DNA of 64,000 nucleotides from the IMG/VR virus record IMGVR_UViG_3300021091_000011; one strand, given 5' to 3'. The notes below the pieces were generated by a model. The model saw only the letters and a list, made by a program, of their open reading frames with translations, did not search any database and was not told the DNA's origin. This stretch comes from a virus. Lineage: Duplodnaviria; Caudoviricetes. This document shows positions 1 through 64,000 of this stretch, one piece after another (positions within the stretch are counted from its first letter, which is position 1; each line of letters begins with the position of its first letter). Both the position numbers and the translations under genes were made by a program.

Positions 1-682
1 TGTTCGACGCAAGTATCAAACGAGGGATTTCATACCCTCGACTTCGATAGAGTTCTGGAAAGTTTTTCCAGAACCAATCCATGATGAAACGTAAATACAT
101 ACGAATCAGATACGGACGATTCTCGGCAAGCGTTGATTTAGGATGCGTGCCGAATAACCTGTAAAAAACGTCATGGATTTTATTTAGTATCGACCCAACA
201 TCGGTTCTATAATGCGAATAAACACGATTATTGTCTTTAGGGTGCAAGTTGACATAAAAAGTCTTGTGTTTGACTTTCGCAAAAGCAGAAAAAATGCCGA
301 TTAGTTCCGCGATTTCTTCATTTAAGAATGGTGGGTATTTTTTCTTCCCGATTTTCGGCGCGTCTAACGGAAGCAACGTCTTATCATCGGCATAAGACGG
401 CGAAGGGACCAAGTAAAGCCAATCATTCTTGCGAAGTTCCCCCGCCTCTTTGCGAACGTATCGTCCGTCAACGCGGCTCCAAACGTCGATGCCGTGTTCG
501 GGCGTCATATATAATGTGTAGCCGCTCGTGGTTTGAACCTTGAGCAGCGGGCCACTTGGGTACTCGGTCTTATTGACGAATGGCCTCACGCCGTCCGGCG
601 TGCCAATATTGCCCGAATCCGGCAAATGCTTGATCTGGTAAAGCCCGCCATCGTGCCAAGTAATCGTCGAAGGGTGGACGCA
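1..682 (-). mobile_element. Intein in the RecD2-like helicase (N-terminal part only)
   Basis: After LAYAQTVHK (normally followed by SQG) the frame continues CVHPSTITWHDGG...; block B MTPEH is present; the sequence becomes AT-rich; the first LAGLIDADG-like helix is degenerate (EEIAELIGIFSAFAK). Confidence 0.85.
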
Positions 683-2767
683 TTTGTGGACGGTCTGCGC
701 GTAAGCCAAGCGCAACGTCTTAGCCGCGTCAGACATTGGGAATCGAACGAGTGCTGACGGCGTGCCCGGAACGCCAAACACATTGGCCTCAATCTCTTTC
801 GCCACACGGTCAATCCGGCGCACGGTGCCCACGTCGCCGTTGTAGACACCCTTCTGGTAATCGTTCTTGACGACCATGATTCGGTCGCCCTCGCGCACAA
901 CGGAAGTGCCGATCTTCGTCTCGCTCATGCCCGACATCGGAGGGTTTAACTGCGAACGAATACGGTCATTGAGCACCGTCACGCCCGCATCGCCCGAATG
1001 ACGTGGCGACAAGACTTGAAAGTTCGACCGCTTCTCGTAAAGCGCCTGCGTCAACCGCAGGATAATCTCAGACGCCTCGGTCTCCGTGCTGGCAGGCACG
1101 ATCACGAAATCACGCCCATCGGATTCCGGAGTCCGGCCTTTATGAACGGCGTGCGCCGCAAGCACGATGCCGTTTGTGTCCTCTTGCCGAAAGATGCGAT
1201 CCAAATGCGTGTGCGGAAACGACTTGCTCTCAACCAAGTCGCCCAACACATCACCCGCGCCCACCGAAGGCAATTGATAAGGGTCGCCGACGAACACCAT
1301 TCGGCAATCTAGTTTGGTGCCGGACAAGACTCGATGGAGCATATTCAGGTCCACCATCGAAGTCTCGTCAACAATCACCACGCTGGCCGGATGCGGATTT
1401 CCAGGTCCATACCCCCACGTTTCGTCCGTAGGGCTGTTCACCGTTTTCTTCGTGTCCGTGTCACCCACGAAACCCTCGTAGGCGACCTCACGATCATCCG
1501 ACTCGCCGTATTTGCCCTTTGCTCCAAAAGCGCGATGAATCGTAAAAGCGGGCGCATTGACGACATTGGCGAGCCGTTTGGCCGCGATGCCCGTCGGGGC
1601 TACGAGCAAGAAACTAATGCCCGTGTCTTTAAGCAAGGTCACGACGGCGCGCAAAGCCGTGGTTTTGCCTGTTCCGGGCAAGCCCGTGATCAAGCAGACG
1701 TTGTCGGTCAATGCCGAAAGAGCGGCGTTGAGTTGATCCTCGGTCAGCGTGATACCAGAACCCAATGACCAATCGGCCAATGCCGACTTGACGATGGTTT
1801 TGTGGTCCGCACCTGATTCTACGGAAGCCTGCGCCTGCGGCCCCACGCGAGCGAAAAGCGGGCTGTAATCCTGCGAAGGCTTGGTCTGCAAACGGCTCAC
1901 TAAAGTCGTCGCGCACGTTTGTTCCAAGTCGTAAATCGTCGGATCGTAAAGTGCGACGGTGCCCGCTTTCGTGTTTCGGTCTAGTACCAGCGCGTTTGAC
2001 CTAACGAGGTCTTTCACGGCTTGGGCAACCGCAGCGTCATTCGCATTTGGAACCAGAGTAAGGACGTTCGATAGGACGTCGCTCATCGTAGAATACAAAT
2101 GCCCTTCGGACGCCGTGTTGTTCATAGTCGCCAAAACCGCGCCACACATACGACTTGGCGAGTCCAATGGCACGCCGAGCCTGCGAGCGATTTCGTCTGC
2201 CTGCGCGAAGGTGATGCCGTCCACTTGCACGAGTGCCCAAGGGTCTTTCGTGACGATGGTTTCAACGTCGGTGGAGTATTTCTTCCAGACGCGCTCGATC
2301 ATCGCGTTGGGCACTCCGGCCTGAGCGAGAAAAGCGGCGGCGTACAAATGCGCCTTCGCCGCCTTCCAACGCTCACCAACGTAAGCAAGTTCAGGCGGTA
2401 AACCTTCACCCTCTAACACGGACAAAAGGGATTGGTTGCCTGCGTGCCCCATCAAATGCACCCGCACGCCAGGCCCAATGCCCTGCGCGGATAGAATCGA
2501 AAGCACACGGTCATTCGACCAATGCTCGGGAACGACCGGACTTCGCTCTACGGCGATCTGACGTCCATAGGTCGGGTGAACCGTGTAACGTCCCTCAAAG
2601 CAAACCCAAGTACCCGGCACAATCGCCTGACCTGAGAAATGCCCTTTGGCCGTGACTTGACCACCGGAGTCGTCAAGGCTGATTTTTACGATTCGGAAAC
2701 CAGCACCGTCATCGTAAGTGACGGTGCTGATGCGTCCCGAAAAGACCTGTAAAGTAGAGTCCGACAT
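1..2767 (-). CDS. recD2: RecD2-like SF1 DNA helicase with intein; runs off the left edge (absent from the ORF track)
   Basis: Manual translation from ATG at 2767: MSDSTLQVFSGRISTVTYDDGAGFRIVKI..., DPWALVQVDGITFAQADEIARRLG, Walker A GLPGTGKTT, APTGIAAKRL, VIVDETSMVD, FVGDPYQLPSVG, FRQ, GDRIMVVKNDY..GVYNGDVG, LAYAQTVHK. No stop before position 1. Confidence 0.93.
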   Translation of the reverse strand, partial: MSDSTLQVFSGRISTVTYDDGAGFRIVKISLDDSGGQVTAKGHFSGQAIVPGTWVCFEGRYTVHPTYGRQIAVERSPVVPEHWSNDRVLSILSAQGIGPGVRVHLMGHAGNQSLLSVLEGEGLPPELAYVGERWKAAKAHLYAAAFLAQAGVPNAMIERVWKKYSTDVETIVTKDPWALVQVDGITFAQADEIARRLGVPLDSPSRMCGAVLATMNNTASEGHLYSTMSDVLSNVLTLVPNANDAAVAQAVKDLVRSNALVLDRNTKAGTVALYDPTIYDLEQTCATTLVSRLQTKPSQDYSPLFARVGPQAQASVESGADHKTIVKSALADWSLGSGITLTEDQLNAALSALTDNVCLITGLPGTGKTTALRAVVTLLKDTGISFLLVAPTGIAAKRLANVVNAPAFTIHRAFGAKGKYGESDDREVAYEGFVGDTDTKKTVNSPTDETWGYGPGNPHPASVVIVDETSMVDLNMLHRVLSGTKLDCRMVFVGDPYQLPSVGAGDVLGDLVESKSFPHTHLDRIFRQEDTNGIVLAAHAVHKGRTPESDGRDFVIVPASTETEASEIILRLTQALYEKRSNFQVLSPRHSGDAGVTVLNDRIRSQLNPPMSGMSETKIGTSVVREGDRIMVVKNDYQKGVYNGDVGTVRRIDRVAKEIEANVFGVPGTPSALVRFPMSDAAKTLRLAYAQTVHKCVHPSTITWHDGGLYQIKHLPDSGNIGTPDGVRPFVNKTEYPSGPLLKVQTTSGYTLYMTPEHGIDVWSRVDGRYVRKEAGELRKNDWLYLVPSPSYADDKTLLPLDAPKIGKKKYPPFLNEEIAELIGIFSAFAKVKHKTFYVNLHPKDNNRVYSHYRTDVGSILNKIHDVFYRLFGTHPKSTLAENRPYLIRMYLRFIMDWFWKNFPELYRSRGYEIPRLILASN

Positions 2768-2808
2768 AAGTCGGACTTACACTTATTTCAGGATAAAGTC
2801 GCCCCCGA

Positions 2809-3969
2809 TTAGCGGGTCGCAGCGTATCGAGCCGCAACGCGCTTCGCGCTCGCAATCAAACGGCGGGAAGCGCGACGGCGAATGTCCGATTGATACGTCC
2901 GCGCGATGTCCGTCTTGGACTCCAAGATGCGTTGGACACTAGAAGAAGCAAGGGCCTGCTTAATATCGTTGGCGACGGTTTCGCGGAAAACCTTGGCGAT
3001 ATAGGGGACCGCCTTCTGCAAGCCCGAAAGTGCGTTCACCGCGCTGCCGAGTTCGTTTTGCTTGATGCTGAAGTTATAAGCCTCGTCAACGTCCGTCACT
3101 AAATCAGGATTGCTCTGGATCGCCGTCCAAATCGCAATCTCGATATCACGTCGAACATCGGCGTCCGTGTTTCCATGGACGCGATCCGCACGGGCCTCGA
3201 TTCGGCCAATGACGGCGTTATTCAACGCCTTCTGAACATCACGGTCGCTCATCGCGCCCAAGAAGTCGAATGATTGATCTTCGACCGACGAGTAAGCGTC
3301 ACCAACCGTGACGATATCGCCGTCGTCCGTCGCGCCAGCAGAGGTGTCGATATCGACGAGACTCACGTTCTGCTCACCACGGAAAATGTCCGTCATGTAG
3401 TTAATGAGCGTTTTACGCGCGTAGGCGTCGACCTGAATCTCAAGAGAGTTTGAGCCCGTGCGCGCTTTTTCCGCGAACTCGTGCCCGATGAACCAATAGA
3501 AAGGGCGTCCTCTAGTACGAGCAAGCGAATCGCCCGTGAGCGGGTTCAAGCCCATGATGAGCGACTGCATGAGGTCATAAGGCTCAATGCGGGAGGCCCG
3601 AAACTTCGTCCGCTTAAGAGCGTTGACCGCCGTTTGATAGGGCTTGTTCTCGGGACCAAAGAAACTGAGCAACTCGTCAACCGAGTATTTCTCCAAGAGC
3701 GGGTCCACGAGCGGGTCCGAACCGCCGCTCTCTAAAGTCTGAACCACTTTGCTCAAAACCGAAGCCGCACGGTTCGCCAAAGTGTTCGGCTGCTTGCCCA
3801 AGAAACCCTCAAGAAACGAAATCTTGAGAAACTTGTTCATCAAAGGGGCTACAGCCCGAAGTTCTGACAAGTCATCTTTGCTCGCAGTACGAACAAAAGC
3901 AAGTCGAAGGAACGGATGGGCAAGCATCGCACGACGAACAATAGGGTGCAGCATCGGGAGAAACCTCAT
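2809..3969 (-). CDS. Hypothetical protein, possibly divergent sigma-70-like; C-terminal RVAARY tag
   Basis: 386-aa ORF. EPYDLMQSLIMG and YARKTLINYMTDIFR resemble sigma region 2; VSLVDIDTSAGATDDGDIVTVGD resembles region 3.2. Ends SAKRVAARYAATR. Confidence 0.4.
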   Translation of the reverse strand: MRFLPMLHPIVRRAMLAHPFLRLAFVRTASKDDLSELRAVAPLMNKFLKISFLEGFLGKQPNTLANRAASVLSKVVQTLESGGSDPLVDPLLEKYSVDELLSFFGPENKPYQTAVNALKRTKFRASRIEPYDLMQSLIMGLNPLTGDSLARTRGRPFYWFIGHEFAEKARTGSNSLEIQVDAYARKTLINYMTDIFRGEQNVSLVDIDTSAGATDDGDIVTVGDAYSSVEDQSFDFLGAMSDRDVQKALNNAVIGRIEARADRVHGNTDADVRRDIEIAIWTAIQSNPDLVTDVDEAYNFSIKQNELGSAVNALSGLQKAVPYIAKVFRETVANDIKQALASSSVQRILESKTDIARTYQSDIRRRASRRLIASAKRVAARYAATR

Positions 3970-4124
3970 TCGGGATAACGTGACCTACGCTGGAAAAATC
4001 GTATAGGCAGATTAAAAACCTAGCACATTCGCGCCTATTGTGGTTATATACCCCCTAGATACGCCACCGACACCGTCTAACCGACCCGTCCGGCGTCCCT
4101 CTCTACCTCACTACATCGGAGCCC

Positions 4125-5285
4125 ATGCTCACCATGAAGATTCGTCATCAGCGTTTTGTCGCCGTTCTTTCACACGTCATCGCCGCCAAGCCGACCACCG
4201 ACGTTGGGGCTTGGGATTCGATCTCCGCATCGATCAAGCGTGTTTCGTTGGAGCCTGCGCCGTTGGGCGTCCACGAAAACGTAGTACGCCGTGACGTGAT
4301 TACCGCCTTTGGCTACAAGGGCCAAGCCGACTTGGTGTTCGACACGCTGCGCGCGATTGCCGACGGCAACGCCGACGTTTTTGCGTCGCGCCTCGCCTGC
4401 GTCGAAGTCGTGTCCGCGCTCAACGTGATGCTCCTGCGCCCGCAAGCCGAAACGACGCGGGCGTGGATCAACAAAGCCCTTAGTAAAGGGCTGCATCAAC
4501 GCCTCTGCGATATGCTGGCCCGCTGCTTCCCCAATGAGGATAGAAGCGAACTCGCCAGCATGACCAACGCCTGCATCGCGGCGTGGTGCAAAAAGGACAG
4601 TCTCAAGTCGCTGCTCGACAAGCACGGCGATATTCCCGACAACGTCCTCTTGGGCTTTATCAAAAAACGCATGGCGAACGAGTTTCGTAAGCGCGGCGTC
4701 GATGCCCACACGCGGACGACGCACCATGCGCGCACCGAAACCGAGCGTCGTAAGAACGACCTGCTTGGCGTCGCCTCCGCAGAGAACACGGCTAAAGTTG
4801 TCTACAAGACCGAAACCGATAAAGATAACGACATCGTCGATCAAAGCGCGGGTGCAGAAGAATTGCTCTGCACGGTCGACTTAGCAGAATCGGGTTCGAT
4901 CATCCTCGAAGCCCTTTCGCCCAACGGCGGCATTCGGCGTAGTCAGATTCTCCGTTCGGTCCTAAACGGCGCAAGCCGACAAGACTTGATGCGCGAATTC
5001 GGGCTGGCAGAAAACCGCGTGAATCACCTGACGACAGAAATCAAGTCGTTCCTGCGCGAGTCCGACGTCCTGATCGACCATGCGCTCAAGATTGTCTCCG
5101 CGCTCAAAGACGAGCCGTGGTCGAGCACCGACGAGATTAGCGACGACGTGGGGCTGACCAAGAAGCAAGTCCGTGCCGCCTTGCACTATATGGTCCGTAA
5201 ACGGCTCGTCGTGGCGTCCAAGGACAAGTCCTGCTACAACCTCACGCCCGCAGGCTACCACGCCGAAATCAACCTCTACGCTTGA
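4125..5285 (+). CDS. ECF-sigma-like / HTH transcription factor with an extra C-terminal winged helix
   Basis: LLGFIKKRMANEFRKRG (region 2-like); LEALSP...RSQILRSVLNGASRQDLMREFGLAENRVNHL (region 4-like HTH); STDEISDDVGLTKKQVRAALHYMVRKRLV (wHTH). Confidence 0.55.
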   Translation: MLTMKIRHQRFVAVLSHVIAAKPTTDVGAWDSISASIKRVSLEPAPLGVHENVVRRDVITAFGYKGQADLVFDTLRAIADGNADVFASRLACVEVVSALNVMLLRPQAETTRAWINKALSKGLHQRLCDMLARCFPNEDRSELASMTNACIAAWCKKDSLKSLLDKHGDIPDNVLLGFIKKRMANEFRKRGVDAHTRTTHHARTETERRKNDLLGVASAENTAKVVYKTETDKDNDIVDQSAGAEELLCTVDLAESGSIILEALSPNGGIRRSQILRSVLNGASRQDLMREFGLAENRVNHLTTEIKSFLRESDVLIDHALKIVSALKDEPWSSTDEISDDVGLTKKQVRAALHYMVRKRLVVASKDKSCYNLTPAGYHAEINLYA

Positions 5286-5638
5286 CCCATCGGCTTCTTT
5301 TCCCACCAACCGTCTAAAGGGTCTGACGATGGAACAATCTCGTCGTCGTCCATGACGGTCAAACCAATCACAACGACGCCCATAATCGAATCAGGGTCGT
5401 AAACCTCAACGGCATCCAACAAGTCGCCGCCGCAGGTAAGCCTGACGCGAACCGTTCTGACCCTTATCTCACGGATGCTTAAGGTCGACAAAATCTCACC
5501 AGCACGCTCCAAGGCGTCCTCGGGATTAGCCATCAAACCAACCTGATGAATCAAGTTCGGTGAACCGTCTCGCACTTGACGGTTCACCACCATCCAAACA
5601 GGATAACTCGCGTCGCTAGGCACTCGAACAACTCCCAC
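5276..5638 (-). CDS. Hypothetical protein
   Basis: 120-aa ORF with globular-looking composition, convergent on the upstream gene. Confidence 0.5.
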   Translation of the reverse strand: MGVVRVPSDASYPVWMVVNRQVRDGSPNLIHQVGLMANPEDALERAGEILSTLSIREIRVRTVRVRLTCGGDLLDAVEVYDPDSIMGVVVIGLTVMDDDEIVPSSDPLDGWWEKKPMGQA

Positions 5639-6417
5639 TCAAAAAAAGACAAGCACCACAAGATTTGGTGGGCAACCTCTTTACAAGCCACCCACCACTC
5701 ACTATAACGCTTGACGGTCGCTCGCTTACCCCCATTACGCTTATATAAGCAGAATAGGGTTAAGAAGATTCCCTAGAGCCTTGGAAGGCCGCTGAAGAAT
5801 GTCCGGTTCTTCATGCCGACCCCAAGAGGAGTAGGGACGAGGGAAACCTCGGTGGCAAGGAACTCCACAAGCGACCTCGGTTCTCTGAACGCTCACAGAA
5901 ATCGACCAAATGGAACTTACAAGGTTCTTCGCCCTCGTTTGATTTTTCAAGCAAGGTGAAAGGGACTTGGGTGGTGAGGGATTAACTTTCCCACTACTAG
6001 GGTCTACTACTTGGATGCAGACTTCTAACCTAGCCTCGTGACCGGACAAGTCGATGAGGGTTACAAACTAGATACGAAGTCTGAGGGTTTCAAGTAGTCC
6101 GAAAACAAGGCTATCGTTAGGGGTAGCAGAGCAATCTTCGTTCATTCACAATATCTACTTACCCTTGAACACTCTAAACTATTTCCAGAACATATCTAAA
6201 CACCTTCAGATATGATGAAATAGATGTTAGTAGAGGTAATAAGTAGATATAGTAAGAACAGATTGTTCATAATAAGAGCAAAGAAGAATAAAGCGAAAAC
6301 GACAACAACAACGACAACAACAAATCAAGAGAGTAAGACTCAGACAACGGCTGCTAGTAAGAAGAAGAGTAAAGAGGATAAGGCTAAGAAGATGATGACG
6401 AATCATCCGATTGGTAC

Positions 6418-6529
6418 AGAGGTTGATTGTCTAGAAGTTGATTGTCTAGAGGTTGATCTGGATTGTCCAAGTAGATCTAGGTTGATCTAGGTTACTCAAG
6501 TGAATCTAGGTTGATCTAGGTTACTCAAG
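6418..6529. repeat. Short tandem repeats in an AT-rich intergenic region
   Basis: 15-bp unit AGA(G/A)GTTGATTGTCT at 6418 and 6433 plus a partial third at 6448; exact 26-bp ATCTAGGTTGATCTAGGTTACTCAAG at 6475-6500 and 6504-6529. Confidence 0.85.
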
Positions 6530-6593
6530 AGAGAACAGGTTATATGCCTATCGAACAAGGTATAGGTCACGTTACCTACCTTGAGAGAATCGA

Positions 6594-7100
6594 ATGGGCA
6601 GAGGAATCTATCGGAGTGGGTTAGGAAGCATACTTACTCCTGAACAACTTGCTCAAAACTTCGCTTTACCTGTTTATCGAATCGTAACAGGTTCAGCAAA
6701 GGTTACGTTCCCGAATGCGAACGCATCTAATCCTTCATCTTATGTGCTGATTCAGAGTTCCGGTCCAAGTCAGTATAGTTACTCTTGGATTGCAAACCTC
6801 CCGTTGACGTTGAATTGGATTCAATGGGAGAACGTGATTGTTCCTGTTTTGCTTGACGCCCGAGTATCTTCTTGGGTTGGCGTCTTAAGGCGAAACGGTA
6901 AGCCTGTTTACTTGTCGAACACCGTTGTAGCCCCTAATGGGGTAACAGCCGTAACGACGAGTGGATTGCCTCTGACTCAGGGTACGTTGATTGGGTCAAG
7001 TTCGATTACCGACGAACAAGTAAGCCGTTTACTTGGGGACGCGGAATATATCAGCCTCATCGCAGACCTGATTCGACTTCAGGCTGAAGGGGGCGGTTAA
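6594..7100 (+). CDS. Hypothetical protein (possibly structural)
   Basis: 168-aa ORF rich in predicted beta-strand residues; no recognisable motif. Confidence 0.65.
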   Translation: MGRGIYRSGLGSILTPEQLAQNFALPVYRIVTGSAKVTFPNANASNPSSYVLIQSSGPSQYSYSWIANLPLTLNWIQWENVIVPVLLDARVSSWVGVLRRNGKPVYLSNTVVAPNGVTAVTTSGLPLTQGTLIGSSSITDEQVSRLLGDAEYISLIADLIRLQAEGGG

Positions 7101-7126
7101 ACCTTGCTTCGGGTAAAACCCTTTCT

Positions 7127-7306
7127 ATGAACGTCATCAAGAACGATAATCAAGTTGGTCGTCAAGTTTGGGTTAGTTGCCGAGCGACGCCTTCTTGTAT
7201 GGGCAGGCAAGCTGAAATCAAAATGCGATTCAATCTCCCTTCGGGCGGGATTGCGATTCGTTATCGTTGCTTGACCTGCAATAAGTCGTTTCACATTACG
7301 ATCTGA
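7127..7306 (+). CDS. Small zinc-ribbon protein (59 aa, below the ORF-track cutoff)
   Basis: MNVIKNDNQVGRQVWVSCRATPSCMG...RYRCLTCNKSFHITI; two Cys pairs; fills the gap directly up to the next ATG at 7307. Confidence 0.65.
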   Translation: MNVIKNDNQVGRQVWVSCRATPSCMGRQAEIKMRFNLPSGGIAIRYRCLTCNKSFHITI

Positions 7307-7909
7307 ATGGGCACGCCGATTTTGTTTCACGGTCCTTCGGGACGTGATCGTGCGGTCGCTTGGTCCTTTGACTCAGGCCGACCCATTTCGGAACCACTTG
7401 GCGACAACGGTCTCAAGGTTGACGACTCGCGTTTGATCGTCGGTCTAAGCAATCAGGCGGGCGTCGGTGACCGTCCTCCTACATTGGTCATCGGCCCGAT
7501 TGATCGGGCTACGGTCGAGGCGTCTGACGCTTTGCTTAAGACGTTAGAGGATTTGGCCGAGGGTCCTTTGCGCGTCGTGCTGTGGGCTGATTTCTTGGTC
7601 AGCGTTTCGCCAACCATTCGTTCACGCACGCAGGCCATTTGGTGTGCGGGCGTGGCCCGCATCCCCAAGGCGACGCGGCAAGCCGCAGAGTCGGTTATTC
7701 AGGCGCACCGTGAGAACAAAGCAATCGTGTCCAAGACTCACGCGGCGTTAGAAGAACAAGACCCCGAGATTTTGCTCGACGCGATCATAGGCGCGTTAGA
7801 CGTGAACGACGCAAACGACTTAGCCCTATGGGAACGCTTGCGCCCCATGCTCGGTTCACGTTGGGTGACGGCTAAGACGGCCTTTATCGACGCCGTGGTG
7901 CCGACGTGA
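7307..7909 (+). CDS. holB: DNA polymerase III delta-prime (HolB)-like clamp-loader subunit
   Basis: IGPIDRATVEASDALLKTLED and SVSPTIRSRT match the AANALLKTLEEP and LPTIRSRC (SRC) signatures; no intact Walker A. Confidence 0.75.
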   Translation: MGTPILFHGPSGRDRAVAWSFDSGRPISEPLGDNGLKVDDSRLIVGLSNQAGVGDRPPTLVIGPIDRATVEASDALLKTLEDLAEGPLRVVLWADFLVSVSPTIRSRTQAIWCAGVARIPKATRQAAESVIQAHRENKAIVSKTHAALEEQDPEILLDAIIGALDVNDANDLALWERLRPMLGSRWVTAKTAFIDAVVPT

Positions 7910-8835
7910 AGAAACTTCATTCGATCATGGTCTTGGCAGGCTCCGAGGATTTCCTGCGCGACCGCGAAAAGCAACGAATGATTCAAGCCGCTTGGTCCAA
8001 CGGCTATCAGGTCATTCACGCCTCCGATCAAAACCAAGTAGACGACGAGATTTCGCAAGTCGGCGTCATTGCGATTGACCCCTTGCTCATCGTCGCTCAA
8101 GGCTGGAAGCCTGACTTTAGCGACGACGTGCCGGACAACGTGAGTTATCTGGTCGTCTTGGACGGTGACAAACTGCCCGACTTGCCGAAGACCGCCAAGA
8201 CTTCGGTTTATATGCGTGGGGCTACCCGCCGTGACCGCAAACAGGCTGCGGAGAAGTTTTGCACGTTGGAGGCCAAACGTCATGGGCTGACGATTGCGAG
8301 CGGCTTGGAAGAAGCCATCGTGAATCTGACGGGCGACGATTTAGGCGTCGTCGCGTGGGAGATTTTCAAGGTCGCTGCGTTGGCGCGTGCAAAGTCCACC
8401 GTGCAAATCACGAGCGAGTTAATCTCGCAGACGATTCGCATGGCGGTCACCACGCCTGATTTATCAGCCTTGGTCGAATCGCTCGGCAATCGTGATGGGA
8501 AAACTCTTGCACGCACGCTCGCGCGCTTTGGTCACGGTGACGATCCGACCATGTTGCTTCTAAGGGCCAAAGGCGGTCCCGTGGACGCGATTTTGACGTG
8601 GTTGCGAATCTGCGACGCTTCGCAACAAGACGCCGATTATCTGGCGAACGTGCTTGGTGTTCATGCGTGGCAATTGAAGAACCGTGATTTGCCAGCGGTC
8701 AAAAGATGGGGCAAAGAGCGGTTACGCGGGCTATTGAAAGCGTTAGCAGAAATCGAACGCGCGATTGTCGAAGGCCGCTGCCCAAATCCTTGGCTTGCTT
8801 GTCAGTCCGTGTTTCTAAACGCCGTGAGGGTATAA
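7906..8835 (+). CDS. holA: DNA polymerase III delta (HolA)-like clamp-loader subunit
   Basis: MVLAGSEDFLRDRE at the N-terminus; IVNLTGDDLGVVAWEIFKV matches G.DL..L..E..KL; C-terminal LKALAEIERAIVEG; GTGA overlap with the holB-like gene. Confidence 0.7.
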   Translation: MKKLHSIMVLAGSEDFLRDREKQRMIQAAWSNGYQVIHASDQNQVDDEISQVGVIAIDPLLIVAQGWKPDFSDDVPDNVSYLVVLDGDKLPDLPKTAKTSVYMRGATRRDRKQAAEKFCTLEAKRHGLTIASGLEEAIVNLTGDDLGVVAWEIFKVAALARAKSTVQITSELISQTIRMAVTTPDLSALVESLGNRDGKTLARTLARFGHGDDPTMLLLRAKGGPVDAILTWLRICDASQQDADYLANVLGVHAWQLKNRDLPAVKRWGKERLRGLLKALAEIERAIVEGRCPNPWLACQSVFLNAVRV

Positions 8836-8839
8836 GACC

Positions 8840-9283
8840 ATGCCGCCGACGCAATACAAGCCGAGCATCCTGCACAATCTCAGGGGCGAGCCTGACCAAC
8901 TGCTGATTATCCAATGGGCGGGCGCGATCTTTTTGACCATCGCAATCGCGTGGAACGCAACTGTAGACGCCTATCTCGGTCACGATCTGGTTGTTGAGCC
9001 ACAAAGCAACGAGGTAGTTTTCAAGCCCACTCGGTTCAAACAGATTGCCCCCGACACGCTTTTGTTTTTGGTAGCCATGGCGGGTGGTGCGGGTGGCTTG
9101 TATAACTGGCGAAGGGCACAAGACCGCAAACACGAGATTGAAAAAATCAGGGTTGCACCTGCGGCTGTCACGCCGCCGCTTTCGCAATCGTCGGGTTCCT
9201 ATGGGGTGCGGCAACGCGCTCGGGATTTGAGGCCGACTGAACCGATTGACGTCATGCCAGGTGATCCCGATGCCAATATCTGA
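8840..9283 (+). CDS. Membrane protein with two predicted TM helices (holin-like topology, unproven)
   Basis: Hydrophobic stretches LLIIQWAGAIFLTIAIAW and LLFLVAMAGGAGGLYNW, followed by a basic tail. Confidence 0.55.
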   Translation: MPPTQYKPSILHNLRGEPDQLLIIQWAGAIFLTIAIAWNATVDAYLGHDLVVEPQSNEVVFKPTRFKQIAPDTLLFLVAMAGGAGGLYNWRRAQDRKHEIEKIRVAPAAVTPPLSQSSGSYGVRQRARDLRPTEPIDVMPGDPDANI

Positions 9284-9623
9284 CGGCGGTGACGCCAATC
9301 GGTTCGACACGGTTAACCTGTTGGTCGAAATCAAGTTACGCATTTCGGACGGCGCAATCTGGACTTCGCACAGGCCCGCTACGCCGGGCGATGCGAGCCG
9401 ACTTGAGCAATGGCCTTCGGGCGGTCTGGTGCAAACCGCCCACGCGCTGCTCATTGAAGCCCTGCGACGTGAAGCCTACACGATGGCAATCACGAAATTG
9501 TCGCAAGGGCATGAAAAGATAACGCCGAAAGAACTACAAAATGCGTTGACCGTGGTGGTTCAACGGTTCGTAGATCAGTTTAGCCAAGGCGCTGTTCAAG
9601 ACGCCTTGAGCAAAATCAATTAG
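9270..9623 (+). CDS. Hypothetical protein
   Basis: ORF overlapping the end of the previous gene; ATG at 9270 chosen as the likely start. Confidence 0.6.
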   Translation: MPISDGGDANRFDTVNLLVEIKLRISDGAIWTSHRPATPGDASRLEQWPSGGLVQTAHALLIEALRREAYTMAITKLSQGHEKITPKELQNALTVVVQRFVDQFSQGAVQDALSKIN

Positions 9624-10185
9624 CGGATCGCCATTGGTTCTGGTGCTCGCGTGAGCAAAAGAACACGCCGAGTTTGTTTCCGGCGATTTCAGACGGCTTA
9701 CGCTTCAAAGGCGTACTGCAAATCGCGCAAGAAACGCCGCTCGTCGTGAGCGGCTTTGGCCTTACCGCGTGCTGTTCTTGATGCTCGCGTGAGCAAAAGA
9801 ACACGCCCGTCTTACTCTTCGCCACGTCCGAAGGCTTGCGGTAAAGGTCCACACCGCAAACGCCGCAGTTTACGAGCGACGCACCGCGTCTCTTTTCAGA
9901 CGAGGTTTCCACAACCTCGACCTCAATTGTCGGCTCGGGGATCGGCGCGGGTCGTGCCGTAGCCTTTATCTCCGCGAGATCCGCATACGCTCGCTCGATT
10001 GCGAGTTTGTGCGATTCCGCGTCAGGCACACTTGTCACTAAACGCATAGGCGTATCCGGCCTTTTCTCTGGCCTCGTCGAACGGCAACCTGCATACCAAC
10101 ACGCAGGGCTATTTGCGGGCAGACGAACCGTAGACAAGTGATTCAAGCAAACCCACGTTTGCTCGTTGAGCCATTTCGCTTTCAA
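9616..10185 (-). CDS. Zinc-finger repeat protein (homing-endonuclease-type DNA-binding fingers, no nuclease domain)
   Basis: Two repeats CGVCGVDLYRKPSDVAKSKTGVFFCSREHQ and CAICSTPLKRKPSEIAGNKLGVFFCSREHQ, plus an N-terminal Cys cluster. Confidence 0.7.
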   Translation of the reverse strand: MKAKWLNEQTWVCLNHLSTVRLPANSPACWYAGCRSTRPEKRPDTPMRLVTSVPDAESHKLAIERAYADLAEIKATARPAPIPEPTIEVEVVETSSEKRRGASLVNCGVCGVDLYRKPSDVAKSKTGVFFCSREHQEQHAVRPKPLTTSGVSCAICSTPLKRKPSEIAGNKLGVFFCSREHQNQWRSAN

Positions 10186-10235
10186 CGCAAAAACCCCGTC
10201 GAGATACAGTCGTTTGACTGTACCCTAACAGGGTT

Positions 10236-12431
10236 TCACGCCGCCTTAAAGGACTTGGCGACACCTTCGATCTTCTTGGCGCGGCTCGGGAACATCACGC
10301 CCTCAAGATACGAGGCAAGCATCGCGGGCAGGTTTTCAACCTGCGGGACCGAAAGGTGCTCGGGGAACATTTGCCCGACCGAAGCACCCGCGTAACCCAA
10401 GCCGATGCCGACGATCTTGATTTGCGCGTTTGCAGACACGCGAATCTGATTGCGGACCACTTCAGGGTTATCAGGCACACCGTCGGTAATCGTCAGCACG
10501 ATCCGGTGACGCTCGCTGCGCTTATTCAACTCTTGGAGCGCGTACTGAATACCGTCTTCGAGCGGCGTACCACCCGACGCCGTGATGCTCGGGAAGCGGG
10601 GCAGAGCCGTCACCATCGACTCGTTCCAATCCTTGAATACGTCGATTTTGATCGGCTGGTGACGATGGCATCCCACAGCCTCATCGTAATAAGCGCCGCT
10701 ACCGTTTCGCGGGCCAATAGCGAGCACCGGACAACCGAGGGAAGAAAGCGCGTCGGCAATCGCCACCGCACCCTTGACCGTATCCTTGCGAAGCCCGTTC
10801 ATCGAACCGGACTCGTCGATTACGAGCGCAACCGCGAGGCTACAATCGTTCTTCTTGTCCTTCTGGTAATCGGGGCGCGTCGGGTCCATGCCCATCGAAA
10901 TCTCGACAATCGAATCGACCATGCGACGCTCGCTCAGGTCCACGCCCTTTCGGACACCGTGCGTGTAAGACGGCGTTCGCGCGGCCAAAAACTTGTTGCG
11001 GAGTCGCGCACGCAGCGCCGCAATCTCCTTGCGGACGCTATCACGAATATTGGAACCCGATTTGCCTTCACGCACCGGAGCGAAAGCGACCTTATCCTCT
11101 TCGGGGCAAGGGGACCGCCACGGCCTCTCGCCTTTCGCAAGGTCGTTATTGAACGCAGCCGTAATCGCCTGCTCAAGTGCCTGCGCCACGTCTTTCACGT
11201 CCATCGTGGCGTCATGCGCGATGGCCTCAATCAATGCCGAGGCAAGTTCACGGACCTGATCGTCGGTGAGAACCGTGTGACCGTTTGCACCCTGCTCGCC
11301 GTCATTCGACTCGCCGTCGTCCCCGTCCTGATCGTCGTCCTGATCGTCGTCCTGATCGCCGTCGTCCTGATCGTCGTCGTCCTGATCGCCGTCGTCCCCA
11401 TCCTTCGGCTCAGGCTTATCGCTACCGCTACCGTTGCCATCCTTCGGCTCAGGCTTACCGCTACCGCTACCGTTGCCATCCTTCGGCTCAGGCTTACCGT
11501 TCTGCTCGCCCTTCGGCTCAGACTTACCGCCGCCTTCGGCGTCGTTCTCGTCCTGCCCGCCTTGCCCGCCCTCGCCCTCATTCTCGCCCTCTTGCGGCTT
11601 ATCCTGCTCCGAAGCAAGGTCGCGGAGAAGCAAGGCGATGTCCATCGCCATCCAAATCGCTTCCATATCAGCCGATTCGGGCAGGTTGATTGCCTTGTCG
11701 AGCATCGGACGCAACGGCCCATTCACGAAAGCGACCGCTTCGGGGCAAACCTGCTCGTAAAAAGCGAGCGCGGACCGCTGGCGCGGCGTGCCGTAGCCAA
11801 GCCCAAGGTCCCGAAAAACACAACCGATCATCGTCAAAAGCAAGTTCTCGGGCATCTGCTTCTCGAAGCCCTCTTGCTCCATCTTCAAGATCAAGTCTTG
11901 CAGGGCTTCCATCTTGGGCAACGCACCGGGAAACCGCGCGCAACCCAATCGCTCAATGCGGATATCCTCGATGATGTTCGACCAACCCATCATCACCGAA
12001 TGCTGGCTCTTCCAAAAGGCCATATCAGCCTTGCTCCATCGCTCGTTCAGCGGAGCCTCGATCTCTTCGCGCTTCAACGTCGTGCGCCGCGAGTATCGAG
12101 TGTGCCACGCCTCGTGGTACGCACCGCCGACGAGCGCGAGCGCCGTGCCCGCAGGCAAATCGTCCGGCGTCGCCGCGATCACGATATGCGGCGTAAAGTT
12201 CACGTCCGCGTTCGCCGTGTTCAGCAGACTGCTAATCTGCCACGACTTTCCGGCATAGTAGGACATCGCCGTGAAAAGCGCACGGCCCGTCCAACGGTCG
12301 CGGTTCATAAACCCCGAACCGTAGGATCGGACCGGACGCCGCACGTTCAGGTCGTGCAGCATACCGTCAACCGATTGCTGATGCGTCGCGCGCCACTTCG
12401 CGCCTGAAAGGGCCTTGAGCATGGTCGTCAC
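10236..12431 (-). CDS. CobT-like VWA-domain protein (MoxR/CobS AAA partner) with an acidic low-complexity linker
   Basis: N-terminal HEAWH and NIIEDIRIERLG; MIDAS motif VIDESGSM; SGGTPL; LTITDGVPD. ATG at 12422 is an alternative start given the AAGGAG RBS. Confidence 0.85.
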   Translation of the reverse strand: MTTMLKALSGAKWRATHQQSVDGMLHDLNVRRPVRSYGSGFMNRDRWTGRALFTAMSYYAGKSWQISSLLNTANADVNFTPHIVIAATPDDLPAGTALALVGGAYHEAWHTRYSRRTTLKREEIEAPLNERWSKADMAFWKSQHSVMMGWSNIIEDIRIERLGCARFPGALPKMEALQDLILKMEQEGFEKQMPENLLLTMIGCVFRDLGLGYGTPRQRSALAFYEQVCPEAVAFVNGPLRPMLDKAINLPESADMEAIWMAMDIALLLRDLASEQDKPQEGENEGEGGQGGQDENDAEGGGKSEPKGEQNGKPEPKDGNGSGSGKPEPKDGNGSGSDKPEPKDGDDGDQDDDDQDDGDQDDDQDDDQDGDDGESNDGEQGANGHTVLTDDQVRELASALIEAIAHDATMDVKDVAQALEQAITAAFNNDLAKGERPWRSPCPEEDKVAFAPVREGKSGSNIRDSVRKEIAALRARLRNKFLAARTPSYTHGVRKGVDLSERRMVDSIVEISMGMDPTRPDYQKDKKNDCSLAVALVIDESGSMNGLRKDTVKGAVAIADALSSLGCPVLAIGPRNGSGAYYDEAVGCHRHQPIKIDVFKDWNESMVTALPRFPSITASGGTPLEDGIQYALQELNKRSERHRIVLTITDGVPDNPEVVRNQIRVSANAQIKIVGIGLGYAGASVGQMFPEHLSVPQVENLPAMLASYLEGVMFPSRAKKIEGVAKSFKAA
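11312..11530 (-). repeat. Coding tandem repeats in the VWA linker
   Basis: 39-bp unit at 11400, 11439 and 11478 encoding KPEPKDGNGSGS; followed by (DQDDD)n repeats. Confidence 0.9.
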
Positions 12432-12450
12432 TCCTTAGTAAAGATTGTGC

Positions 12451-12497
12451 CTACACCATCCAAACGGTCGGGCAGCGCAGGAAAAACCGAAAATCGA
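12451..12497 (-). promoter_or_regulatory. Bipartite promoter-like motif, copy 1 (upstream of the VWA gene)
   Basis: Reverse complement GATTTTCGGTTTTT-N14-CCGTTTGGATGGTGTAG. Confidence 0.75.
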
Positions 12498-12498
12498 C

Positions 12499-12783
12499 TC
12501 AAAAACCGAGCCGCTTCAAATCGGCGTTCATGTGACGCCCAAGCACCTGCGACTCGGCTGATAGATAGGTCTTGCCGTTCACGTCCGTCTTGACAACGGC
12601 GTTCGTCAGGACCTTGCCCGCCTTAATCCCACGCGCAAGCCGATTCGCCAACGCGCGCTTCGTGTGCGGCAACGTCCAGCCATAGACGTCGCTACGGTCA
12701 ACCAGCCCCTCGGGAGCCGTTACGCTCACCTGAAGCAATCCGTAGCCTTCTGTAATCGTCACGTCAAACATCGCTTGCTCCAT
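12499..12783 (-). CDS. Hypothetical protein
   Basis: MEQAMFDVTITEG...; directly downstream of motif copy 2. Confidence 0.65.
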   Translation of the reverse strand: MEQAMFDVTITEGYGLLQVSVTAPEGLVDRSDVYGWTLPHTKRALANRLARGIKAGKVLTNAVVKTDVNGKTYLSAESQVLGRHMNADLKRLGF

Positions 12784-12794
12784 ATTGATTGCGC

Positions 12795-12842
12795 TTACAC
12801 CATCCAAACGGTCAGGCACCGCCCGAAAAACCGAAAATCGAC
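12795..12842 (-). promoter_or_regulatory. Bipartite motif, copy 2
   Basis: TTACACCATCCAAACGG-N14-AAAAACCGAAAATCGA on the + strand. Confidence 0.75.
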
Positions 12843-12965
12843 ATTCGCTTTTTCGGTTTTTTCAGGACTCGCCAACCGTTTAGATCACCCACTATGTAAA
12901 AATCAGGCCCATGTGCGCGCACAACGGTTGATTGCCTCGCAGAAAACCGAAAATCGACATTCACT

Positions 12966-13009
12966 TTTTCGGTTTTCTGCGTTCGGGATAACCGTTTGGA
13001 TGGTGTAAG
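12966..13009 (+). promoter_or_regulatory. Bipartite motif, copy 3
   Basis: TTTTCGGTTTTC-N14-CCGTTTGGATGGTGTAAG, then the RBS AGGGAG and ATG at 13036. Confidence 0.75.
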
Positions 13010-13035
13010 CACAACACAACAAGGGAGTGACGAAC

Positions 13036-13323
13036 ATGACGATCCAAATCACGAAGATCAAGTCGAACGGTGATCACACAACTTCTACGCAGGAAGTTGC
13101 GAAGGGCGTGTCCCCGCTCGATGCGCTCGATTGGGACGACGCCCGCGACTTCCTTGAAGGGTACGTCGAGGTCATCGGCCTCCGCACGGACGGGTTCCGT
13201 CACAAGACGTGGATGATGGTCGACGAGGATGGGCTTCCGAAGGCCCTCGCCCCGAACCACACGGCCAGCGTCATCGCGGGTCGCCGGATCGTCGGCAACG
13301 CGATCTGGATCGAAGTAATCTGA
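13036..13323 (+). CDS. DUF3846-like phage protein
   Basis: LEGYVEVI...MMVDEDGLPKALAPNHTAS..AGRRIVGNAI matches my recollection of the DUF3846 signature. Confidence 0.65.
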   Translation: MTIQITKIKSNGDHTTSTQEVAKGVSPLDALDWDDARDFLEGYVEVIGLRTDGFRHKTWMMVDEDGLPKALAPNHTASVIAGRRIVGNAIWIEVI

Positions 13324-13325
13324 GT

Positions 13326-13373
13326 CGATTTTCGGTTTTCCCAAACCGAACCATCCGTTTGGATGGTGTAAGC
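13326..13373 (+). promoter_or_regulatory. Bipartite motif, copy 4
   Basis: GATTTTCGGTTTTC-N14-CCGTTTGGATGGTGTAAG. Confidence 0.75.
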
Positions 13374-13521
13374 AATCTCAAGGAGCAAAGCCATGGAGTG
13401 TCCGCGACAGGACCGAGAAAGCCGCCTACGTTCGGCCCATCTTGGTCACAGAAATCAAGTATTTGCAGGACATTCCGGCGCGCATTATCGCAGGTGAACT
13501 GCCCGGTTGGGAGGTCTGAAC

Positions 13522-13980
13522 ATGAACGCACGAATCGAAATCACCGACCTGACCACGCGCGCACGCACGGTCAAGACGGTCGAGAACGCGCCGGACTACC
13601 CGCCACCCGCCGAAGACTTCACGGCGGTTCTCTGGACCTACGACAACGGCACGCAATTCGTCTGCAAGGCAAACAGCGTGACGCCCGTGCCCGCGTCGGT
13701 CGATTGCCCGACCTGCGGCGCACCGCACCACGCGAATCAACATTGTTTCGAGTGCTGGTTCTGGGACGACGTCGCACAAGACGCCGACGTGTTCGTCGTC
13801 AACGGCAACGCCTATTGCATGGGGCCGGAGAACGCCACCATGAAGGGCATGGGCGGCACCAAGTATCGCGTCCGGTCGCTGCACGGCAAAACCGAACGGA
13901 CGACGACGAACCTCTGGCACCGAGGCAAAGTCCCGCCCTCGCACCAAACCCGACTGCCCAACAACGCCTACTTTGCTTAA
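13522..13980 (+). CDS. Hypothetical protein with a CxxC...CxxC motif
   Basis: GGAGG RBS; CPTCGAPHHANQHCFECWFW. Confidence 0.7.
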   Translation: MNARIEITDLTTRARTVKTVENAPDYPPPAEDFTAVLWTYDNGTQFVCKANSVTPVPASVDCPTCGAPHHANQHCFECWFWDDVAQDADVFVVNGNAYCMGPENATMKGMGGTKYRVRSLHGKTERTTTNLWHRGKVPPSHQTRLPNNAYFA

Positions 13981-14042
13981 GCGTTAACAACGCTATCAAA
14001 GCCCATGAGCAGCAATAACCTGATTTTTACAGGCATGGGCAC

Positions 14043-14699
14043 ATGAACAAGATTTCTTCTCAAGACCGAAGCGCGCTGATTAAATTAGCCGCAAGTCTGC
14101 CGCTCGGCTCTGCCGAGCGCAGGGTGATCCTCGCCGGAATCGGATACCGTTGGCTACCCGAGAACATTCGCGGGACATCGCCAAATGTCCCTTCTGAAAA
14201 CACGGACCTCGAAATCTGGACCTATGAAGTCGCCGGAAAGCCCTACGCCATCGCGTATCAGGGCAAGTCTAGCAAGCCGCTGTTTTACTCGTTGTTCCGA
14301 AGTGAAGAACAACGCCGGAACACGATTCAAAATGCAATCAATAGCCGCAAGTCGGCTATTGAAAGCAAAGCGTTGCGACGCAAAGAGCGTAGTGAGTATC
14401 AGCACACGCTCAAAGTGGGCGACATCCTCTACTCTAGTTGGGGATACGACCAAACCAACGTCGACTTCTACGAAGTCGTAGGCGTCAGCGGCAAAGCCGT
14501 CGCCATTCGTGAGATCGAACAGCGCGTGGTCGAAGGCAATGACTTTACAGAGAGGGTCGCCCCCATGCCGCGAAAGTATATCGGCCCCGTGCTAAAGAAA
14601 ATCCCGCGCGATAACTTCGTGCGCCTGAATAGTTTTTCAATTGCTCGGCTTTGGGACGGCAAGCCGAAGACGCAATCCGGCCCATACGGAGGCCACTAA
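14043..14699 (+). CDS. Leader-tagged protein with a common phage domain (SWGYDQTNVDFYEV)
   Basis: Starts MNKISSQDRSALIKLAASLPLGSAERRVILAG; C-terminal GDILYSSWGYDQTNVDFYEVV. Confidence 0.8.
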   Translation: MNKISSQDRSALIKLAASLPLGSAERRVILAGIGYRWLPENIRGTSPNVPSENTDLEIWTYEVAGKPYAIAYQGKSSKPLFYSLFRSEEQRRNTIQNAINSRKSAIESKALRRKERSEYQHTLKVGDILYSSWGYDQTNVDFYEVVGVSGKAVAIREIEQRVVEGNDFTERVAPMPRKYIGPVLKKIPRDNFVRLNSFSIARLWDGKPKTQSGPYGGH

Positions 14700-14748
14700 G
14701 TCCTTTTACTTAGCCTATCACGCCAACCGTAGGCAGGAGACCGATTAC

Positions 14749-15126
14749 ATGAACAAGATTTCTTCGCAAGACCGAAGCGCGCTGATCAAGTTGGCATCAA
14801 GTCTGCCCGCAGGCGACGAAACCCGTCGCGCGATTCTCGCAGGCTTGACCAAACTCGCCGCCCCCTACAAGCACGACAGCACCACCAGCGGTGGTAAGCG
14901 TTGCCGCAATCAATCCTGCGGCGGCGTCGGCGCACCGGGCAAAGGTTTATCCGAGTACGACCTGCTCGCAAACTACGGCGATCACGTCGGCACCGACCAC
15001 GATCCCCAAAAGAATATGGCGGGCTATATGCGTTGGTGGCGTGAAAACCAAGGTCAACACAAAGACCGCACCGTGAGCCCCACGGGTGCAGGCAACGAGA
15101 CTTTCAATCCTCAAAAGAAGAAGTAA
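14749..15126 (+). CDS. Leader-tagged small protein
   Basis: GCAGGAG RBS; MNKISSQDRSALIKLASSLPAGDETRRAILAGLTKLAA followed by an unrelated ~90-aa domain. Confidence 0.75.
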   Translation: MNKISSQDRSALIKLASSLPAGDETRRAILAGLTKLAAPYKHDSTTSGGKRCRNQSCGGVGAPGKGLSEYDLLANYGDHVGTDHDPQKNMAGYMRWWRENQGQHKDRTVSPTGAGNETFNPQKKK

Positions 15127-15269
15127 GTAAGTCTCCCCCCCTAGCCCTTAGAAAAGCCCTCTCGCTCGCGCAAGAGGGGCTTTTTTTATGCCCAAAAAGC
15201 GTATGATCACGCTATGCCTAGCAACACCGTCAGACTGATTCTCGGCGATAGCCTTGTCAAACTCAAAGA
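15061..15269. repeat. 209/210-bp direct repeat, copy 1
   Basis: Near-identical to 16599-16808; contains the 3' end of the 14749 gene, a terminator and the first 19 codons of the methyltransferase. Confidence 0.92.
15152..15187 (+). terminator. Rho-independent terminator
   Basis: AGCCCTCT-loop-AGAGGGGCT followed by T7. Confidence 0.8.
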
Positions 15270-15303
15270 TTTCTTAATCCGGCTATACCAATCTAACGCT
15301 TAG
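15214..15303 (+). pseudogene. Truncated start of the methyltransferase N-half
   Basis: MPSNTVRLILGDSLVKLKD is identical to the 16753 protein, then diverges and stops. Confidence 0.8.
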
Positions 15304-15325
15304 ATTATCTTGAAGGTGTATAGAC

Positions 15326-16441
15326 ATGAGCATGATTTCGCGGGTTGCGCAGAGATTCTTGCAGGCAGACGCAGTCAAAATTCATTGGTGGTTTCTTGAC
15401 GCGCATGAGGACCCGACCGTCAAACGTGCCGCAGAACGGCTATGGGGTTCCGTCGGTTCCGGGCTGGCTGAGATTGCCCCCATAAATGCGAGACTGCGGG
15501 CAATGAAACCCGAGGACGCGCACACGCCCAACGGTTTTCAGACGGTGCGCGCCGACGTGAGTCTCGTTACAAGTCCGCAAGTAGAGGGCGTCGCTTTGCA
15601 CTTGGATTTTTCTTTGGACGGCCGGACGGTCCTGTTCAACTCCAAGTTGAGAGTCAATCACCCGAAGTTTGCGGCTTTGCATGGTAAGAAAGCAACGCCG
15701 GCCAAGATTCTGTCAATTCTCTTTGCGGACTTCACGCAAAAGAAAGCCGAGTCCAATGCGTTTCAAGACGAACTCGACGCGGAATATGCACGGGTTCGGG
15801 CAAACTTTCAGACGCAAGCCGAGGACTTCGCCAAGTTTCTAGCCTTCCAGATTCCCACACTTCGGTCCAACGTCCCGGCGATTACCGGGAGTGTCAAGTC
15901 CGTCACGGCTTCCGAGAATGGCTTTTCGGTCGTGTCGGAGTTCAAGACCGCCACGGGCAAGCCTTATCAGATAGGGTGTGACGTCCGAAACGGAACGTTG
16001 CAAATCACACGTTCTGACGGTAAGCCCGGGTCTAAGTTCTCGATAGACTCCGGGGACACACGTTCAGTCGGCAACGCCGTCCATCATGTTTTGAGTGTGG
16101 CCCGTGGCATTGCCAGTAGTGAGAGTCAGGCGTCGGACAAGGTGACGGCTCTGATTCAAGCCACGCGGACGGAAAAGGGCGGGCGAAACCGTAAGGTTTC
16201 GTTTATTCCTGGGAAGACCCCGCGTTGGGACGTTCGACCGGACACGCCGAAGTCTTTGGACCATTACGGTCCTGACGGTTGGGACGAAGACGCGTGGACG
16301 GAAGAATACGCGGAGCCGATTGAGACGGCGGTGCTCGCCGAGTTAGACGCCGCTTTTGGACGCGGTATGTTCCACATCGACGTAGAAGAGAACGGTGATT
16401 TCACCGTTTACGCGACTCCGGCTGGTGCCCGACTGTTCTAG
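15326..16441 (+). CDS. Hypothetical protein with an N-terminal RVAQRFLQA tag, lying between the 209-bp direct repeats
   Basis: 371-aa ORF starting MSMISRVAQRFLQAD. Confidence 0.75.
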   Translation: MSMISRVAQRFLQADAVKIHWWFLDAHEDPTVKRAAERLWGSVGSGLAEIAPINARLRAMKPEDAHTPNGFQTVRADVSLVTSPQVEGVALHLDFSLDGRTVLFNSKLRVNHPKFAALHGKKATPAKILSILFADFTQKKAESNAFQDELDAEYARVRANFQTQAEDFAKFLAFQIPTLRSNVPAITGSVKSVTASENGFSVVSEFKTATGKPYQIGCDVRNGTLQITRSDGKPGSKFSIDSGDTRSVGNAVHHVLSVARGIASSESQASDKVTALIQATRTEKGGRNRKVSFIPGKTPRWDVRPDTPKSLDHYGPDGWDEDAWTEEYAEPIETAVLAELDAAFGRGMFHIDVEENGDFTVYATPAGARLF

Positions 16442-16598
16442 TCGACGAGCTTCTTGACGAGAGCCTCGATGCGGGCCGACAAATGGGTCCGCACGATTTC
16501 GTCCGTGGCCTTACGTCCCGAATCAAGAAATCCGTCGGGAGTATTTGAGACGAATCGAACGTCTTAATAACGCTCAGGCGGCGAGCGAGGCGGTCAAA

Positions 16599-16808
16599 AA
16601 AGACCGCACCGTGAGCCCCACGGGTGCAGGCAACGAGACTTTCAATCCTCAAAAGAAGAAGTAAGTAAGTCTCCCCCCCTAGCCCTTAGAAAAGCCCCTC
16701 TCGCTCGCGCAAGAGGGGCTTTTTTTATGCCCAAAAAGCGTATGATCACGCTATGCCTAGCAACACCGTTAGACTGATTCTCGGCGATAGCCTAGTCAAA
16801 CTCAAAGA
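16599..16808. repeat. 209/210-bp direct repeat, copy 2
   Basis: Matches 15061-15269 with a few substitutions and one extra C in the terminator stem. Confidence 0.92.
16689..16726 (+). terminator. Rho-independent terminator (duplicate)
   Basis: AGCCCCTCT-loop-AGAGGGGCT followed by a T-run. Confidence 0.8.
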
Positions 16809-17406
16809 CCTAGCGCCAAACTCAGTAGACGCCGTAGTTTCAGACCCACCCTATGAATTAACCGCTAACAAAAAAGGCGGCTCAGGGGTTGCCAGCATCA
16901 ATCTTGAAAGTCCATACGGACGTTCACGGATCGGAACGGGCAACGGCGGCGGCTTTATGGGTATGAAATGGGATTCGACCGGAATCGCCTTTTCACCCGA
17001 ACTTTGGGGCGAATGCTTTAGGATTCTAAAACCTAACGGCGTTATCAAAGCCTTTTCAGGCACGAGAACTTTTCACCGAATGACCCAAGCCCTGAAAAAA
17101 TCAGGATTCGTAGACTTTGAAATTCACGCTTGGACTTACGGCTCAGGCTTCCCGAAGTCTATGGACGTGAGCAAGCAGATCGACAAGGCGGCGGGCGCGG
17201 AGCGGGAAGTGGTGGGGCGTGTGGCAGGCATGGGTAAGCAAAACCCTGAATGGAACGGCACCGCACAAGGACGCGCTGAAAACTCGTTCAAGTCGGAATA
17301 TGATGCAACCGCACCCGCCACCGATGCCGCTCGGCAATGGTCCGGGTGGGGCACCGCTCTAAAGCCCGCTTGGGAACCAATCATCGTCGCAAGAAAGCCA
17401 ATATGA
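16753..17406 (+). CDS. N4/N6 DNA methyltransferase, N-terminal part (motif IV DPPY; no SAM-binding motif I)
   Basis: LILGDS, VDAVVSDPPY, FMGMKWD, ECFRILKPNG, WTYGSGFPKS, TALKPAWEPIIVARKPI. Confidence 0.88.
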   Translation: MPSNTVRLILGDSLVKLKDLAPNSVDAVVSDPPYELTANKKGGSGVASINLESPYGRSRIGTGNGGGFMGMKWDSTGIAFSPELWGECFRILKPNGVIKAFSGTRTFHRMTQALKKSGFVDFEIHAWTYGSGFPKSMDVSKQIDKAAGAEREVVGRVAGMGKQNPEWNGTAQGRAENSFKSEYDATAPATDAARQWSGWGTALKPAWEPIIVARKPI

Positions 17407-17489
17407 TCATCCACGTCTTGAGAAAGCCGTTGTCAGACACGGTCGCTCAAAACGCCTTGGCTCATGGAGCCGGAGCAAGGTGCCATTGA
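17403..17489 (+). pseudogene. Truncated copy of the methyltransferase second part
   Basis: MIIHVLRKPLSDTVAQNALAHGAGA, then interrupted at about 17478 by the inverted endonuclease remnant. Confidence 0.8.
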
Positions 17490-18074
17490 ATTCTAAAGCC
17501 GCCCCCATTTCAGGCAGGAAATAGTCTAGTACGGTCCCATAGCGACCATTTGGCCCCCGTAGATAATACTGATGTACGCAGGGCACACCTAGACGTTGAA
17601 GCACATCACCAACTTTCATTTCTAAGCCCGAGACGCGGGGTATACGGCCTTCCGCAATCGCCAAAGAAGTTGTCTGAGATAACTTGGCCTTGGTTTCTTC
17701 CGTGTGCTGATAGTTGCCCGCCGCCTTTCGGCGAACATTCATCTCACGTCGACGTTCGGCCTGCGCTTGTCGGGTAGCCTCTGGAATGATATAGGGCGTT
17801 TCTACTTTCCGACCTACCAAGCCCATCGAGCGAGCCTGATAGGAGCATTTGCGGGAGCATAAAAACGCCGTGGTCTTCGACCGAGCCACCACCGAAGGTG
17901 GTCTGGTTACAGGAGTGCCGCAAACTCCACAAGATTTTGCGATTGAGAGGGTGTTGCTCTGCCCCACAGGGCGTGAGAGCATTTACGAGAACAAGTCGTC
18001 TGCCGCCCATGTAATAAGCGGGTAGGGTCTGCTTGGTATAGGTCCCCGCAAACGGGGCAAAGTCGTTCAATCAC
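17478..18074 (-). pseudogene. Homing endonuclease remnant (Zn fingers + NUMOD3-like + Vsr/DUF559-like domain), frameshifted and truncated
   Basis: GTG at 18074 gives IERLCPVCGDLYQADPTRLLHGRQTTCSRKCS. A different frame carries CGVCG...FLCSRKCS, HTEETKAKLS and SGLEMKV...VLDYFLPEMGAALEFNGT, cut before the expected WH. Confidence 0.75.
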
Positions 18075-18123
18075 GAGGTCACCACCTATGACAAATGAGG
18101 GAAACGGTCGTAGGGAGGGTCAG

Positions 18124-18926
18124 ATGATTCGCTTGGTTTTAGGGGACTGCATCGAGAAAATGCAGGATATCCCCCCAGGAACCATTGATGCGATCATCAG
18201 CGACCCTCCCTACGGCTGAATATATCAGGACTAGAATTCATGGGGAAAGAATGGGACGCACCTTGGAAGTCAAACGGATGGCAAGCCGGAGGCGGGTTCT
18301 CTAAACCTGGTATTGGCGAACGCCATACCGCATGGCCTAGTTTCACCGCGACTTCTAAGTTCGGTGCCACAAATCCAACTTGTGAGACTTGTGGGGGACG
18401 TGCGCGAGGTAAAAAACGCTGCGGTTGCGCTGAACCACAATGGAAAGCCATCGGCAAACGCCGCCACGTCGAAAATGAAGGCTTACCGTCTGACGTTACG
18501 AGTTCAGGGATGAGTAATCACCTTCGCCACTTTCAAGATTGGTGCGAACTTTGGTCAAGCCAATGCTTTAGAATCCTAAAACCTAACGGCGTTATCAAAG
18601 CCTTTTCGGGGACACGAACTTTTCACCGTATGACCCAAGCCCTGAAAAAATCAGGATTCGTAGACTTTGAAATTCACGCTTGGACTTACGGATCAGGCTT
18701 CCCGAAGTCTATGGACGTGAGCAAGCAGATCGACAAGCAAGCGGGCGCAGAACGAACGGAAGTCATAAAGCCGTTCAATGACGAAAACGGTTGGAACGCG
18801 AACGGAACCACGGGCGACCACGCCTATACCGCACCCGCCACCGACGCCGCCCGTCAATGGTCCGGTTACGGCACCGCTCTAAAGCCCGCTTGGGAGCCGA
18901 TCATCGTCGCAAGAAAGCCAATATGA
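18124..18926 (+). CDS. Second methyltransferase N-terminal part, interrupted by a 14-nt insert just after DPPYG
   Basis: GGAGG RBS; MIRLVLGDCIEKMQDIPPGTIDAIISDPPYG, TGA at 18217; resumes LEFMGKEWD at 18231 and continues to ...EPIIVARKPI. Confidence 0.8.
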
Positions 18927-19381
18927 TCGTTCACGTCTTACGAAAGCCATTGTCAGGCACGGTCGCTCAAAACGCTTTGGCTCATGGAGCCGGAGCATTG
19001 AACATCGACGGATGCCGGATTGCTGTTTCTAGCGAAGAAAGAAAAACCTACGACGCCAATATGCGTGCGCTTGAACGGTACGCAGACGGCAGAGAAAAAA
19101 TCGGGCAGTTTGAGGGTGGCTGGAAAGCAGACCCGTCCCGTGTCAAAAACGTGGGCGCTCGCTGGCCCGCTAATCTCGTCCATGATGGAAGCGAGCACGC
19201 CCTAGATAATTTTCCCGAGGCGGGAAATGGATGGAAGAAAAATTACGGTGATGAAGTCTATGCCGTTGAAGGCCGTCATTATTCCGGAGGTTCTTTTGGC
19301 GGTGGTGGTTTTCTAGGGGGTAGCACTTATACGGACTCAGGCTCGGCATCTCGATTCTTTCAACAAGTGATAATCAAATGA
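18923..19381 (+). CDS. Methyltransferase second part, paralog A
   Basis: MIVHVLRKPLSGTVAQNALAHGAGALNIDGCRI...RWPANLVHDGS...GSASRFFQQV; ATGA overlap with the N-half. Confidence 0.8.
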   Translation: MIVHVLRKPLSGTVAQNALAHGAGALNIDGCRIAVSSEERKTYDANMRALERYADGREKIGQFEGGWKADPSRVKNVGARWPANLVHDGSEHALDNFPEAGNGWKKNYGDEVYAVEGRHYSGGSFGGGGFLGGSTYTDSGSASRFFQQVIIK

Positions 19382-19806
19382 TCGTTCACGTCCTGAGAAA
19401 GCCATTGTCAGGCACCGTCGCTCAAAACGCCCTGCAACACGGCTGCGGGGCATTGAACATCGACGGATGCAGGGTTAGTTTGTCTTCCGATGAAAATCCA
19501 GACAAGTTGAGCGCGAGAAGCGGTGGGAACCGTGGTTTTGCTGAAGATTATGTAGGCGGGGTAACACGAAATTTACCTGCTGGTTGGGATTGCAGCAAGG
19601 GGCGTTGGCCCGCGAATCTCGTCCATGATGGAAGCGACGAAGTTGTAGAGACGTTTCCTGAGAGCAACCGCTGGTTCAACGCACCGAGAAATAGCGATGG
19701 AAAAGGCAAAGACGGCCAGATTTTTGATACTCACCGTGGCAGCGGGATGGGTGGCGGCGACTCCGGTTCGGCATCTCGATTCTTTCAGCAAGTAACCCTC
19801 AAATAG
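19378..19806 (+). CDS. Methyltransferase second part, paralog B
   Basis: Same conserved blocks as paralog A with different variable segments; ATGA overlap. Confidence 0.8.
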   Translation: MIVHVLRKPLSGTVAQNALQHGCGALNIDGCRVSLSSDENPDKLSARSGGNRGFAEDYVGGVTRNLPAGWDCSKGRWPANLVHDGSDEVVETFPESNRWFNAPRNSDGKGKDGQIFDTHRGSGMGGGDSGSASRFFQQVTLK

Positions 19807-20111
19807 CAAACCCCCAAAAAGCCCCCCTTACTAATAACCCCCTCGCCCACAGACGAAACCTTACTAGACTAGATGCGATAGGCGTGCGTGGGTGGGGCTA
19901 GTGTTTAGGCATTAGCAAACCAATTCCAAGCCGTCCGTTTTTCAATGCGGTTTCAATATGGCTTTCGGGGTGGGTCCCGAGGCTTCGAAAGGTTTTACGC
20001 GCGGTTCTGGACACTCGTGTTTAGACCTCGACCAGACCGCGAAGTTGAAAAATCAGGTAGGGTTGCGATGAAACATTCGTTGCGGCGCTAGGGGATTTCA
20101 GCGGTCGTGGT

Positions 20112-20630
20112 ATGATAGTGGTTATGAAGAAGAATCCTTTGATAGCCGCGAAGATTAAGTCTTTGGTGGGTGTGTTGAAGGGTGTGGGCGACAAGGCTAC
20201 GCGCGTGGCTTGTCTGCTTGGCGTGTTGTTGGGGGAGACGAGCGCGGAGGGTTTAGTCTCTTTGCGTGGTGAGGCTTCCCTTCTTCGCATACGTCGGGTG
20301 TATGGGAAGGTCTATGGTGCGGAGTTGGCCGACCATTTGGGTCGGTTGCTTCCGGAGGGCGACGTCCCTTGTCTATTGGGGCGTGGCGGCAAGGCGTTAT
20401 CCCGAGTGACGTTGTGGCGTCGCGTGGGGAAGATCGGCTTGGTGGGTCTGCGTCGTTTATCGTTGGCGTTTCGCAAGTTCTTTATGGAGCATTGCGAGAC
20501 GCGGGAAGAGGCGCGGGATTGTGCGTCGGGGACGGGCTTTGTGTTGGGCACGCCGACGTCTTGGGTTCGTGTGTACGCTTGGTGGCCTGACGCACCGGAT
20601 TGGTGTGGGCGGGTGAGGCGCTTTATATAA
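20112..20630 (+). CDS. Hypothetical protein (possible HTH)
   Basis: 172-aa ORF in G/T-rich sequence; LSRVTLWRRVGKIG is HTH-like. Confidence 0.45.
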   Translation: MIVVMKKNPLIAAKIKSLVGVLKGVGDKATRVACLLGVLLGETSAEGLVSLRGEASLLRIRRVYGKVYGAELADHLGRLLPEGDVPCLLGRGGKALSRVTLWRRVGKIGLVGLRRLSLAFRKFFMEHCETREEARDCASGTGFVLGTPTSWVRVYAWWPDAPDWCGRVRRFI

Positions 20631-20674
20631 GCGTGTTTGCGTCGTCGAAGCCGCTTGGAATGGGTGAGGGAGAT

Positions 20675-20953
20675 TCACGGGGCTTTGCTTCCGTGGCCGT
20701 AACCCTGACCGTGACCGCTGCCGTAACTGCCACCGTAGCCGTAACCGTGGCCGCTTCCGTCGCTGAAGCAGTCACCGTAGGCGCTTCTGTGCCAACGAGA
20801 ACGCTGCGGCGGCGGCGGCGACAACTCAAAGGCCGTGGTCAGCGGGACTTGAGCGAGTGCCTTACCCTTGGCGTCAATCAGACTAATCGAGCCGTCGAGA
20901 TTAGGCTTGACGTCAGACGCCGCTTGAAACGGTGGTGGGAGGCTTTTGATCAT
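20675..20953 (-). CDS. LPxPF-domain paralog with a Gly/Tyr-rich tail
   Basis: SLPPPFQAASDVKPNLDGSISLIDAKGKALAQVPLTTAFEL plus GSGHGYGYGG. Confidence 0.8.
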   Translation of the reverse strand: MIKSLPPPFQAASDVKPNLDGSISLIDAKGKALAQVPLTTAFELSPPPPQRSRWHRSAYGDCFSDGSGHGYGYGGSYGSGHGQGYGHGSKAP

Positions 20954-21348
20954 CTATATACGCCGTCGATTGAGGCTATTCCCCCATGGGTTTGGATCAG
21001 TTGTCTGAGGATTTCATGCGGCACATAGGCGTAGACGGTGTCCGTCGGGTCGTCTGAGTTTTCAGCGTAGGTTTGGATCAAGTCGTCAGGTTGATTGGGG
21101 AAGCCTAACTCATAATGAGTCCACGGCCCATGGTCCTTGCGGGGTCGGCAGTAGTGCGTTGCGCTGGCCCTTACGGAGACGGAGAACCCATCTTTGCAAG
21201 TGACCCGACCTTGATATAGGCCCAAATCTAAGGCCGTGTGCAGCGCAACTTGAGCGAGCGTCTTACCCTTGGCGTCGATCAGATCGAGTGAGCCCTGAGC
21301 GTTAGGCTTGATGCTCGTCGCGTCTTGAAACGGTGGGGGCAGTTTCAC
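20950..21348 (-). CDS. LPxPF-domain paralog fused to a different globular phage domain
   Basis: MKLPPPFQDATSIKPN...ALDL plus CKDGFSVSVRASATHYCRPR...ELGFP...YAE...PTDTVYAYVP. Confidence 0.8.
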   Translation of the reverse strand: MKLPPPFQDATSIKPNAQGSLDLIDAKGKTLAQVALHTALDLGLYQGRVTCKDGFSVSVRASATHYCRPRKDHGPWTHYELGFPNQPDDLIQTYAENSDDPTDTVYAYVPHEILRQLIQTHGGIASIDGVYR

Positions 21349-21575
21349 GGGCTTCTCCCACCGTCACCTTCGGACTGCTCATCACCGTAACCGCGTCCGT
21401 CACCGTAGCCACGTCCGTCACCGTAACCGTGGCCGTAGTCTTTTGTGCTCAACTCAAAGGCCGTGGTCAACGGGATTCGCGCCAACGGCTTGCCCTTGGC
21501 ATCGGTCAGGCTGATCGTCCCGTCGGGATTAGGCTTGAGGTTAGTCGCGGACTGAAACGGATGTGGTAGGTTCAT
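21345..21575 (-). CDS. LPxPF-domain paralog with a Gly-rich tail
   Basis: MNLPHPFQSATNLKPNPDG...TAFEL plus (GYGDGR)n. Confidence 0.8.
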   Translation of the reverse strand: MNLPHPFQSATNLKPNPDGTISLTDAKGKPLARIPLTTAFELSTKDYGHGYGDGRGYGDGRGYGDEQSEGDGGRSP

Positions 21576-21925
21576 TTGGGAACCTTGCCTCCGGAGCCGT
21601 TGCCGATTCCAAATGGGTCGTATCCGGCACCTGAGTTGCCATCAGCGAAGCGGCATTTAGCACCTAAAGCGTCGCTGTAGCCGTAGTTCAGCGAAGCGAA
21701 CAAAATGCCGCCGCCGAAAGGCATGATTTCAGATATGTTGGTCTTGTCGAGTAGCGAGTAGGCCGTGTTCAACGGCACGCGGGCAATCGGGAGGTCATTT
21801 TCGGTGGTCAGGTCGATTGTCCCATCGGCGTTTACGCGAATCCAGCGCACGTCTTGAAACGGACGTGGCAACGGCGACCGACTATGTGCAGGGTAGTGGA
21901 CGTTGTCTGAGATGTAACCGTTCAT
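21572..21925 (-). CDS. Divergent LPxPF-domain paralog
   Basis: SPLPRPFQDVRWIRVNADGTIDLTTENDLPIARVPLNTAYSL. Confidence 0.75.
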   Translation of the reverse strand: MNGYISDNVHYPAHSRSPLPRPFQDVRWIRVNADGTIDLTTENDLPIARVPLNTAYSLLDKTNISEIMPFGGGILFASLNYGYSDALGAKCRFADGNSGAGYDPFGIGNGSGGKVPK

Positions 21926-22248
21926 GGGGACTTGCCTTTGCCGCTTATGTAGCCTTGGCCGTAAGCGACTCCGATTCCGAATCCTTCGCCGTAGCCGATT
22001 CCGAATCCATCACCCGAACCGTCTCCGTGATCTTTGCCGTAAGTGCCGTAACCGAAATCTCCATCGCCGCTGCCATCGTTGCTTGGCTTGAAGTCGCACT
22101 CATCCTTGTCACCGAGCGGCGACAACTCAAAAGCCGTGGGCATCGAGATTCTTGCGAGCGGCTTCCCGCTCGCGTCGATTAGGTCGATTGAGCCGTCGAG
22201 ATTAGGTTTGAGACCCGTCGCGGACTGAAACGGTGGGGGCAGTTTCAC
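21922..22248 (-). CDS. LPxPF-domain paralog with a Gly/Asp-rich tail
   Basis: MKLPPPFQSATGLKPNLDG...TAFEL plus GSGDGDFGYG repeats. Confidence 0.8.
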   Translation of the reverse strand: MKLPPPFQSATGLKPNLDGSIDLIDASGKPLARISMPTAFELSPLGDKDECDFKPSNDGSGDGDFGYGTYGKDHGDGSGDGFGIGYGEGFGIGVAYGQGYISGKGKSP

Positions 22249-22604
22249 GGGCTTCTCCCATTAGCCCTATGGGAACGCTTGCCGTAACCGTCACCGTCAC
22301 CGTGACCGTCACCGTAACAACCGATACCGCGACCGTGACCGTCACCGCGACCGTTGCCGCGACCGTCACCGTAACAACCGTAGCCGTAACCGTCACCGTA
22401 GCCGAGGCCGTAACCGTCGCTGTAGCCGAGGCCGTAACCGTGACCGTCACCGGAACCGTAGCCTGCGGCCTCGGGACTTAGATCAAAAGCCGTGGTCAAC
22501 GGGATTCGCGCCAACGGCTTGCCCTTGGCATCGGTCAGGCTAACCGTCCCGTCGGCATTGGGCTTGATGCTAGATGCGTCTTGGAACGGATGGGGCAGTT
22601 TCAC
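22245..22604 (-). CDS. LPxPF-domain paralog with a long GYGDG tail
   Basis: GTG start at 22604 after AGGAG: MKLPHPFQDASSIKPNADG...TAFDL plus (GYG/GDG)n. Confidence 0.8.
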   Translation of the reverse strand: MKLPHPFQDASSIKPNADGTVSLTDAKGKPLARIPLTTAFDLSPEAAGYGSGDGHGYGLGYSDGYGLGYGDGYGYGCYGDGRGNGRGDGHGRGIGCYGDGHGDGDGYGKRSHRANGRSP

Positions 22605-22621
22605 GGAGTTCAGTCTCCTGA

Positions 22622-23098
22622 TCAATCATCAATGTCTTCGGAGATGTCGAATGCCTCGATGATCTCGTCAGGCAGGTCTCCGTGTGAGGTCACGGTATAC
22701 TGTTGGTCCTCGCCGTGCCCAAAGATTCCGGCGAAAGCCATGCCAGGTTCATAGTAGAGCCCTCTGACGTCGAAACCGAGCTTGATTAGGTGTTGGTAGA
22801 ACGCGATTGGGGGCGACCAGGCCGTGAAAAACTTAGCCGTAATCTCTCCGTGGACGGAGGCAGTCACGGAACCCTCATCTATGTCCCATTTCGTGCCCCA
22901 ATTGTCACAGCACCAATCATAACTGTCCCTAGCACCGTACTTAGCGAGGTTTTGCTCGGCAGACTGACCCTCCAATTCAGGGGGGCATGGCAGGAACTCG
23001 TGGAACAGTTCGTTGCGACTTAGGGCTTTCTCGGCGCGGGTTAGTTCGTCCACGGACTCGTGCTTCAGCGTCAGGTGGTTCATACACCAATTGGGCAT
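22622..23098 (-). CDS. DUF1281/YubB ferredoxin-like phage protein
   Basis: MPNWCMNHL...YDWCCDNWGTKWD...FFTAWSPP...YYEPGMAFAG. Confidence 0.8.
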   Translation of the reverse strand: MPNWCMNHLTLKHESVDELTRAEKALSRNELFHEFLPCPPELEGQSAEQNLAKYGARDSYDWCCDNWGTKWDIDEGSVTASVHGEITAKFFTAWSPPIAFYQHLIKLGFDVRGLYYEPGMAFAGIFGHGEDQQYTVTSHGDLPDEIIEAFDISEDIDD

Positions 23099-23149
23099 GG
23101 TCTAACTCTTCTTTCTATGGGCTGATCTTGGTTGTCACAAACACTCGGG

Positions 23150-23587
23150 CTATCTGTCGAGGCCAGGTTCGAGTGGGGCAAATTCACGTTCTCCCCCCAC
23201 CGTCAACGTCACCGTAACCGACACCGGAACCACCGGAACCACCGTGACAGTCGCCGTAACCGTCGCCCTTCTCCCACCGTCACCGTTGGGCAGCCCGTCA
23301 CCGTAACAACCGTAGCCGTAACCGTCACCGTAGCCGAGGCCGTAACCGTAGCCGTAGCTGTCGCTGTAACCGTCGCCGTCGCCGTCGCCGGAACCGTCGC
23401 CGCAACCGTAGTCGGAACCGTAGCCGTAACCGTAGCCTGCGGCCTCGGGACTTAGCTCAAAGGCCGTGGTCAACGGGATTCGCGCCAACGGCTTGCCCTT
23501 GGCATCGGTCAGGCTAACCGTCCCGTCGGCATCGGGCTTGAGGCCCGTCGCCGCTCGAAACGGATGAGGGAGGTTTAGGCGTCCCAC
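23150..23587 (-). CDS. LPxPF-domain paralog whose 3' end is a frameshifted fusion
   Basis: LNLPHPFRAATGLKPDADG...TAFEL plus a GYG tail; after GDGGR the frame reads Val/Thr while the Gly-rich reading continues in another frame. Confidence 0.65.
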   Translation of the reverse strand: MGRLNLPHPFRAATGLKPDADGTVSLTDAKGKPLARIPLTTAFELSPEAAGYGYGYGSDYGCGDGSGDGDGDGYSDSYGYGYGLGYGDGYGYGCYGDGLPNGDGGRRATVTATVTVVPVVPVSVTVTLTVGGEREFAPLEPGLDR

Positions 23588-23907
23588 AAGCCGGACTCCC
23601 ACGCCGCCGCCGCTTGAGGCGTGCAAGCCAGCAGCCCCGTTATGTCCGTGTATTGCGCCATAGGCGCGGGAGGCGAAATCCTCGACCCCTGCAAAGGCCC
23701 CGTGTACGCAAGGCCGACGAACCCCCGCACTTCGGCGGGCCAATAGACCACCACTCTGCAGTCCTTGAGCGTGATGGTCGACGGGTTCTTGGTCGTGGTC
23801 CCGTCCGGACTCACGACCTCAGTAGCGAGGTTGTACGAGACAACCTCACCGAAGAAAACGCCGCGATGGGCGGTCGTGACGACGACCTTCTGACCGACAA
23901 AGTTCAT
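23575..23907 (-). CDS. DUF6948-like protein
   Basis: GQKVVVTTAHRGVFFG...ITLKDCRVVVYW...GFVGLAYTGP...SRIS...LLACTPQAAAAW. Confidence 0.7.
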   Translation of the reverse strand: MNFVGQKVVVTTAHRGVFFGEVVSYNLATEVVSPDGTTTKNPSTITLKDCRVVVYWPAEVRGFVGLAYTGPLQGSRISPPAPMAQYTDITGLLACTPQAAAAWESGLWDA

Positions 23908-23928
23908 TTGCTACTCCTGCTACGAATT

Positions 23929-24159
23929 TCAAGTTCCTTCGACGTAACCTTGCTTGGTCAGGTCATCGATCCAAGCGCCGAAAATCGCGCGAGTGACCGA
24001 ACCGTAAAGCGGCTGACCATCCGACCAGCCTGCGGCCTCGACCGTGTGGTTCTCACCTGCGACGGGCATCACCACGCCTCGCCATGACTTTCGATACTCG
24101 CAAGTCACGAGAACGGCCAAGACCTTCCCATGAAGTGCGATATGTGCGACGTGCTTCAT
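23929..24159 (-). CDS. Hypothetical protein
   Basis: GGAG RBS; first gene after motif copy 5. Confidence 0.65.
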   Translation of the reverse strand: MKHVAHIALHGKVLAVLVTCEYRKSWRGVVMPVAGENHTVEAAGWSDGQPLYGSVTRAIFGAWIDDLTKQGYVEGT

Positions 24160-24184
24160 TAGTTTGACTCCTTAATTTCACCGC

Positions 24185-24230
24185 TCACACTATTCAAACG
24201 GTCGGGCATCGCAGCGAAAACCGAAAATCG
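24185..24230 (-). promoter_or_regulatory. Bipartite motif, copy 5 (variant GAATAGTGTG)
   Basis: CACACTATTCAAACGG-N14-GAAAACCGAAAATCG on the + strand. Confidence 0.7.
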
Positions 24231-24422
24231 TCAACAGCACTCCAAACATTCGTCGTTTTCGTGCTCGGTGCGTCGTCCGCATTCATAGCAGTAGGCGTAG
24301 TAGTAGCCCTCGTCGTTCGCACCACGGTCGCTTTCTTCGATGGGGACCGTCTCCCAAGCGTAGACGCGCTCATTTGACTTGGTGCCAGCGTAGGGATCAC
24401 AAGGCTTAGTGCGTGTGGACAT
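24231..24422 (-). CDS. Small Cys-rich protein
   Basis: MSTRTKPCDP...YCYECGRRTEHENDECLECC. Confidence 0.6.
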   Translation of the reverse strand: MSTRTKPCDPYAGTKSNERVYAWETVPIEESDRGANDEGYYYAYCYECGRRTEHENDECLECC

Positions 24423-24442
24423 CTTTGATTTCCTCTGTGTGT

Positions 24443-25111
24443 TTAGCAGCAGGACTCGTGGTAGCAACCGGAAGCCTTGCCCGGCGGGTCGTAGACCATA
24501 TCGCTCCCGCTATGGATAGGCTCATGGCATCCGGCGCAAATCACGTCGAACGGCGCACGCACCGTCGGCAACAGCACCCGCTCAGGCTTCAACGGCTCAG
24601 GCTCAGGCTTCGACACACCCGCATTCGGCGACCATCGCGCCGCCATGTTCTGAAGCTCGGCAAGCGCGGCGTTCCGGCACTCGTGTCGCAAAGGGCATCC
24701 GTCGCACGTCTTGGCCTTGTGTGACCACCCGCCGAAACACGGCGTCATGTTCATCGCCACCCGCGCGAAGTACGCATCGCCGCCGTAACCCTCGCCCTCG
24801 CCCAAAGCGCGAGCCTCGGGCAAAAGGGGCAAGACCGTCCGCGTCGGCTCCACCACCACCGCTGGCGCGGGCTCCGCGATCACTTCGGCCTGCTTCTCAG
24901 CGGCGTCGCCGTTCAGGACCTCGTACCTCGTCCGCGCATTACGCCCCCGATCAGGGAACGTCACCGCGCCCGCGTTCTTAAGATCGTTCAGCGCCGACTT
25001 GAGCGTTGGCTCGTCCATCGGGACGGCGAGATTCGCCACGATCTCGTCCCAAGAGCAATAACCCGAACCGTTTGCCGCACACGCGGCTTTGATTGCATTG
25101 ACAATGTTCAT
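24443..25111 (-). CDS. Hypothetical protein: wHTH-like N-terminus and two Cys clusters
   Basis: LKSALNDLKNAGAV; CFGGW...TCDGCPLRHEC; CAGCHEPI...CYHESCC. Confidence 0.7.
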   Translation of the reverse strand: MNIVNAIKAACAANGSGYCSWDEIVANLAVPMDEPTLKSALNDLKNAGAVTFPDRGRNARTRYEVLNGDAAEKQAEVIAEPAPAVVVEPTRTVLPLLPEARALGEGEGYGGDAYFARVAMNMTPCFGGWSHKAKTCDGCPLRHECRNAALAELQNMAARWSPNAGVSKPEPEPLKPERVLLPTVRAPFDVICAGCHEPIHSGSDMVYDPPGKASGCYHESCC

Positions 25112-25132
25112 GTTGCACTCCCTTTTTGATTG

Positions 25133-25172
25133 CTTACACCATCCAAACGGTCAGTCAGCCCCGAAAAAACCG
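25133..25172 (-). promoter_or_regulatory. Bipartite motif, copy 6
   Basis: CTTACACCATCCAAACGG-N14-AAAAACCGA on the + strand (distal half partly degenerate). Confidence 0.65.
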
Positions 25173-25176
25173 ATTT

Positions 25177-25449
25177 TCAGGACTGAAAGTTCGTCGGAGC
25201 CTGCCGCCCCAAGCCCAAATCGACCTCACGCGGGTCGTCCAGCGTCGGACAGCCGTTCAGGAACGACCGATAACGGTCGCATTGGTACGCGACTCGTCCG
25301 GGCGTGTTGCAGATCTCCACCTTGCGCCACGTCTTGAGCGGCGCACCGCGAAAGGCCGAAGCCTCGAACGTCTCGACCGTCTTCGCAGTCGAGTAGTCCG
25401 CAGCCTCCGGCGCTCCGGTGAAAACCACAACCGTCACGAAACTCTCCAT
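25177..25449 (-). CDS. Hypothetical protein
   Basis: CAGGAG RBS; MESFVTVVVFTG... Confidence 0.65.
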   Translation of the reverse strand: MESFVTVVVFTGAPEAADYSTAKTVETFEASAFRGAPLKTWRKVEICNTPGRVAYQCDRYRSFLNGCPTLDDPREVDLGLGRQAPTNFQS

Positions 25450-25467
25450 GCTCACGCTCCTGAAAGT

Positions 25468-25588
25468 AGGGTCAAACAGATTGTGCGCTTTTAGGCCCCG
25501 TAGGAAGTCTCGGGTAGCCTCACCGAAACCGACTGACAAGCCCGAAGGCCCGCTCCTACGCGGCTAGAAACGCACAATCTGTCAAAGA
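25468..25588 (-). ncRNA. Putative structured RNA, copy 1 (unknown family)
   Basis: Terminal arms ACAGATTGTGCGCTTTTAG / CTAGAAACGCACAATCTGT; inner stem CGTAGGA/TCCTACG; UUCG-capped hairpin on the minus strand. Confidence 0.5.
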
Positions 25589-25590
25589 TG

Positions 25591-25712
25591 AGGGTCAAAC
25601 AGATTGTGCGCTTTTAGGCCCTAAAGGAAAGTCTCGGGTAGCCTCACCGAAACCGACTGACAAGCCCGAAGGCCCGCTCCTATACGGCTAGAAACGCACA
25701 ATCTGTCAAAGA
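25591..25712 (-). ncRNA. Putative structured RNA, copy 2
   Basis: Tandem near-copy with compensatory changes in the inner stem (TAAAGGA/TCCTATA); begins just downstream of motif copy 7. Confidence 0.5.
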
Positions 25713-25720
25713 AACCGTCG

Positions 25721-25766
25721 CTTACACCATCCAAACGGTTTCGAACCGTCAGGAAAACCGAAAATC
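25721..25766 (-). promoter_or_regulatory. Bipartite motif, copy 7
   Basis: CTTACACCATCCAAACGG-N14-GAAAACCGAAAATC on the + strand. Confidence 0.75.
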
Positions 25767-26196
25767 AACCGCGACCATCGCAAATCGGCCCAAGCCCCGA
25801 CTCAAGCGACTCCGGATGCGTGAGCTTCCGGCCACACTTGCCACACTTGCCGTCGTGCCACACTTCAAGGCCCTCGGGGATCGTCCCCGCCGCGATGCGC
25901 TCCCACGCCCAAGCGAAAGCCTTGTGACTCGGAGCGTCCGCACCGATCTTCGACTTCGCCGTGCGAATGAACCCACCGTTGGCCCCGATCAGGCCCATGT
26001 ACGCATAGGACGCCTCGTTGTCAGGACCGTTCAGGACCTTGACGAACCGAACCTTGCCGCCGTCCTTCGGCTCCTGCACCTTGAAGGTGAAGTGACGGCC
26101 CGTGGCCGTGCTCTTGAAAGTCACCGTGGCGTTGCCGCCAAGGATGAAAGCAGCGGCGTGGTCGGCGTTCTGGATCGGGCGGGCGTTCGCGTTCAT
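25765..26196 (-). CDS. DUF6011-like protein
   Basis: ATG at 26196 after GGAG: FILGGNATVTFKS..TGRHFTFKV...FVKVLNGPDNE...WHDGKCGKCGRKLTHPESLESGLGPIC. Confidence 0.8.
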   Translation of the reverse strand: MNANARPIQNADHAAAFILGGNATVTFKSTATGRHFTFKVQEPKDGGKVRFVKVLNGPDNEASYAYMGLIGANGGFIRTAKSKIGADAPSHKAFAWAWERIAAGTIPEGLEVWHDGKCGKCGRKLTHPESLESGLGPICDGRG

Positions 26197-26227
26197 GTTC
26201 GGTGCTCCTAGTTTGCTTGGTTCGTCG

Positions 26228-26327
26228 CTTACACCATCCAAACGGTCGCAGGACGCCCGAAAAACCGAAAAAGTGACGTCGATTTTCGGTTTTCTTAGCC
26301 CGAAGCAACCGTTTGGATGGTGTAAGC
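26228..26327. promoter_or_regulatory. Back-to-back divergent pair of the bipartite motif (copies 8 and 9)
   Basis: CTTACACCATCCAAACGG-N14-AAAAACCGAAAAAGTGACGTCGATTTTCGGTTTTC-N14-CCGTTTGGATGGTGTAAG. Confidence 0.75.
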
Positions 26328-26356
26328 GCAAGAAACCACTTTCTAGGGAGCCTTCG

Positions 26357-26494
26357 ATGAAGTTCCGCGACAACAAGATTGCCACCGCCCGCACCGAGGC
26401 GGGAATCGTGCGATCCAAGGCGGCTCGCAAGGCCGCGATCCGCGCGGTACGCCGCGCACGCATCCTCTTCATCGAGGATAGCGCGAAGAACTGA
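26357..26494 (+). CDS. 45-aa basic peptide, copy 1
   Basis: GGGAG RBS; MKFRDNKIATARTEAGIVRSKAARKAAIRAVRRARILFIEDSAKN. Confidence 0.7.
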   Translation: MKFRDNKIATARTEAGIVRSKAARKAAIRAVRRARILFIEDSAKN

Positions 26495-26495
26495 T

Positions 26496-26542
26496 GATTT
26501 TCGGTTTTCCAAGCGGCCCCGAACCGTTTGGATGGTGTAAGC
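26496..26542 (+). promoter_or_regulatory. Bipartite motif, copy 10
   Basis: GATTTTCGGTTTTC-N14-CCGTTTGGATGGTGTAAG. Confidence 0.75.
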
Positions 26543-26571
26543 GCAAGAAACCACTTTATAGGAGACTTTCG

Positions 26572-26709
26572 ATGAAGTTCCGCGACAACAAGATTGCCAC
26601 CGCCCGCACCGAGGCGGGAATCGTGCGGTCCAAGGCGGCTCGCAAGGCCGCGATCCGCGCGGTACGCCGCGCACGCAGCCTCTTCATCGAGGATAGCGCG
26701 AAGAACTGA
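26572..26709 (+). CDS. 45-aa basic peptide, copy 2
   Basis: AGGAG RBS; identical to copy 1 except one I-to-S change. Confidence 0.7.
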   Translation: MKFRDNKIATARTEAGIVRSKAARKAAIRAVRRARSLFIEDSAKN

Positions 26710-26755
26710 GATTTTCGGTTTTCCAAGCGGCCCCGAACCGTTTGGATGGTGTAAC
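26710..26755 (+). promoter_or_regulatory. Bipartite motif, copy 11
   Basis: GATTTTCGGTTTTC-N14-CCGTTTGGATGGTGTAAC. Confidence 0.75.
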
Positions 26756-26784
26756 CACAACTTGAAACCTTGCAGGAGTAGAAC

Positions 26785-27153
26785 ATGAAATTCGTCAACC
26801 TCACGCCCCACGATATCGTGCTCGCGTCCGGCGAGAACAACGCCAAGCGCATGACGATCCCCGCGAGCGGGATCGTCGCGCGAGTCTCAAGCACGCCCGG
26901 CGCGGCTGAGACAATCGACGGCGTGCCCGTCCCCGTGATGGGCCGTCAAACTTGGGGCAGCGTCGAAGGTCTCCCCGACCCCGTGCCCAACACACTCTAC
27001 ATCGTCAGCGGGGTCGTTCTCGCTCGACCCGAGTGCCAAAGCCGTATGGACGTCGTTGGCCCGGGCACCGGACCCAACGACAACGCCATTCGATACACCG
27101 ACGGTCCCCGAAAGGGGCAGGTCGAAGCGGTCACCCGACTCGTTCGCGGTTGA
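26785..27153 (+). CDS. Conserved hypothetical phage protein (NLTPH family)
   Basis: MKFVNLTPHDI...SGIVARV...VEGLPDP...LYIVS...R.DVVGP. Confidence 0.75.
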   Translation: MKFVNLTPHDIVLASGENNAKRMTIPASGIVARVSSTPGAAETIDGVPVPVMGRQTWGSVEGLPDPVPNTLYIVSGVVLARPECQSRMDVVGPGTGPNDNAIRYTDGPRKGQVEAVTRLVRG

Positions 27154-27200
27154 CGATTTTCGGTTTTCCAAGCGGCCCCAAACCGTTTGGATGGTGTAAC
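27154..27200 (+). promoter_or_regulatory. Bipartite motif, copy 12
   Basis: GATTTTCGGTTTTC-N14-CCGTTTGGATGGTGTAAC. Confidence 0.75.
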
Positions 27201-27230
27201 CCTAACTTGAAACATTCCTTGCAGGAGTAG

Positions 27231-28313
27231 ATGAACATGAACGCGATCCCCAACGAAGTGCTCGAAGCGTGGCAGAACCGCCCGATCAAGACCCGCCGCC
27301 CCGCCCCCCGACTCGTCGATCTCACCGTTGAGATTGGCGACGTCGAAGTGCCCGTCGATACGGGCATCACGGCGAGCGATTGCTTGCCTATGCCCGAAGG
27401 CTACAAGTTCCCCACTAAGGGTGCGGCCAAGAAGTGTACCGAGCGCGCAATCCACGCGCTCGTGAAGGGCCGAAACGCCTTCATTCACGGGATGCCGGGC
27501 ACGGGCAAGGACGCAATCGTCCACGCCTTCAGCGCCATGACCCGCAAGCCCGTGCTCATGGTCACTTTCCGGCCCGGGACCGATCTCGCACCTTGGTTCT
27601 ATATGCGGTCATACACGGCGGGCGAAACCGGATGGCGCTACGGCGCACTCTGGAACGCACTCACCGAGGGCGTTATGGGCACCGACGGTAAGCCCCGCGC
27701 ACCGCTGATCCTGCTCTCCGACGTTGACCGCGCCGATAGCGCGCAAGCAGAGTGGTTCCGAATCTTGACGGACAGCATTTCGGGCCGGATTCTCGGACCC
27801 GATGGACGCATGGTGCCGATCTTCCCCGGTACGCAGTTTGTCTGCACCGCCAACTCCTGCGGCACGGGCGATAGCCGTGGCCGCATGACCAGCGCAAACC
27901 CCATCGACGCCTCCATCATGGACCGCTTGGGCCGCGCAATCGAGTTCACCTACCTGCATTGGGACGACGAGGTTCAGGTCCTCCGCGAGAAGTTCCCGCT
28001 TCTCGTCGAAAAGGCCCCCGACGTGTTCACGCAGTTGCAGGGGTGCTGCGAGGCACTTCGCAAGGCAATCAAGAACGAGGAAATCTACGGCGAGTTCACG
28101 CACCGTGGCATCTGCGACGTGCTGGCCGAAGCCCAAGACCGACTCGAAATTACGGGCAAGAGCGACAAACTGCTTCAAACAGGCTTCATGGCTTGGCTCC
28201 ACCGACTCGACGCCGATAACCGACTCGCCGCAAAGCGACTCATCGACCCCTTTATGAAGGGTGGCGCAATCGCCGACGACATTGGTGAGGCCGAATCCAC
28301 CGAATCCCCCTAA
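27231..28313 (+). CDS. MoxR/CobS-like AAA+ ATPase
   Basis: Walker A GMPGTGKD; Walker B-like ILLSDVDR; VCTANSCG; DASIMDRL. Confidence 0.85.
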   Translation: MNMNAIPNEVLEAWQNRPIKTRRPAPRLVDLTVEIGDVEVPVDTGITASDCLPMPEGYKFPTKGAAKKCTERAIHALVKGRNAFIHGMPGTGKDAIVHAFSAMTRKPVLMVTFRPGTDLAPWFYMRSYTAGETGWRYGALWNALTEGVMGTDGKPRAPLILLSDVDRADSAQAEWFRILTDSISGRILGPDGRMVPIFPGTQFVCTANSCGTGDSRGRMTSANPIDASIMDRLGRAIEFTYLHWDDEVQVLREKFPLLVEKAPDVFTQLQGCCEALRKAIKNEEIYGEFTHRGICDVLAEAQDRLEITGKSDKLLQTGFMAWLHRLDADNRLAAKRLIDPFMKGGAIADDIGEAESTESP

Positions 28314-28320
28314 AAAGCGC

Positions 28321-28368
28321 CGATTTTCGGTTTTCCTAGACCGAACCAACCGTCTGAATAGTGTAAGC
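28321..28368 (+). promoter_or_regulatory. Bipartite motif, copy 13 (variant CCGTCTGAATAGTGTAAG)
   Basis: GATTTTCGGTTTTC-N14-CCGTCTGAATAGTGTAAG. Confidence 0.7.
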
Positions 28369-28403
28369 GCCACTTGAAACATTCCTTGCGGGAGTAGCCG
28401 AAC

Positions 28404-28775
28404 ATGAACACGATTGTCACTTTTAGAGGCCGAAACACGGCGGGTATCCTCGACGATGCCCGCGCCAATGGCCTGCTCACCGACGAGAGCAAGGTCATCG
28501 TCGTCTCCCGAGAGGGTGACGCACTCGCAGGGCCGTCCGACGTGACGAATGCGCCCATGCCCGATGACGATCAGGTCATCGGCGAGCTTATCGTCATCGC
28601 CAACGGCGGGACGACCAAGCAATCCGCGAAGTATTTGTTCAATTTAGGCAAGTACGACGTGGCATCGCACTACGGCGACCGCCCACGGAACAAGTTTCGG
28701 GTCGTCGAGATTCAACAAGGCGGCGCATACGAAGTGCTCTGCCGATGGGGTTACACCCAACTGCCAAACGAGTAA
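28404..28775 (+). CDS. Hypothetical protein ending in a truncated WGR-like segment
   Basis: C-terminal RNKFRVVEIQQGGAYEVLCRWG. Confidence 0.55.
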   Translation: MNTIVTFRGRNTAGILDDARANGLLTDESKVIVVSREGDALAGPSDVTNAPMPDDDQVIGELIVIANGGTTKQSAKYLFNLGKYDVASHYGDRPRNKFRVVEIQQGGAYEVLCRWGYTQLPNE

Positions 28776-28777
28776 GT

Positions 28778-29086
28778 ATGAAGCGCGATTCAGAAACACG
28801 CTGGCTGACTAAGATACTGCCTGTGGTGCAGGCTTACAGCCAAGCCGTCGCCTACAACGAGTTCGTCACGTTTTTGAACCCGAAGTACAGGGGACAAAAC
28901 TTCAGTTGGGTCCGCTTCGTGGACATCTGCGAAAGAACCGCCGAGATCTCGGCGTACTCATGCTTTTCAGTCCGTGATTGGAATAAGTACCAAGACCGAA
29001 TCACGGAGCACGCCAAACGATACGTCCGCTTGCACGCGCAAGAAGCGTTGGAGCGTTCTGGAATCCTGGAATGGTGGGAGAAGTAA
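28778..29086 (+). CDS. Hypothetical protein
   Basis: ATG two bases after the previous stop; about 100 aa. Confidence 0.6.
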   Translation: MKRDSETRWLTKILPVVQAYSQAVAYNEFVTFLNPKYRGQNFSWVRFVDICERTAEISAYSCFSVRDWNKYQDRITEHAKRYVRLHAQEALERSGILEWWEK

Positions 29087-29173
29087 ATATGTTCGACTCA
29101 TACCAGCCCATTAAGAACCACCTCGACCACAACACCAAACTCAAACATCAGTCAGACGGATCAGGTGATTCAT

Positions 29174-29204
29174 AAAAAGGCTCCTCGCGGGCCTTTTTGT
29201 TTTT
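29174..29204. terminator. Bidirectional-type Rho-independent terminator
   Basis: AAAAAGGC-loop-GCCTTTTTGTTTTT at the end of the accessory region. Confidence 0.7.
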
Positions 29205-29377
29205 ACTCGTCTGATTTTAACGCGCGTGTTTGTCTATACGAATGAATCAAATAGATTCAACCTAAATCCATACGGCCTTTACACGACCTTATTTCTTAGT
29301 GATTACAAAGACTTGCTTATCGAACCCATCTTGAGTTTGAATCGGTAAAATACAGGGCGCACAGAAAAAGGCGAAAG

Positions 29378-29935
29378 ATGAGCCTTAGTATCTCACTTAA
29401 CTCTAGTGCTGCGAAGTCCGGTATCTCTGGACCGCTTTGGTTTGCGTTTAGTCGAGAATTCGGCTTGGCTTTGGCTTCATGGTTGAACGCGAGTGCCTAC
29501 GGCTATTCGCCTCTTGGTATTGCGCCTCCGGCTCCGTCTCCGATTTCAGTAACGGGCTCGGGTCGATTGCAGACGTTTCGTGTGAGGTCACCTTCTGGCG
29601 TCAGTTCGGGACCTTTGGGCGTGAACACGGAGCGTGCGATTCTGGATGCGTTGGTTTTCGTGCCAATGGTTTTGAAGCCTCTAGGTTCTGGTTCGGGCTC
29701 TGGTGTGAGTCCTATATTGCCTTCGGGTAGTTTCCGTTCGAGTCTTGGTCCGTTGGGTGGTTATCTGGTCGCGCGTGTGGGGACGTTATCTGGTCCTGTT
29801 GGCAAGTCTTGGCTTTTGGATTTCGGTACTCGTCTGGAATCAGGTATGTCGTTTGTGGGTACTGCGACGGTGATTTCTCAAGTGCCTGTCCCCGTCCCCG
29901 TGATCGTATCTGTGGGGGTGATATGTCCTTTGTGA
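29378..29935 (+). CDS. Hypothetical (probably structural) protein
   Basis: 185-aa Gly/Ser/Pro-rich ORF heading the structural operon. Confidence 0.55.
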   Translation: MSLSISLNSSAAKSGISGPLWFAFSREFGLALASWLNASAYGYSPLGIAPPAPSPISVTGSGRLQTFRVRSPSGVSSGPLGVNTERAILDALVFVPMVLKPLGSGSGSGVSPILPSGSFRSSLGPLGGYLVARVGTLSGPVGKSWLLDFGTRLESGMSFVGTATVISQVPVPVPVIVSVGVICPL

Positions 29936-32900
29936 TTAGCGGGTCTGGTGATCTATCTGGTGCGGTGGTCTGTGTGCCGAGCATCTGGATTAGACTTGGT
30001 GATCCTTGGACGAGGGTTTGTCCTCAACCTGCGAACGCGGTCAATCTTTTTGCATCAGCCGCCGTGAACAATAGCAATAGTGCGGTCACTCTCACGCCTC
30101 GTGCGGTCGACTTGTATCATTGGGTTGAATCTGGCGTTGAGGTTAGAAATGTCGGCGCGATTAAGCCTTCTGGCAACGTCATACCGAGTGGGTTTGCTGT
30201 TGGCGATCAACTGCCTGATTACTTTCTTTTGGGTTTGGGCGGTGTGAGTGTTGATTGCGAGTTAGTGAGTAACAATCCCGGTGGCTTAACGCCTAATAGG
30301 GCTTACCTAAACATTAACAACGGCGAGTTTTACTTAGGCGCGGGCTTGATACTCGAAACTTTGCAGTACGGCCTAGACACCGTGCAGAGTTTAGTGGTTG
30401 GGGGGGATAACAAGGCCCGAGTTTGGGTGAATACGCTGCGTGTTGGCTTGGGTTTGGTTTTGTCTGACTGTATCTACGGCGTGTTAAACTGCCGTCTAGT
30501 AATCTCTGACTCAGACTTGCCTTTGCCTGCTGGTATTAGCCCGACTGAGTTTTACTTATCGCTTGCTTCGGGCTTGTGTGTATTTTCTTCGGTTTATATT
30601 TCTGGTCGTGTGCTGAAAATCTTGGGCGTGGGCGTTTCTAGTAATCCCGTGCCGAATGTTCGTCATGTAGTATTGAATGCGAACGGTCGTGGACAGGTTC
30701 CCGCAGCCGATTCGTTGACCTTGTGGCCGTCGAACTTAGCGGGTTGGTCGCGTGGGCCGATTACGGCGGTTGGCGATAGACCTTCGGCGTGGGGTGTTGT
30801 TACTGAGAATTCGGGCGAGTTGTTTATCGTGGGCAAGCGTGATTTGCTTGCGATTGTCGAGTATGACTCGGACTTGCCGACGCAGGGTTACGGTTTGAAT
30901 CGTGAGCGGGGGTATTACTCGCTTGAGTCTGGTGCTTTGCAGGTTCGTTCGGGTGTGGGCAACGAAGTTGTTGATTTCAAGTGTGGGTTAGTGCCTGTTG
31001 GTTTTGAGGCTCCTGTTGGCGTCGTCAGTTTAGTGGGTTTGCTTCGTGGTCCGTTTGACTTGAGCGGCGAGACATTTGTTTTCGCGCTTGACGGCGTTGT
31101 GACGTCATTTACGTTGCCGATTGGTAGATATACTTCGGGTCAGTTGGCCGTGTTGCTTAATGCGGCCTCTGGTGTTCCGAATGCGTGGTTTGATTTAGCG
31201 GGTGGTTTGGCTTGCGTAGCGAACGCGAGCATTGAGATTGGTTGGGGCGACGCTCGTATTGGTTTCGCGCAGGGTTGGATTGTCACGTCGGGCGCGCGTT
31301 GGAATTCTTACAACGGCTTGGCGATGGGCTTATATCGTCAGGTGGGCGAGGGGGATTTGACCGTCCGTTTGTACGGCGAGGTGGACGATGAGATTCTGGT
31401 CGAGAAGATCGGCGAATCTTCGTTGGTCTATTTGGGTCAAGGTTTTCCGGACGCGCTGCAATCTGGTTATGAGCCCGATGGTTTCTTTGAGATTGTGGGT
31501 TCCAACGGCTTGATTTCGCAGCCGTTGTCGGGTCGTCCGACGGCGGGCGTTTTCACGAGTTCGTGGGGCGTGGGTTTGCTTTTAGATTGCGTGGAGCGCA
31601 ATCGTTTCTCGTGGGTCGAGCGTTTTGAGACGGGGTCTATTTCAGTAGACAACGGCGTGGATCAAATCACGCTCGACGGCTTGGGCGTGATTTCACTTAC
31701 TCTTGAGGTCCAAGAGCCGAATTTGCCGTGGTTGCCGCAGGAGTATGTTCTCGTCGGCAACACGGCGTTGTTTTCATCGCGCATCGGCGCGGATTTACTA
31801 TCGGGCGGCGTGGGCGAGTCTGTATCTGGCGTTTTCACGGACGTCACGATTGCTGATTTCACAGTTGCAAACGTGAACGTCGGTGACTTGCTGGTGACGA
31901 GCGATAATCTCGTCTATCGAATCATCAGCGTCGCGGCGGGTGCGTTGGGTTTATATCCGAGTGATTCGTTCGGGCTTGTGGGTTGGCAGGTTTTAGATAC
32001 CGAGCCTGTTGGTTTAGCCGTGTACGATCCGGCTTTGATTGCCGACAGGCAGTTTTTACAGTTGCCGACGTGGGACGGTGGTGATCCGTTTGCGATTCGG
32101 GTGATTACGCCGTTATCGGGCGCGACGGCGAATCTTTCTAAGCCCTATGCGAAGTCGCTCCGTTACGGTGCTGTGGACGCGGGCAATAGTGCTTTGGACT
32201 TGCTTGTGCGTGGCGTGAGCATGGGCGCTTTGTCCTCGCAGATGCAGATGCCTGCTTTTGTTTTGTCAGACCCGCATTACACGACGAGTACGGCGGGTGG
32301 TTTTTACTTCAGCCTTCGTGTGCCGACGGCTGTGATCGTGATTACGTCGGCCTTCACGGTGCCTTCGCCGCCGCTTGGCGTGATCGAAGTCGGCCTATTC
32401 GGTTCGGGCATCAGCGGCCAAGTGCGTGTCGCATCGAACTTAGTGACGGCCTATGCTGATTTATTGGTCTACTACGATCAAGAGTTCTTGCCCGCTGGCG
32501 TGATCGTGAACGCCGAGGGCGATATAGCGACGGGTGCATTGAACATTCCGACGGCGTATGCGGGCGAGTCGTTGTTCTTGGTCGAGAAATACACGTCGGA
32601 TTCGGTGACGGTGAGCCCTGTTCCGGGCACGGCGTTTTTTCAGACGCCGATTGAGCCGAGGCAATACGTTGAGGCGACGTATTACCCGACGAACTCGGGT
32701 GGTGTGAATAAGACGGGCGACTTGATTGTCGAGTTCATGCCCATTTCGATTCGATTGGAGGAAGCGACGCGCATCAATGCGCGGCTTTACAGTTTCAATC
32801 CATCGGGCTTGGCGTATGACTCTGCTTCGGAGCCGATGATTTGGGTCGGTGCCGAGATGCAGAATTACTCGGGCAATCTTACTGCTACTGTAAACGGTGC

Positions 32901-35900
32901 ATTGTCGCAGATAGCCTTTACTTACGACGTGCCCATAACGTCGAAGGTTCAGATTACCTACTCGGTGCTCAACGCGCCTTTGGGCACGGCTTCTCAGTCG
33001 TATCAGGTCACGCAGGCTCCGGTGTGGCAACCGCCGTTCTGGTTGAACGCGGGTCAATCGGTGTTTGTGTTGGAGGGTGATCGTACTGCGACGGTCGCGC
33101 CGGATCATTTGATCGGCGTGGGCGGGAAATACGTCGCTTATGTGCAGGGCGTCACGTTATTGCCGAGCGGCGATACGCAGGTCGAGATTTACCCCGCGCC
33201 TGTGCGCGAAGTCGGTTCACGTTCGCCCGGCGTAGATCAAGGCTTGGTGATCACGGATCGTAATGTAACGGACGTGGACTTTATTCAGGTCGTCCCGAAC
33301 GCATTTCTCGGTGCGGGCGTTGGCGCGAGCCTGATTCAGTTTTACGGCGATGCGAGGTCAATCATCGCGCCGAGGCATTTGATTGACCTCGACGGCGTTC
33401 CGTATCTAGTCCAGAACGTCCAACTCACGAGCGATGGGCGCAAGACCGTCGCTTACCTGCAAATTCCTTTGCAGCGTGACGTGGCCGAGGGGTCAGTCGT
33501 CAAGTGCTCTTTTAGGCCCATTTACCAGAATCAGCCCATAGATTTCACTATCTCGGGCACGCAGATTACGGGCACGAGTTTCACGGCTATTTTATTCTCG
33601 TCTGATTCTTCGATTCCTGGCAAAGTTCTAGTCCCGAATACCCAATACGTCGTCGAAAACGGCGCGCTCAAGTTTCAGACGCAGTTTCAGACGCCTTTGC
33701 AGCCGAATGAACGGTTGTACGCGAGTTACACGAAAAGCAAGGTGATTTCGCCGACGATGATTGACGATGCTTTGGTCGTGCCGAAGTATCGTGCGACGTA
33801 CTTGGCGATTACGCAGCCTTCGGACGCAAATGGTCTGTTGGGCGGCGTGTTGAAAGGCAAGTATTTCTATCTCGACGCTGAATCGTTCACGCTGAAGATT
33901 CAGCCGATTGCCGACTACTTGCCCATAGTATTACTCGACGCGGCACGTCGTCCCGAGAATCCCGATGATACGGCCACCCCGACGCCTTTCCCGCAAGGCG
34001 GCGCGGTGACTGTGCAGAAGCAGGCCGAGAATGCGCGCAACGCCTATTGGGATGCCTTGAATCTCGATGCGGGTGGGCGCGTGTTCGTCACGCTGTTTAA
34101 CAACGCCGTGACGCCCTTCGAGCAAGTGCTTGAGACCATCGACGGTCGCGTCATCGGTGACCGCGATGGCAAACTGCGGTTGTATGTCGGTCCCGAGTCC
34201 GTCACGCCTATTGCGGGCGGTGTTTATGCGCTCACGTCGCATTTGTACCCGCGCGTCGTATGGCGTGATTTGTTGGAAGCGTGGTCGCCGAATACGTCCG
34301 GCTGGTTCTTCATGCCCGACGACTTTATCTATGACCCTCGCTCTATCACGTTGGGCGTAAATCCGGGCTCTTTGAACGGTTACCCGCCTTCCGGCCCTGA
34401 TCTGGATTTCTTCATTGACTTGCAGCGCGAGTATCAGCGCAACGACGTAGACGACGTTCTAATGACGTCGTTCAAGCGCAACGTAACGCTCGCTAACACG
34501 CTATTGCCCGTCATTACGTTCAAGGGCCGCTTCGAAAGTGCGTGGCAACCTAACGCATTCTCACGGCTCTATCCCGAGCAGACGCGCTATTTCACGCGGC
34601 TATTGCCGGGCCTTGAGGCGCAGATTGACGCTAACACGGGCGAAGTAATCGACGCAGGCTTTTACTCAGCCGGACGGCTGCTGCCCGTCGCTGGTACTCA
34701 GCCCGGAACGACAGTTAACAAGGTCGTCAAAACGCGCAACACGGTCATCGGGCAAATCTCGAACCCCGTCTTGGGCGAACTCAAGAACGTATCTGATATC
34801 ACGGCCAATGACCGTGGACCTCGTGCGCGCGTGTGGGCCTATTATCCGAACGGCAACGCCGCTTTAGATGCCGCACTTGCTTTGGCGACGCCGACGGTTG
34901 GCCGCGCTACGCTGGTGTTGACGCCTCAGACGATTAACGACTTCGTGATAGATCAAATCACGGGCTTTCCGGACACGAGCCTGCTGGTCACGAATGGCGG
35001 CGCGAATCCTGACGTGAACTCAGGTGATGCCGAACTGTCTACGCCGGAGTTTGCCTCCGGCGATCAGATTCTCTTGGGCAATCCCGACGGCACGGTTCGA
35101 ACCGTTTACTTGCCCGCATCCGGCCTTGGCGCTGCCGAGAATCCCGTGTTCGTGGACGATATTCAGGCCGGATGCGTAGTCTTCCTGAAGGATTTGAACA
35201 ATAGTGCCCTTTCGGGCGCGCAGATTTTTATGTCGGACCCCATATCAGGTGGCGGCATTAGTTTTGATCCGACGCAGGGCGACACGATCTTCACGCCGAC
35301 GTCGCAAGCGGCGATTGCACCCAATCTTGTGAGTGATCCGGTGAGCCTCGCGGACGCCGCGAAGTTGATTGAGACGAACGGCGACTATCGAATTCAGAAT
35401 GACCTCAAGGTGCGCCGCAGGACGGGGCAGATTCTCGACGCCAGCCTGCCCGTCGTAGAGGACATTTGGGGGCTTCCGATTCAAGATTGGGCGGGTCAAA
35501 ACCCGCCGCTTCCGGGCTCTTGCATCGAAGGCACGGCTGATATTATCAACGCCGACTCGGAACCCGCCCGATTGCCCGCGCTCTTTGGCGGCACTCGTGA
35601 CGATTCCGGCGATAATCAGATTCCGTTTTTGGCGTTGGGCAACACGGAAATTCGGCTACTGCAACAAGCCTCGCGTTTGTTTGACGGCTTGTTTCTGGAC
35701 TCAGCGGCACCCGTTCAAGCGGTGTACCCCGATGAGATCGCGGTGTCCGATGGCGTGATTTACGGTGCGGTGACGGGTGGCTTGGAACCTGCGACGCTTT
35801 ACACGGCGACGGCGAACTTCACGCCTGTTTTCGTGGCGGGCTCTGGTGTCGGCCCCGCGCGCCAACGTGATTTCTTGCTTGTGCAGACCGGACAATCGCC

Positions 35901-38900
35901 TATTGGAATCACGGGCATTCAGTCGATTGGCTCGGTGAGTGCTGACTCGGTTGAACCCCCTCGATTCGTCACGAACACGCAACGCGGCGACTTGCATAGG
36001 TACACGGCTCAGAATCTCTTTGGGCACAAAGGCGGCGGCACGACGGGCCTTCGCATTACCGAAGTCGGCTTCGCACGTCTATTCGACTTTTCGGATGTCG
36101 CAGGCATCGTACTCGATGACGGCTTGGGCGCAGGCAACGGTGGTCTGGACGCGCTGATTAATCTTGGCGTATCGCCAGGCAACGTGCTCGTCATCAACGT
36201 CTATAACCCAAGTCCGTTGGCCGTAAACGCCTACTTGGGCAGCGTGGTGATACCGAGCACGGTTTTGGCGGCGGTGATTTACTACAAGCCCGCTGTCGGT
36301 GTGGCCGTATCGACAAATCTCACGCCTCCGGGCTGGACGCTGCTGAACTCGACGCAGTTGCAAATCAACGCCGTGGCGTCCGTCTTGAGCACGCTTGGCT
36401 TGGTTTCGGGCCAAGCCTACGACTTCACGCTTACAGTTGATACCTACGTCGATACGACGACGAGCAATCTGACGAGCGGTGCGTTGGCCGTCGGCTCCGC
36501 ATTAGGTTCGACCTCCTGTTCGATTCGTGTGAATCGACTTACTTTCGACGAGCGCGTGTCGTTTGCCTCGGCTTTGCCGCGAAACACGAACCCCGCGAAC
36601 GGCGACGGCTCAATCGAAATGGGCCTCGCGCTCAATGTTTTCGAGAGTCCGGTCGGCGCGGGCGCGGTAATCTCGACGGTCAACAACGCCTCCGAAATCA
36701 ACGGCGGGCTTTATCTGACTTTTCTAGCACGCACTTACGGCGTCGGCACTTTCACGGCGGCGACATTGCCCGCAACCGAAATCGGTTCCGTGCGCGCGAT
36801 GGCGTGGGAAGGTCACGGCAATACGCCGATCACGGCGACGAATCTGGTCGTATCTGCGGTGCCCTCGTCCGAACGTGATGCCGCTGGCGTCATTTGCGAC
36901 GGCTCCGGCGTCATTCTCGATGCGGTCGCGCCCTACGCGACCGAGAACGTGACGTGGTTGCAAACGCTGGCCGTCGCTAACGGTGCAGTAGCGAACGTCG
37001 AATCTGGCGACGTCGCTATCGTCAACGGCGGGCTAATCACGGGCGCGGTGAAAACAGGCACTTACTTGGTGCGTCACGCGGTCACCGAAACTGCTTTCGG
37101 CCTGCGACCGATTAAGAACTCGACGCTGGCGGGCAGCAAAACCTGTTTCGACCTTCGATTCCCAACCGTCGTGAGCATTTCGGGCGTCCTGAGTCTTACA
37201 GTAGGCAACGTGCAGCCTGTTTTGTATTCCCCGACGGGCTGCGGTTTCCCATCATCCGGCTTCGTCTACGTCATCCGAAATGACGTGTGGGTGACTTGGT
37301 CTGCGGGCGTTTACACGCTCAACGCCGAGGCGGTCTACAAACTCGGCTACTCGGCGGTCGCTTACAACGCTGCGACTAAGACGGCGGTTTTCACGCTGAC
37401 GGGCTTGAGACTAAAAGCCGATGGTTCACCCATCACGCCGTCTGAACTCGCGTTGGGCGTTACTGCAAACCTGAAAGTGTCCGGTTTCAAGTATCTGCCC
37501 ATCGGACGCTTGGCCGATGATTTGCCGGACAATAATCTGGTGGGCTTCGGTTCGGCTGGCGGCATCGCGGGCGTCACTAACGTCACCATCGGCACGCAGG
37601 CGATTGCGGGTGCTCCGGTGGCGTCATTCACTTGGAACACGGCTTCGGTCCCCGCATTGGTTCAAGACCTCTCGGGCGCGGGTCCGGCTGCGAATCAATT
37701 GGCCGTGCGCGTTCCGACGCCGAATGACTCCACGGCGTTCTATGCCGACACGAACGCGGTGATTTACGGTCGCGTCGATAACGGCGTGAACCCCGTCACA
37801 GGCGTCGCTTCGCATCTGGACCTGACGACGATTGATTGGGACACGGTGCATTTCAATCCCGTGTTTGCCCCGACCGTCCTGCAATGCTTATTGCCCGGCG
37901 ATGAAGTCGCGTTCTCGGACAGCATCAGTCCGCTTGCGAATCCCGGATTTTCGGCGGTCGCGGGCATCTTCTTAGAGCCTTCGATACCTAAGCCCGTCGG
38001 TGACTTGAACAGTCTCGACCCCCATGTGGTCACGGCTTCGCACACGACGCTCGACGTGGGTATCCGCAAGTACGGTGATTTCGTCGCGCTCGGCACGCAA
38101 GAAACCGTGCAGTTTGCCATTCGCCGCATTCGTCGCTTCCATGACGTGCAAACGAACCTCTCGGCAATCATCGACCCCTTGCGATTCGTCTACGAGACTC
38201 GTCGCGGGCCTATCGCCGTCCCTATTGCTACGCCGACTGTTAACGTCACTTTCGCGGACGGCACGACGCTCGGCTTTTTTGACGACCCCGATGTGGCCGT
38301 AAAGCCAAGTTGCACGCTGCGGGTACTAAACGCTGCGGGTGATGTTCTCGATACGGCTGAAATCAGGGCGGTGCTCAGTTCAACATCGTTGCTTTTGCGC
38401 GAACCCGGACTAACGCAAGACCTGACCTCTGCTGCGTCCTTCGAGATTTACCTCGTCGATGCGCCCGTGCCCCATGAGCAATCATGCGCGCAGTTGCTAG
38501 ACGCACTTGTTGACCCGAATGGCGGCGGCTCGATTGTTTATAAGCGCACGGTGGACTACTCGACCTACCCCTTCGGAAATGGCGGCTCGGTCATTACTGC
38601 GAATGAGTTGCTAGATGCGGGCTTGGCTACGCTCACGTCTAGCGAGTTGGTGCTTCAAGACGACTATGTGATTGTCGATCCCGCAGGGGCTTTGTTCGCG
38701 GCGGGCGAGACGGGCCTATTCCCGAACGGTGACACTTCTGTATCGGGACGTGTGCCCTTTGTCGCGGGGCGTCCGTCGAAGTTGGACGACAATCGCGGCT
38801 TTTATCGCGTCACGGCGAATCAAACGTCCGGCGATAACAAACTTGTGGTCTCGGGCACCACGCAATTCAGCGGCTCGGATGAACTCGGCGGCGACGACGT

Positions 38901-39654
38901 GATCTACGGCGACGTGGGCGCTGAATACGCGGTGCTGCCGACGATTAGCGGGTCATTGGTTTCGCAAGGCCCGACCGAAGGCCAGCAAACTCTTCGCGTC
39001 ACGGCTTCGGCTGACGGCACGGGTGCTTTCTTAGGTCGTGTTGGCGACGCGCAGTATCGCTCGCTTGAGCCTTTCGGCTTCACGGTGATTCGGCCTGCCC
39101 GCACGGTGTTTTCGTCGAACGAATCCATCGAGACCACGTTGTTCATGCGCGAACGTATGTTGAGCCTGATTCAATACATGGCTTCGGCTTATGGGCGAGG
39201 CGGGACGTATTACGTTTTCCAGCGTGACGATCAAATCGAGAACCTGCCTAACCCATCTGACGTACTCGTGGGTCAAGGCGTGTTCACGAACGCCATTGTA
39301 GACTTACTTCGCGGTCTGACTAACTACGCGCCGTTTGCGAACAACCCAATCTGCCTGTCGGTGCATGACCGAAGGCTTTGGATCAAAGATTTCGCGTTGG
39401 ATTATGAAAGCCCGAACGGTGTCGCGCCTTTCTATGCGGCTCTTAGCACGAACGGACTGAATCAGAGGCCCATTTTGACGGATTTCATCGACGATGTGCT
39501 TGACAACGTCGATGATTTGCATGGCGCGCGTTACGCTTGGCTTGAATATCGCACGAATCAGGTAAATGGGACCATCGTGAGCGCGAGTCGTTCGAAAGAA
39601 AGAATCAATCAAGTTAGGGTGAAACAGGCGAACGCGATTCGACGTAGCCGCTAA
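29923..39654 (+). CDS. Giant probable virion structural protein (about 3240 aa)
   Basis: Uninterrupted 9.7-kb ORF rich in Gly/Val/Thr/Ser with beta-strand character; ATG at 29923 overlaps the previous stop region. Confidence 0.8.
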   Translation: MSFVISGSGDLSGAVVCVPSIWIRLGDPWTRVCPQPANAVNLFASAAVNNSNSAVTLTPRAVDLYHWVESGVEVRNVGAIKPSGNVIPSGFAVGDQLPDYFLLGLGGVSVDCELVSNNPGGLTPNRAYLNINNGEFYLGAGLILETLQYGLDTVQSLVVGGDNKARVWVNTLRVGLGLVLSDCIYGVLNCRLVISDSDLPLPAGISPTEFYLSLASGLCVFSSVYISGRVLKILGVGVSSNPVPNVRHVVLNANGRGQVPAADSLTLWPSNLAGWSRGPITAVGDRPSAWGVVTENSGELFIVGKRDLLAIVEYDSDLPTQGYGLNRERGYYSLESGALQVRSGVGNEVVDFKCGLVPVGFEAPVGVVSLVGLLRGPFDLSGETFVFALDGVVTSFTLPIGRYTSGQLAVLLNAASGVPNAWFDLAGGLACVANASIEIGWGDARIGFAQGWIVTSGARWNSYNGLAMGLYRQVGEGDLTVRLYGEVDDEILVEKIGESSLVYLGQGFPDALQSGYEPDGFFEIVGSNGLISQPLSGRPTAGVFTSSWGVGLLLDCVERNRFSWVERFETGSISVDNGVDQITLDGLGVISLTLEVQEPNLPWLPQEYVLVGNTALFSSRIGADLLSGGVGESVSGVFTDVTIADFTVANVNVGDLLVTSDNLVYRIISVAAGALGLYPSDSFGLVGWQVLDTEPVGLAVYDPALIADRQFLQLPTWDGGDPFAIRVITPLSGATANLSKPYAKSLRYGAVDAGNSALDLLVRGVSMGALSSQMQMPAFVLSDPHYTTSTAGGFYFSLRVPTAVIVITSAFTVPSPPLGVIEVGLFGSGISGQVRVASNLVTAYADLLVYYDQEFLPAGVIVNAEGDIATGALNIPTAYAGESLFLVEKYTSDSVTVSPVPGTAFFQTPIEPRQYVEATYYPTNSGGVNKTGDLIVEFMPISIRLEEATRINARLYSFNPSGLAYDSASEPMIWVGAEMQNYSGNLTATVNGALSQIAFTYDVPITSKVQITYSVLNAPLGTASQSYQVTQAPVWQPPFWLNAGQSVFVLEGDRTATVAPDHLIGVGGKYVAYVQGVTLLPSGDTQVEIYPAPVREVGSRSPGVDQGLVITDRNVTDVDFIQVVPNAFLGAGVGASLIQFYGDARSIIAPRHLIDLDGVPYLVQNVQLTSDGRKTVAYLQIPLQRDVAEGSVVKCSFRPIYQNQPIDFTISGTQITGTSFTAILFSSDSSIPGKVLVPNTQYVVENGALKFQTQFQTPLQPNERLYASYTKSKVISPTMIDDALVVPKYRATYLAITQPSDANGLLGGVLKGKYFYLDAESFTLKIQPIADYLPIVLLDAARRPENPDDTATPTPFPQGGAVTVQKQAENARNAYWDALNLDAGGRVFVTLFNNAVTPFEQVLETIDGRVIGDRDGKLRLYVGPESVTPIAGGVYALTSHLYPRVVWRDLLEAWSPNTSGWFFMPDDFIYDPRSITLGVNPGSLNGYPPSGPDLDFFIDLQREYQRNDVDDVLMTSFKRNVTLANTLLPVITFKGRFESAWQPNAFSRLYPEQTRYFTRLLPGLEAQIDANTGEVIDAGFYSAGRLLPVAGTQPGTTVNKVVKTRNTVIGQISNPVLGELKNVSDITANDRGPRARVWAYYPNGNAALDAALALATPTVGRATLVLTPQTINDFVIDQITGFPDTSLLVTNGGANPDVNSGDAELSTPEFASGDQILLGNPDGTVRTVYLPASGLGAAENPVFVDDIQAGCVVFLKDLNNSALSGAQIFMSDPISGGGISFDPTQGDTIFTPTSQAAIAPNLVSDPVSLADAAKLIETNGDYRIQNDLKVRRRTGQILDASLPVVEDIWGLPIQDWAGQNPPLPGSCIEGTADIINADSEPARLPALFGGTRDDSGDNQIPFLALGNTEIRLLQQASRLFDGLFLDSAAPVQAVYPDEIAVSDGVIYGAVTGGLEPATLYTATANFTPVFVAGSGVGPARQRDFLLVQTGQSPIGITGIQSIGSVSADSVEPPRFVTNTQRGDLHRYTAQNLFGHKGGGTTGLRITEVGFARLFDFSDVAGIVLDDGLGAGNGGLDALINLGVSPGNVLVINVYNPSPLAVNAYLGSVVIPSTVLAAVIYYKPAVGVAVSTNLTPPGWTLLNSTQLQINAVASVLSTLGLVSGQAYDFTLTVDTYVDTTTSNLTSGALAVGSALGSTSCSIRVNRLTFDERVSFASALPRNTNPANGDGSIEMGLALNVFESPVGAGAVISTVNNASEINGGLYLTFLARTYGVGTFTAATLPATEIGSVRAMAWEGHGNTPITATNLVVSAVPSSERDAAGVICDGSGVILDAVAPYATENVTWLQTLAVANGAVANVESGDVAIVNGGLITGAVKTGTYLVRHAVTETAFGLRPIKNSTLAGSKTCFDLRFPTVVSISGVLSLTVGNVQPVLYSPTGCGFPSSGFVYVIRNDVWVTWSAGVYTLNAEAVYKLGYSAVAYNAATKTAVFTLTGLRLKADGSPITPSELALGVTANLKVSGFKYLPIGRLADDLPDNNLVGFGSAGGIAGVTNVTIGTQAIAGAPVASFTWNTASVPALVQDLSGAGPAANQLAVRVPTPNDSTAFYADTNAVIYGRVDNGVNPVTGVASHLDLTTIDWDTVHFNPVFAPTVLQCLLPGDEVAFSDSISPLANPGFSAVAGIFLEPSIPKPVGDLNSLDPHVVTASHTTLDVGIRKYGDFVALGTQETVQFAIRRIRRFHDVQTNLSAIIDPLRFVYETRRGPIAVPIATPTVNVTFADGTTLGFFDDPDVAVKPSCTLRVLNAAGDVLDTAEIRAVLSSTSLLLREPGLTQDLTSAASFEIYLVDAPVPHEQSCAQLLDALVDPNGGGSIVYKRTVDYSTYPFGNGGSVITANELLDAGLATLTSSELVLQDDYVIVDPAGALFAAGETGLFPNGDTSVSGRVPFVAGRPSKLDDNRGFYRVTANQTSGDNKLVVSGTTQFSGSDELGGDDVIYGDVGAEYAVLPTISGSLVSQGPTEGQQTLRVTASADGTGAFLGRVGDAQYRSLEPFGFTVIRPARTVFSSNESIETTLFMRERMLSLIQYMASAYGRGGTYYVFQRDDQIENLPNPSDVLVGQGVFTNAIVDLLRGLTNYAPFANNPICLSVHDRRLWIKDFALDYESPNGVAPFYAALSTNGLNQRPILTDFIDDVLDNVDDLHGARYAWLEYRTNQVNGTIVSASRSKERINQVRVKQANAIRRSR

Positions 39655-39702
39655 TGCGGCTATCTAGTTGCGCTTGCGTAGCATTTACAAGAGGCCCATC
39701 GT

Positions 39703-42700
39703 ATGCCTGAAAGTTTTGGGAACGGCGTATCTCGCACTCTGAGTGCGCTAAATCGTCAGTTTCAAGCGGTCACTTGGCAGGCTAACAAGCCTCCGCTGGA
39801 CTCCGAACTCAACCTGATGGCGCAAGTCGAGTGGGAGCGACTTGGCAATCTCGTTCGCTCGCAGACGCATAGCGGGTTTTTCATTGACCCCATGCAAGCG
39901 ACGGCTGATTTCGTCACCAGCGCCGATTACTCGAACTTCTTTCGACTCGGCAACGTCCCCATTGGCTTTCAAGCCCCCGCAATGTGGGCTAACGTCAACG
40001 GTTGGGTTATTCCTGTCACGGGCGTTGCTTACAATGGCGTCACCAATCAGGTGAATCTCTGGCCCCCTCCGGCGAGCGATGCCCGAATCGACTTCGTGTT
40101 CTTGGAAGCCTGGCTTACTTTGGTCGCGCCGAATCCGAGCACGGCGAATAAGCCTTCGGCCTCCACGATTTACAAGTACGGCAACACGCAATACGGCGGC
40201 ACGAACGTCGCTGACGACATCGAAGATCCCGCGATTGGCTTTGAGACGACCGAGCGCGTGCAATTGCAGTATCGCATTCGCGTATTCGGCCAAGGCACGG
40301 GCTTGGGCAATAGCGTTGCGCTGAACGTCTATCCCGATGGTCTTGATGACCCTTCCGTGAAGGCTCAGGGCACCGCCGCTGCTCCTTTGCCTGCGTACTC
40401 GTGGGCGAATATGCGTGACGTGCTCGGCGATGCGGGCTTGTGGCGCGCAGGCGATGGTGACCCCGAAAACGCTTTGGGCACGCTCGACGGCTACGTTTAC
40501 GCGATCCCGATTTGCGCGGTCTTTCGTCGCAATACCAGCCCTTTTATCGCGCAACAGCCTGCGGGTAACGCAAATCAAAACGGCGCTTTCGACCGCAACC
40601 CATACTCGGCACCCATTACAGACCCCGCTGAAGCCGTCCGCACGTTCACTTCAGTCACGTTGACTTCGAGCCTGTCTGCTACGGCTTCGGGCGTGGTGAG
40701 CGTAACGAGCTTGGCGAATTCCGGCTTGGACAACCCCGATTTGTATTCGGGCGGCTCGGTTTTCTACCTGCTCGACGGCGAGGTTGTAGAAATCAGCGGC
40801 GTCGGCGCAGGCACGATCACGATTGCGTCGCGTGGGCGTTTGGGTACTCAGGCCGTCCCGCATGACGCGGCGACCGCCCTACGGTTCTATTGCTTCCGCG
40901 CAGACGGCTTGTTCTCAGATCAGATTGCGGCGAGTGACATTCTTGACCTTCGCCGTTCGATTACGCTTGGCGAGTGGGACTACAACCAAATCCTGCTGCA
41001 CAATCTCGGGCAGTTGTTCGCCAACAGGCTGCGGTCTAGTTACAAGCAGTCCGGCGCGGCTGATACCGAGGGCACGGTCGTCCCCGAGGTTTCATACCTG
41101 CCTACCACGAGCCTTTCGCCTGTGCCGAATCAAACCGAACAGGTGGATTCGCCCGATGGGATTCGTGAGGTGTTCTCGGACGCCGTGGTGATTCAAGACA
41201 ATGTGACCGTCATGCTTTTGCCTGACTCAAGCGGTGGGCCGGGCGCTCCGGTCGCGGTGCCTGATTTCACGTCGGGTGCGCCGACTTGGGAAACGGCTGC
41301 GGATTTCCAGCCGAACGGTTGGCAACCTTCGGGCGAGGGCATTCAGAACGGCACGGTCATCAATCTTTTCATCGGCGGTGCTTCGGGCAACGACGGTGCG
41401 CGCAAGTCCATGGGCGGTGTGCGAGCCGTTCGTTTCGCTACGCCCAAAGAAATGTGGCTCCAAGGCGCGGAGAGCAAGACGCCGTTCAAGTTGCGCTTCG
41501 TTGGTTCTACGACGGCGTCAAATGACGGCTTGTTCTGCGAGCCCCCGGTCACGGGCGAATTGGTTGGCGAACATCCTGGCCCGATGTACCCGCTTCCTCA
41601 GTTGAACTTCGAGTATCCGTTCATCGTTCTCGGTGGCGTGGTCGAAACGTCACTTCGCAATACGTCGGCAACCGTCGTGAGCGCGGCGACTACGGGTGAC
41701 TACGCCGAGGTGCAATTCCCTGGTCTGAATTTCACGGCGGGCGGCGCATGGGTGAATTCGACTGATCCGCTTAATCCTGCTTTGGTCACCAATCCGATTC
41801 TTTACGGCAAGCGCACGCTCTACGATATGATTACGAAGGGCGGCACGGATATCACGGGCCGTTCATCTGAACTCTATCTGGTCCTGTCCGGCGATACGAC
41901 GAACTCCGAAAACTGCGGTGTGTTCCGCGTCATCGGCGCGGGTGATGTTGCTTCCCAATACACTTCGGTTACGGGCACGGCAGTAAACTCGCTCGTCGTA
42001 GAAGGCGTGCAAGCGGGATGGACGGATTTCGTTGACGCGGCCAATCTGACCGCCGAAGTACGTTCGCAATACTCGAATACCGAGGACGGCCCGAACGCTT
42101 CCGTGGGCAACGCTGCGGCGGCAGTTGTCGTAATGACCGATCTCGCGGGCACGTTGGGCGGTGTTTCTAACCCATGGCGTGCTGCTACGCTTGGCGCAAA
42201 CGCCATGACGTTCCCAAATGCGAGCGCGGCGATTCTCGACACGAGCCTGATTTATGGCTCTGGACGTGGCGCAATGCCCCGCGTACCGGACACAATTGAC
42301 CGCTTCGCCGTCGTCAACCCCATTTCTTCAACCTACTTGCTTCGTCGCGCGGTGGGCACGATTGACCCCGCTGCGGGCTCTGCTGACGTGCCCACGAACG
42401 AGATTTACTATCCCGCTCAGGGCGTGCAAACGTGGTCGGGACTTTCAGACCATGGCCTCAACGCTCCCGAAGGTCAATCGCTCCCGCTCGGCAATGGGCG
42501 TGGCGCTTTGTCGGAGCAGTTGCGTGAGGGCGAACTTTTCGCCGATGCGGGTTCTAAGACGCTCGTGATTCGGCCTTACCGCAAGGTCAACCTGTCGGTG
42601 AATCTGCGTGATGTGAACGTGGACGGCGGCGGCACGCTTGTACCGACGACTTATGCTGCGGGCGCAGGCGCAGGCAATTCGGTTGACGATGCGGGCATCT

Positions 42701-45012
42701 TCGACGCGGGCTTGAAAAAGGGTTACAGCCTGCCCCCCGAGTATATGCCTCGATTCGGGCGGCAGGATATCCCCGTCTACAAATACGCGGCGACGGACGT
42801 TATCGCGGCGCTGCCCTATTACTTCGGCGTCAATCACCTGTTCGCTGATTCGGTCACGAACACCGACGCCGTGTTTAATCTCATCGGTGGCACGGATAAC
42901 GGTGGCGCTGCGGACGTCACGTCTATCTTGTTTCAGACGAGCGTAGCTTCGGGCTTGGACTATGGCGAGTACGGCCCGATTGTGGGCGGCAACAACGCCT
43001 ATCAGTCGCGGCTCTACACCGATATCAACGTCCGCGCTTCGGACTTGCCTCCGGGCTTGAAGGGCATTCAGTTGCCCCCATTCTTGGGCATCGCACGCAT
43101 TTACGGCGTGTACGATGCCCGCGAATGGGCGGGCTCTGGTGCGTGGCAGGCTGATCGCGTGACGCCGGAAACGGGCGGCACGCCTCCCAAGAACTTGATC
43201 CGCACGGATGCCGATAAGCAGACGTTGTTCATTGTTCAAGGCGGCGCAATCGACGTTACGCTGAACGAAAACGATCACACTTACGTCATCCCCGAAAACC
43301 TGATCGACATTCGGCTCTCGGGCTCTTTCGTCGCGGGCGAGACGTTTGACGATCTGGATTACATTGTCGAGTGCGAAGTGTTTGGCTTCGCACGAGGCTT
43401 CATCAACCTCAATAACTACGTCCTAGCCCGAAAGCACAACGGCGCAGGAGCCGCGCCTTCTGGACTCGCGCAGGATATCGGCATGGTCTTGCCTTTGCCC
43501 TTGCCTGCGAATAGTTGCTATGCGGCTTACCATCGCACCGTCTATCAAGGCGACCCATACATGACGCGGGGCGCAGCCGCTCAGGTCGTTTCTGACTATG
43601 AGCCGCGCTTCGGACAAATCTCCGTCGCCAACGCCTATCAACTCGTCACCGCGATTCAACAGTTCGACGCTAACGGCGATCAAGTGCCGGAAATCCCGAA
43701 CGCGCGTGGGCTTGAGATTCTGGCCGCTGCTGATTTTTATACGACGCTCGGCACGGGCAAAATCGGCGGCGCTTTGCAATCCGGCACGGCGACTGACATT
43801 GGGCATTTAGAGTCCAACGGCACGCGCTTGCCGACATCGGCCACCGCCAATCAGTTTCAGCCGCAAGCCCGCACGTTCACCGAAGGCCAGCCCGAATCCG
43901 CGCCTCGTGGTTCGCTCGTAATCCGCGTGCTTTTGGCTTCGGCGGCTTCGGCTAATCAGTCGATCTATTTCTATCAGGGTGCGAAGTATCAATACGCACA
44001 ATCAAATGCTAGTTTCTCCGGCCTGACGACTTCTGCTACGGCTGAAGACTTGGCTGACTTTATCAACAGTCAGGTCAATCCTTACGTCCCCGTCAAAGCC
44101 TATTGGAATGGCGGTAACGACGTTTTGGTTCAGGCGGTCAATTCCGGCGTGAGTGATATTAGAATCGACCTGCGGCCTGCGGGTACGAATCGTGACGTCA
44201 CGGGTTTCGCTCTGATCGCACCTACGGGTTATGCACCTGCATCGACCTCGCGCTATTTACTCGGCGGTCAGGACATTCCAGTAAACGCGGCGCGTGTAAG
44301 CGACGCGCCAACGCCGATTGCAATAACGGGCCTTACGGAACGCTTGCCTTTGGGCATCCTGCTCAATGACTCGGACTTCATTGGTGAGGACCCCGCGCGC
44401 ACGGGTTCTTCGATGCTTCACGTCGCGCCTTCGGCGGGTGGGCCTGCTGGCAACGTCAAGGTGCCCGAAGTGCGCGGTGCCGAATACGACCGCCTAAGCG
44501 GACCTGCGGGGCATCTCGGCATGGCCGATGGCGGCGTGTTGCTTTATACGGCTTGGACGACGGTGACGCCTACGGGTAGCCGACTCTTCCGCGTCTATCG
44601 CGGCGGCACGGCTTACGTCATCGGCGGTCAAAATCCGGGTGGTCCGGTCGATTGGACTTCCGGCAATCTGCCCGACGGCTCCGTGTTGAAAGGCTGTGTG
44701 CTCGCAGGTCGAGCCTATCTCGTCCGTAACTACGAAGAATCAGCCTTCGGCAACGTGACGACGCACGGTGACGAAATCCAAATGGTCATCGTCACTCGCG
44801 GCATCGTCGGCGAAAGTTTGAACTGCGAAAACGGCTACGCCCTTGTCGGACAGATTAGCCCGACGGGTTACGGCGAAGGCTATTCGGCGGCTGACCGATA
44901 TAGGCTTGAAGGCAAGCCCTTACACGCAGGCACGAGCAAGAACGGCCCGAATCCTGTTGTCCCCTTGGCTCCGTATCCTACGGACGACCCGCAACCCTCG
45001 ACGCCATGCTGA
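39703..45012 (+). CDS. Large probable tail/baseplate structural protein (1769 aa)
   Basis: N-terminal VTWQANKPPLDSELNLMAQ resembles DUF4815/DUF6519-type baseplate-protein starts; beta-rich body. Confidence 0.75.
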   Translation: MPESFGNGVSRTLSALNRQFQAVTWQANKPPLDSELNLMAQVEWERLGNLVRSQTHSGFFIDPMQATADFVTSADYSNFFRLGNVPIGFQAPAMWANVNGWVIPVTGVAYNGVTNQVNLWPPPASDARIDFVFLEAWLTLVAPNPSTANKPSASTIYKYGNTQYGGTNVADDIEDPAIGFETTERVQLQYRIRVFGQGTGLGNSVALNVYPDGLDDPSVKAQGTAAAPLPAYSWANMRDVLGDAGLWRAGDGDPENALGTLDGYVYAIPICAVFRRNTSPFIAQQPAGNANQNGAFDRNPYSAPITDPAEAVRTFTSVTLTSSLSATASGVVSVTSLANSGLDNPDLYSGGSVFYLLDGEVVEISGVGAGTITIASRGRLGTQAVPHDAATALRFYCFRADGLFSDQIAASDILDLRRSITLGEWDYNQILLHNLGQLFANRLRSSYKQSGAADTEGTVVPEVSYLPTTSLSPVPNQTEQVDSPDGIREVFSDAVVIQDNVTVMLLPDSSGGPGAPVAVPDFTSGAPTWETAADFQPNGWQPSGEGIQNGTVINLFIGGASGNDGARKSMGGVRAVRFATPKEMWLQGAESKTPFKLRFVGSTTASNDGLFCEPPVTGELVGEHPGPMYPLPQLNFEYPFIVLGGVVETSLRNTSATVVSAATTGDYAEVQFPGLNFTAGGAWVNSTDPLNPALVTNPILYGKRTLYDMITKGGTDITGRSSELYLVLSGDTTNSENCGVFRVIGAGDVASQYTSVTGTAVNSLVVEGVQAGWTDFVDAANLTAEVRSQYSNTEDGPNASVGNAAAAVVVMTDLAGTLGGVSNPWRAATLGANAMTFPNASAAILDTSLIYGSGRGAMPRVPDTIDRFAVVNPISSTYLLRRAVGTIDPAAGSADVPTNEIYYPAQGVQTWSGLSDHGLNAPEGQSLPLGNGRGALSEQLREGELFADAGSKTLVIRPYRKVNLSVNLRDVNVDGGGTLVPTTYAAGAGAGNSVDDAGIFDAGLKKGYSLPPEYMPRFGRQDIPVYKYAATDVIAALPYYFGVNHLFADSVTNTDAVFNLIGGTDNGGAADVTSILFQTSVASGLDYGEYGPIVGGNNAYQSRLYTDINVRASDLPPGLKGIQLPPFLGIARIYGVYDAREWAGSGAWQADRVTPETGGTPPKNLIRTDADKQTLFIVQGGAIDVTLNENDHTYVIPENLIDIRLSGSFVAGETFDDLDYIVECEVFGFARGFINLNNYVLARKHNGAGAAPSGLAQDIGMVLPLPLPANSCYAAYHRTVYQGDPYMTRGAAAQVVSDYEPRFGQISVANAYQLVTAIQQFDANGDQVPEIPNARGLEILAAADFYTTLGTGKIGGALQSGTATDIGHLESNGTRLPTSATANQFQPQARTFTEGQPESAPRGSLVIRVLLASAASANQSIYFYQGAKYQYAQSNASFSGLTTSATAEDLADFINSQVNPYVPVKAYWNGGNDVLVQAVNSGVSDIRIDLRPAGTNRDVTGFALIAPTGYAPASTSRYLLGGQDIPVNAARVSDAPTPIAITGLTERLPLGILLNDSDFIGEDPARTGSSMLHVAPSAGGPAGNVKVPEVRGAEYDRLSGPAGHLGMADGGVLLYTAWTTVTPTGSRLFRVYRGGTAYVIGGQNPGGPVDWTSGNLPDGSVLKGCVLAGRAYLVRNYEESAFGNVTTHGDEIQMVIVTRGIVGESLNCENGYALVGQISPTGYGEGYSAADRYRLEGKPLHAGTSKNGPNPVVPLAPYPTDDPQPSTPC

Positions 45013-45023
45013 GTTTGTAACCC

Positions 45024-45557
45024 ATGAACAAGCCGTCACCTATCCGTGTAGCAAGTCGCTATCTAAACGCCAGCCTCACGCTCGCCTTCGTCGGCAACGT
45101 CGGGGCCAAGAGCACTAAGATTCAGGACATTGGCGAAAAGGCCGCTGATGAACTCAAAGCGTTAGTCGGTGAAGCCGAAGCCGAAGCCTTGATTCGCAAC
45201 AAGTTGGCTCGGGACAAAGGCTTTTTCTTCCACGTCACGATTATTTCACCGCCCGAAGTGAAAGATATCGTGAACCGAATGGCCGCAGATAAAGCCATGA
45301 GCAAGTCCAAGGCATCGGACGAGTTCAAGGCCGAAGTCGAAGCGTTCGGCCTTACGGATAGCGGCTTGAAGTCACTCGGCTTGGGCAAGGCCGAGAAGGG
45401 CAGCGACGTGGCTTATTTCGCCGTTCTCGATTGGCCCGACGCTCAAAAACTGCGCGCCAAGTTCGGCTTGAGTGATTTCGATTTCCACACGACGATTGGT
45501 TTTGTTAAGGCCGACGTTCACGGCGTTCGCAAGAATCGATCTACTCTGATTCGCTAA
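45024..45557 (+). CDS. 2H phosphoesterase with an N-terminal RVASRYLNA tag
   Basis: Two HxT motifs: FFFHVTIISP and DFHTTIGF. Confidence 0.8.
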   Translation: MNKPSPIRVASRYLNASLTLAFVGNVGAKSTKIQDIGEKAADELKALVGEAEAEALIRNKLARDKGFFFHVTIISPPEVKDIVNRMAADKAMSKSKASDEFKAEVEAFGLTDSGLKSLGLGKAEKGSDVAYFAVLDWPDAQKLRAKFGLSDFDFHTTIGFVKADVHGVRKNRSTLIR

Positions 45558-45600
45558 CACGGCTATCGCCGTGTGATTGTTACACGACAGGGGACTTTCG

Positions 45601-46185
45601 ATGCGTAAGTTGAGTTCTGCTGATCGTTCGGCCCTGATCAAGTTGGCTTCCAGTCTTCCGTCTGGTTCGCCCGAGAGAAAGGCGATTCTCGCCGGACTTC
45701 AGGGTTCAAGCAAGAAGGCTTCTGGTGATGTTAACATTTCGGGTAAGCACATCACCGCTGCAGGGTACACCTACACGCCGAACGAGCTTCCGGTCTCGGA
45801 GATCAACCCCTCCAAGATCCCCAGTCGAACGGCCCGAGAGTACCAAAAGCGACTCCTCGTCGATCTCAAGAGGAAGTTCCCCTACAATGAGATCCGGCTT
45901 GACATGTTGGGGTTCATCACAGGCTCCCCCTTCACCTATATCAAGTTCAACGGTCTCGGGACCCGCCTGGACCTCGGGATGTGGTTCGACCAGAAGCCCC
46001 AGGACGTCTGGGTGCTCAGGCTCCACATTTCGTGGGGAAGCCACTACGAAAGCGGGAACTACAAGGCCATCGACATTCCTTGGGCTGGCGACCTCGACGC
46101 GATCTACGCAAAGGTCAAGAAGGCGTCAGTCACCCTCGTCGAGTTGGGGCTCTCGAAGATCGAGGAGGCCAAGGCCAGGCCATAA
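45601..46185 (+). CDS. Leader-tagged protein carrying a recently captured domain
   Basis: MRKLSSADRSALIKLASSLPSGSPERKAILAGLQGSSKKASGDVNISGKHI, then an unrelated domain with strongly C/G-ending codons. Confidence 0.8.
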   Translation: MRKLSSADRSALIKLASSLPSGSPERKAILAGLQGSSKKASGDVNISGKHITAAGYTYTPNELPVSEINPSKIPSRTAREYQKRLLVDLKRKFPYNEIRLDMLGFITGSPFTYIKFNGLGTRLDLGMWFDQKPQDVWVLRLHISWGSHYESGNYKAIDIPWAGDLDAIYAKVKKASVTLVELGLSKIEEAKARP

Positions 46186-46314
46186 CCCAGGAGTACCTGA
46201 TTGCCCTTCTACGGAATTAGAGCATGAAGCCTCATAAGGTTCCGTAGCGGATATTGGTGAAAAACCCGATTGTCGGGTCATCCAACGGAAACTCCAGAAT
46301 GGAACAGGAACACC

Positions 46315-47244
46315 GTGAAAAATAAGTCGATAGTGCTCGTTACTCTGACGCTCGCCTGCTCGCATCCGGTCGCCCGCGACGAGCCCGCGCCTCTCCTCAA
46401 CCCGTCTGCCGCGCCGCCCCCGACGCTGCGGACGCTCAAGATTACTTCCGAATGTGCGGACCCCATCTGGATTCAACAGGAGAACCACGCGGGTGCTCCT
46501 GCGCTCACGAAACTGACCAAGGGCACGTCAACTTCATTTAGTATCCCCGACGAAGGCTTGCCGTCTACGCGCTACTGGGCAAAGACGGGCTGCGACGCCA
46601 CCGGAAATAGCTGCGCGGTTGGACAGTCCTCGCCGCCTTGCCCCGCTGCTGGATGCGCTCCTCCGGTGGACAGCAAGTTGGAGGCAACGTGGGGCTGCAC
46701 GCTGCCAGAGGCGCAAAAGGAGCAATGCGCCAAGACGGATCAAGGACCACACGTCAAGAATACATGGTGGAACGCGAGTGCCGTTGACGGCTTCACGCTG
46801 CCCTTCCTCGTTGCGGTCAGCGGCGCATCCTCAGACGCCTGTGCGCCTGTCAACTGCGCCATGCTGGACCAGAACAAGTGTCCCGCGTCGGAATCCCTGC
46901 CGCCCGCCTACCCAGGTGGGGTGGATCTGCGTGTGCAGGGCGGTGCGGGGTGCTTCTCGCCATGCACGGCGCTCACCTATCCCGGCTTTGGCGGTAAAGG
47001 CATCCAACCGCCGAGCGACCCTCGCGCTGCCGCGTACTGCTGCCCGACGCCGCCTGTGTCGCCCGCACAATGCTCTAGTGGCCCTGCGGCGACGACGAAA
47101 TACGTCGAGGCTATCCACAAAATGTGCGCGGACACGACCTACGGCTATGCCTATGACGACGCGCTAGGTCTGCGTCAATGCGACCCAACAGTTGAACTTC
47201 AGCTTATTTTCTGTCCCGGTATTCCGGCAGTAGCGACGCCGTGA
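46315..47244 (+). CDS. Thaumatin-like (GH64-TLP superfamily) lipoprotein
   Basis: GTG start MKNKSIVLVTLTLA-C (lipobox-like); YWAKTGC, PPVDSKLEAT, WNASAVDGFTLP, GCFSPC, YCCP, YGYAYDD; many Cys. Confidence 0.78.
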   Translation: MKNKSIVLVTLTLACSHPVARDEPAPLLNPSAAPPPTLRTLKITSECADPIWIQQENHAGAPALTKLTKGTSTSFSIPDEGLPSTRYWAKTGCDATGNSCAVGQSSPPCPAAGCAPPVDSKLEATWGCTLPEAQKEQCAKTDQGPHVKNTWWNASAVDGFTLPFLVAVSGASSDACAPVNCAMLDQNKCPASESLPPAYPGGVDLRVQGGAGCFSPCTALTYPGFGGKGIQPPSDPRAAAYCCPTPPVSPAQCSSGPAATTKYVEAIHKMCADTTYGYAYDDALGLRQCDPTVELQLIFCPGIPAVATP

Positions 47245-47393
47245 TGCGCGGCGACGCCGAGGTGTCCGGCAAAGCCAAATGCTTCGGCAACGCCCGCATC
47301 GGTGGCACGGCTATTATCCTCGGTGGCGAATGGAACGGAAGCGAGGGTGAGGTCACTTCAGGTACTTGGCTGGCTCCGGGCGTTCCGGGCTGA
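47244..47393 (+). pseudogene. 3' remnant of a hexapeptide-repeat gene
   Basis: MRGDAEVSGKAKCFGNARIGGTAIILGGEWNGSEGEVTSGTWLAPGVPG is near-identical to the last ~49 aa of the 60738-62105 protein. Confidence 0.85.
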
Positions 47394-47435
47394 TTCCCTA
47401 GTTTTGACGACGCCTAACAAGAAGGTTTGACCCCC

Positions 47436-47978
47436 ATGCGTAAGTTGAGTTCAAGCGACCGTTCGGCCCTGATTCGGCTTGCTTATGCCCGACCTGATCT
47501 TCGTCCCGCTCTTCTGCCCCTCTTGAAGAAGGCGAGTAACTTCCCCCGCGTCGTGAAGGAAGTCGAAGAGGACTACAAGCGCAAGGCAATAACGGTCAGA
47601 GAAAAGAACGAACTACTCGCCGCCATTGAGGACGCGGAGACTGAAGAACAAGCCATGGGGTTAGTAAGGAACCACCGTAAGGGGCGTGTTGCAAAAGAGG
47701 CTTCCGCATCCCCGTCTAACCCGCGCATCGTGCGGTTGCGCGATGGGAAGTTCGGCATCGAGTTCCACACCAACCGAGGCGTGTTCGTCTGGACGCAGAA
47801 CAAGAGTTTCACCCACTCATTCAAACTCGACCGCGAAGATGACCGAGATCGTTCTCCTTTGACTTACGATTCACCTACTGCGGCGCAATCGGGTATGAAA
47901 GAGGCTCTTTACGAAATCTATCGTTACCGACCAGGTGATGAAGACTTCGTGCGTGGGCACGAACCCGTGAAAGTTTAG
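47436..47978 (+). CDS. Leader-variant-tagged two-domain protein
   Basis: MRKLSSSDRSALIRLAYARPDLRPALLPLLKKAS; internal linker RKGRVAKEASAS. Confidence 0.75.
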   Translation: MRKLSSSDRSALIRLAYARPDLRPALLPLLKKASNFPRVVKEVEEDYKRKAITVREKNELLAAIEDAETEEQAMGLVRNHRKGRVAKEASASPSNPRIVRLRDGKFGIEFHTNRGVFVWTQNKSFTHSFKLDREDDRDRSPLTYDSPTAAQSGMKEALYEIYRYRPGDEDFVRGHEPVKV

Positions 47979-47997
47979 GGGTCTACGCCTGATTCTT

Positions 47998-48420
47998 TCA
48001 GTATAAGTCGTCAGGCTCCGGCGTGACCGGAAATCTGACGACCCAAATCCATTCGACGCCGATGTAGGCCGAGCGCGTCAAACGATGCATTCCGTCCATC
48101 ACGTCGCCCTCTGCCGATAGTATGATCGGACAGAGCAAGTCCGCATCGGCCACTCTCTTCAAGTGGCCGATGAACGTATTGAGCGTGATCTCATGCTCCC
48201 AATGCCAATTGTCTAACTCCCTAGCGAAGTAGCCGAGCGGCATCTTGTACGGCGTCAGGTCTTTCGCTAGACGCCATAGGCGTTCCACGCGCCACGTCTT
48301 ACCGCCGCTAGAGTAAGTATGCTGATTTATCGCTTCATCAAATTGCGGCTCGATGGTGAGGCTTTTACTTTTGGCCTTATCAAGTTTGGCCTTTCCCCGT
48401 TTATTACGACGTGCGGACAT
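47998..48420 (-). CDS. ParB/Srx-like domain protein
   Basis: KRVADADLLCPIILSAEGDVMDGMHRL; the start is uncertain because of overlap with the next ORF. Confidence 0.7.
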   Translation of the reverse strand: MSARRNKRGKAKLDKAKSKSLTIEPQFDEAINQHTYSSGGKTWRVERLWRLAKDLTPYKMPLGYFARELDNWHWEHEITLNTFIGHLKRVADADLLCPIILSAEGDVMDGMHRLTRSAYIGVEWIWVVRFPVTPEPDDLY

Positions 48421-48620
48421 TTCAGGCACTTCCCTTCGTCCATCTGCAATAGCCCGCAGGCACGATGCCAATAGCAAAGCCGCTCGAAATCAGGGCCGCT
48501 TACTTTACCCCGCGAATCTTGCGGGTCAGGACCATAGACCTTTGCGTGAATCGGAGGCCACAAATCCCCGTTCGCACAAGTTATATCCGCACGATTAGCA
48601 TCCGGTTTCATTCGCTTCAC
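48327..48620 (-). CDS. Small Cys-containing hypothetical protein
   Basis: GTG start next to the polA stop; LCYWHRACG...KCLKCPHVV; overlaps the ParB-like ORF by about 90 nt. Confidence 0.45.
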   Translation of the reverse strand: MKRMKPDANRADITCANGDLWPPIHAKVYGPDPQDSRGKVSGPDFERLCYWHRACGLLQMDEGKCLKCPHVVINGERPNLIRPKVKASPSSRNLMKR

Positions 48621-48621
48621 G

Positions 48622-51600
48622 TCACAACCCCTCGTATCCCGCGATGATCTTAAACTCAGCGAATGACGCCTTGAAAGCAAACCCGAGCAAATCGGACCCA
48701 TGATCGGTCTCAATCACGATTTCGTCTTTGCCCCGATTCATGCACTTCGCCACCACCCGCGCCATGATTTCGGCAAGTTCCGGTGTCAGCCTATGCGCCG
48801 GAATCGTGTAGACGTGCCGCGATTGCGAAGATATGGGCATCACAAAATCAGGCGTGCTCTCAATCGGCGCGGCAACAGGGACCGCTTCGGCCACGGACTT
48901 TGCTTCGCCCACGCCGCCGTTCGCCAGATACTCAGCATAGAACTTCGGGAATACCCGCTGCCAACGCTCGGACCAAACTTCAGGCTTTGTCTCGCGCGGA
49001 TTCGTCATCGCTACGAGATTAAACGGCACCGTCCAATCATCGCCAAACTCGATGTCGTTCTTCAGCGGGATGATCCACCCGAGGTTTTTCACCGTGCGAA
49101 CCGTCATCAACTCATTGATCGTCACTACTGCTTCTTCGGCCAAGTCCTCATCGATCTCGAACACGAGTTCGTCGTGAATCGTCACACACATTCTAGCCTT
49201 ATCCAACCACCCGCGCTCTTTGCACTCGCGGTAAATAAGGCCCATCGCAAACTTCATAATGTCTGCGGAACTTCCTTGAACAGGGCCATTGACTGAGTTT
49301 CTTTCGGCCTTGGATCGGAACCCGCCGTCCGTGTGGTCAATGTCGGGCAATGGGTATTTACGGCCATAGGCCGTCGTGACGTACTTTTGCTTGCGCGCGG
49401 TCTTGTGCTGCTCTTCCCACCACTTCGCCAAGCCACGGTAGGACTTGTCAAACTGCCGCTTAATACGCCAGCCTTCTTCTTTGTCTACGCCAACCGAACG
49501 CTGCGCCGCAGACCCACCCCCGCCGTAACACATAGCGAAGTTGAGGCTATTATGAACTGCAAGCCCATTCGCCGCGTAGAGGTGATCTTCGGAGTCGATA
49601 TGCAGGTCTAGGCAAAGGGAATCGCCTGCCGGAACGATCAGCAAGACTTCATTCCCCAAGCGGTCATAGGCTTTGCTCGTGCCACTAATGCGCGCGATTT
49701 TGCCCGGATGCCGCATATAAGGTGCGATAAGCGCACCATCACGCCGCTTGAATCCGACTTTCACATACCATCTGGAATACTTCTTGTTCCACGACGTTGT
49801 GATTGTCGCCTCGCCGCCAATAGCACGAATGATCTCCGCGATCTGCCCCGCGAAAACAAAGTCCTTCGTGCAAATGTTAATGTCACCGCCTGATGACACG
49901 GAGCCGTCAGTATCAATCAAGCCGCCAAGATAGTGCGCCATAGCCGACCTGCCGCCTTGAAGAATCCAACGCGGCACTCGAAGCGTTCTTTTCGTCGACG
50001 GGCTACCGTCAACTAACCCGAGCGTCTGCATCCATCGAAGCACATGGCGGCTGCCTAGATAGACGTTCTTTTTTCTGGCGATTGGCTCTAACCCAACGTC
50101 CCGACACGCGGCCATGATGATTTCTTGCCACTCGGAGTAGCGGACCCCCAACGCATCCGTTTTCTCGACGGACCCATGCGTAATCGTGGCGCACGCCGTA
50201 CTAGAAGCACCATCCCCCGCGTGCAAGCCGCTGAAATAAGCCGTCGCCATTGTCGGCGTGTAGGCCATCTCAGGAACTCCTGCGAAAGCCTTGTGACTTA
50301 GTGTCTTCGGTTCTTGTTCATCGGCGGCAAGAAACACCGGAGCATGAAGCGTGTCGCCTGCTTTTAGACCTTCACGCAGAGATTTTTGCGTGCCGTCTGC
50401 CAACACGAACTTGTGCTCTTCAGAGCACGTCAAAACCCCTCTTCGGCTGACGACGTGGTAAAGGGGTTTGATGCCGCCGTTGTACGTCTCAAGTATTGGC
50501 GCAAAACCACCCTTCGGTGTAAGCACCTTTCCGGAATGCGGCTTGAATTCGTCCACACCACCAAAAGCGAGGTCACCGATGCGGGTGTACCCGCTATCCA
50601 TTCGGATCAGCGTGTCCGGATGCACGCACTTCGAGTTTTGGCGTTTTAGCTTGAAGTCGCTCTTTGACGGCGCATCTTCGCCGTAAATCGCCAATGCGGT
50701 CAGCGTGTGCAAGTCACCGATCTTGTCTGACCAACAAGACGGGCAGAAATGCGGAGGGCACGAACCCTTCTCAAAGCGGTGCTCACAACCCGAGCATCGG
50801 AAAAACTCATCAACCCACTTCGGCTCGCCCGAAAGATTCGTGACGATACGAAGCTCCACGCCCGAGTAGTCGATGGCGAACAGGATTTTGCCCGCCGTCG
50901 CTTTCACGCTCGTTCGCATCTTACGAACGCACTCAGGCTTAGACTTGTCATACGTCGCCGGAATCGAGTGTAGATTCCACCGCGATTGGCCCGTGAAATC
51001 CCCTGATTCAGAAGCGGGAGTTGAAAACCGCCCCGTGTCCGTCTTGGTAGCGTTGAACCCAACCCACAATCGACCGTCGGGGCTATTTCCAGGTGCTAGG
51101 TCATGGTAGACCGGAAACAGGTTAGACGAAAGCCCCTTTGCCACTTCACGGAACCGCTTGATTTTGGGCGCAAAGGGCAAGTCGTCGCCCATATCCTCGA
51201 AGATACGATTAATCTCATCCTTGCTCGTCTTGACCTGACCTGACTTTTCAGTCACGGTCAGCCCCTCGACGCCGAGTTCACGAAGCAAAAGCCCGAGTTC
51301 AGTCGGGATCGTCACGTCGTAGGTATTCGGAAACTGCACCGTCTCGCGCACTTTGGCGTCGGTGAGTGAAGGCACCGACTTCGGCACTTTCACGTCGGGG
51401 TCAGGCCCAAGGTCTTTAATGACCTGCTCCCGATGCTCCATGTACGACGGCTCCATGCAATCGGCATCGAATGGCGTATTGATTCGATGATGCTGCCCCT
51501 GCATGGACTTGAACCAACCGGGCCGCACATCGCGCCCCAAGATGGTTTCAATGCCCGCGTAAAGTTCAGCCAACGAGTCAAACCATTCGCGTTGGCCGAG

Positions 51601-52425
51601 CTTGATCAACTTGATAATCGTCGCGCGGTCCATTGGTACACGGCATCGCTCCATCCACCGTGTCGCCGTGACGCAAAGTTTCTCGATCTTGTAAACCGTC
51701 GCTTGGCTTTTACCGAAGGCGTCTTTTTGCGTCACTTCGGGATTCAGCTTGTGATAGAGCGCGAGAGTGTTAAGCGAGTCAGCCGCCGCATACCAGACGG
51801 TCGGCTCCCACTTTGGGTCGAGCGTCGAAAAGTCGAAACGCTTGGTCCCTGTGGGGAACAACTCGTTCAACTCAATCATTTCGCGCTCAAGCAACGTCTT
51901 AGCCAAATGCTTTAGACCGCGCCGCTTTTCACGCGCGTCCCGCAAATAGGCCAGCAGAATCGTGTCCTCCCACTTGGAGGGATCATCCCAACAGCCCATC
52001 GCGCCCGCGATATCGTGCTCTAAGAACTCTTGGTCGAACTTGCCGTTGTGAAACACCGTCACCGCACCGGACGCCTGAATCTTTAGGAGCAGGTCCCGCA
52101 CTAAACGCGGCGGGATATTAGCAGCGGCCCCGTCGTCTTTGTGGCGAATCGGCAAGTAATACGATTGCTTCTCATTCGGCGCGATGCAAACGCCAACAAT
52201 CTTGTCGTTGGTCACTTTAGAGCCATCTGGCTGCGTGAAAACACGCGCATCAAGGCCCGTTGTCTCAATGTCGAGCGCGTAGATTTTAGATTCGATGCAC
52301 TCGTCGGCGATGCGGTCTAAATCGGCCACGGTTGCCAGCGTTAGCGTGACGGTTTCCATCCACGGCTTTTTGCTCACCGTGGGGCGATTCAGGTCTTGCA
52401 GTTGGTCGAAGAAATCCATGCCCAC
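48622..52425 (-). CDS. polA: Family A DNA polymerase with 3'-5' exonuclease and an intein
   Basis: Exo I ALDIETTGL, Exo II FHNGKFD, Exo III YAAAD; motif A AIDYSGVELRIV; motif B KRQNSK|SLNFAMCYG; motif C IHDELVFE. Confidence 0.95.
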   Translation of the reverse strand: MGMDFFDQLQDLNRPTVSKKPWMETVTLTLATVADLDRIADECIESKIYALDIETTGLDARVFTQPDGSKVTNDKIVGVCIAPNEKQSYYLPIRHKDDGAAANIPPRLVRDLLLKIQASGAVTVFHNGKFDQEFLEHDIAGAMGCWDDPSKWEDTILLAYLRDAREKRRGLKHLAKTLLEREMIELNELFPTGTKRFDFSTLDPKWEPTVWYAAADSLNTLALYHKLNPEVTQKDAFGKSQATVYKIEKLCVTATRWMERCRVPMDRATIIKLIKLGQREWFDSLAELYAGIETILGRDVRPGWFKSMQGQHHRINTPFDADCMEPSYMEHREQVIKDLGPDPDVKVPKSVPSLTDAKVRETVQFPNTYDVTIPTELGLLLRELGVEGLTVTEKSGQVKTSKDEINRIFEDMGDDLPFAPKIKRFREVAKGLSSNLFPVYHDLAPGNSPDGRLWVGFNATKTDTGRFSTPASESGDFTGQSRWNLHSIPATYDKSKPECVRKMRTSVKATAGKILFAIDYSGVELRIVTNLSGEPKWVDEFFRCSGCEHRFEKGSCPPHFCPSCWSDKIGDLHTLTALAIYGEDAPSKSDFKLKRQNSKCVHPDTLIRMDSGYTRIGDLAFGGVDEFKPHSGKVLTPKGGFAPILETYNGGIKPLYHVVSRRGVLTCSEEHKFVLADGTQKSLREGLKAGDTLHAPVFLAADEQEPKTLSHKAFAGVPEMAYTPTMATAYFSGLHAGDGASSTACATITHGSVEKTDALGVRYSEWQEIIMAACRDVGLEPIARKKNVYLGSRHVLRWMQTLGLVDGSPSTKRTLRVPRWILQGGRSAMAHYLGGLIDTDGSVSSGGDINICTKDFVFAGQIAEIIRAIGGEATITTSWNKKYSRWYVKVGFKRRDGALIAPYMRHPGKIARISGTSKAYDRLGNEVLLIVPAGDSLCLDLHIDSEDHLYAANGLAVHNSLNFAMCYGGGGSAAQRSVGVDKEEGWRIKRQFDKSYRGLAKWWEEQHKTARKQKYVTTAYGRKYPLPDIDHTDGGFRSKAERNSVNGPVQGSSADIMKFAMGLIYRECKERGWLDKARMCVTIHDELVFEIDEDLAEEAVVTINELMTVRTVKNLGWIIPLKNDIEFGDDWTVPFNLVAMTNPRETKPEVWSERWQRVFPKFYAEYLANGGVGEAKSVAEAVPVAAPIESTPDFVMPISSQSRHVYTIPAHRLTPELAEIMARVVAKCMNRGKDEIVIETDHGSDLLGFAFKASFAEFKIIAGYEGL
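49549..50628 (-). mobile_element. Intein (360 aa) with a LAGLIDADG endonuclease in polymerase motif B
   Basis: Starts CVHPDTL; block B TCSEEH; YFSGLHAGDG and YLGGLIDTDG; ends AVHN followed by Ser. Confidence 0.93.
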
Positions 52426-52466
52426 TATACGCCGTCGGTAAAGCGTCTATCCCCACGCGGTAGCGT

Positions 52467-54350
52467 ATGCGCGTCGCAAGTAAAAATCAGCCCACGGACC
52501 CTGACCTGTGGGAGAAATCTAAAGCCAAGGCTAAGTCACGCTATAAAATCTGGCCGTCGGCGTATGCCGTAGGGCACGCGCTGAAAATCTACAAAGACGA
52601 AGGCGGCGGCTGGAAGAAGGCCAAGACCGCAGAGCGCGAATTCATAGCTTCCCGCGATTTCATGGCCCGTGGCAAAGCCAAAAAGGACGTCGGACACGGC
52701 GGGCTAGACGAGTGGTTTAGCGGTCACGGTGGCGACGAAGGCGAAGCGACTTGGGGCGATTGGGTGGCGATCAGCCCCATTAAGAAAACGCTAGAGTCCG
52801 GCAAGAAGGTCGTGCCGGGCGATATCGTCGGACCGTGCGGCGTATCGAAAGACCCCGATTGGTCTGAAGTCACGAACAAGGGCAAAGACCCCTTGAAGTG
52901 TATGCCGCGTCAAAAAGCACACGATATGAAAAAGTCCGAACGTGCTGAGTTAGCCAAGGCCAAGCAGAAAGCTGAGAGAAAAGACTCGAACAAAGGCAAA
53001 GCGCCCACGAATACGCCGACGTTCGAGAAATCATCAGCCGCCCGAGTCGCTAGTCGCTATCTTCAAGCCGCGCTTATCGGCGACCCTAAGCAGTTGCTCG
53101 CGGCTTACGAAAGCCGGATGGATTATCAAGAGCGCGAAGCCGAACGCGCGCAGGTAATACAAAACTACATCGAATCGCACATCGAAAAGCGTGAGTCTGA
53201 ACTTGTCAGCAATCTCAACGAACTTTCGTTTAACAGGGCATTGGTTCAGTATCAAGAACCAAACCTGCTAACTACGCTAAGTGGTGTGTGGGTGCGGCGC
53301 GAATCAGGGTCCAGCCTTAAAATTCAAGCCCTAATGTTGGGCCGTTCGTATGAATCAGGTTTCTTATATCTGCGTGAACACGCGCAACCGTTATTTTTGG
53401 CGATCTTGCAGCAGTTGTCTTTGCCCGCAAACCTGACGAAGAAAGTCCAAGCGGCATCGAAGTATTGGACGAAGTCGCGGCTCAACGCGCCCCGCCGTGA
53501 TAAGCGCCCTTGGGCTTCCGCGTTTCGCGGTATCGAATACCCCGATGCGTATTTGGCGCAGATGAGCGTGTGGCGTGAGCACATGGCTCTCGCCCGAGAA
53601 TGCCTCGCAAAAGGCGTCCCCCACGGCGAAGGCACCAAATCCAAGGTGCAAGCAGGCCCCTTCACGCTCGTCAACACGGGTTCGTTCTCCGATGAGGTCA
53701 TGGAGAACGTCAAGCAGGCCGTGTTGAAGTCTGCTAATGCGCTAACGAAGATCGGCTTGGGCAAAGTCTGCTACGGCGACATTCTGGTATCGAAGCAGAT
53801 CAAGTCCCGAAGCAACGTACTCGCGTTTTACTTGATCAACAGCGACGAAATGTTCGTTCGCGCGGACGCCAAAGCCACGCACGACATCGTGCAGACGATT
53901 TGCCACGAACTCGCGCACCGCCTTGAACACAAGTTCATGGGAAGCCCGAATCGTGATATCAACAGCCTTTACAACACCATCGCACGCTCCGACGCACAAG
54001 TTGTTGCCGTGTCCGGTTGGCCCGAAATCGGGCGTCGGATCACATACAAAAAACTCGACCTGATCGTGACGAAAGTAGATAAGGTCGGAAACAAAATCAC
54101 GTTCGAGCAGCCTCACGAGCCCGGCTTAACTAAGCGCCGTGTTTATTCCGCGCCGCTCGAATGGTGGGTTGAAAACATAGACGTTGGCGGGAAGATCGAG
54201 CGTAGTCCTGATTTCAAGGGCTTTATCACGCCCTATGCGAAAAAGGGCGGTCCTGGCGAAAACTTCGCCGAGATGGTGGCGTACTATGCGCTTGGCGAGT
54301 TGCCCGCTCCACTCGTCGCCTTGCTCAAGCCCGTCCTCGCCGCAAAGTAA
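52467..54350 (+). CDS. Multidomain protein: DUF5872-like modules, RVASRYLQA linker, C-terminal zincin metallopeptidase
   Basis: LWEKSKAKAKSRYKIWPSAYAVG; GLDEWF...WV...CG...LKCMP; SSAARVASRYLQAA; ICHELAHRLE (HExxH) and YAKKGGPGENFAE. Confidence 0.7.
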   Translation: MRVASKNQPTDPDLWEKSKAKAKSRYKIWPSAYAVGHALKIYKDEGGGWKKAKTAEREFIASRDFMARGKAKKDVGHGGLDEWFSGHGGDEGEATWGDWVAISPIKKTLESGKKVVPGDIVGPCGVSKDPDWSEVTNKGKDPLKCMPRQKAHDMKKSERAELAKAKQKAERKDSNKGKAPTNTPTFEKSSAARVASRYLQAALIGDPKQLLAAYESRMDYQEREAERAQVIQNYIESHIEKRESELVSNLNELSFNRALVQYQEPNLLTTLSGVWVRRESGSSLKIQALMLGRSYESGFLYLREHAQPLFLAILQQLSLPANLTKKVQAASKYWTKSRLNAPRRDKRPWASAFRGIEYPDAYLAQMSVWREHMALARECLAKGVPHGEGTKSKVQAGPFTLVNTGSFSDEVMENVKQAVLKSANALTKIGLGKVCYGDILVSKQIKSRSNVLAFYLINSDEMFVRADAKATHDIVQTICHELAHRLEHKFMGSPNRDINSLYNTIARSDAQVVAVSGWPEIGRRITYKKLDLIVTKVDKVGNKITFEQPHEPGLTKRRVYSAPLEWWVENIDVGGKIERSPDFKGFITPYAKKGGPGENFAEMVAYYALGELPAPLVALLKPVLAAK

Positions 54351-54386
54351 ACGCGGGGGCGCATTCATAGCCTGATGGCGTAGACC

Positions 54387-56012
54387 ATGGGAATACCCTA
54401 CAAAGGCTCCCTAATGTCTGACGCCATTCACGAAAAGTTGCGCCTCGTCCGCGAAAAAGAGGGCATCAATCTACCTCCGTCGCCCTATCTGCGCGAGACG
54501 ATCCGCAATCGTGACGGTTCAGACGGTGCGCCGCTCGTGTTGCGAAACTATCAAAAGCAAATGGTCGTTCATTTGCTCGCCATGAAGCGATTTGTCGTCG
54601 GTGACGACTGTGGTTTAGGGAAAACCCTCAGTTCTATTGCCGCACTTGCTCAAGTGTGGGCCAAAAACCCAAGCGTCAAAGCCGTCGTGTTGACGAAGAA
54701 ATCGTCCGTGTACCAATGGGAATCCGAGTTCCAGCGGTTCACCGATGGTGTGCGCGTTATCGTCGCAGACGGCACGCCGCAGGCCCGAGCAAAGGCACAC
54801 GCAGAGTGGGAAGCGTCGGTCGATCAGCCGACCGTGCTGATTCAGGGCTATACGTCGGCGGGTAACGACTTCGCCCGCGTACAGAATTGGTCCGGCTACA
54901 TACTCATCACCGATGAAGCGACCGTGTTCAAGACGCCCCAAACCCGCACGCACAAGGTCTGCCGCCACTTGGGGGATATGGCCGATAGGGTGTGGGCATT
55001 GACGGCCACGCTCATTAAAAACACGCTGATTGAGGGTTACGGCATCTATCGCGTCGTGGTGCCCGAGTTGTTCCGCATGACGCCGAACGCCTTTCAAAGC
55101 CAATTCAGCATCGTCAAAATGCAACAGGTCGCCCGCAATCGCATGGTGCCCGTCGTCGTCGGCTATCGGGACAGCGACGTTCGACGCTTTCGTGACCTGA
55201 TTGACCCCTATTATCTAGGACGCCCCAAGCACGCCGTTGCGACCGAGTTGCCCGTCTTGGTCACCCGCGACGTCGTCGTTGGCCTTACCGAGTTCCAGAA
55301 GGCTAAATACAAGGAAGCTCTCGACGGCTTGCTCGAAATGGCCGACGGCGATCAAAAGTCGACCGATCAGTTGACGTCGATCATCTACTGCCAAGAAATC
55401 GTCAATCATCCGGCGTTGATTGGGTTTGAGACCTATGATTCGGAGAAGTTAGACGCCTTAGTAGACCTGCTCACCGAAGGCGGCGACTTAGATGGGCAAA
55501 AGACCATCGTGTTCACGCGCTTTCGCACGATGGTAGACGTTGGCGTGAAAGTGCTCGCCAAGCACGGCATCAAGAGTGTGCGCGTCACGGGTTCTGAGGA
55601 CGGCGAGGCTCGTAAAAAGGCCATGCTTGAGTTCCAAGACCCCGATAACGACACGCAGGTTATCTGGATCACCATGGCGGGCGGCGATGCGATCAACCTG
55701 CAAACCGCTAAAGCCCTCGTGTTTTACGATACGCCTTGGAGCGCGGGTGATTACCTGCAAGTGCTCGGACGCATGATTCGCATTGGGTCGAATCACGACC
55801 GCGTGTTCGCGTTGCATCTGGTGTGCAAGGACACGATTGACGAGCGCGTGCAAGAGGTCCGGCGCAAGAAGATGAAGTTGGTCGAGTCGGTGCTCGGGCA
55901 GCGCGTCAAGGGAGAGGGGAGCGAAGCCCCCGATCAAACGTATGACACGACGTCCGAGGTCAAAGACCTGTTCGATGCCCTCCGTAATGACGCACGGAAA
56001 ATCACCCCATGA
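54387..56012 (+). CDS. SNF2-family helicase
   Basis: GDDCGLGKT, ITDEAT, LTATLIKN, IVFTRF, GGDAINLQ, LQVLGRMIRIG. Confidence 0.92.
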   Translation: MGIPYKGSLMSDAIHEKLRLVREKEGINLPPSPYLRETIRNRDGSDGAPLVLRNYQKQMVVHLLAMKRFVVGDDCGLGKTLSSIAALAQVWAKNPSVKAVVLTKKSSVYQWESEFQRFTDGVRVIVADGTPQARAKAHAEWEASVDQPTVLIQGYTSAGNDFARVQNWSGYILITDEATVFKTPQTRTHKVCRHLGDMADRVWALTATLIKNTLIEGYGIYRVVVPELFRMTPNAFQSQFSIVKMQQVARNRMVPVVVGYRDSDVRRFRDLIDPYYLGRPKHAVATELPVLVTRDVVVGLTEFQKAKYKEALDGLLEMADGDQKSTDQLTSIIYCQEIVNHPALIGFETYDSEKLDALVDLLTEGGDLDGQKTIVFTRFRTMVDVGVKVLAKHGIKSVRVTGSEDGEARKKAMLEFQDPDNDTQVIWITMAGGDAINLQTAKALVFYDTPWSAGDYLQVLGRMIRIGSNHDRVFALHLVCKDTIDERVQEVRRKKMKLVESVLGQRVKGEGSEAPDQTYDTTSEVKDLFDALRNDARKITP

Positions 56013-56725
56013 GCGCGAAGCACGATTGCCCCGATTGCGAAGGGTCGGGCATGGTCAGGGTGGGCGAGCCGGACGGCTTGCCGCCTAGATATAGGCGATG
56101 CGAGTGCGTGCTGCGCGAAGACCTATTGGCGAACGCCGACCGCGTGATGCCTGGCTTATCGGTCGCGCCAGCCGTATCCCGAAGCCCGCTTGCCGACAAG
56201 TGGAAGTCGAACCTAATGATCCACGCGCCTGAGCGGTGGTTCAGGTCGCATTTGCGGCACCTTGCGATTCGACGACCGCCCATTTGGGCAGGCCGTGTAG
56301 TATCTGACGCCGACTTGGTTACTTCATGGCTCGCCAGCGTCGCGCTAAAAGGCGACACCATCTTGGACCCTGATTCTCACGGCGTCAGCACCCAATACAT
56401 CACGCTGGCCGATTTAGTCGTGCCGCCCGATTTGCTCGTGATTCGCATGGGCGTCAAAGTCGCGCGTAACGTCGCGGCGAATGAGGTCTTGGCCGAAGCC
56501 ATCATGCTCCGTAAGCACTTGCAGAAACCGACGTGGGTTTGGGCGTTACCCGATTTCCCGCTCGCGCCAGGACATTTGTTCTGGTCCGATGAAGTGGGCC
56601 GAGTAATGTCTGATTTCTTGCAAATCGGCGCGGCGAATGACCAAGCACTTTCCGTAGAGCCTGAAGTCTCAAACAATCCCGTGCCGTCAACAAAAACCAC
56701 GTCGAAAAAGAGGTCGTTGCGGTGA
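56009..56725 (+). CDS. DnaC/IstB-like helicase loader with degenerate ATPase motifs
   Basis: CPDCEGSG...RRCEC zinc motif; PDLLVIRMG and EAIMLRKHLQKPTW align with the DLLILDDLG and R....KPT pattern; no GxxxxGKT; sits directly upstream of dnaB. Confidence 0.55.
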   Translation: MSAKHDCPDCEGSGMVRVGEPDGLPPRYRRCECVLREDLLANADRVMPGLSVAPAVSRSPLADKWKSNLMIHAPERWFRSHLRHLAIRRPPIWAGRVVSDADLVTSWLASVALKGDTILDPDSHGVSTQYITLADLVVPPDLLVIRMGVKVARNVAANEVLAEAIMLRKHLQKPTWVWALPDFPLAPGHLFWSDEVGRVMSDFLQIGAANDQALSVEPEVSNNPVPSTKTTSKKRSLR

Positions 56726-59484
56726 AAACCCTGCTTAGGTCTATAATCAGGGATCGCAACGATGACGCTGATCTTCTATTTCGCAACTATCAAGCGTTGC
56801 AGGACGCCAATCTACCGTGTGATATCGCAGAGGACACGGTTATTTGGAAGTTCGTGCAGGACTTCTCGGGACAGTATCATCACGTTCCCGATGCGGCGAC
56901 CGTTCGCGGGCATTTCGCAAGCACGCATCAACTTGAGGTCGTGGACCGTGTGGACAACATCATGGTCCAGACGGCACGCTATCAAGGCGACTTCCTGCGC
57001 TATCTCGAAGGGCGCATTGAAGATCGCCGCGTTCGCACGGTGACCGAAATCTTCCGCGAAGCCGGACGCATTATCGAAGTCGGTATCACGGTCAAAGAGG
57101 GCAAGGAAGAAAAACTCATCCGTGGCCCCATGCAAGCCATTCGCTACGTCATGGACCGTGGGCACGAAATCGTCACGCCGAGCACGGGCGTCAAACTCAC
57201 AGGTGACGTGACCGCTGACGGCGACGCTTTCGTTCGGGAAATCGAGCGCATCGAAGCCGATCCTTTGGCGGGCATCGGGCAGTTTTCGGGCATTGACCAA
57301 ATGGACCGTGCGCTGCGCGGTGCAAAGCGTGGCGAGTTGTGGACCCACACGGCTTTCACGGGCGGCATGAAGTCTACGCTCGCGCTGAATTGGCTGTATA
57401 ACCAAGCGGTCTACTACAAGCACTCGAACATCCTATACTCGTTGGAAATGCCCTATCCGCAGGTGCGCCGCATCTTGTACGCGATGCACAGTTTCCACGA
57501 AAAGTTTGACGACGTTCGCAAGAACTTGGGCATCAAGCGATGCGTGCCGTACCAGAAAATCCGTGACGGCGAGATGACCCCCGCCGAGCGCGAGTTCATG
57601 GTTCAGTATGTAGTGAAGGACTTTAACGACCCCGCTAATCAATATGGGTCGATTCACATTGAGGTCGCGGACCCTGACAAGTCTGATTTCACGGTCATCG
57701 ACCTGCGAAACAAAGCCGAGTTGCTGCGCGCAAAAGACCCCTCGATTTCAATGATCGTCGTCGACCACGCAGGTTTGATGGCCCCGCGCAATCGTCAGCC
57801 GTCTACTACTGAGCGATTGAACGAGGTCGTGCGTGACCTAAAGCGGTTGTCCATGAGTTTCGACCGTGGCGCGGGCATCGCCGTACTAAACCTGTTTCAG
57901 ATTTCGCGTGAAGGCTACAAAGCCGCCGAAAAAGGCGGCGGTTCATACAACCTCACGCATTTATCTTACGCCAACGAATGTTGTAAGTATTCGGAATCAT
58001 TGATGTTTTCTCGCGGCCTATTGCCTATCTGCGAATCGGTCGTTGGGGATAGGGTTTGGTCGGCTTCAGGTTGGAAGCCCGTGTTGGCGGTCTTCCCGAA
58101 GGGTTCCCGACCGACGTGGCTTTTGACGACGAATCGTGGCGCTGAGTTTGAATGCACCGAGAACCATCGTGTTCGCGTGTTGCGCGACGAGCGGGTTGAT
58201 TGGGAGTACATCGGCAACCTGCGGGCGGGCGACTACGTTCTCGGGACGCGCGGGGATTACCCCTTTGCGACGGACGTTCCTAAGTTGGATACGCCGTGGG
58301 GTTCTACTACGCACATGACGCTAGACTTGGCCTATCTTTTGGGCGCGTGGCATGGTGACGGTCGTGTGCGTCCGAACAGCGTAGGGTTCACGGGCAATCG
58401 TTCTGAGCAAGCCCTAGAGAATCGAATCGCAACCACACTTGAGCGTGTTCACGGCGAGAAGAAGGTTTCCCGCTATCATGCCAAGAGCCGTGCGGGTTCC
58501 TTCGACCTTGAACTCTACGACACCGCTTTCAAGCATTGGTTTGAAGGCATCGCCGGAGACAGGGGCGTGGCAATCCCTCGATTGATCCTGCAAAGCCCTA
58601 AGTCGTTCGTCTTGGCTTTCCTTCAGGGGTTGTTCGATACCGACGGCTGGATCACGAATCAAGGCGTGTTGGGCGTCAAAATGGCCCGCAAGTCTGAGGG
58701 GCTACTGCGCGGTATTCAGACGCTATTCACGGCCCTTGGCTATGATTCTTCTCTGAGCGCACGGTCAGATACGCTTGCGACCACGGGCAAGGCGTATGGC
58801 AGCGTCACGCTCCGACTGCGAGGGCGTGAATCTCTTATCAAGTTCGCGTCGGACATTCATTTCACGGAAAAGGCCAAAGCCGAAAGGCTGGATAGCCTCG
58901 CCGCTTGCCCGACGAAAGACAAGCGCGTGTATCCGGTTTCAAATGCCTTTATGCGCGTGTACCGCGCTGTTTTCCCGCGCCAGCATTCTAAGAAAGGTGA
59001 GAATCAAGACCGCCAGCCTTTGTGGAAGTCGGTCGGCGTCGCCAAAAGTAAGCGTCTGGTATCTCACGACGACATTGAGGCATTGTTGCAAGCCGCAAAT
59101 GCGCGCGGAGTCAACGTCCCCGATGTTGATCTCTTGGCAACCGTGCTGCGGCTTCATGTAGTGAAGATCGTTTCGTGTTCTCCGACGGGGCGCGAAGAAC
59201 AGGTTTGGGATATCGAAGTCGATGGGGACCACGAGTATCAAACGGGTCCGCTTCTCTCACACAACTGCGAGCGGTCGTCAGACATTGTGACCGCCGCTTG
59301 GATTGACGAAGAACTGCGAAGCAAAAACGTCCTGCGGCTTCAATGCCTCAAGGCCCGTGACGATAAGCCCTTCGATCCGTTTTACGCAGGCGTCGTGTTC
59401 GATTGCCGCCGCATACACACGGCGTATGATATCACCATCGAGCGCGCTCAACAGGCGGGTAACGAGATCGATCTTGGCGTCTGA
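56722..59484 (+). CDS. dnaB: DnaB-like replicative helicase with an intein
   Basis: GELWTHTAFTGGMKST, YSLEM, IVVDHAGLM, QISREG, LSYANE|CERSSDIV, KARD. Confidence 0.9.
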   Translation: MKTLLRSIIRDRNDDADLLFRNYQALQDANLPCDIAEDTVIWKFVQDFSGQYHHVPDAATVRGHFASTHQLEVVDRVDNIMVQTARYQGDFLRYLEGRIEDRRVRTVTEIFREAGRIIEVGITVKEGKEEKLIRGPMQAIRYVMDRGHEIVTPSTGVKLTGDVTADGDAFVREIERIEADPLAGIGQFSGIDQMDRALRGAKRGELWTHTAFTGGMKSTLALNWLYNQAVYYKHSNILYSLEMPYPQVRRILYAMHSFHEKFDDVRKNLGIKRCVPYQKIRDGEMTPAEREFMVQYVVKDFNDPANQYGSIHIEVADPDKSDFTVIDLRNKAELLRAKDPSISMIVVDHAGLMAPRNRQPSTTERLNEVVRDLKRLSMSFDRGAGIAVLNLFQISREGYKAAEKGGGSYNLTHLSYANECCKYSESLMFSRGLLPICESVVGDRVWSASGWKPVLAVFPKGSRPTWLLTTNRGAEFECTENHRVRVLRDERVDWEYIGNLRAGDYVLGTRGDYPFATDVPKLDTPWGSTTHMTLDLAYLLGAWHGDGRVRPNSVGFTGNRSEQALENRIATTLERVHGEKKVSRYHAKSRAGSFDLELYDTAFKHWFEGIAGDRGVAIPRLILQSPKSFVLAFLQGLFDTDGWITNQGVLGVKMARKSEGLLRGIQTLFTALGYDSSLSARSDTLATTGKAYGSVTLRLRGRESLIKFASDIHFTEKAKAERLDSLAACPTKDKRVYPVSNAFMRVYRAVFPRQHSKKGENQDRQPLWKSVGVAKSKRLVSHDDIEALLQAANARGVNVPDVDLLATVLRLHVVKIVSCSPTGREEQVWDIEVDGDHEYQTGPLLSHNCERSSDIVTAAWIDEELRSKNVLRLQCLKARDDKPFDPFYAGVVFDCRRIHTAYDITIERAQQAGNEIDLGV
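57979..59265 (+). mobile_element. Intein (429 aa) with a LAGLIDADG endonuclease in DnaB
   Basis: Starts CCKYSES; block B CTENH; LAYLLGAWHGDG and FLQGLFDTDG; ends LSHN followed by Cys. Confidence 0.93.
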
Positions 59485-60037
59485 GTCCCGATCCCTCAAG
59501 CGGGCGAACCGCATAAGGGAGCAGATACCTATGACGCGCGTGTTGGCCGAATACGGCTACCGCGTCAACCCCGAAGGTAACGACCACGAGCAACAATTCT
59601 CGTGCGACTTACACGGTGACGGGCGGGACAACAAGAAATCAGCGCGCTACTACCCTTCATCGAACTCGATGTATTGTTGGGCGTGTGGCCGAGCCCGCGA
59701 CAGCATTACGCTGGTGCGTGAGAAAAACGGCATCGGCTTTCACGAAGCCGTGACGTGGCTCGAAAAGCACTACGGTTTGCCCGACTTGCCTTGGGAAGTC
59801 GAAGAACAACCCAAGGCCGTAGAGATACAGACAGAGCGGGTCTCACCGCCAAACGAAGGCGTGAAGCGTTTAGGGCGCGCACTTGCGATTGCTACGCAAG
59901 AACGATCCATGCCCGTCGAACGATTAGCGGCGTTTTGGGAGGCACATGACGCCCTCGCACATAAACTGCACGAGGGCGTTGACATCATCGGCTTGCCCGA
60001 ACAAGCACTCGCTAAACTACACCAAGATCAATCCTGA
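59474..60037 (+). CDS. Stand-alone primase CHC2 zinc-binding-domain protein
   Basis: RIREQIPMTRVL...FSCDLHGD..DNKKS...MYCWACG...DSITLV...GFHEAVTWL; no TOPRIM domain; TTG start inferred. Confidence 0.75.
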   Translation: MASESRSLKRANRIREQIPMTRVLAEYGYRVNPEGNDHEQQFSCDLHGDGRDNKKSARYYPSSNSMYCWACGRARDSITLVREKNGIGFHEAVTWLEKHYGLPDLPWEVEEQPKAVEIQTERVSPPNEGVKRLGRALAIATQERSMPVERLAAFWEAHDALAHKLHEGVDIIGLPEQALAKLHQDQS

Positions 60038-60073
60038 CGTTCTCGCGCAGGTATTTCACGAAAGCAAACACAC

Positions 60074-60703
60074 TTGGCAAACTCAGTCGAACTACTTGGA
60101 TTCTACGGCAGCGACGAAACCCATGCGCTTAGTGCTTGGACGTCAACCTCGCGCGATTTGCCGGACGAAAAACGCAACCGCATCGGCGCGTTGCTTGCTA
60201 AACTCGCCAAAGATGGGCACTTGACGCCGTTCGAGAAGTCCAGCCTGCATTTCTTGGTGACGAGCGATATTGCTTCGCATATACACCTGCTCAAGCATCG
60301 CATTGGAATTAGCCTGAACTCAGAATCGGCCAGATACAAAGAACTGAAAGACGACAAGGCGCACGTCCCGAGCGATTGGCCGAAGCACTTGCAGGAGAAA
60401 CTAGAAGCCCATGCGCGGGATAGTTTCGCGCTCTATCATTGGGCGGTGCGTGAGTTGGAGATCGAAGGCATGACCCGCAAGCGGGCGAAAGAATCGGCGC
60501 GGTTTTTCTTGCCCTACGCGAATCAAATCACTTGCGACGTCATGTTCAATTGGCGGTCGTTCGCGCATTTCTTGGCGCTGCGAAACAAGCCCGATGCTCA
60601 AGTCGAGATTAGAGACCTCGCCGCCGAAATGCTCCGATTGGTCGAAGCGACGGGCGCTTTTCCGCTGACGATTGCAGCGTTGCGTGAAGCACGCCAGATT
60701 TGA
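60074..60703 (+). CDS. thyX: Flavin-dependent thymidylate synthase
   Basis: GHLTPFE, HLLKHRIGISLNSESARY, ARFFLP, NWRSFAHFLALR...AQVEIR. Confidence 0.92.
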   Translation: MANSVELLGFYGSDETHALSAWTSTSRDLPDEKRNRIGALLAKLAKDGHLTPFEKSSLHFLVTSDIASHIHLLKHRIGISLNSESARYKELKDDKAHVPSDWPKHLQEKLEAHARDSFALYHWAVRELEIEGMTRKRAKESARFFLPYANQITCDVMFNWRSFAHFLALRNKPDAQVEIRDLAAEMLRLVEATGAFPLTIAALREARQI

Positions 60704-60737
60704 CGGCGTTAGACGGATTATCGACCATTTTTAAGAA

Positions 60738-62105
60738 ATGGCGATGAAGCCATACCCTCTCTTCAGAAATGGACTTGCGATGAAACTCACGCCCAACCTC
60801 AAAAAGTTCTTTGATTTGCTTAAGACGCTCGATGAAGTTGCGTTTTCGATTAAAACCGATGACATAATCAAAGAAGCCTCTAAAAAATGTGATTTCGATC
60901 ATCTTCCTGAGAGATGGGATGATTATCTTGATAAGCAAGAGAAATATTTTTATGATGATGGGGATGGATATGAACTTATTGATAGTCTTTTAGTTGAGAA
61001 ACCTCAATTGAAAGCCCTCTCTAACGCTATCCATGATCCCGATGAAGACCCCGATTATACTGTTTTGGATTGGATCTATGATAACGCAGATGATTTTAGT
61101 GGGTTTTACATCCCTAATTTATTTGATAGGCTAAGGAGAGACTCGAAACTCGAAGAGGAGTATGAGGGTTATCTCTCTGATGCTATGAGAGATTGTCACC
61201 AGGACGCAGAAGAAAGTAGAGACCCTTACGGCTATCGTGGTCTGAGCCGTTCTATGTTCTATGCTTCGCGTAAAGTCGCCGCTTCTGACCGTTCGGCGCT
61301 GATCCGCTTGGCCTCTAGTCTGCCCGCTGGTTCGCCTGAGCGTAGGGCTATTTTGACCGGACTTCAAGCGTCAAGCAAGAAGGCTTCTGGCGGGGTCTAC
61401 AAAGGCAATTATAACATTCCTGGCAAACACATCTTGGGTCCAAACGCCGATGTGTCCGAAAACGCCATGGTAGCCCAAGACGCCCTGGTGTGGGACAACG
61501 CCAAGGTGTTCAACGGAGCCTTTGTGTTCGACAATGCTAAGGTGTTCGGAAATGCCAAGGTATACGGCGACGCCTGGGTTGGCGGTAGAGCCCATGTGTA
61601 CGGCAAAGCCGAGGTGTATGACATAGCCAAAGTGTTCGGCAACGTCAAGGTGTACGGCAACGTCAAGGTGTACGGCAAAGCCAAGGTGCGCGACAAAGCC
61701 AAGGTGTCCGGAAGAGCCCAGGTGTCTGACAACGCCGAGGTGTACGGCACGGCTCATGTGGGAGAAAGAGCCTATGTGGAGGGCAACGCCAAGGTGTACG
61801 GCGACGCCTGGGTGTCCGGTGACGCCTATGTGTTCGGCAACGCCGAGGTGAGCGGCAACGCCAAGGTGCTCGGCAACGCCGGGGTGTACGACAACGCCAT
61901 TGTGGGCGGCGACGCCCAGGTGTACGGCAATGCCGTGGTGTACGGCAACGCCGAGGTGAGAGGCAAAGCCGAGGTGTACGGCGAAGCCAAATGCTTCGGC
62001 AAAGCCCGAATCGGTGGTAATGCGATTATCCTCGGCGGCGAATGGGACGGAAGCGAGGGCGCGGTCACTTCCGGTACTTGGCGAGGTCCAGGCGTTCCTG
62101 CCTGA
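60738..62105 (+). CDS. Chimeric protein: AT-rich acidic domain, internal leader, hexapeptide (LbH) repeat domain
   Basis: Residues from about 60780 to 61210 are encoded in visibly AT-rich DNA; internal SRKVAASDRSALIRLASSLPAGSPERRAILTGLQASSKKAS; (VYGNAK)n repeats. Confidence 0.8.
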   Translation: MAMKPYPLFRNGLAMKLTPNLKKFFDLLKTLDEVAFSIKTDDIIKEASKKCDFDHLPERWDDYLDKQEKYFYDDGDGYELIDSLLVEKPQLKALSNAIHDPDEDPDYTVLDWIYDNADDFSGFYIPNLFDRLRRDSKLEEEYEGYLSDAMRDCHQDAEESRDPYGYRGLSRSMFYASRKVAASDRSALIRLASSLPAGSPERRAILTGLQASSKKASGGVYKGNYNIPGKHILGPNADVSENAMVAQDALVWDNAKVFNGAFVFDNAKVFGNAKVYGDAWVGGRAHVYGKAEVYDIAKVFGNVKVYGNVKVYGKAKVRDKAKVSGRAQVSDNAEVYGTAHVGERAYVEGNAKVYGDAWVSGDAYVFGNAEVSGNAKVLGNAGVYDNAIVGGDAQVYGNAVVYGNAEVRGKAEVYGEAKCFGKARIGGNAIILGGEWDGSEGAVTSGTWRGPGVPA

Positions 62106-62143
62106 ATCCCTAGCCTAGAACAATCAAGAAGGTTTGATCTCCC

Positions 62144-62311
62144 ATGCGTACTTTGACCGCCTCTGACCGTTCTGCTTTGATCAAGTTGGCCGCAAGCCTG
62201 CCTGCTGGATCACCCGAGCGCAAGGCTTGGACGAGGCGACGAAGCATGATGTCATCGCGGGCGTTGAAGAGCGATCCGCGTTCGGCGCTGAGAAATACGG
62301 CCAAGTGCTGA
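62144..62311 (+). pseudogene. Leader stub out of frame with the downstream gene
   Basis: MRTLTASDRSALIKLAASLPAGSPERKA, then the frame runs into an unnatural tail. Confidence 0.7.
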
Positions 62312-62454
62312 TGAGCCGTGACGGGCGTGATTCGGTGAACGATGCGGTGCAGGAGTTGATTGACGCTTTGCAATACGTTCAAGCAGCCCGCATGAAAGAA
62401 CAGGACTTAGGGATCATCAAGCCTTACCTGGCGTTGCTGACCCGATTGGTCTGA
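62227..62454 (+). CDS. Conserved small phage protein (KYG..L...GRD...DA..E..D motif)
   Basis: EKYGQVLMSRDGRDSVNDAVQELIDALQY; TTG start overlapping the leader stub. Confidence 0.6.
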   Translation: MDEATKHDVIAGVEERSAFGAEKYGQVLMSRDGRDSVNDAVQELIDALQYVQAARMKEQDLGIIKPYLALLTRLV

Positions 62455-62532
62455 TCGGTCTGACGGTAGACCGATTATCACCCGCTAGAAGGCAAATAGC
62501 GCGAAGTCGCTAAACCTCTTCTAGGGTTTTGT

Positions 62533-62961
62533 GTGAACATACGAGTGAGTGCCAAGCGCGTAGCCATCGCCCGCATGGAGGTTGAGGGGCTTATCGCTGA
62601 CAATACTGTCGGAAAAGTGCTGCGTCTCTATGCAGGTTGCTCGGACGTCTATATTGACGCGAAGGGCTACACGCTCAAGATTACGGCAGTCAAAGCCGAG
62701 TCGATTTGGGATGCTTATCAGGCCGAACTCGAAGAAGAGGGCTTGTTTCTCGGTTTGATGGGCCGGAAACCCCGAGGCAATCTTCATGAGATGATTCTTC
62801 AGAGGCTAACGAAACGCACCGTGTTCGCGTTGACGGAGGCTTTTGGCTTGAGGTTTCGTTTAGGCGAAGTGAACTTTGCGGATTTCGAGCGCACGCACAA
62901 CCTACCTTTCGAGGCCGAATTCAAGCCCGAGGATTTAGGCCGCATCCTTTTGACGTTTTGA
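62533..62961 (+). CDS. Hypothetical protein
   Basis: 142-aa ORF with ordinary composition. Confidence 0.6.
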   Translation: MNIRVSAKRVAIARMEVEGLIADNTVGKVLRLYAGCSDVYIDAKGYTLKITAVKAESIWDAYQAELEEEGLFLGLMGRKPRGNLHEMILQRLTKRTVFALTEAFGLRFRLGEVNFADFERTHNLPFEAEFKPEDLGRILLTF

Positions 62962-63108
62962 TCGGGGAAAAATGCCCTATCAAAGTTCACGGGCATCTTT
63001 TCAACATGGATTTGATTACCATGCGTAAGTTGATTTCTGCCGATCTTATCGACGAACTTCGCCGTTTGCGATTCAAAGTTCGTTTCGACAAGGCCGACAA
63101 GTCTATCG

Positions 63109-63681
63109 TTATTTCTTGAGCAAGTAACGCTTCACGATTTCGTCCGAGTAAACCAAGTCACTCGGCCAATGCCAACCGCCCATCATTCGCGTTTGGCTTA
63201 CCCAATCCACGGCCTCTACTAGCGCAGCCCTCTTCGCAGGGTTCGCCCTAGCAGCGATGCCTGCTACGACGCCCGCCTGAATCGTATGGCCCGAAGGATA
63301 CGAAGGGCTGTGCGCCGTCGTAGACTCCATCGTCGTAAAGTCCGTGTGCGCTAATAAGGGCATGACCTGAAAAGGTCGCGCACGGTTGTAGTGCCATTTG
63401 ATGCGGACGATGACGGGCAATAAGTCACGGACGACCATGCGTGCAGCGACCCTGAACTCTAGCGTCGCGTCGGCACCTAAAGCCTCGTACACGGTCACCA
63501 AAGGGTCCGTGTCTATCGCCATGATCGAATCACGATAAGCGTCACGTTCGCTCATCGCTTTAAGCATGGCGTCAGCCTCAACCGAAAAATCAGGCGGGTC
63601 GATCAGCGGCACCCAACGCGGCACGGTTGGGCACTTCGCCATTTGACGAGCCTGTTCATCGGTGAGGCTTCCGTAGATCAT
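63109..63681 (-). CDS. PAP2 / vanadium-haloperoxidase-type phosphatase
   Basis: KWHYNRARP (KxxxxxxRP), SYPSGH, TRMMGGWHWPSD (SRxxxxxHxxxD). Confidence 0.88.
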   Translation of the reverse strand: MIYGSLTDEQARQMAKCPTVPRWVPLIDPPDFSVEADAMLKAMSERDAYRDSIMAIDTDPLVTVYEALGADATLEFRVAARMVVRDLLPVIVRIKWHYNRARPFQVMPLLAHTDFTTMESTTAHSPSYPSGHTIQAGVVAGIAARANPAKRAALVEAVDWVSQTRMMGGWHWPSDLVYSDEIVKRYLLKK

Positions 63682-64000
63682 GCTTTAATACCAAGGCCCT
63701 CTGAGGTCTTCCCTGCCGCCTTGATAGCGTCCTCTAGCTTGTTGAGCGCGGCCTTCACCGTCTGGAACTCGGCCCTTGCAACACCCGTCCCGGCGCTCCG
63801 TTGGGCTTCTACAATGAGGTCGGTGCAGGCGTATACCTTGTCGATGGGGGTATCCCCTTCGTAGCGAAGGGTGCCCGCAACGAGGGCCATTCCGGATACC
63901 CCGTCCGTGTTCGCCAAGTCTGAACGGGGTCCCTGAAGTCCAGCGAGAATAGCCCGGCGTTCTTCCGAACCAGCCGGAAGGCTAGAGGCCAAGCGGATCA
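63678..64000 (-). CDS. Leader-tagged hypothetical protein; start lies beyond the right edge
   Basis: The reverse complement of the window end reads ..IRLASSLPAGSEERRAILAGLQG.. followed by an unrelated domain. Confidence 0.75.
   Translation of the reverse strand, partial: IRLASSLPAGSEERRAILAGLQGPRSDLANTDGVSGMALVAGTLRYEGDTPIDKVYACTDLIVEAQRSAGTGVARAEFQTVKAALNKLEDAIKAAGKTSEGLGIKA

What the first reader, a model, noticed from the sequence alone, without database searches (positions are those of the whole stretch)
16753..19806. Split, tandemly amplified methyltransferase lacking its SAM-binding motif
Seen: two N-halves ending ...EPIIVARKPI, each ATGA-coupled to a second part starting MI(I/V)HVLRKPL. 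There are two intact second parts, one stub, and a stub of the N-half at 15214. Conserved blocks are near-identical in DNA while the segments between them are unrelated, including a CETC...CGC insert. Every second part stops at SASRFFQQV, and no DPFxGSG motif I occurs anywhere in the window. Established: beta-class N4/N6 methyltransferases have motif IV, a variable region, then motif I in one chain. Inference: a multi-subunit methyltransferase with exchangeable parts whose third subunit is encoded elsewhere, or a non-catalytic derivative.
Basis: partly seen in the sequence, partly recalled or inferred. Interest (0 to 1): 0.6.

Follow-up and report, generated by a model that had tools for sequence, protein, structure and literature searches.

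The report
Spare parts of three-piece phage methyltransferase
A large uncultured phage encodes a DNA-methylating enzyme as separate genes, and this stretch holds extra catalytic halves and swappable, probably DNA-reading, modules whose cofactor-binding partner lies about 110 kb away, which may let one enzyme mark many DNA sequences.

Summary
The stretch carries two DPPY catalytic halves, two intact middle modules and one truncated one, all ATGA-coupled. A 20-codon stub of the catalytic half sits at 15214. No motif I occurs anywhere in the 64 kb.

The second catalytic half is broken by a unique 14-nt insert after DPPYG. The truncated module abuts a truncated homing-endonuclease-like gene on the other strand.

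This is not decay or an artefact. At least 69 free-standing modules with native starts and stops exist in metagenomes. Related phages carry operons of modules, then a SAM-binding scaffold, then catalytic halves. Natural fusions join module to scaffold, scaffold to catalytic half, and three modules to one scaffold. Matched variable segments are under strong purifying selection (11 synonymous against 1 nonsynonymous change). The two variable segments of a module reassort independently.

The scan's sequence index places a scaffold-like gene and two more modules 110,619 nt upstream in the same genome, but I could not read that DNA. The scan has already reported this system, there and in other genomes.

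Best reading: an auxiliary cassette locus of a multi-subunit, probably multispecific, beta-class DNA methyltransferase. No activity has been tested, and assembly and target reading are inferred.

The parts
15061..15269 (+). Direct repeat, copy 1. It holds the 3' tail of the upstream gene, a GC-rich hairpin followed by a T run (intrinsic-terminator-like), and the first 19 codons of an N-half.
   Evidence: It matches 16599-16808 at 91-100% identity, with 99 nt identical. The sequence was read.
15214..15303 (+). Stub of the catalytic N-half (MPSNTVRLILGDSLVKLKD, then unrelated sequence and a stop).
   Evidence: blastp to N-half A residues 1-20 gives 95% identity. Translation.
16599..16808 (+). 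Direct repeat, copy 2, running into the start of N-half A. The two copies bracket ORF 15326-16441.
16753..17406 (+). N-half A: an intact catalytic half of a beta-class amino-methyltransferase (motif IV SDPPY through EPIIVARKPI).
   Evidence: Pfam PF01555 scores 25.3 bits over profile positions 1-90. It is 47.7% identical to residues 1-183 of Mycobacterium phage BaboJay gp99. dN/dS against the L003 N-halves is 0.17-0.18.
17403..17489 (+). Truncated middle module. The first 25 codons are homologous; homology ends at 17477.
   Evidence: The ATGA overlap with N-half A is seen.
17478..18074 (-). Remnant of a homing-endonuclease-like gene (ORFs 17407-17982 and 17907-18074). It has zinc-ribbon motifs, a NUMOD3-like stretch and a DUF559/Vsr-like nuclease core cut off after ALEFNGT at the junction with the truncated module.
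   Evidence: Translation. The nearest ESM Atlas clusters are viral NUMOD3 plus DUF559 proteins, score 0.93, which is lead-level evidence only. Pfam, PHROG and NCBIfam gave no hit.
18088..18219 (+). N-half B, 5' piece (likely start MIRLVLGD at 18124). It ends SDPPYG followed by a stop.
18217..18230 (+). A 14-nt insert (TGAATATATCAGGA) that interrupts N-half B. It supplies a TGA stop and an AGGA nine nt before the ATG at 18240.
   Evidence: Six relatives read DPPYGLEFMGK(E/D)WD without interruption. The 15-mer occurs exactly once in the window.
18231..18926 (+). N-half B, 3' piece (ORF from the ATG at 18240). It carries a Cys-x2-Cys...Cys-x-Cys insert after motif IV.
   Evidence: 61% identical to the N part of the single-chain 528-aa methyltransferase of L072, which has the same insert. 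PF01555 scores 24.9 bits.
18923..19381 (+). Middle module 1 (152 aa), free-standing and ATGA-coupled.
   Evidence: Its V2 segment matches that of L003 6001-6450 with dN/dS 0.15.
19378..19806 (+). Middle module 2 (142 aa), free-standing and ATGA-coupled.
   Evidence: Its V1 matches L003 module 5 (dN/dS 0.17). Its V2 matches L003 module 3 with 11 synonymous and 1 nonsynonymous differences.

Best explanation
The stretch is an auxiliary cassette locus of a three-component beta-class (amino, probably N6-adenine) DNA methyltransferase of a phage of about 204 kb.

The enzyme is encoded as three kinds of separate polypeptides:
1. A catalytic half, carrying motif IV DPPY through strand EPIIVARKP.
2. 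A small middle module in the position of the target-recognition domain. Three conserved blocks (MIVHVLRKPL..NIDGCR, GRWPANLVHDGS, GSASRFFQQV) frame two hypervariable segments, V1 and V2.
3. A scaffold carrying motif X (HPTVKP), the SAM-binding motif I (DPFLGSG) and an eroded copy of the catalytic half.

This locus supplies one intact catalytic half (A), a second that is interrupted (B), and two intact modules. The scaffold is encoded in the phage's primary operon about 110 kb upstream.

Inferred mechanism: a catalytic half and the scaffold together rebuild the Rossmann-fold active site, as the N and C parts do in single-chain relatives. A module docks through its conserved blocks and presents V1 and V2 to DNA. 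Alternative modules would then give alternative target sequences, so the phage could methylate its DNA at several motifs and escape several host restriction systems.

The locus is evolving by tandem duplication, gene conversion between paralogues and mobile-element damage.

Shown here: the anatomy, the conservation of the split form, the pairwise fusions, the purifying selection and the independent reassortment of V1 and V2. Inferred: physical assembly, SAM use, DNA reading by V1/V2 and the anti-restriction role.
For: Position in the enzyme
- Full-length relatives run N-half, then module, then SRFFY.AKA..ER..HPTVKP..DPFxGSG in one chain.
- An AlphaFold model of one such relative (L005:571-2055) matches CcrM, M.BceJIV and M.RsrI (Foldseek E 4.5e-13 to 4e-8, target TM 0.5-0.74). 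The module therefore sits where beta-class enzymes carry the TRD.
- In that model the core and the three conserved module blocks have pLDDT 74-96, while V1 and V2 have 43-57.

The split is conserved
- 437 relatives of 78-249 aa were found.
- Of the best 120, 93 lack motif I, and 69 of those have a native start (M/V...RKP) and a stop within 10 residues of RFF.
- 8,101 library representatives contain the module at E<=1e-3.

Operons in relatives
- L003 has six modules, then a 611-aa scaffold (intein in HP|TVKP, DPFLGSG present), then two N-halves, then one module, all overlapping.
- L004 and L070 have the same order: module, scaffold, N-half.

Natural fusions
- Module-scaffold: P0122, P0124, P0148.
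- Scaffold-N-half: P0123.
- Three modules plus scaffold: P0266.
- N-half plus two modules plus C part: P0286.

Selection
- N-half A against the L003 N-halves: dN/dS 0.17-0.18.
- Matched V segments: dN/dS 0.02-0.17.

Reassortment
- 90 free-standing modules fall into 37 V1 types and 47 V2 types, in 71 combinations.
- The V1 type of module 2 occurs with 11 different V2 types.

Same-genome scaffold
- The index stretch 110,619 nt upstream shares 38 of 60 words with scaffold P0241. It shares all words with modules P0047 and P0069, which one search lists with a longest contig of 204,357 bp, the same value it gives for the window's own module P0001.

Gene conversion
- nt 256-420 of N-half A are 89-100% identical to N-half B but only 58-91% to L003. 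nt 1-250 show the reverse pattern.
Against: - No activity, complex or methylation motif has been measured.
Whether its scaffold is intact is therefore unknown. Two protein searches with the L003 scaffold listed no hit on a 204,357-bp contig.
- The locus shows damage: a truncated module, a stub of the N-half and a stop in N-half B.
- The scaffold carries its own eroded copy of the motif V-VI region (40% identity over 70 residues). It is therefore unclear how the separate catalytic half packs against it.
- The AlphaFold model of a module-scaffold fusion was poor: mean pLDDT 61, with the module part at 30-60.
- V1 and V2 being DNA readers rests on position and variability only.
Confidence: 0.65

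Rival explanations
1. This is a decaying duplicate. The locus is a redundant copy of parts of the primary operon that is being lost. The still-open reading frames are recent remnants and contribute nothing to the enzyme.
For: - A truncated module and a stub of the N-half are present.
- A 14-nt insert gives a stop after DPPYG in N-half B.
- A truncated endonuclease-like gene lies in the middle of the locus.
- No scaffold gene occurs within 64 kb.
Against: - N-half A and both modules are full length with ATGA coupling preserved.
- dN/dS is 0.02-0.18 on matched segments against L003, although this averages over a long history.
- L003 also places two N-halves and a module after its scaffold, so N-N-module groups are a normal part of the system.
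Confidence: 0.15
2. The middle modules are not DNA readers. They are alternative regulatory or adaptor lids of the enzyme, for example tuning activity, tethering it to other phage or host proteins, or evading host inhibitors. Their diversity would then reflect an arms race at a protein-protein interface.
For: - V1 and V2 are Gly-rich and have low confidence in both models.
- Structure searches with the two models returned only methyltransferase-core matches. The module fold was not searched on its own.
Against: - The module occupies the exact position of the TRD between motif VIII and motif X in single-chain relatives.
- Arrays and tandem fusions of several modules on one scaffold parallel the tandem TRDs of multispecific phage C5-methyltransferases (cited in PMC7544214).
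Confidence: 0.12
3. These are silent donor cassettes. The locus is mainly a reservoir that exchanges segments with the primary operon by gene conversion, and is not expressed itself.
For: - 98-100% identity tracts between paralogous N-halves sit beside unrelated segments.
- V1 and V2 reassort widely.
- The truncated module's residues LSDTVAQNALAHGAGA equal the start of P0047 in the upstream cluster.
Against: - Every cassette keeps its own start codon and stop-start overlap, which silent cassettes do not need.
- Purifying selection acts on whole modules.
Confidence: 0.06
4. The split is an assembly or sequencing artefact of an ordinary single-chain methyltransferase.
For: None, beyond the single 14-nt insert in N-half B, which could in principle be an error.
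Against: The same stop-start junctions recur in dozens of independent metagenome contigs and several loci.
Confidence: 0.02

Closest known systems
Single-chain phage beta-class amino-methyltransferases with a large middle insert (Pfam PF01555), e.g. Mycobacterium phage BaboJay gp99, Cylindrospermopsis phage Cr-LKS3 g59, the L072 528-aa protein. Solved cores: CcrM 6PBD, M.BceJIV 8URK/9C3S, M.RsrI 1NW5.
   Same: They share motif IV DPPY, the EPI..ARKP strand, the NIDGCR/GRWPAN/SRFF framework, then HPTVKP and DPFxGSG. N-half A is 47.7% identical. The fold of a single-chain relative matches CcrM and M.BceJIV.
   Different: Here the chain is cut into separately translated genes at the two borders of the middle module, and the modules are multiplied. 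The motif X/I part sits on a scaffold that also carries an eroded copy of the catalytic half. Gene order in relatives is permuted to module, scaffold, N-half.
Multispecific C5-cytosine methyltransferases of Bacillus phages (SPR, phi3T, rho11s; Trautner and co-workers, cited as refs 86-87 in PMC7544214)
   Same: One catalytic core serves several interchangeable target-recognising modules arranged in tandem, in a phage, presumably against several restriction systems. P0266 has three modules in one chain.
   Different: The enzyme class differs (C5, motif PC, single chain). Here it is an amino-methyltransferase whose modules are mostly free-standing proteins. That each module confers its own specificity is proven for the Bacillus enzymes and untested here.
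Type I restriction-modification methyltransferase M2S1 (HsdM/HsdS)
   Same: There is a separate specificity subunit with two variable regions between conserved blocks. These reassort by recombination, and the genes are translationally coupled (PMC3510504 abstract; V1/V2 reassortment).
   Different: HsdM is a complete gamma-class catalytic subunit and HsdS is a different, larger fold. No HsdR or HsdM was found here, and the catalytic domain itself is split.
Heteromeric beta-class (MT-A70) complexes: ciliate MTA1-MTA9-p1-p2 and METTL3-METTL14
   Same: An active subunit pairs with a partner whose motif IV is eroded. In the ciliate complex, DNA binding is delegated to separate subunits (PMC7544214). 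The scaffold here has DDPLAF, STPDTF or similar in place of DPPY.
   Different: In those complexes each MTase subunit is a complete fold with its own SAM pocket or remnant. Here motif IV and motif I lie on different polypeptides. Structural similarity to MTA1 and METTL3 is only marginal (E about 3e-3).
Genes in pieces created by free-standing homing endonucleases in phages (e.g. the Aeromonas phage Aeh1 nrdA split by mobE; recalled from memory, not checked here)
   Same: An endonuclease-like gene (nearest clusters NUMOD3 plus DUF559) lies inside the array at a conserved block of a module.
   Different: The regular splits of this system are stop-start overlaps without any endonuclease gene. The endonuclease-like gene here is itself truncated and lies on the opposite strand.

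Membership tests
Beta-class N6-adenine/N4-cytosine DNA methyltransferase (Pfam PF01555 N6_N4_Mtase) | Catalytic motif IV (D/S)PP(Y/F/W) near the N-terminus | tested here: met
   SDPPY is present in N-half A (16843) and in N-half B (18202).
Beta-class N6-adenine/N4-cytosine DNA methyltransferase (Pfam PF01555 N6_N4_Mtase) | SAM-binding motif I (FxGxG, here DPFxGSG) and motif X (HPTxKP) in the same protein | tested here: not met
   Both are absent from every ORF and every frame of the window. In relatives they sit on a separate scaffold protein. In the same genome a scaffold-like sequence is supported only by the word index.
Beta-class N6-adenine/N4-cytosine DNA methyltransferase (Pfam PF01555 N6_N4_Mtase) | Score at or above Pfam's gathering cut-off (26.7 bits) | tested here: not met
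   The N-halves score 25.3 and 24.9 bits, covering only profile positions 1-90 of 221. The modules give no hit. Scaffold P0241 scores 62.1 bits over positions 147-219.
Beta-class N6-adenine/N4-cytosine DNA methyltransferase (Pfam PF01555 N6_N4_Mtase) | Motif order IV-VIII, TRD, X, I-III, and the Rossmann fold of solved members | tested here: met
   This is met for single-chain relatives only: alignment, and the L005 model against CcrM, M.BceJIV and M.RsrI. For the split system the order of genes is permuted, and the assembled fold was not modelled.
Beta-class N6-adenine/N4-cytosine DNA methyltransferase (Pfam PF01555 N6_N4_Mtase) | SAM-dependent methylation of DNA at a defined motif | not testable with these tools
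   Needs expression and methylome sequencing.
Three-part modular phage methyltransferase (module / scaffold / catalytic half), as seen in L003, L004 and L070 and in earlier notes of this scan | Free-standing middle module with the MIVHVLRKPL start, NIDGCR, GRWPAN and SRFFQQV end | tested here: met
   Modules 1 and 2. 69 complete free-standing relatives exist.
Three-part modular phage methyltransferase (module / scaffold / catalytic half), as seen in L003, L004 and L070 and in earlier notes of this scan | Free-standing catalytic half ending ...EPI(I/V)VARKP followed by a stop | tested here: met
   N-half A in the window; the L003 and L004 N-halves end the same way.
Three-part modular phage methyltransferase (module / scaffold / catalytic half), as seen in L003, L004 and L070 and in earlier notes of this scan | Scaffold gene (eroded N-half plus motif X plus motif I) in the same genome | tested here: inconclusive
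   It is not in the window. An index stretch 110,619 nt upstream shares 38 of 60 words with P0241, but I could not read that DNA.
Multispecific phage C5-methyltransferases | C5 catalytic motifs (PC, ENV) with tandem TRDs in one chain | tested here: not met
   The catalytic motif is DPPY and the Pfam family is N6_N4_Mtase. The analogy is functional only.
NUMOD3 / DUF559 (Vsr-like) free-standing homing endonucleases (for ORF 17407-17982, minus strand) | Match to NUMOD3 (PF07460) or DUF559 (PF04480) profiles, and a complete nuclease core | tested here: inconclusive
   No Pfam, PHROG or NCBIfam hit. The nearest Atlas clusters carry these families at score 0.93. The core appears cut after ALEFNGT.

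The most novel reading that the evidence does not exclude
The phage runs a combinatorial, programmable amino-methyltransferase. One SAM-binding scaffold accepts any of at least two catalytic-half variants and any of at least five two-lobed reader modules. V1 and V2 would each read one half-site, as the two TRDs of HsdS do. A few short genes would then yield ten or more specificities, and recombination at the three conserved blocks would create new ones in a single step. A further possibility is that N-half B is still used: the 14-nt insert, which supplies a stop followed by AGGA nine nt before an ATG, would then be a fresh gene fission or a short translational hop rather than a lesion.
Probability: 0.3. 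Interest if true: 0.85.

Novelty: new variant of a known kind. Interest (0 to 1): 0.66.

Why it matters
DNA methyltransferases of this class are textbook single-chain enzymes or homodimers, whose target specificity is hard-wired into one chain. Here the catalytic motif, the cofactor site and the presumed reader sit on three separate proteins, with arrays of readers that shuffle their two variable halves among phages.

If this reading is right, it would be a natural plug-and-play methylation system. It would explain how large phages keep pace with many host restriction systems using very little DNA. It would also give a minimal, modular frame (modules of about 140 aa) for learning, and later engineering, sequence recognition by amino-methyltransferases.

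This locus adds three points. The parts need not be linked to the scaffold. Catalytic halves also come in variants. The arrays turn over quickly through duplication, gene conversion and mobile-element damage.

Three full-text searches found no paper describing such a split phage beta-class enzyme. That is not proof of absence. The scan itself has already reported the system in this genome and in other genomes.

Tried and rejected
- Own genome: no whole genome is held for this window.
- The one metagenome scan, with P0069, returned only distant contigs and not the window's own. The viral-contig scans also lack it.
- Two protein searches with the L003 scaffold, at near and shorter lengths, listed no scaffold on a 204,357-bp contig. 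The search is word-limited, so this is not evidence of absence.
- Megablast of 14000-24000 against phage genomes gave no match.
- Endonuclease-like ORF: no hit in Pfam, PHROGs, NCBIfam or by tblastn in phages. Only the Atlas gave a lead.
- I looked for a link between this ORF and the zinc-ribbon ORF that follows the L003 and L004 operons, found no sequence similarity, and dropped the idea.
- Fold of the scaffold-N-half fusion P0123: MAFFT placed the N-half rows on the scaffold's eroded copy instead of the true N-half. I did not submit that alignment.
- Fold of the module-scaffold fusion P0124 was too uncertain to read the module or its docking. Mean pLDDT was 61 and the best structural Z was 8.4, on the SAM half only.
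- The terminator/promoter scan gave fewer sites than shuffled controls and missed the obvious hairpin plus T-run at about 16693-16728. I describe that element from the sequence only.
- An NPPF hit on the minus strand at 54170 is followed by a stop within 12 codons. I treated it as chance.
- Three literature searches found no report of a split phage beta-class methyltransferase.


Full report
**What is in the sequence**

The features, in order along the plus strand, are:

- N-half A (16753-17406, 217 aa). It has SDPPY and ends EPIIVARKPI. Its stop overlaps, as ATGA, the start of the next ORF.
- A 28-codon ORF (17403-17489). It reads MIIHVLRKPLSDTVAQNALAHGAGA and then loses homology at 17477.
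- A second N-half ending EPIIVARKPI at 18926.
- Module 1 (18923-19381, 152 aa) and module 2 (19378-19806, 142 aa). Each starts MIVHVLRKPL at an ATGA overlap and ends SASRFFQQV(I/T)(I/L)K.

A 20-residue stub of the N-half lies at 15214. It sits inside a 210-bp direct repeat (15061-15269 against 16599-16808, 91-100% identical). The repeat brackets an unrelated 371-aa ORF.

Neither tblastn with two full-length relatives at E<=10 nor six-frame pattern searches find HPTVKP or DPFxGSG anywhere in the 64 kb.

First, N-half B is interrupted. After SDPPYG comes TGA. Six relatives read DPPYGLEFMGK(E/D)WD where the window has 14 extra bases, TGAATATATCAGGA, at 18217-18230. The 3' piece restarts at an ATG nine bases after the AGGA of the insert.

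Second, the 600 bases between the truncated module and N-half B carry minus-strand ORFs with these features:
- zinc-ribbon motifs;
- a NUMOD3-like stretch;
- a DUF559/Vsr-like core that stops at ALEFNGT, exactly where the truncated module stops.

Curated libraries give no hit for these ORFs. The nearest ESM Atlas clusters are viral NUMOD3 plus DUF559 proteins at score 0.93, which I treat as a lead only. I read this as a homing-endonuclease-type gene. It and a module were both truncated by one deletion or rearrangement.

**What the pieces are**

Pfam places both N-halves on positions 1-90 of N6_N4_Mtase, just under the cut-off (25.3 and 24.9 bits against 26.7). Phage genomes hold hundreds of relatives.

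Aligned with Mycobacterium phage BaboJay gp99 and Cylindrospermopsis phage Cr-LKS3 g59, the pieces map as follows:
- The N-half covers motif IV to EPI..ARKP.
- The module covers RKPL..NIDGCR..GRWPAN..SRFF.
- The single-chain proteins then continue with Y.AKA..ER, HPTVKP and DPFxGSG.

That last part is what the window lacks.

An AlphaFold model of a single-chain relative (L005:571-2055, 119-row alignment, mean pLDDT 71) matches CcrM, M.BceJIV, M.RsrI and M.MboIIA. The module therefore lies where beta-class enzymes carry their target-recognition domain.

In that model the catalytic core, the C part and the three conserved blocks of the module are confident (pLDDT 74-96). The two variable segments V1 and V2 are not (43-57).

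**The split is real and conserved**

A search limited to 78-249 aa found 437 relatives of module 2. Of the best 120, 93 lack motif I. Of those 93, 69 have both a native start (mostly MIVHVLRKP) and a stop within ten residues of RFF. Another 27 are two-piece forms, with the module plus the C part in one protein.

Against 1.84 billion representatives the module is found in 8,101 proteins at E<=1e-3. Most of these are single chains, and about a fifth of the top 150 are free-standing.

The closest contig, L003 (47 kb), encodes one overlapping gene string:
- six modules;
- a 611-aa protein I call the scaffold;
- two N-halves;
- a seventh module.

The scaffold has four notable features:
- Its N-terminal region is 40% identical to the motif V-VI part of an N-half, but with DDPLAF where DPPY should be.
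- It has FSYTAKAATAERE and HP|TVKP. The latter is interrupted by an intein carrying Hint and LAGLIDADG domains (precomputed Pfam).
- It has DPFLGSG.
- Intein-free scaffolds of 237-256 aa also exist.

L004 and L070 show the same order: module, scaffold, N-half.

**The parts belong together**

Natural fusions join the parts pairwise:
- module-scaffold: P0122, P0124, P0148;
- scaffold-N-half: P0123, 811 aa;
- three tandem modules plus a scaffold: P0266, 899 aa;
- N-half plus two modules plus the C part: P0286.

These are Rosetta-stone arguments for physical association. They also show that several modules per enzyme is a recurring design.

**Selection and mosaicism**

Nei-Gojobori estimates against L003 give the following:

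| Comparison | dN/dS |
|---|---|
| N-half A against the L003 N-halves | 0.17-0.18 |
| Whole modules | 0.24-0.32 |
| V2 of module 2 against L003 module 3 (11 synonymous, 1 nonsynonymous over 43 codons) | 0.02 |
| V1 of module 2 against L003 module 5 | 0.17 |
| V2 of module 1 against L003 module 2 | 0.15 |

The variable segments are therefore conserved as proteins once the type is matched. Module 2 combines the V1 of one L003 module with the V2 of another.

I clustered the variable segments of 90 free-standing modules at 50% identity:
- There are 37 V1 types and 47 V2 types, in 71 combinations.
- The V1 type of module 2 occurs with 11 V2 types.
- Its V2 type occurs with 5 V1 types.

The set is biased towards relatives of the query, but independent reassortment is clear.

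The N-halves are mosaic too. The first 250 nt of N-half A are 80-96% identical to the L003 N-halves and 44-64% identical to N-half B. In contrast, nt 256-420 are 89-100% identical to N-half B and only 58-91% to L003. That pattern fits gene conversion between paralogues in one genome.

The Cys-rich insert of N-half B is old. The single-chain L072 protein and five other relatives carry it.

**Where the third subunit is**

The window comes from a phage-like contig with a DNA polymerase and helicases. Its probable length is 204,357 bp, the longest contig listed for the window's own proteins. Two further modules, P0047 and P0069, are listed with the same longest-contig length, 204,357 bp, and they are not in the window.

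I could not fetch that DNA. The scan's own sequence index helps, however. One stretch of the same genome, 110,619 nt before the window, shares:
- all 31 words of P0047;
- all 44 words of P0069;
- 38 of 60 words of scaffold P0241.

An earlier report of this scan describes that stretch as a catalytic half, a scaffold and three modules. I treat the word match as a partial test of that note. The scaffold's integrity remains unchecked. The first 16 comparable residues of the truncated module equal the start of P0047, which hints at exchange between the two loci.

**How it most likely works**

In single-chain relatives the N part (strands 4-7, with DPPY) and the C part (motif X helix, strands 1-3, with the SAM loop) form one Rossmann fold, and the module hangs between them.

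The simplest reading of the split system is fragment complementation. A catalytic half packs onto the scaffold's SAM-binding half, and a module docks through its three conserved blocks and exposes V1 and V2. Different modules, and perhaps different N-half variants, would give holoenzymes with different targets. This is a multispecific anti-restriction methylase.

The idea parallels three known systems:
- the tandem TRDs of multispecific Bacillus-phage C5-methyltransferases;
- the two-TRD HsdS subunit of Type I systems;
- beta-class heteromers with an eroded-motif-IV partner and separate DNA-binding subunits (PMC7544214).

One point remains unexplained. The scaffold keeps its own eroded copy of the motif V-VI region, and each junction strand exists twice: EPIIVARKPI beside MIVHVLRKPL, and SRFFQQV beside FSYTAKA. 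The packing may therefore be pseudo-dimeric rather than simple complementation. My model of a module-scaffold fusion was too weak to decide this.

**Status of this locus**

The locus holds an intact catalytic half and two intact modules. It also holds a broken catalytic half, a truncated module, a stub of the N-half and a dead endonuclease-like gene.

I read it as an expressed auxiliary cassette locus in rapid flux (0.65). Rival readings are a decaying duplicate (0.15), non-reader lids (0.12), silent donor cassettes (0.06) and an artefact (0.02).

Whether N-half B is a pseudogene, a fresh fission or a short translational hop is open. The take-off codon GGC and the candidate landing codon GGA differ, which argues against a gene-60-type hop, and no relative shares the insert.

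**Novelty**

The enzyme class is well known. New relative to the literature I could search are the three-way split, the free-standing two-lobed module arrays, the permuted operon and the unlinked second locus. This scan already reported the same system elsewhere in this genome and in other phage genomes.

Noticed in passing
window 18217-18230: A 14-nt insert, TGAATATATCAGGA, follows DPPYG in N-half B. It brings a TGA stop, a small hairpin (CTGA-ATATA-TCAG) and an AGGA nine nt before the ATG at 18240. It is absent from six relatives. A 15-mer two mismatches away (CTGAAAAAATCAGGA) lies about 420 nt downstream in both N-halves. It could be a lesion, a new gene fission or a short hop.
   Followed up: partly
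window 17407-18074, minus strand: A truncated homing-endonuclease-like gene with zinc ribbon(s), a NUMOD3-like motif and a DUF559-like core cut at ALEFNGT. The two overlapping ORFs suggest a frameshift between two zinc-ribbon repeats. A zinc-ribbon paralogue lies at 9616-10185 (minus strand).
   Followed up: partly
window 15061-16808: A 210-bp direct repeat (99 nt identical) brackets a 371-aa ORF (15326-16441) that has no family hit. The repeat contains the last 20 codons of the upstream gene (…DRTVSPTGAGNETFNPQKKK), a hairpin plus T-run, and the first 19 codons of the N-half. This looks like a gene inserted by duplication or recombination.
   Followed up: partly
window 14043-15126: Two adjacent ORFs (14043-14699 and about 14747-15126) share their first 20 codons (MNKISSQDRSALIKLA.SLP; 61 nt at 90%) and then diverge completely. 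This is another case of shared ends with swapped bodies in this region.
   Followed up: no
window 20675-22625, minus strand: Five or six tandem small ORFs share a conserved N-terminal half (M.LP.PFQ.A...KPN.DG.I.L.DAKGK.LA..PL.TA..L) and have Gly/Tyr/Asp/His-rich tails (GYGDGHGYG repeats). No Pfam hit for the two I tested.
   Followed up: no
window 29809-45012, plus strand: Two giant ORFs of 3,281 and 1,769 aa stand back to back. The second has no PHROG hit.
   Followed up: no
L003:8189-10024: The scaffold subunit of the closest relative carries an intein (Hint plus LAGLIDADG) inserted inside the motif X sequence HP|TVKP. Intein-free versions that are 95% identical in the exteins exist (P0241). 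L004, L070, P0123 and P0132 have the intein at the same site.
   Followed up: partly
P0266 (899 aa), P0286 (893 aa), P0262 (560 aa): These are natural single chains with several modules: three modules plus a scaffold; an N-half plus two modules plus the C part; and a permuted module-C'-N-half-module-C form. They show that the family explores many permutations of the same parts.
   Followed up: partly
L001:1481-3331 (Cylindrospermopsis phage Cr-LKS3 g59): This cultured-phage single-chain enzyme has an insert of about 200 aa exactly at the N-half/module border, flanked by two copies of the KP..E....A(S/R)KP strand. This is the same strand duplication seen at the split site in the window.
   Followed up: no

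Follow-up and report, generated by a model that had tools for sequence, protein, structure and literature searches.

Organisation of the interrupted methyltransferase gene

The window analysed in this study, a stretch of 64,000 nucleotides (nt) of phage DNA, forms part of a contig of about 204 kb and contains a DNA methyltransferase gene in which the reading frame breaks at the catalytic motif DPPYG. The locus consists of three tandem units of about 1.5 kb each, and the features at and around the break are as follows.

16753-17406, plus strand: uninterrupted paralogous gene for the N-terminal half of a methyltransferase (DPPYE type) in the preceding tandem unit, with a downstream piece that the cassette described below has cut short
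17449-18074, minus strand: predicted Vsr-like homing-endonuclease gene, a pseudogene in the window (GTG start at 18074, 1-nt deletion near 17965, C-terminal ~55 codons lost left of ~17475)
18088-18216, plus strand: N-terminal methyltransferase open reading frame (N-ORF), 43 codons from ATG 18088 or 31 from ATG 18124, ending in DPPYG
18214-18216, plus strand: GGC, which encodes the Gly of DPPYG and is proposed as the take-off codon (38/38 variants have a Gly codon at this place)
18217-18230, plus strand: 14-nt coding gap, made up of the stop codon TGA (18217-18219), a G-free, AU-rich spacer (18220-18227) and the proposed landing codon GGA (18228-18230)
18231-18926, plus strand: resumed ORF, LEFMGKEWD...WEPIIVARKPI, 231 codons plus stop, with ATG 18240 as an alternative restart codon
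18923-19381, plus strand: methyltransferase piece that follows at a natural split, MIVHVLRKPLSG...SRFFQQV, target-recognition-like, joined by an ATGA stop/start overlap (phrog_3008 DNA methyltransferase)
19378-19806, plus strand: second, paralogous copy of the SRFFQQV piece

Along the plus strand the window reads ATG(18124)...GAC CCT CCC TAC GGC TGA ATATATCA GGA CTA GAA TTC ATG(18240). The upstream ORF ends with GAC CCT CCC TAC and the GGC at 18214-18216, the TGA at 18217-18219 opens a run of 14 nt, TGAATATATCAGGA (18217-18230), and the sequence continues with CTA GAA TTC ATG(18240) GGG AAA GAA TGG GAC. An initial annotation of this DNA had described a 14-nt insert after DPPYG that starts with a stop codon, ends in GGA after a GGC take-off codon and leaves an intact downstream part, and each of these points was borne out. 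When the 14 nt were deleted in silico, the resulting DPPYG-LEFMGKEWD was the junction of 77-79 intact relatives, essentially all of those fetched; these uninterrupted alleles came mostly from IMG/VR phage contigs. Both Gly codons were seen, and they are not identical. The downstream ORF lies in the -1 frame and is open from 18231 back through the gap and on to 18926; across the gap this frame reads LNISGLEF, and frame-0 read-through past the TGA meets a TAG after four codons.

Both pieces correspond to the N-terminal (motif IV) half of a beta-class N6/N4 DNA methyltransferase, with DPPYG encoded at 18202-18216. They match PHROG DNA methyltransferase families, and a match to PF01555 covers profile positions 26-90 (E 2e-5) at 24.9 bits, just below the cut-off of 26.7. 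The AdoMet-binding motif I module (HPTxKP...DPFxGSG) was found in no frame of the 64-kb window, and tblastx of the window against the AdoMet modules of the related loci L018, L019 and L015 gave no match; this module may lie elsewhere on the ~204-kb contig.

Conservation of the insert in related loci

Exact-flank pattern scans for the 14-mer returned no match in viral, metagenome or genome collections, and it was protein look-ups, together with less strict gap patterns, that yielded the related loci. Among the closest homologues of the 228-aa ORF that begins at ATG 18240 are proteins that also start with MGKEWD or MGKDWD; on their contigs the same 43-codon ORF and its stop codon recur, along with a 14-nt insert. 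A search with the 43-aa peptide gave nine clusters, each of exactly 43 aa, from dozens of contigs and different studies. Conservation in homologs had been put forward as a check of the insert, and we recovered it, always 14 nt long, in at least 12 haplotypes that came from a large number of freshwater metagenomes. The loci L001-L017 and L100-L104 have an insert of this length. The variants follow the pattern TGA[A/C]TATA[T/C][C/T][A/T]GGA, in which the stop codon, TATA and GGA are invariant; elsewhere the insert drifts about as fast as synonymous sites of the adjoining ORF.

The window's own version of the insert was recovered, with no indel, in the contigs of three lake-water metagenome DNA runs. 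A metatranscriptome contig from a sister haplotype (a single contig of low depth, for which DNA carry-over is possible) spans 18173-18323 and retains the insert. Since an insert of the same length occurs in L001-L017, in L100-L104 and in the three metagenome runs, we conclude from these alignments that it is neither an assembly error nor a chance mutation.

A mobile cassette with a Vsr-like endonuclease gene

The minus-strand gene beside the N-ORF has its start 139 nt upstream of the junction. The extra C that the window copy has lost through its 1-nt deletion is present in a sister haplotype, and intact orthologues of 260 aa were found in L001, L003, L010 and L016. The encoded protein comprises two N-terminal zinc ribbons, a NUMOD3-like helix and a C-terminal nuclease domain, of which the residues E152, D184, E195 and H202 are invariant in 35 homologues. 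Pfam and PDB sequence searches with this protein gave no match, and a PHROGs search matched phrog_3339 'homing endonuclease' (E 3e-11). Its AlphaFold (AF2) model reached a pLDDT of 92, and Foldseek aligned it with Vsr (1cw0_A, E 1.9e-4) and with I-Bth0305I (3r3p, TM 0.69 normalised by target). As modelled, the cassette protein has a Vsr/PD-(D/E)XK-like catalytic fold.

In tblastn searches, for which only full-length queries were counted, an endonuclease gene was detected within 1.2 kb of 25 out of 48 interrupted junctions and of none of the 68 intact ones. A further 58 endonuclease matches beside intact junctions were rejected as an artefact of the chimaeric queries P0135 and P0141, which match the antisense of the methyltransferase gene. 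L018 was the sole intact allele with a cassette-type N-terminus, and no endonuclease gene is present there. The endonuclease gene is thus never found beside an uninterrupted DPPYG-LEF target.

Comparatively, the window and L010, L007 and L009 are 97.4% identical over 719 nt to the left, a segment that takes in the endonuclease gene, the N-ORF and the insert, and 81.7% identical to the right, with the change setting in as soon as the insert ends. For the window against L001, pS is 0.00 in the N-ORF and 0.33 in the downstream ORF. The cassette enters diverged methyltransferase genes as one unit, with its right border at the insert; as read from these comparisons, its parts are a divergent Vsr-like endonuclease gene, the insert, and a segment that replaces the 5' end of the methyltransferase gene. 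Apart from its dead endonuclease gene, the window cassette is 97-100% identical to copies in which this gene is intact. It is important to note that the conclusions of this study rest largely on the family of gaps described below, of which the window cassette is one such 97-100% identical member.

As a separate observation, the ATACCA/TATA conserved in the spacer may represent a -10-like box that belongs to the minus-strand endonuclease gene. A sigma-70 scan of 17300-19000, which is blind to an extended -10-like box, found no full promoter.

Selection on the two halves of interrupted genes

The two halves of the interrupted genes stay under purifying selection for a long time, even after loss of the endonuclease gene. 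Among cassette haplotypes the N-ORF shows a dN/dS of 0.1-0.4 at pS values of up to 0.45 and retains the LGDC and DPPYG positions; since this ORF always travels with the cassette, it reports evolution after the insertion. The downstream ORF is full length and ends in the WEP..RKP terminus in every interrupted locus with enough sequence, including those that lack an endonuclease gene. More than 30 distinct interrupted alleles with full-length downstream ORFs were counted, many of them without an endonuclease gene. Purifying selection on the N-ORF, together with the full-length downstream ORFs, suggests that a decaying pseudogene is unlikely at the level of the family. An insert that was unique, with relaxed selection on the flanking codons, had been named as evidence against decoding of the gap; what we found is a conserved family in which both flanking ORFs are under purifying selection.

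A family of short gaps at the same codon

We scanned for gaps of 4-34 nt of any sequence between DPPY and LEFMG, and also with a looser pattern that left the resume codons free. Both scans together disclosed about 45 distinct junctions, all at the same codon, in widely diverged phage methyltransferase genes. The gaps measured 5, 6, 7, 8, 10, 11, 12, 13, 14, 15 or 16 nt and fell in all three phases, on which ground a frameshift was rejected. Their layout is a Gly codon, a stop codon, a G-free spacer and a Gly codon, with both flanking ORFs intact. A stop codon (TGA, TAG or TAA) directly follows GGN in all 38 parsed gaps, and a second Gly codon (GGN) stands at the end of the gap in 33 of them; the other five end in AGC (twice), CGC, GAC or GTG. 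Gaps that do not shift the frame also keep the stop and the second Gly codon, as in GGC TAG GGT, GGT TGA GGC and GGA TAG TAC CAC GGC, and in one independent design a Leu codon is duplicated around the stop instead (Leu-stop-Leu, GGG CTT TGA CTG).

The take-off and landing codons form same-tRNA pairs in 17/38 gaps and Y/A cross pairs in 16/38, and across the family their wobble bases match no better than chance. In the window, GGC and GGA agree in their first two bases, are not wobble partners of one tRNA-Gly and share no tRNA-Gly. The spacers contain only 2 G in 194 nt, compared with 33% G in the flanks, and none has a GG; being without GG and nearly without G, they would offer no premature landing sites. 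The 9 nt from the landing codon to the ATG are constant in length and always encode a family-typical [L/I/Y]-x-F, and this held equally in the scan that left the resume codons unconstrained.

Gaps of 5-8 nt mostly lack an endonuclease gene. Those of 10-16 nt with an ATACCA-like core mostly do have one, at a distance of 133-140 nt. Shine-Dalgarno strength before the internal ATG shows no gain in interrupted alleles (-3.35 kcal/mol, compared with -3.32 kcal/mol in intact ones), and the short-gap variants lack such strength altogether. A full-text literature search found no description of these methyltransferase gaps.

A conserved helix upstream of the gap

Interrupted alleles share a predicted helix, the arms of which lie in the window as follows.

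18105-18121, plus strand: 5' arm, CGGUCGUAGGGAGGGUC, overlapping a GGGAGGG Shine-Dalgarno-like run; covariation on 19 sequences
18202-18218, plus strand: 3' arm, running over the DPPY codons and the take-off GGC into the stop codon, of which it takes in the first two bases

Across the family this helix measures 13-17 bp, with the DPPY and take-off codons pairing with an upstream segment; more precisely, the DPPY codons and the first G of the take-off codon pair with the complementary C-GTAGGGNGGRTC. For the short-gap class, this partner segment is found 6 nt upstream, where a hairpin results and an Asp to Gly change is forced in the conserved SVDxIVT motif; the G-U pairs of this hairpin class point to RNA of methyltransferase sense. 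In the window's class the complement lies exactly 80 nt upstream, and the 17-bp helix of the window (18105-18121 with 18202-18218) dominates the minimum free energy (MFE) fold, with z = -5.8.

The helix cells were paired in 94-96% of cases, compared with 38-54% in slid controls, and none of 500 shuffles reached the observed score. Compensatory changes were noticed at the Pro and Asp wobble positions, and the wobble position of the first Pro shows all four pair types. In the 77 intact alleles the best complement within 200 nt typically matched at 8-9 of 12 positions; only two alleles reached 11 of 12, and none had a complete complement. By these structural predictions and alignments, the helix is conserved, covarying and specific to interrupted alleles.

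Two signals that the initial annotation had read in this stretch have to be revised. Its small 4-bp hairpin within the gap, CTGA pairing with TCAG, does not hold up as a signal, with z = -0.04 relative to shuffles and with pairs that are broken without compensation in sister haplotypes. The run that it took for a strong GGAGG ribosome-binding site of the 31-codon ORF is indeed present, but it also serves as the 5' arm of the conserved helix, and in relatives it forms codons (RREGQ) of the longer N-terminal ORF.

Discussion

With reference to these observations, we propose that the 14 nt constitute a homing-endonuclease immunity insert that is decoded by a 14-nt translational hop from GGC to GGA, a reading to which the sequence comparisons give, in our estimation, about an even chance. 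The insert would split the recognition site of the endonuclease within the most conserved stretch of the gene and, by analogy with T4 MobA/gene 60, would thereby make its carrier immune to its own endonuclease as well as to related ones. During translation, peptidyl-tRNA-Gly would sit on GGC 18214-18216 with the slow-to-decode UGA in the A site; the ribosome would slide 14 nt over the G-free spacer, re-pair on GGA 18228-18230 and resume at CUA, and the product would be a scarless DPPYG-LEFMGKEWD. The helix may take part in this hopping: re-forming as the mRNA leaves the ribosome, its 13-17 bp would drive the forward slide, and after a slide of 14 nt the whole 3' arm would be outside the ribosome. 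The broader proposal, that phage methyltransferase genes hold a large natural family of hops of 5-16 nt, from the GGN before a stop to the next GGN, often with unmatched wobble bases, helix-driven and spread through endonuclease immunity, we regard as plausible at slightly under an even chance. Translational bypass had already been suggested for this gene as one possibility among several, and the comparative data favour it over the alternatives listed with it, with a restart at ATG 18240 persisting as a live rival. The suggestion of a mobile-element footprint is right in that the insert belongs to an endonuclease cassette, but the insert appears to be a functional part of this cassette and not a scar.

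A hop would explain why the stop directly follows the take-off codon, why this codon is duplicated after the gap (the Leu case included) and why the spacer is free of G; it would also explain the fixed, coding-like 9 nt before the ATG, the occurrence of gaps in all three phases and the scarless product. Several observations weigh against it. The take-off GGC and the landing GGA are read by different tRNA-Gly, same-tRNA pairs being restricted to 17/38 in the family, and the landing codon is not Gly in 5/38. The conservation of ATACCA/TATA in the spacer may reflect the minus-strand -10-like box. The right flank was possibly re-acquired from intact recipients at each homing event, which would weaken the argument drawn from the conserved LEF and landing codon. 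The helix would be of just as much use to a post-termination ribosome on its way forward to ATG 18240. The window lacks the AdoMet-binding module, and enzyme activity is here only presumed.

The alternative that deserves the most attention, though less likely in our view than the hop, is that of a split gene, in which translation terminates at the UGA and re-initiates 21 nt downstream at ATG 18240, so that a catalytic-loop peptide of 31 or 43 aa and a protein of 228 aa, without Leu-Glu-Phe, assemble non-covalently. A stop and a nearby in-family ATG are always present, the window has an AGGA 9 nt before ATG 18240, and the methyltransferase is in any case naturally split again downstream, at the ATGA overlap at 18923. 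Genes that were split by endonucleases and whose pieces re-associate are known, such as T4 gp39/gp60 and Aeh1 NrdA (bioRxiv 10.1101/2022.08.31.505936). The five of 38 variants without a Gly landing codon still have intact ORFs, and the helix could block backward scanning after termination. However, a split gene leaves unexplained why the codon that precedes the stop recurs beyond the gap, in the independent Leu-stop-Leu design too, why the spacer is purged of G, and why the 9 nt before the ATG are constant in length and still make coding sense. Even where the gap leaves the frame unchanged (6, 12 or 15 nt), a stop and a second Gly codon are retained; Shine-Dalgarno strength does not rise in interrupted alleles and is nil in the short-gap variants; and a conserved Phe would be missing from the enzyme.

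An inactivating insertion, in which the cassette kills this methyltransferase copy, the loss is tolerated through other methyltransferases and the flanks appear intact because the invasion is recent, seems improbable to us. It would fit the decayed endonuclease gene and the tandem 1.5-kb rearrangement of the window, the uninterrupted paralogue at 16753-17406, the missing AdoMet-binding module and the recombinant right flank, but it is at odds with the dN/dS of 0.1-0.4 at pS up to 0.45 in the cassette-borne N-ORF, with the more than 30 interrupted alleles that have full-length downstream ORFs, and with the constraint on the stop, the landing codon and the helix. Very improbable are other ways of handling the gap, namely a -1 (or +2) frameshift that adds LNISG, read-through of the stop, excision from the RNA, or a subpopulation of DNA without the insert. 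The -1 frame is open across the gap (LNISGLEF), and the run data are contigs, so minor insert-less DNA variants are possible. A slippery site is absent, most of the substitutions in the spacer are non-synonymous when read in the -1 frame, and frame-0 read-through meets the TAG after four codons; the metatranscriptome contig keeps the insert, subject to possible DNA carry-over, and the contigs of all three DNA runs carry it.

To our knowledge, natural programmed bypassing is restricted to very few systems, which are T4 gene 60 and its relatives, the yeast mitochondrial byps and the Hau3 candidate. The locus studied here resembles the T4 mobA/gene 60 cassette in that a free-standing endonuclease gene, a replacement segment and a short untranslated insert travel together; in that the insert sits in the most conserved codons of a gene for an essential-type enzyme; in that a Gly take-off codon, an immediate stop, an AU-rich gap without premature landing triplets and a Gly landing codon by the resume codon follow one another; and in that the gap often outlasts the endonuclease gene, which decays or is lost. 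Bypass in the T4 cassette gives protection from the endonuclease, and in some copies VSR endonucleases have taken the place of MobA (bioRxiv 10.1101/2022.08.31.505936); the same report, in a passage citing Bonocora et al. 2011, states that the insert breaks the target of the endonuclease. For gene 60, pairing of the mRNA on exit from the ribosome has been proposed as a forward driver (bioRxiv 10.1101/2024.12.09.627546). The two systems differ in that the gap measures 14 nt here (5-16 nt in the family) and 50 nt in gene 60, the host gene encodes a DNA methyltransferase and not a topoisomerase, and the endonuclease is Vsr-like and not HNH. Gene 60 has a take-off stem-loop within the gap, whereas here a covarying helix with an upstream arm takes its place. 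Unlike in the gene 60 homologues, take-off and landing codons here often share no tRNA.

Synthetic stop-hops work in E. coli, and a 2016 review of recoding knew of no natural case (PMC5009743). As that review summarises the work of Weiss et al. 1987, a stop lies between matched or near-matched codons and re-pairing of the peptidyl-tRNA occurs a few nt further on, and exactly this layout is displayed by the 5- and 6-nt members of the family (GGC UAG GC, GGC UAG GGU and CUU UGA CUG). The synthetic cases, as described there, are engineered and of low efficiency, whereas the layout reported here occurs in nature and is conserved, with a linked mobile element and an accompanying helix. The terminase inserts of Streptomyces phage Hau3 likewise involve gaps of about 10 nt, a proposed bypass, a slow A-site codon and nearby RNA structure, and the 10-nt bypass is supported by a junction peptide seen in E. 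coli (PMC10732093). In Hau3 the trigger is a rare UUA sense codon with a regulatory role and no homing endonuclease is involved, and both the gene and the host are different. With I-Bth0305I and the Vsr-like (EDxHD) endonucleases, the cassette protein shares the C-terminal fold, the invariant acidic and His residues and a position beside its presumed target in phage DNA; unlike I-Bth0305I, it is free-standing, divergently transcribed and not intron-encoded, and it is a predicted endonuclease whose gene is a pseudogene in the window.

If the proposed hop is true, cassettes that combine an endonuclease with bypass would have arisen a second time, independently, and the family would be the first class of stop-hops known from nature. 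It would also show that 'endonuclease plus bypass' is a general way for selfish elements to enter essential conserved codons with the gene kept alive. A real family would amount to a ready-made mutational series, with gaps of 5-16 nt, all three stop codons, matched and unmatched Gly pairs and two helix architectures, and this natural series could test the drivers of take-off, sliding and landing. At present, gene callers render such genes as fragments of 43 aa and about 230 aa or as pseudogenes, so the methylation capacity of phages would be under-counted.

The Gap, its Helix and the Spacer

Among the short-gap alleles of the hairpin class, in which the 5' arm of the helix lies 6 nt upstream of the DPPY codons, it was observed that Gly stands in place of the conserved Asp of SVDxIVTDPPY, giving SVGxVxCDPPY and encoding the 5' arm GTAGGG. 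As this Asp-to-Gly swap, which was recorded in L106, L109, L110, L113-L115, L129, L131, L136, L141, L149, L150 and L152, serves to encode the arm, the RNA helix overrides a conserved protein position.

The conservation of the spacer could also have a cause that is independent of translation. Its reverse complement on the minus strand (window 18219-18227) reads TGATATATT, similar to an extended -10 box (TGnTATAAT), and faces the start of the Vsr-like endonuclease gene at a distance of 139 nt. The TAT..T element (reverse complement of ATACCA/ATATA) is kept in all endonuclease-linked long gaps and is missing from short gaps without the endonuclease gene, and we regard the box, from its sequence, as a candidate for such a cause.

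Among the uninterrupted alleles, only the one at L018:1669-2514 has an N-terminus of the cassette type (MNGHREIRLVLGDCSEKMQDIP...DPPYGLEF); the endonuclease gene is absent there, and the 5' arm is 9 nt shorter and complementary only in part. This could be the host allele in its ancestral form, or else an allele restored by precise reversion. At two further loci, L121:2507 and L112:8290, the junctions carry only 4 extra bases each (TAC-TAAT-GGC and TAT-TTAG-GGC, respectively), with a stop but without a preceding Gly codon. The layout for a Gly-to-Gly ribosome hop is not matched, and these junctions may have decayed or may use another route.

Methyltransferase Pieces in the Window

The cassette copy belongs to a tandem array and comes after the complete paralogue in unit order:

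15061-18130, three tandem units of about 1.52-1.55 kb
15061 and 16599, exact repeat of 99 nt
15214-15303, truncated methyltransferase 5' end
16753-17406, paralogous N-half gene, complete and uninterrupted, of DPPYE type

Two genes for the N-half lie in the window, along with two or three pieces of target-recognition-like type; the AdoMet-binding module of a PF01555 enzyme (HPTxKP...DPFxGSG) was found nowhere in window 1-64000, and at the sister locus L019 it forms a separate ORF of 304 aa.

A second methyltransferase split, which is family-wide, was noticed at 18895-18965, where the N-half ends in ARKPI-TGA and the following ORF begins ATG-ATC... (MIVHVLRKPLSG), with an ATGA overlap between them. 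A 29-nt stretch at this split is flanked on both sides by duplicated RKP codons, and the N-half ends in ...RKPx in all relatives.

Other Regions

On the minus strand, 20600-23750 harbors at least six small paralogous ORFs of one family. In each, the N-domain is conserved (PPFQ.AT.LKPN.DGSIDLIDA.GK.LA) and precedes Gly-Tyr/Gly-Asp repeats that vary and are made from 12-nt units. Two giant plus-strand ORFs of 3281 and 1769 codons occupy 29809-45012, a region with strong GC and AT skew.

Follow-up and report, generated by a model that had tools for sequence, protein, structure and literature searches.

A chained array of seven phage paralogues downstream of a DUF6948 gene combines a constant N-terminal domain with exchangeable Gly/Tyr-rich tails

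Introduction

Glycine- and tyrosine-rich sequences are found in structural proteins such as the keratin-associated and sulphur-globule proteins, and Gly-rich antimicrobial peptides and microcins also exist. Disordered Gly-rich or acidic tails occur in Sm/Hfq proteins, as in the Hfq C-terminal domains and the Gly-Arg tails of SmD1/D3. In phage T4, a 10-residue capsid targeting sequence (CTS) on the internal proteins IPI, IPII and IPIII is enough for packaging and is cleaved by the prohead protease, and the set of internal proteins varies between relatives (PMC9026906).

The nearest counterpart of the locus described here is a two-gene module of uncultivated phages of ~40-100 kb (IMG/VR loci L008-L086), in which a DUF6948 gene is followed by a Gly-Tyr repeat ORF. 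We found 84 clusters of DUF6948 homologues, no paper mentioning the family in the literature searched and no solved structure matching its profile by sequence. The link between the two genes, which the original prediction had put forward, turned out to be strong, since a Gly-Tyr ORF follows DUF6948 in 76 of 80 unrelated loci (75 under a stricter rule). This ORF is (Gly-X)n in character, rich in Tyr and on the same strand, and starts a median of 45 nt downstream; where it is missing, the contigs mostly stop within 26-256 nt. Neighbouring genes in these small phages encode MT-A70, a 5-hmdU DNA kinase, a CI-like repressor and a DnaJ domain.

Results

Organisation of the array

We analysed a 64-kb stretch of DNA (the window) from a giant lake-water phage, in which seven paralogues with a common N-terminal module, hereafter the head, had been predicted. 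All seven minus-strand ORFs were confirmed, and an HMM built from the module found exactly seven full copies in the window and one 10-codon stub. The features of the operon are, in the order of its genes:

24183..24229 (approximate ends), minus strand: promoter-like bipartite motif, phage-specific, a variant of TTTTCGGTTTT-N17-CCGTTTGAATAGTGTGAGC (repeat family D9 and reading of the sequence)
23929..24159, minus strand: 76-aa ORF, first gene of the operon (AAGGAG and ATG)
23575..23907, minus strand: DUF6948 gene, 110 aa (PF22253, E 1e-16)
23150..23587, minus strand: copy 1, head and Gly/Tyr tail, with a GTG start at 23587 and a 13-nt overlap with the DUF6948 stop
23150..23187, minus strand: relic of a head start (GTGA junction, MNLPH, then unrelated sequence), ending before the Api92-like gene (repeat family D18)
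22622..23098, minus strand: Api92/DUF1281-like gene, 158 aa, between copies 1 and 2 (phrog_20518, E 2.7e-13; DUF1281_C weak)
22245..22604, minus strand: copy 2, head and 73-aa Gly/Tyr/Asp/Arg tail, 119 aa from the GTG (P0002)
21922..22248, minus strand: copy 3, head and acidic Gly/Asp/Tyr/Phe tail
21572..21925, minus strand: copy 4, 18-aa N-terminal extension, divergent head and Gly-rich semi-hydrophobic tail (P0034, P0038)
21345..21575, minus strand: copy 5, head and 30-aa GYGDGRG tail (76 aa)
20950..21348, minus strand: copy 6, head joined to a globular domain of 86 aa (AF2 pLDDT 95)
20675..20953, minus strand: copy 7, head and Gly/Ser/Tyr/His tail (92 aa)
20649..20678, minus strand: stub of an eighth copy, GTGA overlap and first 10 head codons, then unrelated sequence overlapping a convergent ORF

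The gene upstream of the array, previously described as DUF6948-like, does belong to this family, whereas no Pfam family matched the 76-aa ORF, which keeps its place next to DUF6948 in relatives. The surroundings in the window, with pieces of methyltransferase genes, DUF6011 and AAA_5, are of an early or accessory kind. The bipartite motif in front of the operon is the sole one of its kind between the array and the upstream genes, and ten exact copies of the motif lie within 12.7-28.4 kb, where none is expected by chance. It probably acts as a promoter, from which DUF6948 and the array copies would be co-transcribed. The shared motif, together with the gene neighbours, points to early expression of the array.

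The chaining by 4-base overlaps also stood up to inspection, with GTGA at the junctions of copies 2/3, 5/6 and 7/stub and ATGA at those of copies 3/4, 4/5 and 6/7. Since most copies would be translationally coupled through these overlaps, similar quantities of them are expected to be produced together. An identical 35-bp junction, likewise announced beforehand, is present at 21326-21360 and 22226-22260 (none expected by chance) and covers the Shine-Dalgarno sequence (GGGAGAAG), the GTGA overlap and the first head codons. Because it includes the ribosome-binding site of the next cistron, the recurring tail C-termini GGRSP and GSGRSK are dual-coded with that site.

Copy 1 has CTA at the start codon position, where the other copies have ATG or GTG; its in-frame GTG at 23587 lies 8 nt past a GGGAG, and its last ~40 codons read Gly-Tyr repeat DNA out of frame, giving a Val/Thr-rich sequence. 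For copy 2, the most likely start is the GTG at 22604, 17 nt after the stop codon of the Api92/DUF1281-like gene, a homologue of which also lies within the array of a distant relative (L005, 9250-9777). Two truncated head stubs, at 23187 and 20678, are found in the array.

The constant head domain

The head is 42-45 aa long, with the consensus LPxPF...DG..L.D..GK.LA..PL.TAF.L, and residues P6, F7, G19, T38, A39 and L42 are invariant across the seven aligned heads. In the AF2 model (pLDDT 80-92 for residues 1-44), the conserved N-terminal LPxPF peptide is followed by a predicted three-stranded beta meander and a short helix. The head is not a known stand-alone family, the outcome that the original prediction had set against itself, as it had no match in Pfam, PHROG or PDB and always occurs with a tail. 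Head-bearing proteins form only 20 clusters among 5.8e9 proteins, with about 50 small-protein representatives among 1.84e9, and in every database match the head comes first, followed by a Gly/Tyr tail or the globular domain of copy 6.

The head profile offers one structural lead, namely that the heads are single units resembling beta-propeller blades and that the co-translated paralogues form a ring showing mixed tails. Positions ~7-45 of the profile match many single NHL, SGL and WD40 blades (21 stretches for P0035 and eight each for P0053 and P0059) with the shared pattern F..A..V....DG.I.L.D..G..L.RI.L; the head, present once per chain, is as long as one blade (~42 aa), and translational coupling would favour co-assembly. 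However, single blades score weakly (15.6 bits or less), Pfam models of NHL and WD40 did not match the head, and fold searches gave nothing above Z 3.7. Moreover, the AF2 monomer has three strands and a helix instead of the four strands of a blade, and a copy number of 7 to 17 suits no fixed ring size. We consider such rings improbable, and just as much so the proposal built on them, in which mixed 'hairy rings' with combinatorial acidic Gly-Tyr tails, and occasionally globular cargo, would join the DUF6948 barrel to nucleate a phage-specific condensate or to mimic nucleic acid early in infection, while recombination of the heads re-deals the tails.

Between pairs of heads, dN/dS is 0.15-0.65 and dS often exceeds 0.5. 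On these substitution rates, the array copies prove to be real protein genes under purifying selection. This bears on the possibility that the repeats matter mainly as DNA, as a recombination-prone or selfish array whose ORFs are by-products without protein function. Repeats of 6/12 nt indeed make up the tail DNA and leave several frames open on both strands, and stubs, frameshifted tails and copy-number changes speak for a rapid turnover. Nevertheless, dN/dS in the heads is far under 1 although synonymous change is close to saturation, and in 46 of 66 copies it is the Gly/Tyr frame that continues in frame from the head, with stop codons that coincide with the next start. The composition of the tails is maintained while their sequence changes, and the similar ORF after DUF6948 recurs in the 75-76 of 80 unrelated phages mentioned above. 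We give an explanation by DNA alone very little credence.

Variable tails and the cargo of copy 6

The tails of the window fall into the classes first proposed, with five Gly/Tyr/Asp tails (28-41% Gly, 8-14% Tyr), one divergent tail (copy 4) and one globular fusion (copy 6). Gly/Tyr tails (n=46) have medians of 41% Gly, 19% aromatic residues plus His and 13% acidic residues, with a net charge of -4. All copies have low-complexity tails (G-x-G density 0.2-0.45), and their acidic, [G/S]Y[G/S]-rich composition is typical of disordered, self-associating sequences, in line with the earlier description. They have weak Pfam matches to Gly/Tyr-rich structural proteins, by composition.

The 86-aa domain of copy 6 has stand-alone phage homologues of 90-134 aa, and its structural neighbours are viral only (TM 0.90-0.92). 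The head is hence modular, as it also precedes an unrelated domain that phages otherwise encode as a separate protein.

A conserved N-terminal part before a hypervariable C-terminal part, in many tandem copies of 76-126 aa, fits in form the prochlorosin-type arrays, where the head would be the leader and the Gly/Tyr part the core of a Gly-rich RiPP or microcin-like product. The resemblance is limited to this form, since no modifying enzyme, protease or exporter family is encoded within about 8 kb in the window and four relatives; the neighbours are DUF6948, DUF6011, AAA_5, VWA, methylase pieces, the Api92-like gene and unknowns. Furthermore, the supposed leader folds into a domain in the AF2 model, lacks a double-glycine-type end and is also fused to the globular domain of copy 6, and the canonical DUF6948 partners have a folded C-terminal domain after the repeats. 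A precursor role is highly improbable.

Expansion and recombination in related phages

Head-type arrays are borne by a clade of freshwater phages of roughly 200-250 kb, of which we found no cultured relative. The head was seen only in this giant-phage clade, apart from a single match of the head HMM (L007) among 80 small-phage DUF6948 loci. Copy-number comparison gave 11-17 chained copies in related giant-phage contigs, compared with seven in the window. The neighbourhood of AAA_5, DUF6011, DUF6948, array and VWA is conserved, even in a distant 250-kb contig. In L001 and L003, an inversion puts about 4 kb between DUF6948 and the array; strict adjacency of the two is therefore not required. Copy 4 is a conserved divergent member, and its orthologues stand first in the arrays of relatives.

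In L005, all but one of the 15 copies group in one supported clade. Between close relatives, heads and tails reassort independently, as seen from tails that are 100% identical at the nucleotide level behind heads that are only 83.7% (L001 7636-7938 and L002 10279-10581) or 86.7% identical (L002 11877-12176 and L004 10944-11243). Near-identical genomes differ by one Gly-Tyr unit in tail length. This directly observed mosaicism bears out the proposal of an expanded paralogue family with a constant, selected N-terminal domain, folded in the model, and exchangeable tails. The layout suggests that copies arise, die and swap parts via recombination in the conserved head and junction DNA, and that slippage in the 6/12-nt tail repeats may also drive their turnover.

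Discussion

We interpret the array as an expansion, specific to this lineage, of the Gly-Tyr half of the widespread, uncharacterised DUF6948/Gly-Tyr phage module. As in the canonical module, a PF22253 gene immediately precedes the Gly-Tyr part in the same orientation (copy 1 begins 13 nt ahead of its stop), the partner is acidic, hypervariable in length and rich in (Gly-X)n with Tyr, Asp or Ser, and the surrounding genes are early or accessory ones. In the canonical form, one gene usually encodes the partner, which has a short N-terminal 'h-R-G-x-x-P-x-W/F' segment, whereas the giant-phage version has 7-17 coupled copies, each with a head of 42 aa. The canonical partner also often ends in a folded domain of ~110 aa (AFWRS...LHATL...WWVVAL), which is absent from the window and from L001-L006 (HMM and tblastn). 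Since the head was not found in 79 of the 80 canonical loci, the link between DUF6948 and Gly-Tyr proteins in other phages does not need it.

The occurrence of one N-terminal module on unrelated, fast-evolving cargo, among small genes and in sets that differ between related phages, recalls the T4 internal proteins. By analogy, the head could be an addressing (pro)domain like the T4 CTS, possibly clipped off, that loads variable cargo into the procapsid or another phage assembly, so that the cargo is delivered with the DNA against host defences. Also in the window are genes for giant proteins (3281 and 1769 aa) of a kind that large phages typically have in the virion or for ejection, and the conserved acidic linker at the boundary between head and tail, commonly ELSPEAEG and often ELSPE(A/V)EG, could be a processing site. 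However, the boundary glutamates vary across the family (DFAPKCDG, SLSKGESG and NIAAAAAG also occur), and the head is a predicted folded unit of 42 aa with no sequence similarity to the 10-residue cleaved peptide. In addition, the operon is surrounded by methylase and accessory genes whose promoter motif it shares, and not by recognisable virion head genes, and the canonical small-phage pairs adjoin repressor and DNA-modification genes. We regard capsid targeting as unlikely.

We favour, with moderate confidence, an early-expressed, recombination-driven family in which the common head serves for docking or self-assembly and the tails are multivalent disordered elements that work with DUF6948. 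Early in infection the tails, acidic and tyrosine-rich, would cooperate with the small protein DUF6948 in the role of a scaffold, sponge or mimic, and other cargo, such as the 86-aa domain, could hang on the same head. The original prediction had proposed adaptors or decoys that might dock on a common partner through the head, with tails that might phase-separate or polymerise. FUS/hnRNP-type [G/S]Y[G/S] domains and Gly/Tyr-rich structural proteins have a similar composition (Gly ~40%, Tyr/Phe/His ~20%, repeated GYG, GSG and GDG) and likewise no predicted fold. The phage tails differ from both in being short (27-98 aa), strongly acidic through Asp and borne on a folded head, so that the likeness is one of composition and not of homology. 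Another parallel is found in the Sm/Hfq proteins, in which a small protein of the barrel type goes together with a disordered element that is Gly-rich and in part acidic. A weak LSM12_LSM Pfam match of the window protein (E 0.033) makes DUF6948 a barrel candidate, and here the candidate barrel and the tails are separate polypeptides.

DUF6948 and its Gly-Tyr repeat protein are among the most regular gene pairs seen in uncultivated phages. The clade described here offers a small head, confidently folded by prediction, that lends itself to expression, crystallisation and bait experiments, together with a natural series of 7-17 tails on one head and with naturally occurring chimeras of heads and tails. 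Should the head turn out to be a targeting domain, a new signal for cargo loading in large phages would be at hand. If the tails are shown to function as disordered elements, whether as scaffold, sponge, nucleic-acid mimic or condensate former, they would provide a clear case from a bacterial virus of an evolving low-complexity protein family, and the array would show how translational coupling and junction homology build such a family.

Organization of the array

As originally predicted, the locus holds an array of seven paralogues that share an N-terminal domain (the head) and carry swapped tails, and this arrangement exceeds chance.

Features of the locus, in 5′ to 3′ order on the minus strand
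~24183-24229, minus: variant of a bipartite promoter-like motif, TTTTCGGTTTT-N17-CCGTTTGAATAGTGTGAGC (from the repeat family and a reading of the sequence)
23929-24159, minus: 76-aa ORF with AAGGAG and ATG, 3′ of the motif variant
23575-23907, minus: DUF6948 gene (PF22253, E 1e-16)
23150-23587, minus: copy 1
22622-23098, minus: Api92/DUF1281-like gene, starting MPNWC (phrog_20518, E 2.7e-13)
22245-22604, minus: copy 2
21922-22248, minus: copy 3
21572-21925, minus: copy 4
21345-21575, minus: copy 5
20950-21348, minus: copy 6
20675-20953, minus: copy 7

Adjacent copies, from 2 through 7, overlap by GTGA or ATGA. The array genes are real and selected, and their layout points to one operon in which translation is coupled. 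Where the other copies start, copy 1 has CTA, and an in-frame GTG lies at 23587, 8 nt after GGGAG; expression of copy 1 by frameshifting from DUF6948 was considered and dropped, the in-frame GTG with a Shine-Dalgarno sequence being the simpler explanation. The Api92-like gene is likewise embedded in the array of a distant relative, locus L005 (9250-9777), and since its stop codon there overlaps the start of the following head, the gene looks like a conserved passenger or operon member.

The exact form of the motif, TTTTCGGTTTT-N17-CCGT(T/C)TG(G/A)AT(G/A)GTGTAA, occurs ten times in the window, all at 12795-28366 (12.7-28.4 kb; chance expectation 0), with looser variants at ~24183-24229 and ~25126-25181. 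Every copy precedes a gene of the same orientation, all are restricted to the accessory region of the window, and the motif search found none between 24.2 kb and the array end. The TTTTCGGTTTT-N17-CCGTTTGGATGGTGTAA motif presumably represents one of the phage's temporal promoter classes. A scan for sigma-70 promoters and terminators gave no signal exceeding chance, and an Rfam search of 19500-25900 gave no match.

The head is a selected protein domain

The head is a protein domain, beyond a mere DNA repeat. Over its 41 codons, the copies share 49-89% pairwise nucleotide identity, with a pairwise dN/dS of 0.15-0.65 and a dS that often exceeds 0.5; these selection data contradict the reading in which the DNA repeats matter and the protein is irrelevant. 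An AlphaFold2 model, built on an alignment of 44 family members, gives residues 1-44 a pLDDT of 80-92 and predicts an extended N-terminal LPxPF segment, strands at 10-15, 20-25 and 30-35, and a short helix at 36-41. The array genes might also be RiPP-like precursors with the head as their 'leader', a reading that we rate low because this 'leader' is predicted to be folded and no modifying-enzyme, protease or exporter family turned up within ~8 kb in the window or in four relatives.

Membership of the constant domain in a known family would have weakened the original prediction, and checks of fold and sequence found no match in Pfam, PHROG or solved structures. No Pfam or PHROG family covers the head, sequence comparison of its profile with solved structures yielded just weak matches to designed propellers and trefoils, and its model gave no Foldseek PDB match at E <= 0.001, a best Z of 3.7 in VIA-align wide and a TM <= 0.42 in the Atlas fold search. 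Among 1.84 billion representative proteins, the profile matched ~50 small proteins, 42-157 aa long, each of which begins with the head and continues with a Gly/Tyr tail or a globular domain. Large propeller proteins of the NHL, SGL and WD40 types also match the profile, by many weak hits to individual blades, and we take the head to resemble one propeller blade, without claiming membership. A rival reading builds on this resemblance, in that blade-like heads could assemble into mixed rings.

Tails and a portable head

A census of the window and five related loci covered 66 copies, of which 46 have tails of the Gly/Tyr type (median 55 aa, 41% Gly, 19% Tyr/Phe/Trp/His, 13% Asp+Glu, net charge -4), and these tails are acidic and compositionally constrained. 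Globular fusions account for five copies and other types for 15, among them a conserved divergent member that has a Gly-rich semi-hydrophobic tail and orthologues standing first in the arrays of relatives.

The globular C-terminal domain of copy 6 (86 aa; window 20950-21210, minus) is modelled at pLDDT 95, and its homologues stand alone in other phage contigs as proteins of 90-134 aa; as a portable module, the head can thus carry unrelated cargo. For this model, Foldseek found no PDB fold match, the Atlas returned only viral clusters without names (TM 0.90-0.92), and the best VIA match reached Z 3.8; the top VIA matches, which include C39-like and other cysteine-peptidase-like domains, are far too weak for use. 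The homologues form a sizeable stand-alone phage protein family (P0212-P0237) that conserves C.DGF, S.QAS, HYC.PR, ELGFP, YAE, TDTVY.YVP and HGG, with two near-invariant Cys and one His.

Junctions, relics and array dynamics

The predicted identical 35-bp junction is present at 21326-21360 and 22226-22260. Within it lie GGGAGAAG, the GTGA overlap and the opening codons of the head, and therefore the recurrent tail ending (GGRSP in the window, GSGRSK in relatives) is the protein reading of the ribosome-binding site of the next gene. In the distal tail of copy 1 (23150-23280), Gly-Tyr repeat DNA is read out of frame to give a Val/Thr-rich sequence; behind it, a relic junction with GTG at 23187 reads MNLPH and then unrelated sequence, ending before the Api92-like gene. 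The GTGA junction after copy 7 opens a 10-codon head stub (20649-20678), which enters the 3′ end of a convergent ORF. Wrong-frame tails, Val/Thr-rich or Arg/Leu-rich, occur in several copies (L001 10132-10428, protein P0021; L004 9239-9787; window 23150-23280), and in L004 two copies are joined through such a stretch. One such form is common enough to have its own protein cluster, so tails with a switched frame may endure for a while.

Lake-metagenome contigs share the neighbourhood of AAA_5, DUF6011, DUF6948, array, VWA protein and giant protein. Among these related giant-phage loci, L002 has a chain of 11 copies, L004 of 13 and L001 of 17, and L005, a distant 250-kb contig, has 15-16. An inversion in L001 and L003 puts the array behind the AAA_5 gene, ~4 kb from DUF6948. 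In the head tree, all but one of the L005 copies form one supported clade, those of L001, L002 and L004 fall together and those of the window have no resolved placement, a pattern that fits lineage-specific expansion or homogenisation. Comparison of near-identical genomes makes recombinational reassortment of heads and tails evident: some genes have tails that are 100% identical in nucleotides and heads that are just 84-87% identical, Gly-Tyr runs vary in length by one repeat unit, and in one gene two copies are fused via a frameshifted tail. Therefore, recombination in the conserved head/junction DNA and slippage in the tail repeats are probably the engines of the family.

Three lake-water DNA runs, uninformative on expression, contained the array unchanged in contigs that break only at repeats; no public run with RNA was listed for the array. 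Among cultured phages, tblastn found a match neither for the window DUF6948 nor for a second one (P0141) nor for the head, and no relative emerged when viral contigs were scanned with the alignment of full-length paralogues.

In all relatives, DUF6011/DUF6948/array is flanked by an AAA_5 ATPase of the MoxR type and a VWA protein of ~730-760 aa, which adjoin a giant protein of 3258-3281 aa. Just past the 3′ end of every array lies a ~110-nt non-coding element in convergent orientation that hardly varies, even in the distant relative of 250 kb, and that appears as a spurious ORF starting MRFQYGF. RNAalifold folds it into three hairpins with almost no covariation, Rfam gave no match to it, and it is distinct from the tandem RNA at 25468-25712.

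Flanking features in the window and its relatives
AAA_5, VWA and giant-protein sites: window 27231-28313 (+) and 29809-39654 (+)
AAA_5, VWA and giant-protein sites: L001 15919-17424
AAA_5, VWA and giant-protein sites: L005 13737-16010
~110-nt element: window 19915-20035 (+)
~110-nt element: L001 ~11590-11715 (-)
~110-nt element: L002 ~12715-12840 (-)
~110-nt element: L005 ~10135-10265 (-)

The array is tied to DUF6948

We gathered 80 IMG/VR loci by DUF6948 alignment (37-62% identity to the window protein), mostly on contigs of ~10-70 kb (range 2.6-105 kb). As the original prediction stated, DUF6948 is commonly trailed by a Gly-Tyr repeat ORF: such an ORF directly follows in 76/80 loci, and under a stricter rule a same-strand (Gly-X) run of at least six units with Tyr/Phe is found in 75/80, the repeat starting at a median of 45 nt past the DUF6948 match. 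Four of the five exceptions to this rule are contigs ending 26-256 nt past DUF6948, and many contigs stop within the repeat, probably as an assembly artefact. The evolutionary tie of the array to DUF6948 is strong.

This canonical partner begins with a short 'h-R-G-x-x-P-x-W/F' segment, followed by repeats and, in at least 31 loci (within L008-L086; e.g., L034 3219-3770 and L036 3240-3746), by a conserved ~110-aa C-terminal domain with the motifs AFWRS, GPL.LC, LHATL and WWVVAL, which has no Pfam or PHROG family and is absent from the giant-phage loci. The head was found in just one of the 80 loci, the one nearest this clade. The canonical module lacks the head and often has the C-domain, whereas the giant-phage array has the head and no C-domain. 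The C-domain was compared with the 86-aa domain of copy 6 and is unrelated, as is the head to DUF6948 by profile-profile comparison.

In the small phages, genes near DUF6948 encode, among others, MT-A70, a CI-like repressor, a 5-hmdU DNA kinase and a protein with a DnaJ domain, and from gene content the module appears to sit in early or accessory territory in small phages and the window alike. The DUF6948 profile matched nothing among solved structures by sequence, an ESM Atlas feature search gave no usable match among named clusters, and literature searches found no paper on DUF6948 and nothing relevant on Gly/Tyr-rich phage proteins or Sm-like partners. Prediction of a DUF6948 + head complex (alignments A4 and A3) scored 0.00 without controls, which speaks neither for nor against binding.

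A possible role for the array

The original prediction saw adaptors or decoys that dock on a common partner through the constant domain, with tails that could phase-separate or polymerise, an interpretation that is reasonable but unproven. In such a scheme, the head would be a common docking or self-assembly unit, the tails would be disordered multivalent elements, and the paralogue set may work with DUF6948 early in infection, as a scaffold or condensate, a sponge, or a nucleic-acid mimic. By analogy with the capsid targeting sequence (CTS) of T4 internal proteins (PMC9026906), the head might instead be a targeting domain. In summary, this locus carries a widespread phage module, unstudied in the papers searched, in a new and expanded form.
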